From contig JBHGNT010000008.1 of NCBI GenBank assembly GCA_043228905.1, positions 11,842,001 through 11,906,000 of the forward strand: a stretch of DNA of 64,000 bases. The letters run 5' to 3'. Numbering within the stretch: the first letter of the stretch is position 1; every line of letters starts with the position of its first letter. The stretch is from Azolla caroliniana (lineage: Eukaryota; Plantae; Polypodiophyta). Under the pieces are notes generated by a model. It searched no databases. It saw only the letters and a program-made list of their open reading frames with translations, and was not told where the DNA came from. A program made the position numbers and the translations under genes. Shown piece by piece: positions 1 through 64,000 of the stretch.

Positions 1-853
1 GTTCCGGTTCTGGAGTCGGCACGGTATCCGACCCGTCGTCCTCCGGGCCGCCGAGGGTATCGTTGCTGCTCCGGTAGTTCGTGTGCACGCTGTATCCCCC
101 TTCGGAATCCGATTCGTAGGCTGAAAAGGCTTCTGCCTCGTTTTCTCCGCTTGCCAGCGCCTCGAGGAGGCGTTCGGTTTCCCGGAGACTACTTAGACTG
201 CTTCCGTCGTCCTGGTCGCGAGTTTGCCGTAACCGAAGAGATTCCTCCGCGACTCTCCGGATCTCGTTGGAGAACGAACGATCCGAGCGAATTTCGTTCG
301 CTGCTTGCTGGAAAGTCTCACGCCGTCTTTGCCGTTCGGCGAGGCGTCGAGCTCGGTCTGTAACCAGGTCGTGCGTTGGTCTAGTCATCCATTACCATCG
401 TTCGCTGCGAGAAAGCAGGAATCGTGGTCGCCAAAACTGTGTTATTCTCTGACCGGACAAGGCCTAACACAAGGTGTCATGGAGACACTTCACCAAAGGG
501 TGATTACGGCATAGGATTAAGATTCAACGATTACACCAACTTACGTAGGTTACACGATTAGAATGCTTTGGTTAATTACACGCGTAAGATATAACAGTAA
601 TTACAGAACGGAAATCAATACAGAAGTATAAACACCGTATGCTCTATTAATTATCCGCTGTGATTAAAATGGGGTCCGGGCCTTTAAATAGGTTTCCGGC
701 CCGTAGTACAAAACGGTGCCTCTCGCACCTATTCGGGATCCGTCCGGATCTGGAACGGCATACCGTTTCCAGTCCGTCCGTCCACACTATGCTTATTACA
801 ACCATACTTAATTCCTTCACTCCGTATTTTGGACTCCTTGCCGGCCGGTAACA
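1..853 (-). mobile_element. Ty3/gypsy family A, 5' end (5' LTR 440-853, PBS, gag leader); continues off the left edge
   Basis: 1-440 is colinear with 17231-17672. The LTR reads TGTTACC...AACA on the minus strand, followed by PBS TGGCGACCACGA (~422-433). It is inserted into the pol of a family B copy (cf. 21675 CCGTGGAACTTGAAGCC). Confidence 0.9.
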
Positions 854-2180
854 TCGTGGAACTTGAAGCCTATTCCGGTGCCACGGGTGCATATTCCGAA
901 AATCAACGACTTACTCAAGGAGAAGGTGGCGATGGGGATTCTAGAACCATCAAAGGCTGCGTACTGAAATCCATAGTTTACGGTTCCGAAGAAGAATGGG
1001 TCACTCCGATTTATCCAAGACTTGCAACCGATGAACAAGGTCACGATCCGGAACTCCGGAGTCAGTTCGATAGTGGATGAATTTGCGGAAGCATTTTCCG
1101 GTCGTGCGATATACTCCATCAGAGACCTATACTCGGGGTATGACCAATTCCAACTAGCCGTGGAGAGCCGAGACATCACTACCATGCGGACACCGATAGG
1201 ATTAGTCCGGATGTGTACGCTACCACAAGGCGCGACGAACTCGGTCGCACATATGATGAATGCAATGAACAAGGTGCTTCGAGATTGCATTCCGGAGATA
1301 ACGATGCCATTCCTAGATGACATTCCAATGAAAGGATGCGCGGTAGAAGAAAAAGATGAAACTATGGATGATCGGGGATGCCGAAAGTTCGTAGTCGACC
1401 ATATTCGTGATTGCGAGAAAGTGCTTTGAAAATTAGAAGATGTGTACCTAACACTTTCCGGTGAGAAATCGGCATTCGAGCAAGAAGAAATATTGGTAGT
1501 CGGACATCTATGTGGGCCCTACGGCCTAAGACCGTCACCAACCAAGATTGATGTAGTTCAAGCTATGAAAGAAATATGCAAGTCACAATCCGAAATCCGA
1601 AGTTTTCTCGGAGCATGTGCATTCTACCACATATGGATTCCACACTATGCACATATTGCGAACCCACTCTATCACTTGTTGCGGAAGGGTAAGAAGTTCG
1701 AATGGAAACCGGAGCATACCAAAGCCGTGAAGAAGCTCAAGAAATCACTACGGAGGGCAAAAGCACTAAAGAAGCCGAACTATGACCCACCGATCATAGT
1801 AACGGTTGACACAAGTCCAACCGGAATCGGATGGGTCATCAATCAAGCCGATCCGGATGGTTCGCGATATCCGATCCGATTCGGAGCAAAGGTTCTCAAC
1901 GAAAGGCAACGCGGATAGTCAAAAGAGAATTATGGGGAGTCGTGTTGGCAATCAAATCGTATTGAGATTATTTGATCAGAGCCGAAGTAGTGATCGAAAC
2001 GGATTATCTTCCGATACTCGGGATGATGCGGTGTTGCACGATACCGAATGTGGCTATGCTAAGATGGATTTCATATGTTAAGTCGTTTAATCCGGAGGTA
2101 CGACACATCTCCGGAAAAGACAACGCGGTAGCGGATATGTTATCAAGGGCGCGGTTCGGAGATGACATAACCGAATCCGA
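854..2180 (+). pseudogene. Ty3/gypsy family B pol fragment (RT-RNase H), disrupted
   Basis: Motifs DLYSGYDQ, LPQGATNS, PFLDD, VTVDTS and ISGKDNAVADMLSR, with in-frame stops. Near-identical to 21676-23005. Confidence 0.93.
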
Positions 2181-2957
2181 AGAACTATTTCAATGGCCTC
2201 ATCGAAGGATTTTGGATCCTTATCATGCACTATCCAGTGATAGTCCGAATTGGGGATGCCATTGACTAAACAAGCTATTAACCAGTTGTCCCTTCTAGAG
2301 CCGATTTTTGGATTGGGGTTCTAGCATGGTGAACATAGTCTTCTAGCGAGGAAAACTTCATGCTAGAGAGATTCATTAAAGCTTGTGCTACCTAGGTTGG
2401 AGAAATTGGCCCGTAAAAATTGTGACAAAATCTCTCCAAGTATCGGGCAATTTCCCCAAAGTTCGAAGCCCATGCCACCAAGCGGCTACCTTACCCCCTA
2501 GTTCTCGGCCGGCATATGCAATATTTGTACTACCTAGCGTGGGATAGAGCTCAAAATGAGACTCTCATCGGCCCAGCCACGTGCAGATTGCTTCTTTGGT
2601 TCTTTCCTTTTTTTCTCCCGTCAATGGCTTAACGACAAACGATGGTTCACCCTGTTGCTCATCAGGTCTATTAGTCTCACGTTGTAAACTAATGCCACGT
2701 GCCTCGAGAGCACTTTGAGATTGCCGAAGTCCAATCATCTGTTGAGCGGTGAAACTAAGGTGTTGGCTTATTTGTGAGAAATACATCTCAATGGACATTT
2801 GTCCAGGAGGATTTCCTTGAGTTCCTTCAGCTTGAGCGGATGACATCGGGTCGTTATTTTGAGCCATTGAATGATTATTTCCGGCAAAGAAATAGGATAA
2901 GGTCAGACAAATAGTCATAACATCATGTCGTGATGTAAACATATCATGGGCAAACAT
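2181..2957 (-). pseudogene. Decayed retrotransposon gag-like ORF
   Basis: ORF 2565-2957 continues past its stop with gag-like GKVAAWW...LEDYV...KDPKSFDEAI. It lies downstream of the Met PBS at ~9780 once the 3783-9006 insert is removed. Confidence 0.55.
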
Positions 2958-3782
2958 TAATCGATATCATGATCTCACGTCAATACCCCTCTAGACGTAT
3001 GAGATGATGTTGAAGATCAGGTTACTATGGTAACACAAAGGCGTTTTAAAAACCATGGGGGTGACAAATTAATGTATTTCCCTGATCTCTATATCGATTT
3101 TTCATGGCGGCTCCCCGAGGCTCAACCATGTATGTTCGCGTCATGAATAGTTTATACACAAAAAAAATGTTCACAATAAACTATGTTTCAGTGCCCACAT
3201 ATGTGGTTTCGGCTCTTTAAGTCCTATTACGAGGACCCCGAAGTGCACTTAGACCTCAAGTCTAAACATGTGTTATAGTCATATGTATCAACGATGTTGT
3301 ATGGTCTTGGTCATATTTGAACTCAAGACCTCGAAAACAAATGCATTAAACACTTGAGCCAACCAAGTAGGTTGCTCTTCTTGAATGTTTAATATTTAAT
3401 GCGTATAAGAGATATGCGAGGCATTTGCCCATATATGTTTTTTTAAAAGAAACATATATGTCAAGAGTCCTTATTTCCCCCTCATTTACCACAAACTTTG
3501 TTGGTACATTACGTAACCTCAAGTCTCGTAATTACGATGGCATACACCAAAGTGCAACCTAATGGTCAAGCCAAATGAGACCTCTTTTCGTAGTAGGCCC
3601 ACGTGGCCCATCACATGGTTACTTCATTACGAATGCCTTTCATAAGAATGACCTCATGGTGGCATCATATCCATGTAATGAGGGAGGGATATTGGATATG
3701 TGTGTCATAAGAGCGACCTCACATCAAGTGGGTCAAGCCCTATGTTCTCAACATCATTGTGGCTAAGATTGTTTCATTACGT

Positions 3783-6700
3783 TGTCGTGAAGAATTTCGG
3801 CCTGGGGCGGAAACCGGGAAACATTGGCTACATCGGCGGGGTGCAGCGTGTGTACGCACCCATGTACATTTAGTGTGAATAACGAGCGCGCCTTTATGGC
3901 GCCGAAGAGTAGTCAAGTCGGGACAGACGATCCCATGTAAGTCAAGATCTATCCCACATTGTAACGCATCCCTCTCCTTGTTCTATAAAAGGAAGGGAAC
4001 GCCCTTTGTGAAAGGGTTGCCCATTTTGCATTAGAGGGTATACCATTAGGTTTAGAGTTAGGTTCTTCTTCTTCTCCTTCTGCGTGTTTTGCTTAGGGTT
4101 TGCTTTGGTTCGGCCTCCTGTGCAAGACCCCGCTCGGCACGACGAGCTAAGAGCTCCCCGACGGCGGCTTGACAGCAGACGACTACTGTAACCTACCTCA
4201 GTCCGGCTCGACGCCGGGAATGTATTCTTCCCTTTATATATATATATATATACATACGTTTGTCTGTGTATATTCGCGTCGTTGTTGGCGTCGGGTGCTT
4301 ACCCTCTCCTGCGTTTTCTGTACATAAGGCGTGAGTCGGGTTGGGTTGTGTGTGTGTGCGTGTGTGTGTGTGTGCGTGAGTCGGTGTTAAGCACACTCTC
4401 TCTCTCTCTCCCTTCGGTTGCTTCTGGTGTGTTTCTGGGATGCCCCAGAAACAGTGAAGCACGACTTCCTACGCTCAATCACTCTCTAGTCCAAGACCCC
4501 CGTGGTCCCGCCTTTCTCCACGCACGCACGTAACAACGCGACATATTTGGTGAACCCGACGTGAAAGGCAGCAAGGGAGGATGGAGTCGGAAGACGACGA
4601 CCTTGTGGAGATGGTGGCCGAAGTGGTGTTGGAGTCGGCACGAGTGGTGATGAGGCGAGAAGCAGCGCAACAAGCAGTTGAGCGAGTGGTCGAAAGAGTC
4701 GGTCGTTTCAACGGGGACAAAGTCCCATCTTACTTGGAAGCCTACAACACCGAAATGGAGGAGCGTGGCGTAGACGAGGCATTGAGGCTGGAGTTCTTCT
4801 GTCGGGTCGTGGCTGTCCGGATGCATGCGGAAATAAAGGAGCTCTATGAGGCTCATAGTTCGTGGGAGGCCTTCGAAGAGGCGCTCCTAAAGGCATACGG
4901 AGGACGGCGGAAGAGCCGGGGAGGACACGACTTTGACCAGTGGGTAGCATCGGCAAAGACCCACCGGGGCGCTGCCAAGGCATTTCGAGAGTTCGAGCGG
5001 CGGCTTGCTCGACTCCCGGAGCGGGAACAAGGTTTCGTGGGGGCGGACAAGGTCCTATTGTTCGTCAGGTCGATCGACCGAGCGGAACGGGAAGCCATCA
5101 GGATTGAGCTCGAAGACGATGATGGAGCGAATGGGCTTACGGAGGACCGGTCGAAGGTCGGAAGGGTGTGCCAACGGCTAGATGATGAGCAAGCCGAGAA
5201 GGCTAAGAGGAAGGTACGCGACGACGTGCCATCACAGCGGGAAGAGGCCGAACGGCAAAGAGAGCCGGCAAGGATCGGCGTTGGGACCAGGATTGTGGAG
5301 GCGTACACAGCTCTCGAGGTGATGCTCGAGGAAGAGGAAAGACGGAGGCCACAAGCCGAGACTGAGGAGACGGACTTGCCCCACGCGACGGCGGAAGATC
5401 GGTACCACGGTACCACGGGAGAGGGTGCAGAACGAAACGCCCTCTCGACTTGCGGAGATAGAATGGCCAAGGACGAGGCCGAGATACAGATTGCGAAACC
5501 GGAACGTTGGGACCAGCGATTTCAGGCCTGTCAGCCCGAGATCCCGGTCATTGGAGAAGCAAGCCCAGACGGGGCTTGCGCGATCGGTAAGAAGACGACC
5601 GCCGACCACGAAGAGTCGGTGGCTACTGACAAGGGCGTAAAACGGACGGGCGATTCTTTGTATCTTCCCACAGTTGCTCCCGAGACGATGGCAGTCGGGC
5701 CTGAGTGCCCACCTGAGTCCCAAGCGGAGGAAGGCGGTGGCGAAAGACCAAGAATCACCAGCGAGACGATACGGGTAAGGAGCGGACGATAGCCCACGGA
5801 CCCGATTCCGGAGAACTCGGCATTCGGGCCCGTATGCCCCTGTAAGACCGAGGAGATGGATGGCGGTACCGAGGAGTCCTGGCACGATGCCAGCGAAGAC
5901 GGATGGGAAACGGCCTGTGAGGAGGCCGAGGACGGACGTGGCACGAGGAGATCGGCATTCCGATGCGGATGGAGCAGAATCTGGTCGTGGATCGTTCGAT
6001 CGGCGCCGGATTCGGCATGAAAGTGCCTATACGGAAGGGGGTGCGGGACGAGCTGCCCTCTTTTACATGGGGAGAAAGACCGACCGGGCGAAGGTCGAGA
6101 GTTGGAAGGAAGGTGATCAAAGGTTCGGAACGAGTCTGGCAAGATCGGCATCAGAGCCGAAACTCCGGACATTGGAGAATCAAGCTCAGGCGGGGCTTGA
6201 TTGATCACAGAGCAGATGCTATCCACCGACACCACTAAAAGGGGCGGTGGCCCGGACAAGTTGCAAAAAGACGTTGCGAAATCGGTTACGCCACATCTTA
6301 TCCGGAGACTTCGGCAGTTCAGCCGACGTGGCAATGTGAGACCGAAGAGATGGAGGATGGAGGCAAGTACGCGAGAAGGAGAGAAGCGACGAGTTCGGGA
6401 GAAGTACAAGGGATGAAGAGGAGAACGAAGTCCGGTCCTACGAGATCCCCACACCAGTCCGGAGGCCCAACAGTTCGGCCAACATGGCAACGTGAGACCT
6501 AGGGAGAAGGCTGGTGGCAACAGGAGAACGGGACCCGGCAATACGGAGAAGGACGAACGGACCCGGACGAGAACCGGGCAGAGCGGACTCCCGGATGACC
6601 ATTCCGGGAGAGAGGAAAAGAGCCAGCCTACGAAGAGGCCGAGGAGACGGTACGTCGGTACCACGGGAGAGGGTGCGGAGTAAACCGCCCTCTTGGCATG

Positions 6701-9006
6701 CGGAAAAGGACGGCCCGGGACAGGGTCAGGAAGACAAATCGGAGGCCCAAGGAGGATCCTTCACACCGGTTCTAGAGACTTCGGCAGTCGGCAACGCGGT
6801 CGACGTAAGACCAGGATACTGACGGTGGCGGCGAGGTGACGAAGGCAAAAGGGCTACGGATGGGCGGTCTACAGAGATCCTCACACCGATCCGGCGGTCG
6901 GCCCAAGAGCCGGCGTGAGTCCTATAGGGAAGATCGGTGGCGGCAGGAGAATGTGATCGGACAACAGGAGGCGACGAACGGCAAGGAGGTATCAGGCCGG
7001 CGAGGCGGCCGCTAACCAAATCGAACCTTCCGGCAAGGTCAGTGGGCATAAGGAAGTCCGGTCCTACGGGATCCCCACACTTAACCAGAGACTCCGGCAG
7101 TTCGGCCAACGTGGCAACATGAGACCGAGAGAGAAGGTTGGTGGCGGCGGGAAACGGGACCCGACTACGCGGAAGACACGAGGAGAGTCGTGAAGGACTC
7201 CGACAAAAGACACCCAGATCTCGGCAAGCGATGAAACAAAGACAGGTCCTATGGGACCCTCACACCGATCCGGAGACTCCGGCAGTTCGGCCAACGTGGC
7301 AACGTGAGACCTAGGGAGAAGGACGGTGGCGGCAGGGAACGAGACCCAATGACACGAGGTAGCGGATCGAGAGCCAGTAAGACGGGGCGGACGAAGTGCG
7401 AAACCCTCACCGGCCGGTTACGGTTTTGGAAGTAGCTGGTAGGGGCAAACACAAGGAGGTGTCTCGGGCCGGAAAAGCACACCTGGGACGGAACAAGAGT
7501 CTCGCAAGTGGCCATCGCGGGCCGGATCGAAGCGTGACTGCGGGACGGTGTTCGGCGCGGGCGGAAGACGGCATAAGGGAGGTGTCGGGAACGAGGTGAC
7601 GGGTGCCTAGTGGACTGCACAGGGTCGGAGGCAGGGGATGGCAAGAGAGGCCGGAGGAGGATCCTCCACACTCGCTTCGTAGATCTCGGTAGCTCCGTCG
7701 AAGTAGCGAAGACTGACACGGCAAGCCCGGGGATGACAAGCTGGTGGGGGCGAGGGGACGACGGCAAGCGGAAGACTCAGGACCTGTTGCAGCAGCACGA
7801 AGACGGGAAGGGCGAAGCAGGCTACCACGGGGTGTTACTCGGGTGCAGAGGACACCAGTATGCAGGTGAGTGGCGATGCACGATCTGGCCGGGAAACGGG
7901 CCGAGAAGGCGTGCAATGAACCGGAGTACGGCACAGGTAGTGCCAAACAACGGACGAGTGAATGTGGGACACGAAGGTGCCGGAGCGGAAAGGCGAGCAC
8001 GGAGATGGGTTGCGCGGTTCGGAGGTGGCACGTAGAAGGTCGAGAAGGATCCTCCACACCATTCCGGAGACCGTGGCGGTTCGAGCCGACGCGACGATGT
8101 AAGACCATGGAGAAGGAAGGTGGCGGCGAGAGGACGAAGGAAATGCAAAACAACATGGGACGGCAATCAGGACTACGGGCATGCCTCAAGCGGAGGACAT
8201 CAGGCATACGACGGGAGCGGGGCGTTCATATGGCCGAACAAGGGCCAGCGGAAGTACGCGTACTACGGAGATCGCGGCAGAGGACCCATCGACGGGACGA
8301 ACGAGCTACGGGGAGGTAAGCGCGAAGGAAGAATCGAAGCCGATGGGTCAAACCGGCAACGAGCCGGGATGCGGATCACGGAAGACCGATTTCTCGCCGG
8401 CCGAAATCTCTCACCCTTCAACCAGATTTAGCACGTACCGGTGGATGTGCAATTAGGTGGGGGCGGATGTCGTGAAGAATTTCGGCCAGGGGCGGAAACC
8501 GGGAAACATTGGCTACATCGGCGGGGTGCAGCGTGTGTACGCACCCATGTACATTTAGTGTGAATAACGAGCGCGCCTTTATGGCGCCGAAGAGTAGTCA
8601 AGTCGGGACAGACGATCCCATGTAAGTCAAGATCTATCCCACATTGTAACGCATCCCTCTCCTTGTTCTATAAAAGGAAGGGAACACCCTTTGTGAAAGG
8701 GTTGCCCATTTTGCATTAGAGGGTATACCGTTAGGTTTAGAGTTAGGTTCTTCTTCTTCTCCTTCTGCGTGTTTTGCTTAGGGTTTGCTTTGGTTCGGCC
8801 TCCTGTGCAAGACCCCGCTCGGCGCGACGAGCTGAGAGCTCCCCGACGGCGGCTTGACAGCAGACGACTACTGTAACCTACCTCAGTCGGTGTGTTTCTG
8901 GGATGCCCCAGAAACAGTGAAGCACGACTTCCTACGCTCCATCACTCTCTAGTCCAAGACCCCCGTGGTCCCGCCTTTCTCCACGCACGCGCATAACAAC
9001 GCGACA
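3783..9006 (+). mobile_element. Non-autonomous gag-only LTR element (TR-GAG/LARD-like), family B-related
   Basis: LTRs 3783-4543 and 8468-9006 (TGTCGT...GCGACA), about 8 substitutions apart from a 222-bp indel. PBS TGGTGAACCCGACGTGA 4548-4564, PPT TAGGTGGGGGCGGA 8454-8467, flanks ACGT/ACAT. No RT, RH or INT motifs. Confidence 0.92.
4581..5792 (+). CDS. Gag-like protein with low-complexity charged C-terminus (403 aa)
   Basis: VERVGRFNGDKVPSYL...FDQWV...DKVLLFVRS aligns with the family B gag at 19011 (VERLMQRIGRFNEKDVSRYL...FEDWV...DKVIMFLRA). Confidence 0.85.
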   Translation: MESEDDDLVEMVAEVVLESARVVMRREAAQQAVERVVERVGRFNGDKVPSYLEAYNTEMEERGVDEALRLEFFCRVVAVRMHAEIKELYEAHSSWEAFEEALLKAYGGRRKSRGGHDFDQWVASAKTHRGAAKAFREFERRLARLPEREQGFVGADKVLLFVRSIDRAEREAIRIELEDDDGANGLTEDRSKVGRVCQRLDDEQAEKAKRKVRDDVPSQREEAERQREPARIGVGTRIVEAYTALEVMLEEEERRRPQAETEETDLPHATAEDRYHGTTGEGAERNALSTCGDRMAKDEAEIQIAKPERWDQRFQACQPEIPVIGEASPDGACAIGKKTTADHEESVATDKGVKRTGDSLYLPTVAPETMAVGPECPPESQAEEGGGERPRITSETIRVRSGR

Positions 9007-9274
9007 ACATAACGAAATCGAAGTCACCAACGGGGATGTCAACAATAAAAATTTGTTGAAAAAGGGATGGTGACAATACCATTCTCACAAAAATGTGAGG
9101 AAGGCCACCAAGATCGTTTCCCCGAAAAGGAAAACATTCGATATTGAAATCATGTAATAACTTATATACACATATGTATATTATCACATATATACGATCA
9201 AATACGTATACACGTGACCACATATGCATATATAAAAGAAATCATAATATAAAATAGCCAAAAATGATGTAATC

Positions 9275-9545
9275 GAGATACGTAATCAAGGCATATACCC
9301 TCTACACACACGAAACATCTAAAAATAAGGGTTAATCGTAATACGCAATTGAGGTATTGACCTCATACGCATACGACACCAAACGCATATCATTTACATA
9401 CAAATCAAGGTAATGACCTCATACGCAAATGTAACATATGTTTGTGAATGTAATACGTAATTGAGGTATTAACCTCATACGCATACAACATTAATCACAT
9501 ATTAAATATATGTCAAATGAGGTATTGACCTCGTGCACATATGTA
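9275..9545. repeat. Degenerate ~58-bp tandem repeat (about 5 units) with GAGG-N6-CCTC mini-hairpin
   Basis: Recurring (T)GAGGTATTGACCTCATACGCA. Confidence 0.7.
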
Positions 9546-9779
9546 AACGTTTTATATAACCAATTAATTACCACTACAACATCATTGAATTAATGAAAAA
9601 AAAATACATATAACGACCATATACATGATTAGAAGGGAGAAGAAAAAATAGAAAAAAAAAACAAAAAAGATTACCGAAGTTCCTTTGTTGATCGTTGTAT
9701 GGATCAAGGCCGATCGCACATCGATCGATCACCATCAATCAAGAAGACAAAAGACAAGAAAAGAAACATTAGAACATGA

Positions 9780-10205
9780 GCTCTAATACCAACTATTAGA
9801 GATATGATCTAATGTAAGCATATGATAAGGAGAAAAGATAGATAGATAGATAGATAGAAAGGAGAGAGAGAAAGAAGGGTGTCAATCCACCTGACCACCC
9901 CCGAGCGAAGGGATCGAGAGGGACTCGAGCCTCGATCGGTGTCCCATACCACTGTCGTGGATCGAGTCATACCTAGTGCTGGTGCGCTCGCTACAACAAT
10001 TTAACCACCACAAAACAAAGTCTCGACGTTGTCAAAAGATGATGAAATGAGGGTAGCTAGGCCTCTTATTTATAGCGATACCCAAGGCCCCCAGGCAAGT
10101 TCACACTTGGCCTAATGGTTTGTCTTAATCCCGAGGATTAAAAGTAATCCTCCCTTTCTTTACACTCTCATTTAACCTACACACTTATCTAGGTGTATAG
10201 AATAC
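9780..10205 (-). mobile_element. Met-type PBS and probable 5' LTR of the element owning the 2181-2957 gag
   Basis: GCTCTAATACCA at 9780-9791 (TGGTATTAGAGC on minus), next to an LTR-like segment with TATAAATA on minus near 10067-10074. The outer boundary is uncertain. Confidence 0.55.
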
Positions 10206-10249
10206 TACGGTAAATTCTCACCACGGGATATTATATGGTCATGCCCGTA

Positions 10250-10671
10250 ACAGTCGAAGCGCGCGGAATCGAATGGGTCGAGGAGCGCGAGCGAGGCGTG
10301 AAGCCAGGAGAGGTTGGAGCGAAGATCCGGAAAAGCAGATGGAACCTCAAGTTGAGCTTGAGGGTGAATGTTGAGAGACAAGCTCAACATTGGGTGTGTA
10401 AACGGGTGTGTAACCCAGTGCGTAGACTGGGTGCGGAAAACCGTACGCACAATATGGTCGTAGCGGTGTGTAAACCGAGAGGCTGTTAGAATGTTATTCC
10501 TCGAAAGGAATAATTTTTGGGAGTAAGTGTAGGATGCTCATTTATGAGCGATCAAGTAGTGTAAGTACTTGTGTCAGCCCAATAGTCATGGCTTGTATAA
10601 AAGGCTCATTGAGCACGAAGTATGTACAAAGAACATACAGAGAATTATTTTTTAATATAGCTTCATTTTTT

Positions 10672-10719
<48 letters not shown>

Positions 10720-10826
10720 CCTGTCCTTCTCTGTGATTTCTGCGTTTTACCGAACTGTTGTACTTCCGAACCGTGTACTCTGTTCTGTGTCTTTCGCATA
10801 CGCTTCCACACACGTATTCTTTTACA
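10250..10826 (+). mobile_element. Family C (TRIM-like) 3' half: internal region, PPT, LTR 10369-10826
   Basis: AGCTTGAGGGTGAA|TGTTGAGAGACAAGCTCAACA...TTTACA, with an internal (CT)n tract. Homologous to 57270-57790 on the minus strand. Confidence 0.8.
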
Positions 10827-11373
10827 TAGCTTTTTGGTCGAAAGCGAGCTTTCCACTCCTCTATCCATGTTCCTGCCTTTTCTTTTCCGAAAACGAGAAG
10901 CCTTGTCTCTTTCTTTTCTATCTTGTTCACTTGTTTTTTTGTTAGCTGAAGGGGTGTCTCAACCCTCGCGCTCTGATACCATGTGAAAGAATACATGCAC
11001 GGAAGCATGTGCAATAGACACCGAGTACACAGTCAGTTTCAGAAACTCAACAGTTAGGTAAACACAAAGAATGGATCCACAGTGAGAGAGAGAGAGACAT
11101 AGTGGAGCAAACAACAATATTTCTATCACAAAAGACTCAATACATACAACAGTGCTCAGAGTGCACTTTATATACAGGCCCTTGATGAGTGGGCTGACAC
11201 AAGTACCATCAGTACTTCAATGCTCATAAATGAGCCTGACACTAATTATACCTACAATATTCCTATTTACTATAATAGGAATATAGGCCATCATCGGCCT
11301 TTTCGGACTCGGCATACCCAAATCGAACTCTATTCGATTCGGCTCTTCGGCTCTCGGCTCTTCAGCCGATTCG
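10827..11373 (-). mobile_element. Family C 5' half: LTR (10982-11373 plus 18110-18135, split by family A), Met PBS 10970-10981, leader
   Basis: GCTCTGATACCA abuts TGTGAAAGA. The LTR is an inverse homolog of 10369-10826 and resumes after the ATTCG TSD, ending GCTTGTCTCTCAACA at 18135. Confidence 0.82.
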
Positions 11374-11769
11374 TGTTAACTCTTCGGGCCGGACAATGGC
11401 CTAACACAGGGTGTCTACGAGAGACACTTCACCAAAGGGTGTTACGGCAACCGGATTAGACTTCAACGCTTAATCCGACTTAATTAAGTTACTTATTAGG
11501 ATCGTCTTCATAACACGCGTAAGATATAACAATTAAGACAGAACGGCAATTAACACAAAGAGATAACAACGCTTAAGCTTTCATTAATTAACCGCTAACT
11601 ATTACATTGTATCCGGGCCTTTAAATAGGTTTCCGGTCTGTATTACAAAACGGTGCCATCCGCACCTGTTCGGGATCGGTCCGGATCCGGAACGGCATAC
11701 CGTTTCCGATCCGTCCGTCCACACTCATAGCTTAATTACAACCACATTCCTACTACTTAATTAGCTCTC

Positions 11770-13170
11770 CGCTACGAGCTGCCTGACCTGCGCCAGCTGT
11801 TCATCTGCCAGGACTTGGAAGTCGTCGGCCAGCTCGTCCCGTATGGCGGTGAAGTCCTCGGAAGTCAACGTATAACAGTCATCTCCTTCCTTCCGCCGGT
11901 TTGCCACATCCGCCGGTAGCAACTGGAGTTCCGCCGTGTTTTGTGCCCACTTTGTCCATCATTTTACGGAGCTTTCATCAATCAAGTGTTTTGTCTGATT
12001 CAGCCATGCTCGGAGGATGGACTGAATCCGGCTCGTTCCCAATTGCAATTTGGTTTCCGCCGCTTGCCGTTCCTCCTTCAGTTGTTTGATGCTTTTGACG
12101 TTGTCCTCCGCCTGCGCCTTGTAATGTGTCAATTGCCTTTGATATGTGCTTTGTAATTTCTGCAATACTGTTGACGCTCTCTCTTTGTCTTCCTACTGCT
12201 GCCTCTGGAGCTCCATCCGGACCTTCTCCGCCTCTTCCAAGCATCTTGTATTTTCCGCCCGTTCGTCGGCGATCGCCGTCGCGGCCCGATCAACTGCCTG
12301 CTGGAGCTCGGCCATCCGTTCTTTATGCTCCGTTTCCAGCCGTTTGTAGTCCCGGTGCAGGTGCTCAAAATCATCCGTCTTTTGCTTGAGCCGTGCGTTG
12401 ATCTGACGACGGGCCCGGTCCTCGCGGTCCTTCTGTTGGCGGAGCTCTTCCTTTAGCCGTTCAATCTCTGTTTCCGCCGTTTTCCGCAGCTTGTCGTTTT
12501 CCTGCAGCACTTTGTTTCCTCTCCTCCTTTAGCCGGTCGTACGCTTGATGGCCTTTCCGGAGGCTCTCCTCTGCCCGGCGGAGGTTCTCAGCAGTCTTCT
12601 TTAATTCGGCTTCGGCCGCCGTCTTCAATTCTCGTTCACAGCTCCTTAGCGCTTCTTGTGCGGCAAGTTCCTCTCTCAATTCCGCAAGCTCCTGAGCTTG
12701 CACCGCATCTCTCGCCGGAACGGTTTCCGTTGCCGGGGTCTTATTACTATGTACAGGTCGTTCCGTTTCTTTATTCTGTACACTTACCGGAGTCACCGGT
12801 GATTGGATCTATATTTTGGCCATCTCTGTCGTGACCTGATCCAAGTCTTTTTCAAGGCACCAGATTCTGGATCGGGCCGTCTCTAGTTGTTCGGTTGTGA
12901 TGAGCAACCGTTCGCTGTGCGCTCTTTCTTCTGCCTCAATATACCCCACTACTCCGGCTATTTGTTCGCCTATCCACCGGAGCCACAGGCTACCGGTGCC
13001 TTGTTGTGCTTGCACGGAGGTTTGACAGATGGGCTCACTTGTAGAGGGGTAGTCCCGCCTGGTTGCGCCGAGTTGCAGTTCCGTTTTTGCCCGTGGACCA
13101 TCCTGCTGTCCTGGTTCCCCTTGCGCTTCTTCTTGGCTGACCGAGGGAGGCTGCAGTGACCTTTCCGGCT
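11770..13170 (-). pseudogene. Extra coiled-coil ORF of family A (stops/frameshifts)
   Basis: E/K/Q/R-rich heptad-like segments in ORFs 12461-12796, 12193-12510 and 11959-12165 (e.g. ELAELREELAAQEALR). Confidence 0.75.
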
Positions 13171-15832
13171 CTTCCGGAGGCAGTCTTGTGCTCAGAAACT
13201 GGTGCATATTTGTGAGCCACTTGTCTTCCTGGGCCACTGTCTCATCTGCTGCCGTCTCCATAGTGACTCGAAACAGCTCCGCATCCAGAAACTCATCCGG
13301 TACTCCGTCACCCGTCTCTCCGGACTCCAATCGGCTTAAGTAATCCGCTACGGCATGCTGTATACCGGGTCGGTGGAATATTTCAAACTCGAACTCCTGT
13401 AACAATAAGGTCCACCGGGCCAATTTGCCGGTGAGTGACGCCTTGGACACTAGGTAAAGGAGTGCCGAATGATCTACATGGAAGGAAAACTTCCTTCCCA
13501 ATAAATAGTGCCGAAACTTTGTCACAGTGTAGATCATCCCTAGAGCTTCCCGTTCCGTAGTAGAGTAGTTCCGCTCTGCTTGGGATAGCTTCCAGCTGGC
13601 ATAGTACACTGGCCGGTACCACTTTGGTTCCGTAAGCTGCATCAGTACGCTTCCGATTGCGATGTCGGAGGCGTCCACGAACACGTGAAATTCTTTACTC
13701 CAATCCGGAGGCTACACTACCGGTGCCTGCGACAATAGTACCTTGAGGGCCTTATACGCCCTATCCTCCGTGTCGGTCCACTGGAATGGTGTCCGATGTA
13801 CGACGGCATGCAACGGTGTAGCCAGGTCGGCCAAGTATCGGAGCATCCGGCTGTGCCACCGGATCTGGCCTAAGAACCGGCTTAATGCCTTTGCCGTTGC
13901 CGGCGCCGGTGCTTCTAATATGGCTTTCACTTTGTCCGGGTCGACTACAATACCTTCCTGGCTCACAATATGTCCTAATAAAGTTCCACTGGACACGCCA
14001 AATACACACTTTGCCGAATTCAAGCTTAGCCAGTACGCTCTACACTTTTCTAGACAAAGACGGAGGTGCTGAAAATGGTCCTCCTCCCGGCTATAGACGG
14101 CGAAATCGTCAAGGAAAACCTGCATAAAAGCCGGAATATATTCACCAAAGATTTCCATGATGATTCATTGAAATGTTGCCGGTGCCGTTTTGAGTCCGAA
14201 CATCATCACCACGGCCACAAACACCCCCCATTCGGTGACGAATGCCGTTTTCTCTTGGTCGTCGGGGTGCATCCGGATCTGATTATACCCGCTGAATCCG
14301 TCTAGGAAGCTATAGACCTCATGGCCGGCGACGGCATCCAACACTCCATCTGTGAACGGAAGTGGAAACGCATTCGTTATCGTAGCCGCATTGAGTTTCC
14401 GATAGTCCACGCAAACTCGAATTTTTCCGTTCTTCTTCGATACGACTACGATCGGGTTCAGCCATGTCGCTTTCTTTACCAGACGGATAAAGCCAACTCT
14501 TAGCAGTTTGTTGATTTCTTCCTTGACCTTGGCAGCATAATTGGGATTCATCCGGTACCGTCTTTGTGCCACTGGTTTTGCGTCCTTGCTCAAGTGCACT
14601 TGATGCTGGTATAACTGAGGGTCGAGTCCTCGCATATCTTCGTATGACCAGGCAAACACATCCCGGAATTCTGTGAGAAGTGTTATCATCGCCGTTTTGT
14701 CTTCGGACTTCATCTCCTTGGCGATGTGCACCGGTTTTGCTTCGTCCGTGGTGCCTAAATTCACCTCTTCCAGTTGCGATGCTTTTACGCGCTGTGAAAC
14801 GGCCATTTCCCGTTCCAACGCTTCCTACGCTTGCCGTAACTCCCGGATTGCGTCTTTATCCGGTTTTGCTTCCGCCTCTTCCGGTTGCGGTAAGTACGGT
14901 GCTACGGCTTCGGCAATGTCAATTTCGAAGAGGGGTATGATCTTCGGGTTTTCCTGCAGGTATTGAGCTTCTTCTTCGTCCGCTAACCCTTCTAGCATGT
15001 TGACGAATTCCGCATACAACGGTGTACATTCCTTGCCAGTGCTCATCCTTGGCTGTGTTGGTACCCGTACCTTGGCTTTTCCACGCCGAAAGGTAATTAT
15101 ATTTTTTCACCAATTCTGTTTGATATGTGCCGTTTTCAACCATGGCCGCCCCAGCAATAACGGGTATGCACCTTGTGCCTATAATTGTAGCACTACAGCC
15201 GAGATGTGAAATGTATGCCCGCCGACGGTGACTTCTAATTTCCGTATTAATCCTGTCAGCCGCACTGAGCTTGTATCGGCCATCCGCAACCAGAACGGAC
15301 ACGGCTCCCACTCGTGGATTCCTAGGTCATCACACGTCCAGAGGCTTATTACATTTACCCCAGAGCCTCTGTCTATAACTGTGCCGGGGAGTTCTTTCCC
15401 TTTTACAATGGCTGTGATTACCGGACTACTGGTGTCTACCACTGTTGGTCCCTCCTCCGGATTCGAGAAGAGTACCGGTGCCGGTGATGGTTCTCCTGCC
15501 GTCATGGCTGTCTTCAGTCCTTCCGTGAATCTTGGCACGAGTTGTAGGAGTCTTCCTAGTGGTAACGTAATCTGGCATTCTTGCAACGCCTGCCATGTCT
15601 CGTTCTCGGAGTGACTGCCGTCGGCAAACCCTGCAGTGTTCTCCTTTTGCTGCTGTAAGTCTGTGACATTTTGCTCGTTTGCTTTCTTTACCCATTCCGT
15701 TGCTTGTTTCCGGATGGTCTCCTGTGTCTCCCATTCTTTGGCCATGCCCTTCGACCTTGTGGTCACCTGCTGCAGGTCTGCCACCTCAAGGACTACCATA
15801 TTTACCGCCGGTCGTTTTTCATAGCTCTTCAC
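13171..15832 (-). pseudogene. Family A pol: protease, RT, RNase H (several stops)
   Basis: VIDRGSGVNVI; CVDYRKLN, FLDGFSGYNQI, MMFGLKTAPATFQ, FLDD; FVDASD, YSTTEREAL, HAVADYLSRL. Confidence 0.95.
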
Positions 15833-15862
15833 CGGGCATTGGTTACTATAATGGCCTTCCTG

Positions 15863-17227
15863 TCAGCAGTAGTAGCAGTAGGCCTTCCGGGTATTGCTAG
15901 ATTCGGCATTGTCTGTTGTGCCCGGGGCAGGTCCTACAGTACGCGCGGGGTTTTGTACCGGTTGGCTACTTGGAGCTCCTTGTTCCGGATCCCGGGGGTA
16001 GCCACCTTTTTTAAAATGCCGTTTTTTGTTATAGCTCTTCTTATTACGGTACTCTTGATGGGGTTGCCCGTTATATCTGCCGTATTCCTCCCGTTGCTGA
16101 CGATACCCGGGGGAGTGCTCCCGGTCGTACTGTTCGTATCGTCTATTGTAATCCTGGTACCGATCATGCCAGTCGTAGTTATCTCGCCGATCACCGTACA
16201 GGACATCATTTTCCCGTCGCTCGCCATACCGGACATCCTGTGCCGGTCGATCACGGTCCATTCGCCACCAGCGTTCGTCTTCTTCATCCCGGCTGCTGCG
16301 TGGCTCAATTTGTCGAACGGGCGGTGCTTGCCGATTCAACAGATTATACTCGCACCTATCCGTCGTATGGCTCTTGGATTGACAGATTACACATTGCGTC
16401 CTCATAGTGCATTCTAGAGCCGAGTGTCCGGAATTCAAGCAGGTTGTGCACTGTATTGCTTGCCGAAACCGGAGGTCTTCATCGGACGATAACGCCCGTT
16501 GAAGTGCTCCCAATGTGAGCCAGGAGCTTGTCTTTTCCATCTCTCTCACCCGGTCAATGACCTGGTCGATGGTACTTGTGCAGAAATCGATTACCATGCA
16601 AACCGTGCGTAGGGGTTCCCGGAGCGCGTTTAGGAATATCGTCCGTAATTCCTCCTCCGGGGGTGCACGGGCAAGCTGACTATGCATCCGTTGAAACCGG
16701 ATGACAAATTGGGGAATGCTCTCCCTTGCCTCTTGCCGGATGGTATAAAATAAGCCTACCATTACGGTCTGGTCCACCTCCTTTTGAAAAAAATGCATGA
16801 ATTTAGCTTTTAAATCTGCAAAGGTGTTGATGGTAGACGGGTCCTGCGTCCGGCGCCATCTTGCTGCTGGTCCCTCCAATGTGACGCCAAATTCCGCTAT
16901 CTTAGAGCGTTCTTCTTCTTCTGGGGTCAATCGCTGGGACACATGGTTGGCTTCCCATGTCTGTTCAAAGGCGTGCACATGGGCTTCCGCGTCCGGATCA
17001 TCTCTATACTTGGAGTACTGGAACGGCATGTCGTCGTCCGGTATCGGTGCGCGAGCTGGTAGTGTTGGTGCTCGTTCCGGAATTTTCTCCGGTGTCGGTG
17101 GTCTTTCCCGATTTGATTCCGGTGTCGGTTGTTTCTCTTCCTTTGGTGACGGAGGCCTCTCCTCTTCGACTTCCGGTGTCGGAGGTCGTTCTTCCTCTGC
17201 TGGTTCCGGGGGTTCCAGCGTTAGCAC
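15863..17227 (-). CDS. Family A Gag with Pro/Glu-rich N-terminal repeats and CCHC zinc knuckles
   Basis: Retrotrans_gag-like LEGPAARW...IRQEARESIPQF. Knuckles CTTCLNSGHSALEC and CVICQSKSHTTDRC; a third (CYYC*...H...C) is broken by a stop. Confidence 0.88.
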   Translation of the reverse strand: MLTLEPPEPAEEERPPTPEVEEERPPSPKEEKQPTPESNRERPPTPEKIPERAPTLPARAPIPDDDMPFQYSKYRDDPDAEAHVHAFEQTWEANHVSQRLTPEEEERSKIAEFGVTLEGPAARWRRTQDPSTINTFADLKAKFMHFFQKEVDQTVMVGLFYTIRQEARESIPQFVIRFQRMHSQLARAPPEEELRTIFLNALREPLRTVCMVIDFCTSTIDQVIDRVREMEKTSSWLTLGALQRALSSDEDLRFRQAIQCTTCLNSGHSALECTMRTQCVICQSKSHTTDRCEYNLLNRQAPPVRQIEPRSSRDEEDERWWRMDRDRPAQDVRYGERRENDVLYGDRRDNYDWHDRYQDYNRRYEQYDREHSPGYRQQREEYGRYNGQPHQEYRNKKSYNKKRHFKKGGYPRDPEQGAPSSQPVQNPARTVGPAPGTTDNAESSNTRKAYCYYC

Positions 17228-18135
17228 TTCCGGTTCTGGTTCCGGTGTCCGTAAGGTATCCGATCCTTCGTCCTCCGGTCCTCCGGTCCGCCCGGGGTTT
17301 CGTTGCTGCTACGGTAGTTCGTGTGCACGTTGTATTCCCCTTCGGAGTCCGATTCATATGCTGAAAAGGCCTCTGCTTCGCCTTCTCCGTTTGCCAACGC
17401 GTGGAGAAGGGATTCGGTTTCCCAGAGGCTGCTTAGGCTGCTGCCGTCGTCCAGGTGCGATGTTTGCTGTAACCAGAGGGAGTCCTCCACTACTCTCTGG
17501 ATTACGTTGGAAAACAAGCGATCCGCTCTAATTTCCTACGCCGCTTGCTGGAAAGCCTCGCATCTCCTTTGCCTTTCGGCAAGGCGTCGAGTTCGATCTG
17601 TAACCAAGTCGTGCGTTGATATCCGTGCCATCGTTCGCTACAAAAACAGGAATCGTGGTTGCCAAAAACTGTGTTAACTCTTCGGGCCGGACAATGGCCT
17701 AACACAGGGTGTCTACGAGAGACACTTCACCAAAGGGTGTTACGGCAACCGGATTAGACTTCAACGCTTAATCCGACTTAATTAAGTTACTTATTAGGAT
17801 CGTCTTCATAACACGCATAAGATATAACAATTAAGACAGAACGGCAATTAACACAGAGAGATAACAACGCTTAAGCTTTCATTAATTAACCGCTAACTAT
17901 TACATTGTATCCGGGCCTTAAAATAGGTTTCCGGTCTGTATTACAAAACGGTGCCATCCGCACCTGTTCGGGATCGGTCCGGATCCGGAACGGCATACCG
18001 TTTCCGGTCTGTCCGTCCACACTCATAGCTTAATTACAACCACATTCCTACTACTTAATTAGCTCTCTGTTTCCCACTCTGGACTCCTTTGCCGGTCGGT
18101 AACAATTCGGCCCATGTTGAGCTTGTCTCTCAACA

Positions 18136-18305
18136 ATATACTTGATGAAGATTGAACAAGCTAACTCGTGGGTTCGACGTGCAAGGCACTGTCCCATGGG
18201 CGTGCCATATGTTGGCCTATGAGTATGATCTGGAAGAGTAAGTGTGAACGGGAAAGAGTTAAGGCCAGAGGAATATTATTAATGTTGTAATTAAGGAAAT
18301 GACAG
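18136..18305 (+). mobile_element. Remnant 3' end of a family A-like element (hairpin motif plus LTR start at 18210)
   Basis: GGGTTC..GCAAGGCACTGTCCCATGGGCGTGCCATA|TGTT, shared with 32157-32200 and 52652-52695. Confidence 0.6.
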
Positions 18306-21300
18306 TGTCGTAGTGTGAATCACACACTACGTGAAATATGTAAAACACTATATCCAATTTAGAGTATGTATAATAAATAAAAATAAAATATTTATTACGT
18401 GCATAGGGCAAGATTCAAACCTTATACCTCCACGTAGACAAACCCCAGCCTTACCACTATACTAACATACTATGAATTTTAAAGTTATACTAAACTTTAT
18501 CCCATGTAAATATTCTAGATATCCATGGTACAAAAAGTTATTCATGCATACACACTCGAGTTAAAAGAAAAGATGGGATAGAAAGCTAATCATGCACATG
18601 TAGTGTGCATGAAAACTTAAGTAAAGCTAATCATGCACATGCAATGTGCATGAAAACTAAAGTTAGGAAAAGCATGATGCTTGCATGTGATAAACTTAGA
18701 CTCTTCCAACACTATATAAGGAAGAGAGAAAGATGTATAGTGGTTGTTGATTTTTTTTAGAATGATTGATTAATACAAAATATTCGTGGGATTCACGATT
18801 TTACCATCTAATTCTCTCTTACAATCTAATTACCCATTAATACATTATACTCGTGGGATTCACGAGTTTCATATCTTCTTCTTACAATCTCTTCCTAACT
18901 AACATTATCTCATATTCTTCTTTCTCCTAGTCCAAAACCACAACGGTTCCCACCCGACTCACGCAAACGATCCGGCGCCGAAAGGCACGACACAATTTGG
19001 TAAACCCGACGTGAAAACGGGTGGCAAGGAGATGGAGGCCAATAATATGATGATGATGTTCAAGAGGATGCTACAAAAACAACGCTTGATGTCGGAGATT
19101 GCAGCGGCAGTTGAGCGGCTCATGCAACGAATTGGGCGATTCAACGAGAAAGATGTGTCGCGGTATTTGCGAGATTACAAAGCAGAAATGCTACGGTGCC
19201 GAATTTCGGAAGGATTACAAGTGACATCCTTCAACCGGGTCGCAACTGATGGGCTTCCAGCAAGTATCCACGGGCTACGTCAACAAAATCCGACGTGGGA
19301 AGCGTTTGAAGAGCCGCTAAAGACCACGTTCGCTATCGAGGACTCCTCCAAGGCAACGCGGAGAGGATTCGAGGATTGGGTGGAAACACCGGACAAGGGG
19401 ATGAAGGTCCTCGATGTGTTTTCGGCATTCAAAAGTCGGCTCGGGAGGTTGTCTACGAGAGATCAAGTTATCCTCGCACCGGACAAAGTTATCATGTTCT
19501 TACGAGCCGTAGACGTCCGGGACCGGAAGGATCTTGGAGTGCTTCTAGAGGACACGACTACCGAGAGTGGCCTCACCGAAACATGGGAAAGCATGCGGGA
19601 TATCGTCGCACGATACACAAAGAGGGGGCAATGGCTTGCCAACGAAGAAAAGAGGGTTTCAGAACCGATTCCGAAACCGAGATCCGGATCAGAAGACCAT
19701 CAACCGCGGGCTTGGGAAGCTACAACCGAGAAGGGAATCGACGCAACTATGGTGGAGCAGTTGCGGAAGGAGATGGAGAATCTAAAAATCGCGATGGTGA
19801 AGAAGTCGGATGACCGTCCTACAAGTTCCAAGTATATGGACCGTCGGTGCATATGGTGCAATAGCACCGAACATGATCGGAGGGATTGCGACGAGCACAA
19901 GGAAGCGCTATGACGGGATCTTATCTACTACGAGGGAAATCAGATTCATTCGATGGACTCTCGGAAGCCACTCCAACCGAACTTCCGAAAAGGTGGCAGG
20001 AAGTAGGTCCTAGAGGAGGAAATAGCGGCAAAGAGCAATTACGTGACAACCGCGGGAATACGTGTCAGGGAGTCATCGGAAACAAAGGTGTCTTTTTGGT
20101 CGGAAGTGCTAGAAAACACCGAGAAAACTGACTCCAACAAGATCCGAAGCACCGTAGAATGTATCCGGGAAGCTACAAAATGGGAGTGCCCCGTAGATAA
20201 GAATAGCGTACATGCGCTATGTCAATTGCATGAAGTGTATATATACGATAAACGACGGCGCACGGATGATGCGGCCGGACCATCGAAGACATTGGAAAGC
20301 TGGAACTCCGGAGGGAAGGAAAAAGAAAAGACGATTCCGGCATTCAAGCTCGCCTCGGACATCGAACAACAAACAGACTTGAAGAAAGTGTTCGAGGAGA
20401 GAATCCTCGACAACCGGGTAGATTTTTCACTTCGGGAACTACTCGGAATAGCAAAAAAGGAGTTCCATGATCTTCTTGTGGATCTCGTGAAAAGAAAAAG
20501 ACAAACTACGGAGGAAAATGCGTCGAGGGTGAATGCAAATACCGTTCTAATGAACGACACCGAAGTGGAGGACGAGATTCCGAATTCCCACTATACAAAG
20601 CCACACTGGGCACGTGCAACTACTGAGACTCCAGTCCAAATCGGCAACATCAAAGAGCCCGTGCTAGCATTGATTGATCACAGATCGGAGATCAATGTGA
20701 TGTCTAAGGAGTTCTACCGTAAGGGGAAGTGGCCTATTAACACCAATCATGGATGGAAGATCCGGGCGGCAACTAAAGCAACGGAAGATCTATTTGCGGC
20801 TTGTCCGGATGTGACGGTGAAGATCGGGGATGTCGAGATCGACCAAAATTTCTTCGTACAAGATGAGGTCTCACACTCTGTGATCCTCAGGCAACCCTTT
20901 ATCACGGCTTCATGGATGGAGACGAAGGTGCTCAATAGCGGTGCGGCTTTTGCACAAATTCGGAGCCAAAACGGAGGGAAATCCATCCAATTCCTAACGG
21001 TGCCGGCAAATCATGAAAGGAAGAAGAGGGAGCTCTTGTCCCAAACAAGGATGGATTTTTAGAGCGGATTGTTGCTGAGTGGGGAAGTGATAGTCCGAGA
21101 AGCCCTGATACCCCACTTAAAAACTCTCGGAGCAAAACAAGTACGAATCGGTCCGGATGGGGCATCTATGTACACGACCGTAACCGGAGGAATGAAGAAA
21201 GAATACCGAAAAGTGGAGGATAAGTTGCGGTCGGCATCAACAATAAAAGAAGACGAAGAAATCGTGGGGGTAGTCAAAGAAGTGTTCTATGGGAACACGC

Positions 21301-23845
21301 TACAACAGGCGAAAATGGGGTCGGATGCGCTCCGCAAAGAAGAAGCAATGGTAAGTACGAAATACAAGACAGTGTGGAGAAGAAGGTGAAACCAGCCACA
21401 GGACCACTACCCGCCGATAGCGAACAAAAGAGGAAAGAAGTCTCGGGAGATCCGACACTTCGGAAGTCCGTGGATATCGAACATGCCTTCACGGATGAGA
21501 CCCGGAAGAAACTTCGGATCGGTGGAGGTGGGTTCCTATTAAAGAATGAAGAAGAACGATTCTGTGGGATGTTGGAAGAACATGGGAAAGCATTTGCATT
21601 CACATCGAAGGAGATAGGGTGCGTTGATTCGAAGATAGTGGAGCCGATGGTGATCTTCACGATTGACCATGTGCCGTGGAACTTGAAGCCGATTCCGGAG
21701 TTGCGGTCGCATATTCCGAAAATCAACAACTTGCCCAAGGAGAAGGTGGCGATGGGGATTCTAGAGCAATCAAACGCTCCATACTCAAATCGATAGTTTA
21801 CGGTTCCGAAGAAGAATGGGTCACTCCGATTTATCCAAGACTTGCAACCGGTGAACAAGGTCACGATCCGGAACTCCGGAATTGGTCCGATAGTGGACGA
21901 ATTTGCGGAAGCATTTTCCGGTCGTGCGATATACTCCATCAGAAACCTATACTCGGGTATGACCAATTCCAACTAGCCGTGGAGAGCTGAGACATTACTA
22001 CCATGCGGACACCGATAGGATAAGTCCGGATGTGTACGCTACCACAAGGCGCGACGAACTCGGTCGCACATATGATGAATGCAATGAACAAGGTGCTTCG
22101 AGACTGCATTCCGGAGATAACGATGCCGTTCCTAGATGACATTCCAATGAAAGGATGCGCGGTAGAAGAAAAAGATGAAACTATGGATGATCGGGGATGC
22201 CGAAAGTTCGTAGTCGACCATATTCGTGATTGCGAGAAAGTGCTTTGAAAATTAGAAGATGTGTACCTAACACTTTCCGGTGAGAAATCGGCATTCGAGC
22301 AAGAAGAAATATTGGTAGTCGGACATCTATGTGGGCCCTACGGCCTAAGACCGTCACCGACCAAGATCAATATAGTTCAAGCTATGAAAGAAATATGCGA
22401 GTCACAATCCGAAGTCCGAAGGTTTCTCGGAACATGTGCATTCTACCACAAATGGATTCCGCACTATGCACATATTGCGGACCCACTCTATCACTTGTTG
22501 TGGAAGGGTATGAAGTTCGAATGGAAACCGGAGCATACCAAAGCCGTGAAGAAGCTCAAGAAATCACTACGGATGGCAAAAGCACTAAAGAAGACGAACT
22601 ATGACCGACCGATCATAGTAACAGTTGACACAAGTCCAACCGGAATCGGATGGGTCATCAATCAAGCCGATCCGGATGGTTCGCGATATCCGATCCGATT
22701 CGGAGCAAAGGTTCTCAACGAAAGGCAACGCGGATATGCACAAGTCAAAAGAGAATTATGGGGAGTCGTGTCGGCAATCAAATCGTATCGAGATTATTTG
22801 TTAGAGTCGAAGTAGTGATTGAAACGGATTGTCTTCCGATACTCGGGATGATGCGGTGTTGCACGATACCGGATGTGGCTATGCTAAGATGGATTGCATA
22901 TGTTAAGTCGCTTAATCCGGAGGTACGACACATCTCCAGAAAAGACAACGCGGTAGCGGATATGCTATCAAGGGCGCGGTTCGGAGATGACATAACCGAA
23001 TCCGATAATGAAGAAGTTTCCGAAGACTAATTTGCTTCGGAGCACATATGCCGGGTGAACGTAATCCGAGAATTCCGGGAAGAAGAATACGAGGCAGAAA
23101 GCTTGTTGATCGGGAAAGTGCTACAAGAAATCGAGGAATCATCGGACAATAAAGAGAAGAGAGCCGAGATCCGAAGTAAGAAGCGGCAAGTCCGAAAGTT
23201 CTTCTTGAAAAATGGATTAATATGGAGGGAGCCGAAAAGACCGGATGGCATACCACTTCGGTAGTCGGGACAAAAGAGCAACGAAACCGGATAATGTTTG
23301 AGTTTCACGAATTCGATTGAGCTGGACATCGAGGAACATGGGCAAATTCTCACCGACAATCAACTTCAAGTGGATGGTCGATATTGTAGCCATGCCAACC
23401 GGGATCGGACAAAAGAAGTACTTGGTGTTAGCTCGGGAAGATCTCACAAACCAAGTAGAAGGTCGGGCGCTACGAAGGAAAACGTGTTCTACGGTATGTC
23501 AATTTCTTTTGGAGGAGGTGTTTTGCAAGTACGAGTGCGTAGGACAAGTGATTGCAGATCGGGGAGAACTCGACTCTGATAAAGCTAAGGAATTCTTCAC
23601 CAAACATGGAGTTCGGTTAACACTAAGGAATTCTTCACCAATCCGGAGGCCAACGGGAAAATCGAACGAGGACATAGTCCGATCGTCAAAGCACTTGCCA
23701 AAGCATGCGACGGAAGGGTGAAGGATTGGCCGCAAATGCTCCTGTATGCACTATGGGCGGATCGGACGACGCATAGCTCCGTAACCGGTTACATGCCGGC
23801 AGAACTCATGACCGGACAAGCACCGGTAATCCCTACGGAAACCAT
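18306..23845 (+). mobile_element. Ty3/gypsy family B, decayed: 5' LTR 18306-18992, Trp-type PBS, gag-PR-RT-RH-partial INT; own 3' LTR absent
   Basis: LTR TGTCGT...ACGACA; PBS TGGTAAACCCGACGTGA 18998-19014. Motifs: knuckle CIWCNSTEHDRRDC, LALIDHRSEINVM, PFLDD, WMVDIV...ADRGEL. Many stops and frameshifts. Confidence 0.93.
19011..19913 (+). CDS. Family B Gag (ends at a premature stop)
   Basis: 300-aa ORF with a CCHC knuckle; coding continues in 20043-21062 (protease region). Confidence 0.8.
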   Translation: MKTGGKEMEANNMMMMFKRMLQKQRLMSEIAAAVERLMQRIGRFNEKDVSRYLRDYKAEMLRCRISEGLQVTSFNRVATDGLPASIHGLRQQNPTWEAFEEPLKTTFAIEDSSKATRRGFEDWVETPDKGMKVLDVFSAFKSRLGRLSTRDQVILAPDKVIMFLRAVDVRDRKDLGVLLEDTTTESGLTETWESMRDIVARYTKRGQWLANEEKRVSEPIPKPRSGSEDHQPRAWEATTEKGIDATMVEQLRKEMENLKIAMVKKSDDRPTSSKYMDRRCIWCNSTEHDRRDCDEHKEAL

Positions 23846-24000
23846 AAGACTCAAAACCCCTAATTTTCCCTACGGAAGATATCACTCAAAACCCTAATTT
23901 TCCCTACGGAAGCCATAAGACTCAAAAACCCTAATTTTCCCTACGGAAGATAGCTCTCATAAACCCTAATTTTCCCTACGGAAGCCATATCTCTCAAAAT
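23830..24000 (+). repeat. ~36-40 bp tandem repeat (4-5 units) containing the telo-box AAACCCTAA
   Basis: Units of CTCAAAACCCTAATTTTCCCTACGGAAG. Confidence 0.85.
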
Positions 24001-24647
24001 CTAAAATCTCTTATCAAAGCCAAAAGCCCTATTTCTATTGAATCCATATTTAGTTTCTTCTAATCTATTACTCTAGTAATCTCCATAAGCTAAACTTTGG
24101 TAATCCCAATCTCGAGATTGATTGTAATCTCTCTTTTCCTTTGTTAATGAAATTTGTCAATCTTTCTTATTTCCATTAATTGTTTAATATAAACATATGA
24201 ATCTGATATCCTCCGGTCGGAGGCCCCGGGGTCCTGCCTCAAGTTCACGTATCCTCGTCGTATTTCTGTGACAACGGATCCAGATAGTTGTACCGATCCA
24301 GATCCGCACTGATTAGTAGCTGATAGCTGGCAAGGCGCCGTTTTGTAACTTGTACCAGATCCGGATTTATGTATAAATTTTACGAAAGTAATAGAAGTTA
24401 AGTGTTGTTACTTTAAATCTTATTGTTATCTTGTTTACTTGCTTGTCGTTTGTGTTATAATTATAAATCCTACGCGTATAATTAAGATCCGGATAAGTGT
24501 GTGATTCCAAAAGGCATTCTGGAAAGTAACCGAATAGTGTTAAGTGAATAAGTTCCTAATTATCATCCCTATCTCCTACCATCCCTTTGGAGACGTGTTC
24601 AGGAGGAACACCCTGTGTTTTGTGGCTAGTCCGGCCTAGGATAAACA
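24001..24647 (+). mobile_element. LTR-like segment whose 3' part resembles the family A LTR; ends ATAAACA
   Basis: GGCGCCGTTTTGTAA, TACGCGT and CCCTTTGG...ACACCCTGTGTT...GTCCGGCC...AACA match the family A LTR in element orientation. The left boundary is unclear. Confidence 0.6.
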
Positions 24648-25121
24648 AACAGGCCAGGTCCGACAGCATTCAACCAAGTGGGAATGCCAACTCTCGATCC
24701 GGCATTAACCAAAATACACATTTAAGAGTTCTCCACGATCCGGCGGGTGGCCAAAGATGGCGGAATGAGTGAGGGATATCCGGCAAGCCGCGGAATACAT
24801 GGTGCATGATTGGGAGGAATCACATGACTGGATACGGTCATTGGAAGAGCGGTTACAGGCGGTTGGCTGAGTAGAAACTCGCTGAAAGAGCCGAGATGAA
24901 GGATGCTCAGGAATAGGGTGCACCAGCCGGACGAAAGGAAGAGGAGACCACACGGAGAATCGGCAAAACAGAGGGACAAGGAGAGAAGGAGGTAGCGGCG
25001 ACAGAAGAAACCACCTCCGTGGCAGACAAAGATCCACTAACCACGACAATAGAGGAACGAGCAGAAAGAGCTCAAGAGGAGAAGGTGGGTAGAGGACAAC
25101 AGACATTTCAACCGCAGAAGT

Positions 25122-28100
25122 TGTAAGAATTTCACTCCGATTCGAAATCAGAAATTGAACTTAGACGCAAACAGGAAATAAGAAAGAACACACAATTTAC
25201 GTGGAAAACCTTGATTCAGGGAAAAACCACGGAACAGAGATTTCACTATGAGAAATGACAGAATACAATCACAGAACAATGAAACCTGATTTGGTATGAG
25301 CATGTACTGAAACCACGATTTCAGTCAAGCTCTTCAAACTCTAGCACGCAGGTGATTATTCCTTCCGAAGCTTCCGAGGCTTCTCTGTCTTTTTCTCTTT
25401 GCTTCACACTTCTTTTCTTCTTACTTAGCTTCTGAGTACGTATACTCTTACACAGCCACTACTGTGCAGAAAACTAGTCGTTCTCAGATTTACCACGCAC
25501 ACACTACTCGTTTTTTTCTCTCATATATATATATATCTCACACCCTCACATACGCTATGTAGGTTTTCCCCTTTTCTCACTATTTCACTCTTAGTGAGTT
25601 ATCCCACATACAAGCGCACTACCAGGCCTGTCAGCATATATATACTAAGTCGTTTTCTTCTTTGAATGTAGAAGACATATGTATATGTATATGTGTGTCT
25701 ATTCGACTGAGTACGAATTTGACTCTCTCACCGAATTCGATCAGCTAACCCCGATTCGGTTCTTTGCAACTGACTATTCTTTTACTTTCCGAATTTCGAC
25801 CAAATTCGGTAATTCGGTTTTTCGGCCGATTTCGGTGATTCGACTCTAATCGGCTTTTCGACCGATTTCGACCAGTCGACACTCAAGTCGACTTTTCGGC
25901 CGACTCCCCCGCAAGGAGGGACGCCTTTACACAACAAACTCCCCTTCACTCATGTAGGGGGAGAACCAACCAAGCCAATCTTATTCCGGCATGCAACAAG
26001 TTTTTCCATAGGCAAAATTTTTGTGAGCATGTCTGAGCCATTTTCTTCAGTGGGGATCTTAGATAGAACAAACTCATTTTCTTCCACTCTTTCTCTTAAC
26101 CAATGGTACCTTCTTTGAATGTGCTTTGTACGAGAGTGGTAGGTAGCATTTTTAGCCAGATGGATAGCACTTTGATTGTCACAATGAAGTAAGTACTTGT
26201 CTTGCTTCAATCCTAGTTCATTCAAGAACTCTCTCATCCAAATCAGTTCTTTTCCGGCTTCCACTGCAGCCATATACTCAGCCTCGGTGGTAGACAAAGC
26301 CACAACCTTTTGCAATCTTGATTGCCATGACACAGCTCCCCCTGAATACGTCATCACATACCCTGATGTGGATCGGCTAGAATCTACATCACCCGACATG
26401 TCAGAATCTGTAAAACCTTCTAGCACAGGTTTCCCGGAGCCATATCTAAGACATACATTCGAAGTTCCTTTGAGGTATCTAAGAATCCATTTCACAGCTT
26501 CCCAATGCTCCCTTCCAGGATTTCCCATGTATCGACTAACTGTCCCGACAGCAAATGCAATGTCCGGCCTTGTGCAAACCATAGCATACATAAGGCTACC
26601 AACCGCAGAGGCATACGGCACTCTTCTCATCTCTGCCTTATCTTTCTCATATTTCGGACATTGTCCTGAATTTAACTTACAGCCCATTGGCAATGGAGAT
26701 CCGACCGATTTTGCATCGCACATATTAAACCTTTGCAAAACTTTTGTCACATATTTCTCTTGTGACAGCCATAGCAAGTTTTCAGTCCTGTCCCGGACTA
26801 TATGCATTCCCAAAATCTGTTTTGCCGGTCCTAAGTCTTTCATGGCAAATGATTTGCTCAATGATTTCTTCAAGCTTGCAATCTTTTTGACATCCTGTCC
26901 AACAACCAACATATCATCCACATACAACAACAGAATAAGAAAGTCACCCTCATTATACCTTTTCACAAATACACAATGATCAGCTTGTGTTTTGTGGAAT
27001 CCATGTTCCAACATGAAGGACTCAAATTTCTTATACCATTGTCGTGGAGCTTGCTTTAAACCATACAAGCTTTTCTTCAACCTACACACGAGATTTTCTT
27101 TTCCTTTTACCTCAAAGCCCTCCGGTTGTTGCATATATATTTCCTCTTCTAGCTCACCATGCAAGAAGGCTGTTTTAACATCTAGTTGTTCGATTTCAAG
27201 ATTCATACTAGCGGCCATACTCAAGACAGTCCGAATAGAGGTCATTTTTACAACTGGGGCAAAAATCTCATCAAAGTCAACACCCTTTTTCTGTTGGAAA
27301 CCCTTTACGACGATACGGGCCTTATACCTGGGTGTACTACCATCTTCACCAGTCTTTAATTTGTAGACCCATTTGTTTCTAAGTTCCTTCTTACCATCAG
27401 GCAACTCCATCAGCTCATAAGTTAGGTTCTCATGCAAGGAATCCATTTCTTCTTGCATGGCATTATACCATTTCTCCTTGTGTACATCAGTCATGGCCTC
27501 TTCATAGCATTCTGGTTCCCCTTCATCAGTCAAGAGAACATATTGACTGGCTGGATATCTAGAAGAGACCTTCCTTTGTCTTCGTGGATATCTTCTCCCT
27601 TCAATAATTGGCTGATGGCCGTTTTCTTCCAGCAACTCATCTTCCGACTCCAATTCGTGTGTATCAGTAAGATGTTGGGTGTCGACCGACTCAGATTGTT
27701 GTTGGGTGTCGACCGACTCAAATTCAATTTCATTAGCCGATTGTTGTGTGTGAGTCGGATCGACTAGTATTGACTCCATAGCAGTGATCGATTTGGGAGA
27801 CGACTCTGGTCTTTGTTGCTCCCAGTCCTCGATTGTCTTGTCTTCCATGAATATGACATCTCGACTTCTTATCACTTTCTTGTCAAGGAGATCCCACATT
27901 CTGTACCCGAACTCATCTTCTGAGTACCCCAAGAATATACAAGGTTTGGACTTGCTATCCAGTTTTGACCTCTGATCTTTAGCAACATGTACATAGGCCA
28001 AACATCCAAACACCTTTAAGTGCTGATAAGACACATTTCTCCTTGTCCACACTCTTTGTGGTACATCCCCCTTCAAAGGCACTGATGGAGACCTGTTTAT

Positions 28101-30802
28101 GAGATAAACAGCAGTCAACATTGCTTTAGCCCAATATGATTTTGGCAATTTTGCATGTGCCAACATGCTTCTTACCCTTTCCATTATGGTCCGATTCATT
28201 CTTTCTGCTAGACCATTTAGCTCAGGTGTCTTCGGCACCGTATACTCAAGTTTGATGCCTTGAGTCTTGCAATACATCTCAAATTGGCCTCTATATTCGC
28301 CACCGTTATCTGTCCGGACAGCCTTCAGCTTTTGTCCGGATTCTCTTTCTGCCCTGGCATGAAACTCTTTAAAGACCGACAACACTTGGTCTTTAGACAC
28401 CAGCACATAAGCCCACACTTTCCTACTGAAGTCATCAATAAATGTGACAAAGTATTGTCCTCCACGATGAGATGGGGCATCAACATAACATACATCGGTG
28501 TGAACCAACTCTAAGGCATGCTCTCTCCTCATTGGAGGCCTAGAGTGAAACGTTGTTCTATTTTGCTTTCCAGCCAGGCAATCCACACACTTTTCCAAAT
28601 GCACTCCTTTCACCTCTGGTAGGAAATCCTTTTCCGCAAGGATATGCATTCCCCTTTCACTCATATGTCCGAGCCTTTTATGCCACAACTCACCATCTGA
28701 GCCAGCCACTACATTTGCTTCCTCTCGACACAACTTCCCATGCATTACATATAGTGTGTTCTGTTTTTGGGCTCGAGCCACGATCAGGCTCCCTTTACAG
28801 AACTTCCATGAACCATTTTGGAAGCCACCGTTGTACCCTTCATCGTCTAGCCGTCCAGCCGATATCAAGTTAAACCTGACATCCGGAACATGACGTACAT
28901 CCTTCAACATTAACCTGCAGCCTGTAGATGTTAGCAAGCACACAGTTCCTATGCCCACAATCTTGCATTCCCCGTCATTTCCCATCTTTACATGACCATA
29001 GTCACCTGCTGTGTAGGATGAGAAACATTCTCTTTTGGGAGTTAGGTGAAATGATGCACCGGAATCCACTACCCATGAGCTCTCAGCACTTGCAAGATTC
29101 ACACTAGCTTGTTCACATATGAACAACATCTCTTCCTCACTAGTTACGATGGCTGAGGTATTTTTATCATCGGAGATTTTTCTAGGTTCGATCTCATCAG
29201 CCATGCCTTTGTACTTCCTAAGGTGTCGACAATTCTTTTGGAAGTGACCAGGCTTCCCACAATAAAAACATGTAGGTCTTCCTCTAGATTTCGACCTAAA
29301 CCTATCCCCATTTTCTAGACTTCTATGTTCTCTTCTACCTCTACTAAATTCTTGGGTCACATTTGCCTCCGATTGAGATAAAGCACTTTTATCCTTTCTT
29401 CTTGTCTCTTCATTTAGAATAGTCGTTTTTACTACTTGTAAGGATAAGTTGTCTTCTTTACATGAAGTGCTGAGTGTTACTATTAGGTTTTCCCAACTAT
29501 CGGGTAGAGTACATAATAATAGTGTGGCCTGCATACAATCATCTAATGGGAACTTTGATGATGCTAACTGATTCACTAGTCCCATAAACGCACTAATGTG
29601 CTCTACTATACTCTCCCCGTCTACATACTTCAGTCTCACTATCTTCCTCATCAAGAAGGTCTTATTTAAGGCATTTTTCCTTTCATAGAGAGCGGAAAGC
29701 TTATGCCATAGCTCGAAGGCATTTGTGTCACTCGCTACATGTTGTAGGACACTAATGTCTACACATTGTCTTATGGTCGCCACTGCCTTCCTATTTAGGA
29801 TTCTCCACTCCGAATCTATTACCCCCTTTGGTATATCCTTGTTTTCTATAGGCTCATACAAGTCTTTTACTATTAGGAGATCTTCCATTTTGATCTTCCA
29901 ATCTGAATAGTTTTGTGAGTTCAAGACAAACATCCCAGGAAAGCCACTCACGCTCCCTTCCATCTAGAACCTATGCTCTGATACCAGTTTGTAAGAATTT
30001 CACTCCGATTCGAAATCAGAAATTGAACTTAGACGCAAACAGGAAATAAGAAAGAACACACAATTTACATGGAAAACCTTGATTCAGGGAAAACCCATGG
30101 AACAGAGATTTCACTATGAGAAATGACAGAATACAATCACAGAACAATGAAACCTGATTTGGTATGATCATGTACTGAAACCACGATTTCAGTCAAGCTC
30201 TTCAAACTCTAGCACGCAGGTGATTATTCCTTCCGAAGCTTCCGAGGCTTCTCTGTCTTTTTCTCTTTGCTTCACACTTCTTTTCTTCTTACTTAGCTTC
30301 TGAGTACGTATACTCTTACACAGCCACTACTGTGCAGAAAACTAGTCGTTCTCAGATTTACCACGCACACACTACTCGTTTTTTTCTCTCATATATATAT
30401 ATCTCACACCCTCACATACGCTATGTAGGTTTTCCCCTTTTCTCACTATTTCACTCTTAGTGAGTTATCCCACATACAGGCGCACTACCAGGCCTGTCAG
30501 CATATATATACTAAGTCGTTTTCTTCTTTGAATGTAGAAGACAGATGTATATGTATATGTGTGTCTATTCGACTGAGTACGAATTTGACTCTCTCACTGA
30601 ATTCGATCAACTAACCCCGATTCGGTTCTTCGCAACTGACTATTCTTTTACTTTCCGAATTTCGACCAAATTCGGTAATTCGGTTTTTCGGCCGATTTCA
30701 GTGATTCGACTCTAATCGGCTTTTCGACCGATTTCGACCAGTCGACACTCAAGTCGACTTTTCGGCCGACTCCCCCACAAGGAGGGACGCCTTTACACAA
30801 CA
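25122..30802 (-). mobile_element. Intact Ty1/copia element (Tnt1/Tork-like)
   Basis: LTRs 25122-25936 and 29990-30802 (about 11 substitutions and one TA indel), TSD GAAGT, PBS TGGTATCAGAGC 29975-29986, PPT AGTGAAGGGGAG ~25939-25950. Confidence 0.97.
25950..29963 (-). CDS. Copia Gag-Pol polyprotein (1337 aa, uninterrupted)
   Basis: CFYCGKPGHFQKNC; WVVDSGAS; WHKRLGH, HTDVC, RTDNGGEY; QLDVKTAFLHG, YGLKQAPRQW, YVDD; TDSD, CDNQSA. Confidence 0.97.
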   Translation of the reverse strand: MEGSVSGFPGMFVLNSQNYSDWKIKMEDLLIVKDLYEPIENKDIPKGVIDSEWRILNRKAVATIRQCVDISVLQHVASDTNAFELWHKLSALYERKNALNKTFLMRKIVRLKYVDGESIVEHISAFMGLVNQLASSKFPLDDCMQATLLLCTLPDSWENLIVTLSTSCKEDNLSLQVVKTTILNEETRRKDKSALSQSEANVTQEFSRGRREHRSLENGDRFRSKSRGRPTCFYCGKPGHFQKNCRHLRKYKGMADEIEPRKISDDKNTSAIVTSEEEMLFICEQASVNLASAESSWVVDSGASFHLTPKRECFSSYTAGDYGHVKMGNDGECKIVGIGTVCLLTSTGCRLMLKDVRHVPDVRFNLISAGRLDDEGYNGGFQNGSWKFCKGSLIVARAQKQNTLYVMHGKLCREEANVVAGSDGELWHKRLGHMSERGMHILAEKDFLPEVKGVHLEKCVDCLAGKQNRTTFHSRPPMRREHALELVHTDVCYVDAPSHRGGQYFVTFIDDFSRKVWAYVLVSKDQVLSVFKEFHARAERESGQKLKAVRTDNGGEYRGQFEMYCKTQGIKLEYTVPKTPELNGLAERMNRTIMERVRSMLAHAKLPKSYWAKAMLTAVYLINRSPSVPLKGDVPQRVWTRRNVSYQHLKVFGCLAYVHVAKDQRSKLDSKSKPCIFLGYSEDEFGYRMWDLLDKKVIRSRDVIFMEDKTIEDWEQQRPESSPKSITAMESILVDPTHTQQSANEIEFESVDTQQQSESVDTQHLTDTHELESEDELLEENGHQPIIEGRRYPRRQRKVSSRYPASQYVLLTDEGEPECYEEAMTDVHKEKWYNAMQEEMDSLHENLTYELMELPDGKKELRNKWVYKLKTGEDGSTPRYKARIVVKGFQQKKGVDFDEIFAPVVKMTSIRTVLSMAASMNLEIEQLDVKTAFLHGELEEEIYMQQPEGFEVKGKENLVCRLKKSLYGLKQAPRQWYKKFESFMLEHGFHKTQADHCVFVKRYNEGDFLILLLYVDDMLVVGQDVKKIASLKKSLSKSFAMKDLGPAKQILGMHIVRDRTENLLWLSQEKYVTKVLQRFNMCDAKSVGSPLPMGCKLNSGQCPKYEKDKAEMRRVPYASAVGSLMYAMVCTRPDIAFAVGTVSRYMGNPGREHWEAVKWILRYLKGTSNVCLRYGSGKPVLEGFTDSDMSGDVDSSRSTSGYVMTYSGGAVSWQSRLQKVVALSTTEAEYMAAVEAGKELIWMREFLNELGLKQDKYLLHCDNQSAIHLAKNATYHSRTKHIQRRYHWLRERVEENEFVLSKIPTEENGSDMLTKILPMEKLVACRNKIGLVGSPPT

Positions 30803-32829
30803 GAAGTAGTAGTGTCAGCCAGAGTGATGCAACTCAAAGGTCTGCAAGAAGAATTAGCGGCACAGATGGCCATGACAGACAAAGAAAAAAGAGAGAAAGA
30901 GGCGACTATGGAGGCAATGCAGCGACTGATGCCGGAGCTAGAGTGGGCACGGGACAGCTATACCCGGTTAAAAGAAAGAAGCTCATGATGAACTAATGGA
31001 GGACAATGGACAGGTTTAGGGTGAGATTCTTCAACTCGCTATGGAGAACCCACTACTTCGGGAGGAAAATGAGCGTCTGGTGGAGGAACAACGGTAGCTT
31101 AAGGAAGACTTACAACGACAGAGAGAGAATTTCAGGAAGGAGGCTGATGAAGAGTTGGCATGGCTACGGGCTTAGCAGACAAGGCGGTTGGAGGAGAAAC
31201 AAACCGACTATGACAAGTTGTACAACGAATTCAAGAAGCTCTCGATTGATCGTGAGCACTACTTGCAAAGGAAATTGAAGGAAGTACAAGCCGAGCTAGG
31301 AAAGTGAGAGGAAGCCCTTTGGAACCAAAAATCGCAGCTAGAGGCGGAAATTGGAAATTGTTCGCCTGAGAACTGAAGCTAATGAAGAATGAGAGTGGCT
31401 GGCAAGGGAAAGAGACGAAGCGGTGGATGCCAGCAAGTGAACCCTGGAGAAAGTTGTAAAGACTTACAACTCTCATATTCAAAACTATGAGATTGACGTG
31501 CTGATGGCAATGACGACAATCAAAAAATTGAAGAAGGACGAACAAGAAGCAACAAACAAGGCGGAAATGGGAGCCAAAAGGATTAAAGTCCTTATACCGA
31601 AATGGAAAAAACGACTAGAGGATATATGGTGGAGGAAATCTCGAGTGGGGTATGAAGGCATGGATGGCCCAAGCGGCAGAATTGCAAGTGTATAGTGCGG
31701 ATCAGGAAACCAGACAGAAGACTGGCAAGGGTTTTTATAAGATGGATGAGAAGAATATCGCAGCATTGCGGGAAGACCTAACGAATGAGTATCGGGCAAG
31801 TACTTATCACAGAGGAGGATGAGCCGATCGTCGTGGAAAGTGAGGAACAACAAGACAAGATTATCGAGCTGGAACCTTTGGAACTGGGGCAAAACAATGA
31901 GGAAGTAGTATAGATGGAGACATGCCATATGCCACGACAGGAGCTAGAAGACGAATTCGCGGAAATAGGGGATCAGGTGGCGTAGTTCATCAGTGGAATA
32001 ACAAAGGAGTAGCCGCAGTTAGAAGCACTAAACGAAAACGTTGAGAAGCAGCCAACTCAAGTGGGGGAACCAGCACAGGCCGAAGCGGACATGGGAGACA
32101 AGGAACCAGAGCCATGTATGATGCAAATTTTGAAGGAGAACTAAGGCTCATTTTGTGGGTTCACCGCGCAAGGCACTGTCCCAGGGGCGTGCCATGTGTT
32201 ACCCTTAGGAAGCTACCAAGTGGACAACATGGAAGAGTGAAGTGTGAAAGATCTGATGCCGAATTGGACAAGGACGAAAGCGGTGTGAAGCCGAAGTGGA
32301 TATATATATATATATAACTAAGTAAATATAGGAAATATAGTCTTTTGTAATCATCTTTAATAGGAATATTCGTAGTGCGAATAGATGTGTTGATTAGGAT
32401 TAGAGTTTGAATAGACATGCCGATTCGAAACAACGGCTAATATAATCTGACATGCTTACCTTGAAAAAGGGGGCATGAACATTGTAATTCTTCATCTGTT
32501 AATGAATTTTGTATTGCCTTGCGTTTCTACTTACAGTACCACCATATCTTTGTGTTAAGTCTTTGCATTATTCTTTGTGTGACGGACTAGTCGGCGGTGT
32601 GGCCGATCCAGATTCCAATTAGTGTCTGATTCGGACTGTGAAGTTGTTACGTTGGGTCGGACAATGTGAAGAGCGGCCAAACCCTATTCTCTCATGGACT
32701 ATAATCTAATCTGACTATTGCTAATATATCATTGTGTTCCCTGTAACTTTGCCATCATTCCTACCACAATCATTGGTGAAGGTTACTCAGTGATTGAGTT
32801 TCGACCCGTGCTCCTAGGGATTAGGAACA

Positions 32830-33240
32830 GATAGATAGATAGATTCTATTATTGTCTTTAGAGGTCAAATAGGACCTATGAGACCAAAAATAATACATTT
32901 CACGTGATACATGTGAAAGTGAGTAGTGACTTTCGATGTTCAAGAACTTTACGAATGAATGTTGGAATCGAGAGTGCACATTGTGGTTGTGAGAGAAATT
33001 CATGCAAAGATTGGGCTTGGTCGAAGATTTGTGGAAAGCATGGTTGAATATGATTAAAGGTAGAGCATTGTATCAAAGTGTGATATTCAGACTCTCGAAC
33101 TTGTTTAGGGCAAAGTTTGCATAGTCGACTACTCTCATCACTTGTGCCCCAACCCCCCGTCTCACATCGCAATGCATGTGAGCTAAGTCGAATAGAAGCA
33201 ATGGTTCGGATAGCAAATAACGAAATGGGCTCTAACATGT
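32830..33240 (-). mobile_element. 5'-truncated RTE/RTEX-like LINE 3' end with (TCTA)n tail
   Basis: IRLSSHALRCETGGW...CKLC...ESEYHTLIQC C-terminal motif, with GATA repeats at the tail. A shorter copy lies at ~33843-33970. Confidence 0.65.
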
Positions 33241-33290
33241 ATCGATGTGTACGGTTTCCTTGTTCAGCGAAGAGAGAGAGAGAGAGAGAG

Positions 33291-33475
33291 ATGTAGCTCA
33301 GTTGGTAAGGTTGCCCAATGGAGACCAGGTGGTCATGGGTTCAACCCCTACATTCCACAATGGCATCTAGTGAATTAAGAGATATATAAGAAGTATATAA
33401 AAGAGAGGTGAAGAAGTTGGGTTTCGAACCCACAACACAGTGCTTGTAGTGCTAATAACTTACCACTAGGGTAAG
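33291..33475. other. Two convergent tRNA-like (A box/B box) sequences between (GA)n tracts; SINE-like
   Basis: Plus strand: TAGCTCAGTTGG...GGTTCAACCCC (33291-33357). Minus strand: TACCCTAGTGG...GGTTCGAAACC (33418-33475). Anticodon arms do not fold canonically. Confidence 0.6.
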
Positions 33476-34904
33476 GTAATTACGATAAAAGAGAGAGAGA
33501 GAGAGAGAGAGAGATCATTGATACCATTTTAGAGTGTTGCTCTAGGACACCCATATGTCATGTTTAGAGGATGCATGCATTCTTATTTGGCACTCGCACA
33601 CTAGTATGAGAGCAAAGACATATTACGTGATTGAGAGAGAGGTAGTTAGGTTTGGTTTTTCTCAGCATTGGAAACTTTTGGAATTTGCCAAACTAAGAGG
33701 TTCAAAAATGTGTTTTGGACCTCTTCACTAACCATATTCAAACAATGAATTAACCCCTTCACCAACCATCCTCTTAGGTGTGGTCTTCTAAGTTATGTGT
33801 AGTTTTCATTCCATCATCAATTGAGAGAGAGAGGGAGGGAGAGATAGATTTTATTATCAATTTCAAAGGTCAACTATGACCTATGAGACGAAAAATATTA
33901 CATTTCACATTATACATGTGAAAGTGAGTAGTGACTCGATTTGCAAGAACTTTACAAATAAATGTTGCAAAGAATCTTCCATTTGTCTCTAAAGAATCTC
34001 ACAAGGTATCATATCAAAAGCTTTCTTGAAGTCTTTGAAACAATAATAATAATGCAAAGACTTATATTTCATGCAACTTCCTTTATTAATACTTGAAGGG
34101 TGACAAAGTGATTAATGGTGTTATGGTGTTTTTGAAAGCTAACTTCTCTATAATCTTTGTTACCATTTTGTTCAACCCATGCATTTATCTCTGATTTTAC
34201 CATTAGCGAGCAAACCATGATGGTTCAATAGTTGTTTACAATATTTACATCTCCACCTTTATGTAAAGTTTGATCCAATTTGTAGTTTATTGTAGGGCAT
34301 GCTATGTTGCAATGCATAGCTAAACATATCCCTTATCAATGCATGTACTCCCTTTCTTGACCACATAAGCATTTTAACCTTTATACATTGAAGCCCTCTT
34401 GCCTTTCGAGAGGCCAATATTCTTAAGTCTTATGTGCTCATCTTCAATCGTAAAGAAGGGAGACATATGTGAAAGAGAACCATAACGCATCATCTTTCTC
34501 GAAATTCATAGCTCTTATAAATTCTTTAAAATGCATAGACAAATCCAAAAGTGTTAGGTCATCATAACCTTCAACAGAGTTTCCATTTAGATTCCCCCCA
34601 AATTGAGTACATGCATGTGCTTTTTCTTGTGTTTGGAGAAATTGTTAGTAACTCCCATATATTCTTCTCTTCTTTGAATAAGTCTTTTGTACTCAAGCAA
34701 ATGTTTTTGAGAATTTTCCTTATCCTTAACAACATCCAAAATCATAAGGCACTTTTGAGCTTCATGACATTCTTTTTTTTTTATACATAAAACTACACCA
34801 TAGTTTCCATTACCAATGCAATAAGCAAATACAAACCTATAATAGTACATTTTAGTGGTGGGTAAGATATTCCCCCTTATGTCAAAATTGAAACGAACCT
34901 CCAC

Positions 34905-37900
34905 CTATGGAGGGAACAACCATCGTGGGGGTACATGTTGCCACTCCATTTTGTCATTTCTCTCCACAAAAACTAGCAAATCCTTCCATTTGCCTTTAAA
35001 GGATTGTTGTTTCAGAAAAATCATATCTTCATTACCCGTGAAGGAGTCATATTGACCTTTTAGAGTTGAGATAAACATCAACCAGATTTCCTTCACATAA
35101 TGAACATGATTTTGCTTTATTTGCTGAAACACATTTTGGCATCGACCTATCCAAATATTCCATAGAACCACCGACGATATGGTAGCCCATACTGTGGCAT
35201 CCACATTCAACCGATTTGGGCTTGAATATGGTATGTCCTTAACTTGCCTTCCCCTAGTTTGAAGGGTAAACAATATCTTTTCCCTTTCATAATTATGTTT
35301 ATCCACATTTACGTCCATCCAAAAGACATTTACCCATGTAATCACATTAGGTCCATATGCAACATCAATGAGACGCAACATACATTTCCAAACAGAGCAT
35401 GCATCCATACAGTTCCATAAGGCATGTTGCATTGATTCCAAGTGAAGCCCACAAAAAGAGCAAGTTTTGGTTCCCTCTTCCCTATGCATCCATTCCAAGA
35501 CTCGAAGTGCATAGTGTACACACAACCATCTAAATGTAATGATTTTGCGAGGAATCTGTAAAGCCCACAACCATTTCCAAAATGCCAATACAAAATGCAT
35601 AGGCAAACTATTATTTAACCATACCTTAGCTGCAGCTGGCATACCTAGAGTCCTCCTTCGTTGGAATTCCCTACCTAATTTTACCGAGTAGTGAAAGAAA
35701 GAAACCATCTTACCATTAGCATCTCTCCACCACCATTCCGCTAGATTTCACTCTAACTCCAATAAGGGTTTATTATCACAAACCCAAATATCCCATACTG
35801 GGTTTACTTTTTCAGGATGGGGATCAATAATACATACCTTCCCTAGTTTTGTAACCACCCTAATAGGTTTCCACTCCTCTAAATTGAGAAGGTCATCTTC
35901 CATAGAGACCCATTGCAATTTTCCATATGAAACTATTATAAATGCCCAAAAGGATTCGTTAGATGTATAAGCTCTTACTCCAATCAAAACATTAAAAGAA
36001 GAGGATGCCCCGTACCATACATGGTTTGAATTAAAAGAAGAGGGTAAAATCCTATTACAAGCATAACTTATCTCTTGGAACATTAAAGTACCACCTCTTA
36101 TTGATTTCAAAACTTGTTCCTTAACATCCCTAGAGGATTGGTTAAAGTTTAATCAAGTACCAACATTAGCCGCAAATGCCTCATCAATTGCTGCCCAATT
36201 TAATATTGTCCTTCTTCCTAACATATTACCATAATCATCCTTAATCAAGGGGTTCCAACAAATTGGTTGCCTTTTCCACTTGTCCTCCCATATAGGTTGT
36301 TTATGCACAAGATTAGGCAACAAACATTTCCAAGCTCTTAATAAAGACTTAAAAAATTTATTTGAAGCAAAAATAGAAGTCAAAGGCATATCCTCGTGCA
36401 CAAACCACCACCTCACATTTCACTTCCAATGTCCACCTCTACATGGAACCAATTCCTTCATACGTTCATGAAGTAACAATTTCCATGGTTCATTCCCTGC
36501 ATCATACTTCTCACAATAAATTTCCCAAGTAAGGCTCTACATTGAAACATTGGGTCTATCAACCCTAATCCTCCCTCATGAGGAGAATATAGTATTACCT
36601 TCCATGCAACTTTAGATCATGTATTTGCATCAAATGCACCCCATAAGAAATTGCAGACAAGCCTTTGTATCTGAGAGAGAACAAATCTTGAAAACAACCA
36701 AGATGAGAGGATATACCACATCAAAGACAGAAGCACTTGATTAGTAATTACAATTCTTCCAGCCAACGATAGATGTCTCGAAGACCAGAACAACAATTTC
36801 CTCTTCAATGACATCAACAAGGGGGCAATAAGTTGATCATGAGTAATATCAACACCAATTTGACAACCAAGATATCATATATGACCTCCCATGTTGAAGC
36901 CATTGAAAATCCGGATGGGGCAACCAATGTGAAACTCCATTATTCTTTATTCTTATTCCAATGGATTTATTCCAATTTATTATAGCACCTGATAGCTCAC
37001 AAAATTCTTGCACCACACATTGAACATTACGCAAATTTTGTTCCTCCCCATCCACATATAAAGTTGTATCATCAGCAAATTCAGTATCTAGCACTTGTTT
37101 GTTATTGACTCCCCATTGCAACCCTTTAATCCTTAAGGCATGATTATTAAAATACACATGAAATGCCTCAGCTATTAATAAGTATAGGAAAGGGGCCAAT
37201 GGGCAACCTTGCCTAACCGATCTTGAAATAGAGAAGGGAGCATCAACTTCTCCCGCCACATATACAGAACTAGACGCATTCTTATACAAAAGCTCTTACC
37301 GCAACTACCCAAGCCATTGGAAATCCTAGTTGTAACATAACTTCCTCGAGGAAAGACCAATCAACTCTATCGTATGCCTTTTCAAAATCCAACAATAGCA
37401 CCACTAGGTCAACATCCTTCTCTTTTGCCAAAGTTGTAAGCTCCCAGAACATGAAAATATTATCAGAAATAGAACGCTCTTGCATAAAACCCGTTTGTGA
37501 TTTATGAATAATATCATTTAATAAAGGTTGCATACATAAAGTAAGGACTTTAGCGTAGATCTTGTAGATAGTATTTAAAATAGTTATCGGCCGCCACTTC
37601 TTAATGTCAACTACTACCCCCTCCAATTTAGGAATAAAAAAAATTAACCCTGCATTCCATTGATAAGGCATATCACCCAAAGTAAAAACCTCTTGTAACG
37701 CTTCTGTTACACTGATTCCAATGTGATCCCAATAGCAAAGAAAAAAGTCAGGAGGAAAACCATCGATGCCAGGACATACATTCTTACCTAAGGTTGTAAT
37801 TGCAACATACACCTCATGGACATTAAAAGGTTTTACTAATTCATTAGCCATAGGAAGATTAACTTTTTTCTTCATAACACACCATAATGTAGATCTTAAG

Positions 37901-38280
37901 GCCAATTGCTCATGCGTAAATGACTGCATAGTTAGCAAGGATTTATAAAAGTCGGAGGCAATTCTCCTCATTTCAACATCATCTGATGTTAATGATCCAT
38001 CCTCCCTCTCTAATTGCCTCATTACATTCTTAGTACGACCAATTTTATTTACACGAAAAAAATCAGCATTAACCTTATCTGCAAGATGAGACCATTTCGT
38101 TGAGGATGCACGAAATTTGTGTTGAGCTATAACATCCTCAAATTGTTGCATCTCAACACGTGTTTGATGCAATTGAGCTCCAACCCACAAAGCCCGTGGG
38201 TTGTTCTCCTGAAGTTTTTGAAGAGCAACAATTGTCCTCCTAGAAGCTAACAACTTTTGTTTGGCTTCTTTATCAAACCA
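34905..38280 (-). mobile_element. L1-clade LINE ORF2 pseudogene, 5'-truncated
   Basis: PGIDG, WRPITILNTIYKI, LDFEKAYDRVDW, VRQGCPLAP, FADD, and zf-RVT CSFC...ESMQHALWNC. Frameshifts and stops throughout. Confidence 0.92.
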
Positions 38281-38866
38281 TGTTTATTTAGACTACATTT
38301 CTTGATGCGTTTCCAAGATGTATGCTCAAAAGAGGAGAGAGATTAAATCAATGCCCATCGATCATGTCGCACATTTACATTAATGCCCAATAGTTATCTG
38401 GCTTAATTATAAGCTATGATTTAGTGAGATGGGGGGGGGGGGGTGGGGCACTAGAGTTGAAGTAAAAGAGGGAAAAATGTCTACCAACATTATGTGTGTG
38501 TACAACGAGACTCACTATGTATGTATCTATGGAAGTGGAAGTGGAAGTGGAAGTGGACAAATACGAGGTATACTTTTGTAATATCGAAGAAATACAAGCG
38601 GTCGGCGCACATACAACACACACACACGCACACACACAATTGTATATATGTACATATATGATATATGTATGTACATATATGTATAAACATGGCTTACGTA
38701 TGTATGTAAGATTATGTAGCTAAGTACATATTTTGAGTCGAAGATTTAATTAAAATGATGTATTTATTGTGTAAGGTAACATCTTGTAATGATGTCTTTT
38801 GAGTCCAGGATTTAATCTGAGGGCGAGTTGCGTCTGATCTGATCTGTCTCTGTCTCTGTCTCTCTC

Positions 38867-40154
38867 ATGGGTCGTTCCCAAGTGCAACCCTTTCGGTTCC
38901 TACACAACGAGGTTTGTTGCATCTATATCTGTTTTTATTCACTATTGATCGTCAAAGCTATCAGTCTTTTCTTGTAAATTTATTGCTCTCAAACAATAGG
39001 CAATACTTTTACCCGTTACTTCTTCGAAATTATGTAAAGAAGAGAAAAATCTCAATCAAAATATCAACCTAGATAAAACACAGGGGTGCAAGCGAATCAA
39101 TATGAAAATTTAGCCCCCCATTTTGGGTAACTGTATCACATAGAAAATGCAATGGAGGCATTTCCAAGCAGGGATTTTCTCATATTTTCAAGTTCCTTTT
39201 TAACCTGTAGTGTATTTGTGTAGTTAACATGAACTGGTTTTTCTTTATCTTTGGATTGTTTGACCATTTCATTTATAGAAATAGCTTGGTGCAATCTAGA
39301 GGTATTTTGGATATTCTCCAGGTGCACAGTCAGCACATTCAAATAACGTAGTAAGAACCACGGGATATCAGATGTTGGTGCTTTTATATTCACAAAAGGT
39401 TTTTAGTTTTTGAGTGGGGGTTGAAGGAAAAATGCAGTTTTTGAGTAGGCCAAGATGAACAAAAAGACATGATTTCTAGTGGGGAAGTGCATTGAGATAT
39501 CAGATGATGGTTTTGATTTCTATTCAAGAAATGTTTTGATATTTGAGGTAGGGATGAAGGGTTAAGAAACCCTGTATGTTTTCAACAAATCAAACTATAT
39601 GCTAGCATTAATTGTAAGGGATTGCAAACACATTGATGCTCCAGGGCTTTGTCCTTTGGTTTCTTGATTAGCATTAAGTAATTTCACATGGTATCCATAC
39701 TGTTGAGGAAATCCAAATGTTTTTTTGGTACTTCATGTGGAAAATTGTTTTTAATACATCATTGCTATGCATCTGCATTCTGGATACGTACATAGTATGA
39801 TAATGAATACATCTCTTAGAAGTTACGTCCAGAAACTGATATGTATGAGAACCAAACAATAGCAAGACCAGTAGCAATGTCAGTTTTAATTTTCATAACA
39901 TCAGTTATATACATACACATTAACACATTATTATTCTTGAGAAATCTCAATGCGTCTAGAAACCAGTAAAATAGGATTACAATGAATAGAGTAGTAGGTT
40001 GCTACGCCTGTCTTTAAAGTAGAAACATTCAAAGAAGATGTCAGAGATATGTTCCTCTTATCTACTTTTTGTGGAATTAGAGATTGTCTTAGTGAAAATC
40101 TAGAAGTCTGATATGTGTATTACACACATCTGTAGACATGTATATATACACCCA

Positions 40155-40203
<49 letters not shown>

Positions 40204-43200
40204 TTATCTATTTATGCATATAAGCATATATATTCTCATGTATATGTAAAAACATACACATATGTATGTATGTATGTATGTTTGTTTGTTACATATTTGT
40301 GTGTGGCATTACTTCAGGATCTTGAGTTCTATTTTTATTCCCAGGTTGCTGAAATGGAGAAATTATGGGAGGAAACTAAAGGAAATCCTCCAAGAAGTGC
40401 TGTGCGGGAACTAGAAATCAAGTTTGGGTAAACCTTTCAAACTGTAAAAAATCTTTTGTGCATTAGAAACTGTAACGAGTACAAGTTCAGAGGTATATCT
40501 GAATATTTTTCTTGTTGCTTCTTACCAAATAAAAGTTATTTCCTCTCGCAATTGCAGCAAAGATCCTGAATTTGGAGGAAGGAATATACAAGTCAAGCAG
40601 GTTTGGTGAGCTTCCTATTTAGATTCTAGAAATTTATGGTCTTTAGTACTTTGGAAGAATAACTGCTGATGATTAATATATGCTGGCCACAATCAATAAG
40701 GGGTTTGATTAATTGAGCTATATCATTAAATTGTTCCATCTATTAAGGTTATTTGGCTTTTACAGCTGATGTATAGATGTTGACGTCCAAGCTTGTGTGC
40801 TTTACAAAATCTGGACAATACATGTATCAGATGTCAAAATACTCTTGTTTGCTATCAAATTTAAAGTGTTGGTCATTAATTTACATATTAAAGACCAAAC
40901 CCGCTTCTTTTTTATGATATATTAAAGAACTTTCTCATAATCATAGGGTTTGTCAAGATAGGGTTTACACACATCAGTAATTCTGAGGCCCATGCCCGAA
41001 TAGAAACGCAATTGATATATATAGAAATAGACCCTAAAACCATATATACATCCTTCTTTCTATATAGCAATTATTGGTTCAGATAAGACAAGTGTCGCCC
41101 AATATTTCCCAATGCCCCGATCAGTGAACAAATCTTGCATTTTAAATTTCTCCCTTGATTATGGGCGATCCATGTCTCGTGTAATCACTTTAGTGACTTT
41201 AGTAGTATCTATATTGAGTGCTTTTTGATGTTCATGTGATATTAAAGTGCAAAATACAGAGGCGAGAGTTACCAAATTGAGCCTTTACGAATGCAGACAA
41301 TTGTTAAGGCCTAAGTTGGTCCAACTCAAGGTAAAGCATGTAAATATTGTCAAGCTTTAATGATTTATCCTAGATGTAAAAATAAAGGAGTCTGGGTGTG
41401 CATACCTGTATCACTTTTCTATTGCCATATTCTGCCCTTCTTGGTTAAGTTCTTTGCCAGAAGTTTGACTTATTTCTGTTAGGATAGGAGAATTGAAGTT
41501 TTATTGCTAAAAGTGACCCAGCAATTATTTGCTGTTTTTCAGTTGTTTAAAGATCATCTGAATCTATTGCTTGTCACTTTAATCCTGGTTCAGTGTTTGG
41601 GTCCATGTTTTTTGGATTTTTATCACCATAAATTTTGGAGGTGATGCCTATAGTGGCCTATTCATATTTCTCTTGTCTAGTCATATTCAGTTGCAGTGGT
41701 TGCATCTCCTTGTATATGTTTCCTGCTTCTCTCTCCTTCTATATGACCATCCATTAAGGCTTGATTATTTCCTCCAGAGTATAATTAAGAAAAAAAATAC
41801 TCAGTCCTATTACTCTGTTGTCATTTTGAAAAGTTAATGGTAAATTTTATAGTTATAATTGGCAATTTTCCCTGAAATAAATGATGACTCATTAATGTCT
41901 ATTTCATCTGGTTTAAGGTGCAAAATTGGTTTTGCAATAAGCGACATTATAACAAACGGAGAGCACTCAAGGCTTCTGGAAAACTCTCAGTTGAGGAGCC
42001 TAGCATAAACAGAACAGAGTCGGTATCAGTATCTTCAACTGTATCAGGTGTATATTCAGCAATGAAACAATTTGGTAGGTTTTCTGCAAGCTTCATGATC
42101 AAACTGAAAATGTTATTCTTATTTGTAGATCAGAAAGGCCCAAACAAAGTTGAGTTTGAAGCAAAGTCAGCTCGAGATAGTGCATGGTACACGATATCAT
42201 TTCACTTCTTCCTCTACATTGAAGTGTTGTTTTCATAAGCAAAACCATCTTGTTCTGGTGTAGGTACGATGTAAGATCATTCCTTGCTCATAGAATGCTT
42301 GATTCTGGTGATCCGGTGAGAGCACTAAACTCATATTAGTTTAGTAGAGTTAGTACTTCTTATTTGAACAATTTATGCGCCCCAATTGTCATTGCCTTAG
42401 TATACAAGTTTGAAATCTCATGGTTTCAGAACTTAATTATTATTAATTCCATCAAATGGTTGGAAAAGCCATATAAAGAGGTTCAGTTTGATTATCTTTG
42501 TCATAGATGATCTATATACTGCCATTGTTGAAACTATATTTCATTCGGACATATTTACCAATGATTTAGAGGTAAGATCAATGTAGGCGTTTTTTGAAGT
42601 TTTTCATTGTTCTCGCAGGAGGTCAGGGTGCGATTTGTAGGTTTTGGTGCTGATGAAGATGAGTGGGTGAATGTAAGAAGAGGGGTTCGTCCAAGATCTC
42701 TTCCATGTGAAGCATCTGAGTGTGTGCGTGTAATTCCGGGTGACTTAATTCTGTGCTTTAAGGTCTCTCTTCAAGCTTTTTAGAACTGATCATTTTATCA
42801 AGGGAAAACACCAAAAGGCCCCTCAAATTTCAAGAAACTTTAATTCAGAGGATATTCTGACAAAAAAAGTCAGCAAATTAGGGGTATTTTGGTGTTTTTT
42901 CCTTTAAAATATATTGTAAATGACTGCATAATTTGTAAAGAAGGAATTTTAGAATTAGTTCGAATTCACCAAGGCTTAAGGTGAAAGGTTCTATCTATGG
43001 TACATCTGATACATGATTTTCTCTGTATCTTCTCCTATGTTCAAGTATTAGGAGGCTTTCTTGCATCATTCTTTTGGTTTATGCTTATCATATTTTCTTC
43101 AACTTTGGGAGAAACCACAGTGCTTACATGTTTTCTTTTCTCTTGTAAAAGCAATAATACTGACCCGATCTTTATCATGTTATAATGACCTTATCAATAA

Positions 43201-44944
43201 CACAATATCTTTCAGAAATTTTCAACATTTAGGGAGAAATTTAGTTATGTTCAGGAAAAAATGTATAAAGAGCCTATAAGGGAAGAATATTTGTATTTAT
43301 ACTTTAGGGGTATCTCAGTGTCTTTCACTAAAACAGAGCTATATTATTCGACAAGAGAAAATGTGATAGACTAAAACAGCACAATATCTTATAGAAATTT
43401 TCAGCATATAAGGGAGAATCTTGGTTATTTTTAGGAGACAAATGGATGAGAGCCTAAAAGAGAAGAATATTTGTATCTATACTTTAGGGGTATTTCAGCG
43501 TGTTTCACTGAAACAAAGCTCTACTATTCAACAATATTAAATGCGATAAATCTGGATGCAACAGCAGATTAGAAGGGCCTTCTCATTAAGAACTATATTG
43601 AAACATGGGACGTTGCCTAGACACCAAAATTAGGCAATAATACTTGATATCTATTAGAATGCCCAGCTTAGCTAAGGTGACATTATTATTTGTATTGACT
43701 GTCACATTAAGAAAGTCATAAGGATAATGGAAGTCTAAGTGTTTCGTGCATGTATATAAGTTATTCTATGAAAACAACTGAAAATTCCCTTATGTTCGAC
43801 AAAATAGTGGTGCACATAGATCCTCCAGGATCTTCATCTGTTGATTCTCACATTAATAAAATTATGAGGATAATGGAAGTTAAAGGTTTTCCAGCATGTA
43901 TATAATTCATTTCTAGGAAGAAAAACTAGAGAATTCCCTTACGTTAACAACCATTTCTGAGGATGCCTTTTCATTGTTTCACAGTGAAATATAGAAGAAA
44001 GATCATTTATAGGAAAAGGGAATGGATACTAGAAATCTTAAACAAGAGTTATCTGAAAGAAACATGCGTAGAGTTCTAAGTGTAAGTAATATGGAGAATG
44101 CAGATTCTGATTACAAAGTTGTGGTTAAATATTTGCGAGGACATGGGAAGTTGTAATTTGTGATGAAATCACTGTAACTTCTATGGTCCATAATCCCAGA
44201 ATGTTTGATTATGTTATTTTTTTAGTAACGTCGAAATACCCCCAATTGCAATATAAGCTCCCAGAAATAACCAGAATATTCCCTATTTTACCACTACAGA
44301 GATATTTTGTGGCAACCTCTGAAATCCTAGGGGAATTCTGGTAAATATCCGAAATGTTTTGGGTACTTCGGTGTTTTGCCTTATTTTACGTGTATACAAT
44401 GGTATATTTGGGGAATTGCAAAATATCACTAATTTGTTGTATCTTTACCAGAATACTCCAAAGGTTCAAAATTATAAGAATAATCTGACAGTAGCTTAGT
44501 AATATGTATGTATTCTGGTGACTTTTAAAAATTTAGGGGTTTACTGGTAGACTCTGTAAGTAGTACTTAGTGTGTTTGCTCCTAACGTGTAATGGCATCT
44601 AACAGGAAGGGACTGAGCAAGCACTTTACTATGATGCACATGTTATTGAGGTAGAGAGAAGGAGACATGACATTCGAGGTTGCAGATGCAGATTTCTAGT
44701 GAGATATGACCATGATGGATCATCGGTCAGTCATTCATTTGTTTTTGGTATTTTTTCCTTTTCATTTCTTGGTGGCACCGAAAAATGAACTGCAAGTTAA
44801 AATTCCAATCATTATTGAAAACAGGATGTTGTGCCTTTAAGGAAGGTTTGTAGAAGACCTGAGACTGAGTATCGTGCTCTGCCAAGTCAGTCTGTTGGAA
44901 ATATATCCACTACAGAAAGGCAGGTTGTAAATGCAGTACCCTGA
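38867..44944 (+). CDS. SHH: SAWADEE HOMEODOMAIN HOMOLOG (SHH1/SHH2 family), 9 exons, 264 aa. Exons: 38867-38911, 40345-40427, 40558-40600, 41918-42047, 42129-42186, 42264-42315, 42619-42762, 44606-44725, 44825-44944
   Basis: All introns are GT-AG and the frame is continuous (795 nt). Homeodomain-like [13 protein letters not shown]...[10 protein letters not shown]; [22 protein letters not shown]...[16 protein letters not shown]...[10 protein letters not shown]...YYDAHV...[18 protein letters not shown]...LRKVCRRP. Confidence 0.93.
42821..42903. mobile_element. Small MITE-like inverted repeat in SHH intron 7
   Basis: AGGGAAAACACCAAAA..CCCCT pairs with AGGGGTATTTTGGTGTTTTTTCCT. No clear TSD. Confidence 0.5.
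43200..43545. repeat. ~180-bp tandem duplication in SHH intron 7
   Basis: CACAATATCTT..AGAAATTTTCA...GAAGAATATTTGTAT.TATACTTTAGGGGTAT occurs twice. Confidence 0.8.
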
Positions 44945-45199
44945 ATTCCTTTCAGATTCTTATTTACAGAAACTATAGTCAGTATTTCTGATGAGCTACA
45001 TCTTTGCAAGAAATGGATGCTCGATTTTGTGAGATGTTTTGTTTGATTGAATGCACCATTTTGCTGAAATCGACACTCAAGTTAAAATGTTTGTAGTTAT
45101 GTTATGTTTATTGAAGAATATATATATATATCATTCAAGTCATGTATACGTTATTCTCTTCTAGATGTTATGGAATCAACGAGTTGTCTACAGTTGTTT

Positions 45200-45348
45200 A
45201 TCGAGGAGATAATGCATTTCTTCTACATTTCTATGGAGTATGGTAGACAAATCTCTTGTAATCATTGACTTGCAAATCGAGGAGATGCTTTTCTTCTACA
45301 TTTTTATGGAGAATGGTAGACAAATCTCTTGTAATCATTGACTTGCAA
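45200..45348. repeat. ~75-bp tandem duplication downstream of SHH
   Basis: ATCGAGGAGAT...TGGTAGACAAATCTCTTGTAATCATTGACTTGCAAA occurs twice. Confidence 0.85.
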
Positions 45349-46519
45349 ACTGACAGGCAAACTGTATACTTCCCTGGCTTGGATAGCCGCCCTTACCAAA
45401 AACAACAAAAGTGTTTATTTGGATTTGGGGTACCTTTTTGGGGTGCATTCCACTGTGGAATTGGCTGAAGGATTTTCGTGGGAATTGTTAATTCTAGCAT
45501 AACCTCTCTAACAATTAATTTCTCACAATATCTTTTTTGTTTTTTGAACATGATCGTTGGTTTTTGTATTTACATCCCTTGAACATATCATGATGCAGTG
45601 AAGTTTAAGCATTAATTTGGTAGCTTATGGGTATACACTATGTAAATGTGTAAAACTGAAACTTGATCATTTCATTGAATAGGGCATGCAGGACAAACCA
45701 AAAGGTCATGTGAAACCTCAGTAGTGTTATCTCTTAAATTAGTACAATTCTTTAGCTAGTGCATAAAATAAAACCCCAGTGTTCATAAAAAAAGACGTGA
45801 ACCCTAGTGCATGGAATAAAAAAGATGTGGACCTTATTTACAGGTTGATTGTTTATACATTAATGTCATGTGATTATGTTGGATATTGTGTTGCAAGATT
45901 TTGCAAGCAGGATGTGAAAATGTGAGCAAGACCACGGGATTTCTAAATTGGAAAGTAAGGATTTCGATTTCACAGTTTTAATTTGATAGGATGAAGAGCA
46001 TGTGCATTATTGGCATATGAATGTGCTCCTAACTTCAGGGTATGCACAAGTGCGCTTTGTGTCTTGTTTGTGGATGTGTATTTGTGTGGGTGTGAACATG
46101 TTTGCATGGGGGAATTTGTATGTGTTTATGGGTGTAAATGTTTTGATATACACAACATACATACATAATATCTCTCTATCTCTATATATATGACATACAT
46201 ATATGTGTATTTGTGATGTATATGTGTAGTCATAGATTGACATATTCCCATTCGTAGACTGTCCCCCATGAATGAATATGAATACGAATATGAATACATT
46301 TAAAAGTAGTCGTCTTTTTTTTGGGAAAAGAAAAGTTTTTTTTAAAAACTTGCCTAGTGAATATCACGTATGTGTTTGTGTAAATATGTGTGTGCATAAA
46401 AGTGTGTATGTGTTCTGATGTATATATGTAGGTATGTATTCCTATATGTATGCACATTTGCCAAATTATTGGCTTGCATGTGTATTTGTATTTGTGAATG
46501 TTGTATATGTAGAAATTTT

Positions 46520-47660
46520 TTTCCAAAAAAAAAAAGAAAGAAAGAAAAAAACCACTACTTCGCATTAGTTAGCAAATAGAATACAACCAAGTTTATCCAA
46601 ATCCACAATGGGATCAACATATACAACTTGGAGAAACAACTCCAAAACTATCAACCAAAAACAGCAAAAAAAAACTCAACCGATCCTTAACTCAAGCAAA
46701 ATTGAATTAAACCCTATTTTACCCCGACTCTACAACTCCCTGACGCACATTTGTGTCAGCTATACATACATAATTACAACCCATGTACAATATTGGGAGC
46801 CATTGGTGGAAACAACCACCTAGGTGCTTGGTAATTCCACTTAGGCCTCGATGAAGATTTGACTAGCATGGGAGAGCTACTCCATTTCAGCAAGAACTTT
46901 GACCTTGCCCTTTCTGCTTCTTCCGAATCCCCTTGAATCGAATCATACCGACCGTGCAACCAAGCCACAAGATCAAACCAGATATTTAACATCATTTCCC
47001 CGCATGAGATCTTTTGCTGCTGAAAAACAACCTTACAACGCCTGATCCAGATGTGCCAGGCCGTCAAACAGGCCACCATAAGCCAAATCTCCTCAAAAAT
47101 TTCAGAATTTGTGCCTGGTCTCACCCCATCACATTGGAACACGCTACCGCCCTGCAGTATAAATCCATGTCCTTGTGGGTTTAACCGTTCACCCCAGCTT
47201 TCCCCTTTTAAGGACAACCCTTGTATTGAGCCCCACACAACGTTCCCTTTCACACCACAGGCTGCCACGATTCGAAGGCTTCTACTCCAAATGCTAATCG
47301 CCTCTGTACAATTCCAAAAACAGTGAGATTGATTCCAAAGCTTGTCCACATAACTTATAGCTAGCCTCACCACCACGGGAGCTCAACCACTCGCCTATAA
47401 GTACCGCCTTGTGGCTAAGAAGCCACCACCAAGCCTTAATTTTTTCTGGCATATCCAATGCCCATAGTCTCCTCCAAAACGACTTCAAATCGTCGTCTGA
47501 AATGCCTTTTTCCTTCCAGCTGATGCGAATCATTCCAACATCCACGGTTTTGGAGCCAACGATTCGTCTTCCTAGCTTGGTATTGTATTCAAAAAACTTT
47601 TTCAAGTTTTTTGTTCCTGGTGTCTGCCACCAAACCTCCAATGGGTCCCACTCCAAATCA
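46520..47660 (-). mobile_element. 5'-truncated L1 LINE 3' end, related to 34905-38280
   Basis: FWRRLWALDMPEKIKAWWW...WHIWIRRC...APRWLFPP parallels FWKWLWALQIPRKI...WNIWIGRC...PPRWLFPP. Confidence 0.8.
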
Positions 47661-50600
47661 ATGTGAAATTATGTGTGTACATCAATTTGCAGTTCTCAAT
47701 GTGTAGATGTATACGTTGCATAAATTTGGGCATGTGTGAAAGTTGACCAAGACAATTGAGGACTTGCTTTACGGAATATGGCTTCATTGATGAAGGAGTG
47801 CAAAAAACAATATTTGTTATGGTATGTGACCAAAATTTTCTTGACTTCCGAGGATGCACTTATTGGCACACTCTAGATGTCAATGTGAATCCCTTCAATG
47901 AGTAATGTGGCCTATGTAGATGTTTATGATATTTGATTTTAAAAGTTATAACTTATAAGGGAGGGGAAGTCTGTCCAAAGGAGGGTCAAAAAGGCTCTTC
48001 TAGTGTGGAGCCTTGGCATCAATTGTCAGTCGAGGACATGACTTGTTGTGATGATGTCGATACCTAAATCGAGACAAAACATCTAGGTTTGACGGTTGGG
48101 GATGATGTGAGGTCTTGGGGATGATTTAAGTCCCCAAGTCTTATTCTCAAGGGCCGAGGTTGATTTCTTTGCCCATTACAATTTTTGTTTGTGAAATTTA
48201 TTTCTCTTATGTAAGAGTGTTTTTTATTTGTTAGGCACCGGATTTCCCAAAATCTATTTGTGGGTTTGACGTCTTTGTCATTTAGTTTACTTCTTTTTAT
48301 CGTAGATTTTGGTTCGATGTCCAGATTTGGTCATTCTTGTGAAATCATGTCTACAAATATGGCATGTACACCACTTGCAAATACAAATCCAAATTTGGCC
48401 TCTTGCAAAATTAACACAATATTATGTGTAGTTTTCAACCTTTGTTTAGGAATCCAAGAACATGGTGTACAATTTTTTCAAACACATAATCCTCTAAGTT
48501 AATAAGGCGGCTATATTTCCTACAAATACATCAAATTCAAGAAGCATAAAATTCGGAATTGACATTGAAATTTGTGACATATAACCCTTTTACATAGGAT
48601 GAAGGAGATAAAGATGAAGAAAGTATTGGGGGTATATCCTTGCGTTTTGGCGAATCGAGTCTACGATGACCGTCCATGTTGCCTTTTCTCATTGTAGTTC
48701 TCCCACGCGATGCCACGATGCAGCGTGTTCAAAGGGAGAAAAGTAGATAAAGGTTAAGATTTGCATTAAGTCAAGATTCAATGAGTCCTTGAGGCATAGG
48801 TGAGAATCTTCATTACAATTAACTTTTAGGTAGTTAATAGTTAGTTTATTATAATATCACAACAAAGAGTTGCTTTTGTAGAGACTCCCTTGTCCAAGCT
48901 CCCAATGTTAATTCCAATTGTGCATGCAAGTTACCTTTCCAAGGTCATAAGTATAATATCCCCCCTTGTGGACTCATTTAATGAGTCATCAATCAAAGAT
49001 GTTTATAAATATATTGATTTCTTCGTTGTCTTTATTCAACTCTTTTCACTCCATCATTGTAATTAAGCGGGATTCTAATTTGATGTCCTTGATATCATCT
49101 AAATCAAACATTGAGTAATGTGTAATGTATACATTAGATGTCATTGTTCTCATCGTTGACCTCTCAATCCACTTTATTTAATGTTACTACTAGGGTGATC
49201 ATAGGTTATTATTGTTATTGTCTAGAATAAGCTTTGATGTAATTGAATGAAGCTAAGCATCCTCCTCACAGGTTGATGTGCACAATTGCCCACCATGTTG
49301 TTTCTATGTTGTTTGGATCCTTGTAGAATAGGGCTTGCTCACAATGGACCAGAAAAATGTAGGGCTCCTTAGTAGACCATAGAAGTTTTAATGTAGAGTT
49401 TGGTGAAAGCAAGCTACGATGTACTAACTTTTGGCCAAAATTTTAGTACTAAGACCTTTAAAAATAAGATAATAAAAATTTGGAAATAATATAAAAAAAT
49501 AGCAAAATATTACATCACCACCCCTGCTAAAATTTAAAGTCGCATTTAAAGTGACATCTCTTTTTCTATCACTCACTCTCCCTCCCTCCCTCCCTCCCTC
49601 CCTCTCTCTCTCTATTGTTCACTTCCCTCTCTATTCCAATAATCTTTCTCTACCCTTGTCCTTGGAAAGTGCCTTTATTACTATTATTATATCATAGTAG
49701 TATATTGTTTTTCTCATGTGAATTATTGTTATGCAACATCTATTAAGCTAGTTTTATATCTCACATTAGTCCATGACTAAGTGTAGGTGTGTGTTTTATG
49801 GCCTCAATTTGAAGCATGAGGTAATGGATGTGATTTCACCATGTTTGTATATATATCATATTCTATGTGCTAACTACCCTTTTATGGTAATAAATGCATG
49901 TATGAATCGTAAAGGAATGCTTGTGTTTGAATGGTACTCAACTATGGAACATAAAGTTAAAATAAATGCAAGTAAGAATCGTAAAGGAATGACTGTTTCC
50001 TACTCACCTCCCCCCTCCCTTCGTTGTAGGCCATAGGATTTGGCTCGTATTGGCCAATGTTGAAGGGCATCAGATATAGCTATAGCCTATAGGTATCTAC
50101 TTACATTACGTAGTTAGTTTGAAAGGCTATGTATGTAGCCTCATATGATTGAACTTGGCCGAAGTGTGATTCCTTGATTTATGTATAAGCCACCTTGTGT
50201 AGTCTTTTTGTAATAATCTCTCTGAACTAATGGGAAAGTAGCTTCGTTTTAGGGAAAAAAAAACTCCTCAAGTATGTTACTGTATGGGACTACAATTTTT
50301 CCCCCCCAAAAAAGTATGGGACTACAATTGGTTATGTACTTAGAGAACTATGTAAAATGTGTTTTTTATTCAACACATTAACTTGCTAGTTTAGCATTAA
50401 GTTCATTTTGCGCACATACATTGTAGTAAGTCCATTATACAAAGAGCCATGTGTGGTTTATATAATACTATGTTCATTATATATTCTTAAGTTAATACTA
50501 ATGTGCTTCTATGTATAGGTGTACACCTAGTTTATTGATAATTTCAAACTTTAAATAATAGATAATGTACAGTTGTTTTAGTATTGGTAAAACTAGTTTA

Positions 50601-51639
50601 ATAATACTAATTTCCTGTCATATATATGTCACGCTTTAGTAAGAAACCAACTTTAGTACTAAACCCAGCCAACTAATTTCATTCCATATGTAAACATATT
50701 GGTGCTTTTATACTAAGCTCATTCCACTCAATGGTTTATAATTGCTTTAATACTAAGGGTCTACAATTATATTTAGTGTTTTACAACTAAGTTCAAACTA
50801 TACTAAGGTGTGTATATATAACTTAGTACTAGCTTCATTCTATATTTAGGTAATTTAGTACTGATGTAAAATCATGTCCATTATGCAGGAAGGTGTGTAG
50901 TTAGCTGGTTTAGTACTAACTTCGTATTGTAAACTATATTTTATCCTATATTAAGGTGCTTTAGTATTGAGATAGTACTAAGTTAATTCTTTATTGAGTT
51001 GCATACTTGGGTTAGTACTAATTTTGTTTAGTGCAACTACATTTAGGTGTTTTAGTATTGATGCACTACTACGTTCATTTTGTAGATAGATCTACATAGT
51101 TATATACTCATCATTCATTTAGTAATGATGTATCACTAGTTCATTGTAACATTGAGGTACACAACTTGTGTAGTACTAAATTGATTTTGTACATGTGTAT
51201 TAATGTTTATTACTATTGAGTCATTTATATTATCGAGGTATAAATTTTGTCTTTAAATCATTTATGTTATAAATCTCCGAATGAATGGTATAGTATATGA
51301 TAGCACAACACCGGGTATGGGCATGGAACAACAACCAACCATGTTCACACAAGAAAGGGCTCTTGGATATGCCAAGCATCAAACAATAAATACATAATTT
51401 TGGAGGTTGGGTCTACAACTATATGTAAAAGGTATAATTAAAACATTCATTCTTCCTTTTATTATTATGTGTGTATATTTACTAATGATATTTCAAATGA
51501 TTGAAGAAGAAAGGTTAAGGAAGCTAGTAGCTCAAGAGTGTCCGGCAATTGTTCTTGCTTGGTTTGCCACCAATAGGGTATATGCTGGTTTATAATCTAG
51601 GCACAACAATATCAACAAGAGGTACAACTCTGTTGATTC

Positions 51640-52102
51640 ATAGATGTGTTCCAGTTTAAGCATGTTAGCCGAAGCCAGGTATAGGATGACACTTAGTGAG
51701 TCGTCATGGCTGATCACCAAAGGAAATCTCCGAATTGGCCATGGCAACAATTACAATAACTTATACCCGCTAAATGTGTTCAGTCCGGAGGGCACAAGCA
51801 ACATAATCGAATTGCCGAATGCAACACTATGGCATGGCCGACTCGGCCATATGTCTCAAGCCGGACTAGACTGGCTAACGACAATTGGCTACATTCCAAA
51901 GCTCCAAGCAAGGATAGACTTCTGCGAGCATTGTTGTTACGGGAAACAAACTTGAAGTCTGCACTCACTCCATTATGAGACGATATGACAACCCCTAGAA
52001 CTGATCCACACCGATATATGTGGGCCGATGCTTGAACGGTCATTGGGAGGCTCCAGGTACTTCATCACTTTTGTTGATGATTGTACTCGGAAAGTTTGGG
52101 CT
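51640..52102 (+). pseudogene. Ty1/copia pre-integrase/integrase fragment
   Basis: LWHGRLGHMS...CEHCCYGKQ...LELIHTDICGP...YFITFVDDCTRKVWA; cut at 52103 by a family A-like LTR. Confidence 0.85.
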
Positions 52103-52767
52103 TGTTGATCTACCGACAGTCGACAGTTATAATTGACAGGCATAATAGGTCGAACGTTTTGTCAAGATGATTGTGGTAGGAAATTGTATTTTCTCGTACA
52201 AGTCTATACTCAGGACTAATCGGACTGATAAGTACTGATGATTGACTATTCAGCTTAATATAGTTAATTAGCAGATATTGTAACCAGGAGTTTGACAGAA
52301 ACACAAAACCCTTAAGCATATAATAAGATATAGTCGACACAAAGATAACTAACTACTAACTTATATTAAACCAAAATAGAATGATAAAATTACAATGCCC
52401 TCCATCCCTTTTTATAGGTGATCTGAGAGTCTCTATTCCAAGATTTACACTTGCCTTATTCGGCAAGAACTATAACAAAACTCTTTTAACTAATTCTATT
52501 TTTGCTACTTGGCAAAAAAAGTCATTTTATATTTCCTTCCGTCTTCTGACTATGACCCTTTCACATTTGAATATTGTCAACTCCAACGCCGACTTGTTTC
52601 CACACTTGTGCGACTCCGACCTTCCGATCCTGGGTAGCCAACCGGCTAACGCTTGGCCACCCTGTGGGATAGTGCCTTGCACGATCGAACCCTACCCTTT
52701 ACATTGGAGCGTGGTCCTCCTCAGGGTCGGCGTCGTCGTCATCATCACTGTCCGCCTCGATGAGGAT

Positions 52768-55603
52768 CTTGTCTACGTCCTCCTTAACCTTGCTTTTTTC
52801 TTCATGTCTCTCGGCCTTAGTTTCAAAATCATGAATTTTCAATTCTGTATCATACCTAACATTGTTAGCTTCGATTCGCATGTTTGAACACGAAAATCCG
52901 ATATCACACGAGCCAGGTATGAACATTTTCATTTAGTCACGCTCTCTTGTCTACGTCCTCCTCAACCTTGCTTTTTTTTTCATGTCTTTCGCCCTCAGTT
53001 TCAAAATCATGAATTTTCAATTCTATATCATAACTAACATCGTTAGCTTCGATTCACATGTTTTAACACAAAAATGTGATATCACACGAGCCAGGTATGA
53101 ACATTTCCATTTACTTACGCTCTCTTGTCTACGTCCTCCTCAACCTTGCTTTTTTCTTCAGGTCTCTCGCCCTCAGTTTCAAAATCATGATTTTTCAATT
53201 CTATATCCTAACATCGTTAGATTCGATTCGCATGTTTGAACACGAAAATCCGATATCACATGAGCCAGGTATGAACATTTTCATTTAGTCACGCTCTCTT
53301 GTCTACGTCCTCCTCAACCTTGCTTTTTTCTTCATGTCTCTCGCCCTCAGTTTCAAAATCATGAATTTTCAATTCTATATCATAACTAACATCGTTCGCT
53401 TCGATTCACATGTTTGAACACGAAAATCCGATATCACACGAGCCAGGTATGAACATTTTCATTTAGTCACGCTCTCTTGTCTACGTCCTCCTCAACCTTG
53501 CTTTTTTCTTCATGTCTTTCGCCCTCAGTTTCAAAATCATGAATTTTCAATTCTATATCATAACTAACATCGTTAGCTTCGATTCACATGTTTGAACACA
53601 AAAATGTGATATCACACGAGCGTGCTCCTCAACCTTGGTTTTTTTCTTTATGTCTCCTGCCCTATGTTTCAAAATCATGAATTTTCAATTCTATATCATA
53701 CCTAACATCGTTAGCTTCGAATCGCATGTTTGAACACAAAAATCCGATATCACACGAGCCAGGTATCACACGAGCCAGGTACAAGAGAACGTGAGTAAAT
53801 GAAAATGTTCATACCTGGCTCGTGTGATATCGGATTTTTGTGTTCAAACATGCGAATCGAAGTTAACAATGTTAGGTATGATATAGAGTTAAAAAATCAT
53901 GATTTCGAAACTCAAGGCGAGAGACATGAAGAAAAGAGCAAAGTTGAGGAGGACGTTGTCGTAGTGTATTTCGTACACTACGTGAAAAACTTATAAAGTA
54001 CCGATTTAATAAATATGAATAAATAGTAGAAAATATTAAAATATATATAACATGCATAGGGCAAGATTCGAACCTTGCACCTCCATGTTAATAATGTAAT
54101 GTCTTACCATTACACTAGCATTTCATTAGTGTTCAAAAATAGATGTTCCACATAGAAACCTTAGTTCACCTAGGATAAACTTTAGTTAAAAGAAAACGCA
54201 TGCTAAAAGAAAAATCTACGCATGCACATCTAGCGTGCATGAACGCTATAGTTGATAAAAAACGCACAAGTTAGAAAAAGCATGATCACTTTAGATAAAG
54301 CATATAGTCTATCTATAGGAAAAACATGGTGTCTATAGTTAGAAAAAGAAGAAGCATGGACTCCCTCATCACTACATAAGGATGGGGAGCACAATGTAAT
54401 AGGTGTGTGAAATATTTGGAAATTGGATATATTTCCGAAAACACCAACCGATTAATATAATCGTGGGATTCACGAAAATAATATAATCTATACTTGTGGG
54501 ATTCACAAGTTTCTTATATCTTTCTTTCAATCTAAATACATATTCTTATCTAAATATTGATTAATCGAATACAATACACTCGTGGGATTCACGAAATTTC
54601 TATCTCTCTTTCTAATAATCTATTCATTACTAGCCTCATCTCATATTCTTCTTTCTCCTAGTCCAAAACCTCAGTGGTTCCCACCCGACTCACGCAACGA
54701 TTCGGCGCCGAAAGGCACGACAACGTAGACAAGAGAGCGTGAGTAAATGAAAATGTTCATAGTTGGCTCGTGTGATATCATATTTTTGTGTTCAAACACT
54801 CGAATAGAAGCTAATGACGTTAGCTATGATATAGAATTGAAAACTCATGATTTTGAAACTGAGGGCGACAAACATGAAGAAAAAAGCAAGGTTGAGGAGG
54901 ACGTAGACAAGAGAGCGTAAGTAAATGAAAATGTTCGTAGTTGGCTCGCGTTATATCAGATTTTTGTGTTTAGACATGCGAATTGAAGATAACGATGTTA
55001 GGTGTGATATAGAATTGAAAAATCATGATTTTGAAACTCAGGGCGAGAGACATGAAGAGAAAAGCAAGGTTGAGGAGGACGTAGACAAGTGAGCGTAAGT
55101 AAATGAAAATGTTCATACCTCGCTCGTGTGATATCACATTTTTGTGTTCAAACATGTGAATTGAAGATAACGATGTTAGGTATGATTTAGAATTAAAAAA
55201 TCATGATTTTGAAACTGAGGGCAAGAGACATGAAGAGAAAAGCAAAGTTGAGGAGGACATAGACAAGAGAGCGTGAGTAAATGAAAATGTTCATACCTGG
55301 CTCGTGTGATATCACATTTTTGTGTTAAAACATGTGAATCGAAGCTAATGATGTTACTTATGATATAGAATTGAAAAATCATGATTTTGAAACTGAGGGT
55401 GAAAGACATGAAAAAAAAAGCAAGGTTGAGGAGGACGTAGACAAGAGAGCGTGACTAAATGAAAATGTTCATACCTGGCTCATGTGATATCGGATTTTCT
55501 TGTTCAAACATGCGAATCGAATCTAACGATGTTAGGTATGATACAGAATTGAAAAATCATGATTTTGAAACTAAGGCCGAGAGACATGAAGAAAAAAGCA
55601 AGG
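52768..55603. repeat. 178-bp satellite array as an inverted (fold-back) pair of ~1-kb arms; polarity switch at ~53780
   Basis: GTCTACGTCCTCC recurs at 52771, 52949, 53127, 53301 and 53479. From 53781 the monomers are reverse-complemented. Confidence 0.95.
53957..54722 (+). mobile_element. Family B solo LTR with 4-bp TSD ACGT
   Basis: TGTCGTAG...GGCACGACA is homologous to 18306-18992. ACGT at 53953-53956 and 54723-54726; the empty site GGACGTAGAC is visible in the other monomers. Confidence 0.95.
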
Positions 55604-57269
55604 TTCTTCTTCGTCAGCTCTGTTGTCGGTCGATTGTTGTGCCGCTTGCGGTGATTGGGCGTTTGCGTTTGGGCCTAATTCACTAGTCTGCTGTCGATGC
55701 TCACATTCATATCCATCTGGTCATACAGGAGTGTCAATCTCGTGGGTGTCATATTCTTCCATTAGTCGTGCGCCTCCTGGTGGTTTGCAGCCCGCTTGTA
55801 TGGACCACGTGCTAGATCCTCCTAAACGGTATTAATGGATGCTTCGTCCATTTTGAAGAAAGTTGTGCCTTTCTTCTTCCGGTTTTCTCTATTGGCACAG
55901 AGTAGTTGCCATTCGGCTGCCTGCGCCAACCAAGTCTACCAACCTTTATCCAGTGAGTCGACGACCATCTACTGTGTTCGGCGCATTTGAGCCCTCTTGA
56001 TGGGGCACACCTTCTCTTCGCCCATACTCACCTTGTATTGCATTGTGGCGAGCTCCTTCTGCATGAGGCCAGGTGAGCTTCTACTGACCTTGTGTTGAAC
56101 ATGATCTTCACCTCGTTTCTCCTCGTACTTGGCCTCGAGCTCATCGCTTTTCCTGATCAGTTCATTTTTCTCCAATTTGAACTGTGCTTTTTGCTGCTCG
56201 TATTCCGTATGCCTCTCTGTCTTTTCGATTACAAGCTTAGCCATCCTATCTGTATAATGTTCCTCTTGCATCGGAACATATATCTCGAGCTCTTCGACCA
56301 TTTCCTGGTCCTGTTGTGTCTCCTCCCTTTGACGTTCTACCGGTTGCTTCAATTGCTGTATGGTGTCGTCTTTGGCATCAAGTAATGCCCCTACCTTGGT
56401 CTTAGCTAACTCTAGATGATCTACCATCTTTTTAACTTTAGCGTTAGCTTCTTCTGCACGTTTATTCTCTTATTCGACCTCTTCTTCGGTAGCCCATAAT
56501 TGATCACGATTCTGCATGTGGTCGTTGACTTCCTTCAACTGCTCTTCTATATGTTGGAGTCGATCCGACATGTCATCCTTGTCCTTTTGCAATGTAGAAC
56601 ATTGTGTATGCAGCCGGTCGCCTGATGTTGTCGCTCTTTTACATGCCTTTGCCATGCCCTTTGCAACTTTGTATGTTTTGGTGTACTCCTTGTGTACTTC
56701 GACCAATGCCATATGAAGAGGAGGCATTTGAATCGCCTGTCCCCTATTCTTTGCATCCCGTTGTCGGCCGATTCTCTGCAATTCTTGCTGTTCTTTTGGT
56801 TCGATTCCGCCGAGCATGGGCTTTTGGATCATTTCCCGATCCTTATGCTCTTGGGCCAACATGTCGGAAGCATGCTGTAATCTCTTGGCAAGCCAGTCCA
56901 CGAGTTCGTATGATGTTCCAAATTGTAGTAGTGCCACGAACTCATAGGCTGTCAGTGGTATTTCAGGCAGGCCAAGAACTTCATTCGGGGTCATAGTGGA
57001 TGATTTCCCCCTTTCCATAGGCTGTGATTCGACTTGATCGACTCTGGTAGTAATCAGTGTTTGCGGTGCCAATGGTCGGTCAACCGATTCTTGGTTGTCG
57101 ACCCGTTGTCTCTCGGTCACCGACCCTCTTGTTCCGATTGGGGATACCTTTGACTCTTTTGTTTTTCCCTTAACGTTTTTGGTCAAGGCTGACTCTCTTG
57201 TGGTTGTTGGTCGGGTTGAGATGCCTTATTCGGCACTAGTTCTTGTTGTGTGGGGTTTTGGGTCGGCTC

Positions 57270-58175
57270 CGTGAAAAAGATTATGTGCGGAAGCAATAGA
57301 AAACCAAACACACAGAGAATACGCAAGTTTAATGGAGAGCTTGAGTATACACAATACGCGGGAGAGACAGAGAGAGACACACGAAAACCACAATTCAAAA
57401 ATATTAACTCTCTGTACATACACCGTGCTCAGTGAGCACCTTTTATACAAGCCCTGACAATCGGGCTGACACAAGTACTGGCAGTACTTTACTGCCATAA
57501 ATGAGCCTCAACACTCATTCCCAAAACTATTCCTTACGAGGAATATCTTTCAAACGGCCTCGCGGTTTACGCACCGCTACAACCATGTTATGCGTACCAA
57601 TTTTACACACCCAGTCTACGCACTAGCTATGCATCGTATTACGCACAAATGTTGAGCTTGTCTCTCAACACTCCCCCTCAAGCTCAACTTGAGGTTCTGC
57701 CTGCTCCGCCGGATCTACGCTCCGGCTTCTCCTGGCTCCACGCCTTGCTCGCGCTCCTCGGCTTGTTCGACTCCGCGCGCTTCGACCCTTCCGGTCGACT
57801 TGTCTGCTCCCACGGCCCTTCACAGCTTCCTTGTTGTCGCGGTGTTGGCGCTTCTCCTGCTACCTTCTTCTCCACTTGGTCCTTGGTTGATTCAGTGCAT
57901 CCGAATCAAACATCCGAACCGACTCGGCTACCTCTGATTGGTTTTCGCTCTCGTTCGAGTTGGATGTCTCCAACTTGTCTTCGGTCTTCTCGCCCTTGAC
58001 GACGTCATCTCCCCCATGCTTGGTTGACTTTGGCTCTTCCTTTCGGCTGCTCCCCTTTGCTCGATGCGTGCGGAGAAAGTGTGAGTGCTCTGTGAGGTTT
58101 GTTCGTGCTCTATTCGCTTGTAAACATTTGCGTTTTTTTGTGACATATAATCTAGCTGAAGGAGGTTTTGTAAAA
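57270..58175 (-). mobile_element. Family C TRIM-like copy: internal region, PPT, 3' LTR 57270-57670
   Basis: Minus strand reads AGCTTGAGGGGGAG|TGTTGAGAGACAAGCTCAACA. The internal part matches 10250-10368; no pol motifs; 5' LTR not seen. Confidence 0.75.
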
Positions 58176-61100
58176 AGATGGACCATTTTCGAGACTGAAT
58201 GTTATAAATAGAATATGCTATTAATGGCTCTTCAATGACCACCACTCGTAATGAATTTTAAATCATCAGTCAGCCTGTCCATTTATAGTTTGAAAATGAC
58301 AGTGCCAAGAACTAATGATGACATGATGACAAGAATGATTTTTCTATTATGACTATTTTTGCCAAGATACTTTTATTTATTTATTAATATTTACAATCAT
58401 GTCCCTTTACCCACTCATGGAGTAATCGGTAGACTACCGGTATCGACACTTTGTTCGAATTTATTTGTCAGGGCCAATCCTTGATATGACTTAAGTCGAA
58501 ATCCGTTGACCCATTTCCGCAAGATCTCCCTAGCTAATGTGCCGACTTGATATGTTCCATCGTTACTGTTGACAATCCAAAAAGGCCTAGTCCATCAATA
58601 TCTAAGCTTTCCCGGCATTGAACCCATCTTAGTTTGGAACACTAATACCGACTTATCGACTTTGAACATTTTGTCCTTATTTTTTCAGTGTCGTTCGATC
58701 AACGCCTTAGTTTGTCTCTGCTTCTACTCAAAGTGACACATTGCTTGTAACTGACTCTCCTCCAGTAATAATAACTGCTCCTTTCAAACTCCTTCCGACT
58801 GTTCCTCGTCGAGTCGTTTTGTTACCTGTACGCGCAGTGTCGGAATTTGAAATTCGATCGACATCACTACCTCTAATCCGAACGGAGTTGACTTTATCAT
58901 TGTGTTGCATGTGGTGCGGTAAGCCCATAAAGCACTGTGTAGGTTCTAATCCCAATCGATTCTATTTTCATTAACTATCTTCGTCAAAATCATCTGTAGT
59001 GTCTTATTGATTGATTTGGCCAACCCATTAGCTTGTGGATAGTATGGGGTACTCCTTTTATGTACGACTGCATAGTAGGTTGATAATTCATGAACAATAT
59101 TGTTTACAAAATGCGTATCCTAATCACTAACTAATTCGATTGAGCAACCGAATTGACACTATATGTACTCGTAGAGGAATTTCGCTGTTGACGCTATTGT
59201 ATTATCCCGAAGTGCTTTGGCTTCGACCCACTTTGTACAATAGTCGGTAGCAACTATTATATACCGATTCCCTATTCTCGCTGCTGCCGGTTTGAATGGT
59301 CCGACAAAGTCGAGACCCCATTTTTGGAACGGCTCTAAGGGTAGTACCGGTTGATGTGGCATGCGATCCCGTTCAGTTGGTTGACTGTTTCGTTGGCACA
59401 GATCGCATTGTCGACAGTATTCGACTTCACCCTTTGTAGTGCTTGGCCACCATAGCCCACTATTCCAAATTTTTCTGGTCGTCGTTTGACCAGCGTAATG
59501 CTCTCCAGCTACCCCGCAATGAGCTTTGCGCAAGATTGGGTCCTTTTCAAACTGTTGAATGACGCGTAGCCATATGTCATAAGCTCCTTTATGATATAGT
59601 GTCATTCAATAAGCAGAAATTCCAGCTCCGAACTGCCTGTCTTTTTCATTCATCTATTGGCATCCCTTCCAGTGGCAATCCGGTACTAAGAAAGATCAAC
59701 ATTTCCGTGATCCATAAATCGGCGGTCTCTTCATCCACTTCAATCGAAACCACTGTCTCAACTCAAAAGAGTGTAGCATCAAGAAACTCATCCTTCACTC
59801 CTATACCTGGCTCTCTCAACTCTAGTTGACTGAGCTAGTCGGCTATTGCATGCTAGACCCCTGGTCGATGAATTATATCGAATTCGAATTCTTGTAGCAC
59901 AAGAGTCCATCTGGCCAATTTACCTGTTAATTCTTGTTTGGAGAGTAAGTACAAATAATGCCGAATGATCAACATGAAATATGAATTTATGACCCAACAG
60001 GTAATGTTGGAATTTGTTGATGTTATAAATCATTCCTAGAGCCTCACGTTCAGTTGTCGAATAATTGCGTTCGGTAGTTGATAATTTCCGACTCACATAA
60101 TATACTAGCCAGTACCAGTTCGGCTCCAACAACTGCATTAAAGAACTTCCAATTATGACATCGGAAGCGTCCACAAAGACATGAAAATCCTTTTCCCAAT
60201 CGGGTGGTTGTACGACTGGGACCTTTGTCAGCATCTTCTTGAGACATTCATACGCATCTTGTTCGGCGGTTGTCTATTGAAAAGGTACTTTGTGTACCGC
60301 CACATGTAGAGGTGTGGTCACATCGGCTAGATACCGAATCATCCGATTGTGCTATCTTATTTGAGCCAAAAATCTGCTCAGGGCTATGCCAGGCATTTGT
60401 CGACGGTGGAGCCTCCATTATAGCTTTTACTTTATGTCTAGTTTGACTGCAATGCCTTCGCTACTAACGATATGTCCGAGAAATGTACCACTCACTACAC
60501 CAAATGCACATTTAGTTGGATTCAGACTAAGTCGACCTTGGAGGCACCGGTCTAAGCATAGTTGGAGAGGTTCAAAATGGTTAGGTTTCCTGTTGTAAAC
60601 TGCAAAATCATCCAAGAATACCGACATAAATGTTGGTATATAATCTACAAAAAATTATTAAATGACACTTTGAAATGTCGTCGGAGCTGTTTTCAAGCTG
60701 AACATCATCACTACTGATACAAATATGCCCCATTCGGTGACGAACACTGGCCTTTCCTGATCATCAAGATGTATCCAAACCTGGTTTACCCACTAAATCC
60801 ATCTAGAAAGCTATAAATTTCATGCCCCACCACTACATCCAAGACCTCATTAGTAAATGGTAATGGAAATGCATCCATTACGGTGGCCGCGTTCAATTTC
60901 CCTGTAGTTGACACATACCCTGATTTTCTAGTTCTTTTTGGGTACTATGACGATGAGACTTTAACGAAGTTCCCTTCTTCACTGGTCGAATGAAACTGAC
61001 CCTTAGTAATTTGTCGATTTCCTCTTTTACTTTGACTGCATAGTTCAGATTCAGCCTATACCCTATTGAACCGGCTTTGCATCCTTATGTAAATTTATTT

Positions 61101-62523
61101 GATGTTGACAGAACACCGGATCGAGCCCTTTCATATCCTCAAATCACCATGCAAAGAAATATCTATACTGTTGAAGAAGATTACTTAGTTTGGCTTTGTC
61201 GGCTGACTCCATCTCTTTTGCTATCCGAATTTCTTTGGTTCAACATCCTTTTCGGCTAAATTTAATTCTTCTAATGTGACGCCTACACTCGCTGAGATAC
61301 ATGCATTTCTCTTTCCATAGCTTCATGTTATAGTCGTAATTCTTTAATAGTTTTATCATCGACAAGCATCTCCTCCTCTTTTTCTTCCTCCCCGAAATAA
61401 GGCGTGAGTGTCTGAACAATGTCAACTTCAAATAATTGAATGATCTTGGGATTATCTTCGAAGTATTGTTCTACTTCTACATGATCCAATCCCTCCATCA
61501 TGTTAACTGCTTCTGCATGAATTGGTAAACATTGTTGAAATGTGGTGACCTTCTCTTGTGTCGACACCCGAATCTTGTTCTTGCCTTTTTGGAATGTCAA
61601 CACATTTCTCTGCCAATTCTGCTTCATATTAGCAGTTTTGAGCCAAGATCCGCCCAATAATAAAGGATATGCACCTAGTGCATCTAAATGAAGAACCACT
61701 ACCGAGATTTGAAATGTGTGGCCACCGATGAAAATGTCCAAATGTTGAATCAGTCCGAGTGGTCGGACAGTTCTCGTATCGGCCATTCGTAACAAAAAAG
61801 GATAGGTGTCCCATTTCGTAATATTGAGCTGATCACATGTCAGCTTATTTATCACATTGACACTAGAACCACCATCGACAATGGTCCTTGAGACTTCCTA
61901 GCCACAAATTATTACCCTGATTGTTGGCCTCTGCTTATCCATTACTGTTGGTCCTGTGATTGGATTATTATAATTTATGAATACTTTTTCTGCCCCATTC
62001 TGTGCAATAATTGTGGTGACCTTTTCGTTAAATCTCGGCACTAAATTCAATAATCCAGCTAGGGGTAATGACACTTAACAATCTGCCAAGACTTTCCATG
62101 TTTCTTCGTCTTCAGGTGCTGCAACATGTTGCAACATTCGGGCCACGTTTTTGTTGTTGGCCTCTTCGACTCATTCCTTGGCTGTTTTTCATACTGCCTC
62201 TTGTACTTCCCACTCTGATTGTTTAGCCTTATTGCGAGTGGTTACCTTCTATACTTCGGGCACAACCATATTCACCGTAGGTGCTTTCCCTTTATGATTT
62301 GTCGGGCATTGATTTTCATAATGACCATCCTTCCTACAAATATAGCAAGTCGGTACCGATGGTCCACTGGATTTTCCATTTTCATACTGAGGTCGACGAG
62401 CATCTTGAGATTCAGAGTCATATCTGGCTCTTAAATCATGCTGAAACTGTCAAGATCCTTTAGACTTTCTATTATCATGGTATCAACGATTCAGTGGTCA
62501 ATTATCGCTATTCCTCCTGTGAT

Positions 62524-63137
62524 CATAGATTGCCATATTCGCATTCGTCGGGTTTCCCATTCGAATGCAAATGAATACGAATACAAATACGAATGGGTAG
62601 TCAAGTATTCGTTTTAGCCCCCCCCCCCCAAAAAAAAAAAACTTAACAATAAATAGGGATAATAAAAGAGGGACTTGACAAATACTAAATTTTTATAATA
62701 AATGTATAACTTATAAGCATTCGTTTTATTTTTAATAAATAAATAAAATAAAATAAAGGCTCATTAATTTCTCACTTTTTATTTCCTCAAAATTTATGGA
62801 TATTTTTATCTTGACATTAAAAATAGTACTTCAAACTAATCATATCTTCAAAGTTCATACTAATTAGTAATCATATTTGTATAATAAATATAAAAAAAAA
62901 TTTTAAAAAAATTTAATTAATTAAAATAAGTTTCATAAACTCTCTTGACACTATAATCTATTAATGAATAATTGTTTTTTTGGTGAAATACATTTATTTA
63001 AATAAATAAATAAATTTTTTATATTTATTTTACAAACGAATGGTTTTTTAATATTCTTGGGGCCGTTTTGTATTCTCGAATATGGAGAATATTGCGCATG
63101 GAGAATATCACGAATATCACGCATGTGTCAATCTATG
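62524..63137. mobile_element. Non-autonomous hAT-type MITE (614 bp)
   Basis: TIR CATAGATTG...CAATCTATG; 8-bp TSD CCTGTGAT (62516-62523, 63138-63145); subterminal GAATA/TATTC repeats; AT-rich core. Confidence 0.92.
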
Positions 63138-64000
63138 CCTGTGATCATGGGATCTTCTGTCCTCCGAGTGTCGACCACCCCGGTAAGGTTATCGATTATT
63201 TCTATCCTACTGGGTGAATAGTCCCTATCGCGTTGATAATCATCTTTTTGATCATCTTCTCGCCGATAATCGTGTTGTCGATAATCATCCCTCCGATTAT
63301 CTTCCCTCCGATTATCATCCCTCTAACTATCATCTCTCCAATTATGATTTGACCGATATCGATCCTCATATTCTGACCGATAATGATCTGGCCTATTCTG
63401 GTCCTCTTGAAAGTTGTTTTCGGGGTGAATCTGTCGGATTGGTGTTGTGGTTTTATTGAGTAAATTGTACTCACATTGATCGACAGAATGCGCCTTGGAG
63501 TGGCAGATCATACAATGAGTACGCAAACTACATTCCATCGTAGAATGCCCCATATTGAGACATGCAGTGCATTGCACGACTTGTAGGAATCTTAACTCCT
63601 TCAATGTAGGTAAAGACTTGTGTAATGCCGCCATATTCATAGTGTTATTGCTCTTGGTTCTATCCACTGCTAGTGCTTTATCAATCACTTGCTCTAGTGA
63701 TTGATTCTTCAAATCAACAAAGCTAAAGTTCTTCGGAGTGGCCTACGTAATGCCTCCAAGAATATGTCTTTCAGCTCTTCCTTAGAAATTGGTTGCACAA
63801 TTTGGAGATGAAGATTTTGAATTTGGATGACAAATTGCGACATTGTTTCATGGGGTTCTTGATATGCCGCATAAAACTGACTAATTAGATCCTTCTGCGG
63901 AATCTATCAATGAAATAATTGAACGAATTTTGTAGTTAATTGTTGAAAAGATTCGAACACTCTCGGCTTAGCGGAGCAATATCCAGGAGGTCCAAGAAGC

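What the first reader, a model, noticed from the sequence alone, without database searches (positions are those of the whole stretch)
18401..18468. Gypsy LTR carries an antisense tRNA-like Pol III cassette, also present in the solo LTR (54054-54122)
Seen: about 100 bp inside both family B LTRs, the minus strand reads TAGTATAGTGGTAAG...GGAGGT..AAGGTTTGAATCTTGCCCTATGC and TAGTGTAATGGTAAG...GGAGGT..AAGGTTCGAATCTTGCCCTATGC, followed by T-rich sequence. The A box, B box and spacing are kept while the anticodon-arm region has diverged almost completely. Known: A/B boxes form the Pol III type 2 promoter, and Cassandra TRIMs carry a 5S-derived Pol III promoter in their LTRs. Inference: a family-level tRNA-derived module that may be selected as a TFIIIC site or insulator, or make an outward antisense RNA.
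Basis: partly seen in the sequence, partly recalled or inferred. Interest (0 to 1): 0.75.

Follow-up and report, generated by a model that had tools for sequence, protein, structure and literature searches.

The report
Backward tRNA-like promoter in retrotransposon LTR
A family of jumping genes of a moss-type lineage carries, backwards at a fixed spot in its terminal repeats, a conserved remnant of a tRNA gene with promoter boxes and a stop signal; it likely recruits the cell's tRNA-transcription machinery, possibly to shield the element's own promoter, but no binding or RNA has been shown.

Summary
Both window copies (18385-18471, 54038-54124, minus strand) sit about 96-98 bp inside LTRs of a Phygy-lineage Ty3/gypsy family (4-bp NCGN target duplication, Trp primer site, gag-pol). 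The module is a family trait, not a chance SINE insertion. In 40 of 45 metagenome loci it lies just behind an LTR start, it occurs in three LTR subfamilies and in runs of five organism labels, and its 33-bp B-box block is the most conserved part of U3. tRNA-invariant A-box positions, an 18-bp spacer length and a T4 run 13 bp downstream are kept, while the spacer sequence drifts. It is not a tRNA. Any transcript would be about 90 nt and end inside the LTR, so it cannot make genomic RNA as Cassandra does and Helenus is proposed to. Best reading (0.45): a captured Pol III unit kept for TFIIIC/Pol III occupancy beside the Pol II promoter. Against this: the key B-box C is lost more often than the tolerated G, the A box does not beat synonymous divergence, and there are no RNA data. 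The scan earlier noted similar antisense tRNA-like units in other genomes' retrotransposons. New variant of a known kind.

The parts
18306..18992 (+). 5' LTR of a Phygy-lineage Ty3/gypsy element (TG...CA, 687 bp)
18400..18471 (-). tRNA-like module (tRNA positions ~1-73), antisense in U3; this copy has T in place of the conserved B-box C
18451..18464 (-). A box
18400..18434 (-). highly conserved block containing the B box (18411-18421); predicted 13-bp hairpin without compensatory changes
18385..18388 (-). T4 run, candidate Pol III terminator, 13 bp after the module
18712..18720 (+). TATA-like box of the element's presumed Pol II promoter, ~310 bp from the module and divergent from it
   Evidence: function inferred
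18998..19015 (+). primer-binding site, tRNA-Trp type
   Evidence: Phygy PBS is Trp in 81%
18903..23840 (+). broken gag-pol (DUF4100, RNase H-like), cut off before any 3' LTR
53957..54722 (+). solo LTR of a sister subfamily (766 bp) with 4-bp ACGT target-site duplication, inside a 178-bp tandem array
54053..54124 (-). tRNA-like module in the solo LTR, with intact B box (A box 54104-54117, B box 54064-54074)
54038..54041 (-). T4 run, candidate Pol III terminator

Best explanation
The LTR of this Phygy-lineage Gypsy family carries a fixed, antisense, tRNA-derived A/B-box module with a T4 run, which likely binds TFIIIC and Pol III and likely helps the element by its occupancy, as a predicted barrier or open-chromatin anchor on the outer side of the element's Pol II promoter. 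Shown: position, orientation, family-wide presence in 5', 3' and solo LTRs, the conservation pattern, and that it is no tRNA. Inferred: capture from a tRNA gene or SINE head into U3 of an ancestor, then copying into both LTRs of all progeny through the 3' U3; purifying selection acting on replicating copies. Untested: TFIIIC/TFIIIB/Pol III binding, a ~85-95 nt oligo-U-ended non-tRNA transcript, and any barrier effect. Inserted copies would lose the B box by methyl-CpG decay.
For: (1) Fixed position: an LTR start lies 71-113 bp upstream in 38 of 45 loci and 205/256 bp in 2; 2 contigs are too short, and 3 have no start but keep the LTR's AT-rich flank. (2) Reads laid without my search pattern: depth peaks on 18385-18438 in runs of 4 organism labels, with neighbouring U3 bins far lower in organisms C and D. 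Among 2,591 contigs of 4 runs, only the B-box CpG and one subfamily site in 54054-54085 vary by 8% or more. (3) Outside the search pattern, five tRNA-invariant positions average 0.87 weighted pair identity against 0.62 for the other 34 positions (permutation p 0.003, 34 related copies); A-box free positions 0.53, spacer 0.59. (4) Spacer length is 18 in 26 of 26 copies while the flanks are full of indels. (5) T4 lies at +13 in 30 of 33 copies; TTTT occurs inside the body in 1 of 33 (about 7 expected from shuffled spacers), against 30 of 33 in the upstream window. (6) The intact B-box C occurs in all three LTR subfamilies and needs 7 changes on the tree; by summed contig depth about 50-60% keep the CG. 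(7) Yeast tDNAs and TFIIIC sites block Pol II read-through (PMC4228148 passages) and act as heterochromatin barriers (reference titles in the same paper).
Against: (1) The B-box C>T change (26-37% of depth) is 1.8-3.7 times as common as the neighbouring G>A change (10-16%) that a B box tolerates (tolerance recalled). 31 of 44 pattern-selected copies have T, while five other LTR CpGs stay intact in 71-91%. T dominates one subfamily, so some lineages may replicate without a canonical B box. (2) A-box identity between subfamilies (10-12 of 14) is no better than 4-fold gag sites (80 of 106 identical), though far above its own flanks. (3) The plant CAA start motif is present in only 3 of 33 copies, and the longest T run is only 4 in 24 of 33. 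(4) Conservation extends ~10 bp beyond the B box on each side, which TFIIIC alone does not explain. (5) A bound complex in the 3' LTR would face the element's own Pol II transcript head-on (inference). (6) Methylated, clustered plant tDNAs are repressed (PMC7544208 passages). (7) Copies are related, so counts overstate independence, and the C/T labels are only weakly clustered on the tree (7 changes against a shuffled mean of 9).
Confidence: 0.45

Rival explanations
1. The conserved block is a retroelement cis-signal, a hairpin in the genomic RNA's 3' U3 or in minus-strand cDNA with a palindromic TTCGAA at its tip (dimerisation, strand transfer or packaging), and the tRNA ancestry is incidental.
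For: RNAalifold predicts one 13-pair hairpin covering exactly the conserved block, with 98.5% of cells paired against 26-50% when slid. This explains the conservation beyond the B box and the weaker A box.
Against: There are 0 compensatory changes, the 3' arm was fixed by my search pattern, and the one-sided changes fall on CG/CHG sites where methyl-C decay gives the same letters (context read). The element-sense strand folds less stably (mean -6.1 against -9.2 kcal/mol; antisense more stable in 24 of 33). It does not explain A-box-specific conservation, the fixed T4, or T4 avoidance in the body.
Confidence: 0.2
2. The unit is transcribed by Pol III and the ~90-nt antisense RNA is the functional product, for example tuning silencing or processing of the element's RNA by pairing with its 3' U3.
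For: Complete unit with a terminator, T4 avoidance in the body, a hairpin more stable on the Pol III strand, and an excess of C>T on the would-be non-template strand, which fits transcription-associated mutagenesis (bioRxiv 10.1101/229906 passages).
Against: The 5' half of the RNA drifts freely in sequence and keeps no shared fold. The strand bias rests on one site.
Confidence: 0.15
3. Neutral relic: an old SINE/tRNA fragment that rides along in U3 and only looks conserved through ascertainment, recombination among LTRs and faster drift of the AT-rich flanks.
For: Frequent loss of the B-box C; A box at about the synonymous rate; the one copy found without the pattern (L011:767-854) has a decayed B-box block; free A/B-box fragments occur elsewhere in the window (33293-33355); another Trp-primed LTR family in the window (3783-4543) lacks the module.
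Against: Pattern-free read data show near-invariance of the block across runs of five organism labels. Subfamilies whose upstream flank no longer aligns share 29-30 of 32 bases of the block. Conservation falls on tRNA-invariant positions.
Confidence: 0.12
4. The block is kept as a binding site for a Pol II transcription factor on the element's sense strand (RY- or ACGT-type motif at its end).
For: It lies in U3, 220-340 bp upstream of the TATA-like box in most copies, and CATGCA-type palindromes recur in the LTR (RY label recalled).
Against: The RY-like hexamer at the module end is broken in 11 of 40 copies, including the whole third subfamily and the 18401 copy. It does not explain the A box, spacing or T4.
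Confidence: 0.08

Closest known systems
Helenus / TRIMp3 (Kojima 2024, PMC10886601; main text parts 1-5 of 6 and one supplement passage read)
   Same: [quoted passage not shown]
   Different: Helenus are short non-coding TRIMs (311-1263 bp). In the three Helenus LTRs with a visible tRNA-like part in the supplement passage, it is in sense and is proposed to make the genomic RNA. Here it is antisense, self-terminating, and in the U3 of a gag-pol element with a TATA-like box. The paper says that 'not a few' Repbase LTRs contain tRNA-like parts but studied only TRIMs.
Cassandra TRIM (as described in PMC10886601; the original paper not read)
   Same: Pol III promoter from a small-RNA gene fixed in plant LTRs.
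   Different: 5S-derived, non-autonomous, and transcribes the element from 5' LTR to 3' LTR.
Phygy lineage of non-chromovirus Ty3/gypsy (Neumann et al. 2019, PMC6317226; passages and one supplement row read)
   Same: 4-bp NCGN target duplication, tRNA-Trp primer site, polyprotein filling the internal part.
   Different: No tRNA-like LTR module appears in the passages seen. A second Trp-primed LTR family in the window lacks it, so it is a family-level gain.
Yeast tDNA/ETC (TFIIIC) barriers and Pol II roadblocks (PMC4228148, passages read)
   Same: A/B-box sites whose effect comes from factor occupancy, including a tRNA pseudogene (ETC9).
   Different: Host loci with demonstrated binding; here the site is mobile and binding is untested.

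Membership tests
Phygy Ty3/gypsy | 4-bp TSD with NCGN preference | tested here: met
   Solo LTR has ACGT on both sides; 21 of 37 LTR starts follow NCGN, 8 more follow NTGN/NCAN, and 8 others include 3' LTRs behind a purine tract; definition
Phygy Ty3/gypsy | tRNA-Trp primer-binding site | tested here: met
   PBS at 18998 is complementary to the 3' part of a CCA-anticodon tRNA-like sequence in L012; the same PBS type occurs in L024, L027, L032, L036. The Trp assignment also rests on recall.
Phygy Ty3/gypsy | RT/RH/INT phylogeny with REXdb Phygy references | not testable with these tools
   No REXdb here. Named protein relatives are from Physcomitrium, Riccia and Adiantum at 35-61% identity.
Helenus / TRIMp3 | tRNA-derived sequence with boxes A and B in the LTRs | tested here: met
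   Rfam tRNA score is below threshold
Helenus / TRIMp3 | short non-coding TRIM (about 0.3-1.3 kb) | tested here: not met
   gag-pol follows the LTR; the LTRs alone are 0.45-0.97 kb. A 1.4-kb non-coding derivative does exist in L027.
Helenus / TRIMp3 | Pol III promoter in sense, able to make the genomic RNA | tested here: not met
   Module is antisense with T4 at +13; Helenus LTRs seen are sense
tRNA gene | cloverleaf with acceptor, D, anticodon and T stems | tested here: not met
   ARAGORN finds 0 in the window and none at the module in 45 loci; canonical acceptor pairs fail at 4 of 7 positions and anticodon-stem pairs at 4 of 5 in most copies
free tRNA-SINE | own TSD, body and tail, found outside LTRs | tested here: not met
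   All 45 loci carry the LTR-type AT-rich flank after the module; no tail or own TSD was seen. The search pattern included the module's 3' end, so a free SINE with another body could be missed.
Pol III type 2 transcription unit | A box, B box at tRNA spacing, downstream T run | tested here: met
Pol III type 2 transcription unit | plant upstream CAA motif | tested here: not met
   CAA in 3 of 33; an ACACT motif instead in 21 of 33. Some real plant tDNAs also lack CAA.
Pol III type 2 transcription unit | TFIIIC/Pol III binding and a transcript | not testable with these tools
   No ChIP data and no raw small-RNA reads were on offer

The most novel reading that the evidence does not exclude
A self-insulating retrotransposon: an autonomous plant LTR element that has domesticated a tRNA-type Pol III gene, facing away from its own promoter, as a portable chromatin barrier that goes with every new copy and every solo LTR, thereby scattering many TFIIIC/Pol III sites through the host genome.
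Probability: 0.3. Interest if true: 0.75.

Novelty: new variant of a known kind. Interest (0 to 1): 0.5.

Why it matters
Known Pol III promoters in LTRs (Cassandra, Helenus, Ajax) belong to tiny non-coding elements, where they are shown or proposed to transcribe the element, and Kojima argues that autonomous partners must rely on Pol II. A conserved, backward, self-terminating Pol III unit in a coding family cannot serve that purpose, so it points to a second use of tRNA promoters by transposons. The contrast between C- and T-bearing copies gives a built-in control for testing whether TFIIIC sites act as barriers in plants.

Tried and rejected
No whole genome is held, so no genome-wide pattern-free LTR alignment was possible. 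Rfam over the whole window gave no tRNA hit. Searches for deeper relatives with DNA gave nothing: viral contigs by gag, pol and module pattern, genome contigs by LTR-end/PBS pattern and pol; the module's presence in Physcomitrium, Riccia or fern Phygy-like LTRs is therefore unknown. No RNA holder was listed, and the one 'RNA?' run laid was judged probably DNA: no evidence either way. The cloverleaf was rejected. D-stem covariation (an A-U to G-C swap between two subfamilies) was seen but amounts to one event with other pairs broken, so it is not counted. Self-supplied primer was rejected: the module is not complementary to the PBS by inspection. Depth over the A box cannot be used, because the 18401 copy's divergent spacer limits mapping. 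Targeting of the module's start site by other elements (lead from e1-10420559): only one insertion was noticed, in L011, with no systematic count. The integrase Pfam check failed on stop codons and was not repeated. Paper searches that found no description of this module: (0 papers), judged from listings; subscription journals and Repbase entries were not searchable, and bioRxiv supplements are closed.

Full report
Observation. The first lies in an LTR at 18306-18992 that is followed by a primer-binding site (18998-19015) and broken gag-pol frames on the + strand. The element stops in the integrase region near 23840, with no 3' LTR in the window. The second lies in a solo LTR (53957-54722) with a 4-bp ACGT duplication. 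The module is thus antisense to the element, about 96-98 bp from the LTR start and about 310 bp upstream of a TATA-like box. Between the two copies the A box is 12 of 14 identical, the B-box/3' arm 20 of 21 and the spacer 7 of 18. A tailored A+B regex finds only these 2 sites, and none in 200 shuffles. It is not a tRNA: ARAGORN finds none; Rfam gives 13.4 bits on the solo copy and nothing on the other; acceptor and anticodon stems fail in most copies.

The element. Named protein relatives come from Physcomitrium, Riccia and Adiantum, and unnamed ones include long intact pol frames. Neumann et al. 2019 (PMC6317226; passages and one supplement row) define Phygy by a 4-bp NCGN duplication and mostly Trp primer sites; both were met here. 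The host is probably a seedless plant; it was not identified and no genome is held.

Family-level or chance? A 21-nt pattern covering the B box and 3' arm found 45 metagenome loci (L002/L043 are duplicates, and L024/L027 share one LTR). An LTR start lies upstream in 40 of 45; 2 contigs are too short, and 3 lack a start but keep the LTR flank. The module occurs in 5' LTRs followed by PBS and gag, in 3' LTRs preceded by integrase sequence, and in three LTR subfamilies; the third has a ~450-bp LTR and a gag 78% identical in protein. No copy shows its own tail or duplication, though a free SINE with a different body would escape the pattern. A profile search of the window and all 45 loci gave 48 hits: the 47 known copies plus one decayed copy at the same LTR position. 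A second Trp-primed LTR family in the window has no module, so it is not lineage-wide.

Conservation. Because the loci were selected on the B-box pattern, I used contigs laid by overall likeness for that part. Depth peaks on 18385-18438 in runs of organisms A-D, comparable to the LTR's 3' end, while neighbouring U3 bins fall to near zero in C and D. On the solo LTR, 2,591 contigs of 4 runs (organisms A, C, E) show variation of 8% or more only at the B-box CpG and one subfamily site within 54054-54085; summed depth is not copy number. Outside the pattern, in 34 of 47 copies (dropped: 2 duplicates, 4 out of register or rearranged, 7 too short), weighted pair identity is 0.84 for the A-box core, 0.53 for its free positions, 0.59 for the spacer, 0.95 for the GGAGGT block and 0.90 for the T4. 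Five tRNA-invariant positions score 0.87 against 0.62 (permutation p 0.003; position numbering is mine and recalled; copies are related). The spacer is 18 bp in 26 of 26 aligned copies, while the flanks vary in length. T4 sits at +13 in 30 of 33 copies, and TTTT occurs in the body of 1 of 33 against about 7 expected from spacer shuffles.

Results against a working promoter. The B-box C is lost often: 31 of 44 pattern-selected copies, against 71-91% retention at five other LTR CpGs. By depth it is lost in 26-37%, against 10-16% for the partner G>A change, which a B box tolerates (tolerance recalled). The site is palindromic, so context does not explain the bias. Either T-bearing lineages replicate, or the Pol III non-template strand mutates faster, as described for tRNA genes (bioRxiv 10.1101/229906, passages). 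C survives in all three subfamilies and needs 7 changes on a 36-row tree (shuffled mean 9), which fits repeated decay from C-bearing parents but does not prove it. Between subfamilies the A box (10-12 of 14) does no better than 4-fold gag sites (80 of 106), although the B-box block does (29-30 of 32); LTR and gag may not share one history. The plant CAA motif (PMC7544208, passages) is found in 3 of 33 copies, and the T run is only 4 long in 24 of 33. The conserved block is wider than a B box and folds as a 13-pair hairpin, with no compensatory change; its one-sided changes lie at CG/CHG sites. That extra conservation is unexplained.

Mechanism. An antisense unit that ends about 80 bp inside the LTR cannot make genomic RNA and does not match the PBS. 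Because the 5' half keeps promoter positions and length but not sequence or fold, I favour selection for factor binding over selection for the RNA (0.45). TFIIIC/TFIIIB/Pol III would sit at the outer edge of the LTR, divergent from the Pol II promoter, blocking read-through or silencing from the flank, as yeast tDNAs and ETC sites do (PMC4228148, passages). All of this step is inferred. Rivals: a retroelement hairpin signal (0.2), a functional small antisense RNA (0.15), a neutral relic (0.12), a Pol II factor site (0.08).

Comparison. The closest known kind is Helenus/TRIMp3 (PMC10886601; parts 1-5 of 6 and one supplement passage). It shares the tRNA-derived boxes in LTRs, but it is a non-coding TRIM with the sequence in sense in the entries seen. 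Membership fails on both points; the resemblance in origin stands. That paper notes that 'not a few' Repbase LTRs contain tRNA-like parts, so the general phenomenon is not new. A sugar beet preprint (10.64898/2026.03.01.708851, one passage) mentions only Cassandra and Helenus/Ajax. Searches listed no paper on such a module in Phygy or other autonomous plant LTRs (judged from listings). Earlier notes of this scan describe antisense tRNA-like units in fungal and protist Gypsy elements and one LTR-borne promoter; they are unchecked and not counted as support, and none matched this sequence.

Verdict. Real, family-wide and conserved; function plausible but unshown. New variant of a known kind, interest 0.5.

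Noticed in passing
L012, directly after the LTR end (about 2120-2200): The 3' two-thirds of a tRNA-Trp-like gene (CCA anticodon loop, T arm, T run) follows the LTR in sense: either an insertion into a primer-tRNA gene or a captured primer. ARAGORN and Rfam did not call it.
   Followed up: partly
L011:620-760 (second LTR): A ~125-bp insert, which looks like large-subunit rRNA by recall (Rfam did not call it), sits about 15-20 bp upstream of the module's start in a second, tandem LTR whose B-box block has decayed.
   Followed up: partly
L027, L024: Non-coding relatives with the short (~450 bp) module-bearing LTR; L027 has a 1.4-kb internal part without an ORF over 67 aa on the element strand, in a tandem LTR-internal-LTR arrangement. 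L036 has the same LTR type with an open gag.
   Followed up: partly
L017, L029: LTR variants in which ~110-160 bp of GA-rich sequence replaces part of U3 between the LTR start and the module; the module is kept.
   Followed up: no
window 33293-33355 (+) and about 33410-33480 (-): Free-standing A/B-box tRNA-like fragments next to GA microsatellites, facing each other; not matched by the module profile or by Rfam tRNA. Possible SINE remnants.
   Followed up: partly
window 3783-9006: A second Trp-primed LTR element (LTR start after ACGT, PBS at 4548) with no Pfam hit in two of its ORFs and no tRNA-like module.
   Followed up: partly
window 52677-55605: 178-bp tandem array in two opposite orientations, with the solo LTR inserted near the switch point.
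   Followed up: no
window 25121-30802 (-): Copia element with 98% identical 816-bp LTRs and an unbroken 1337-aa polyprotein frame.
   Followed up: no
L005:282-357 and 783-856: A tRNA-Asn gene and a decayed tRNA lie within ~1.1 kb upstream of a truncated element's 3' LTR.
   Followed up: no
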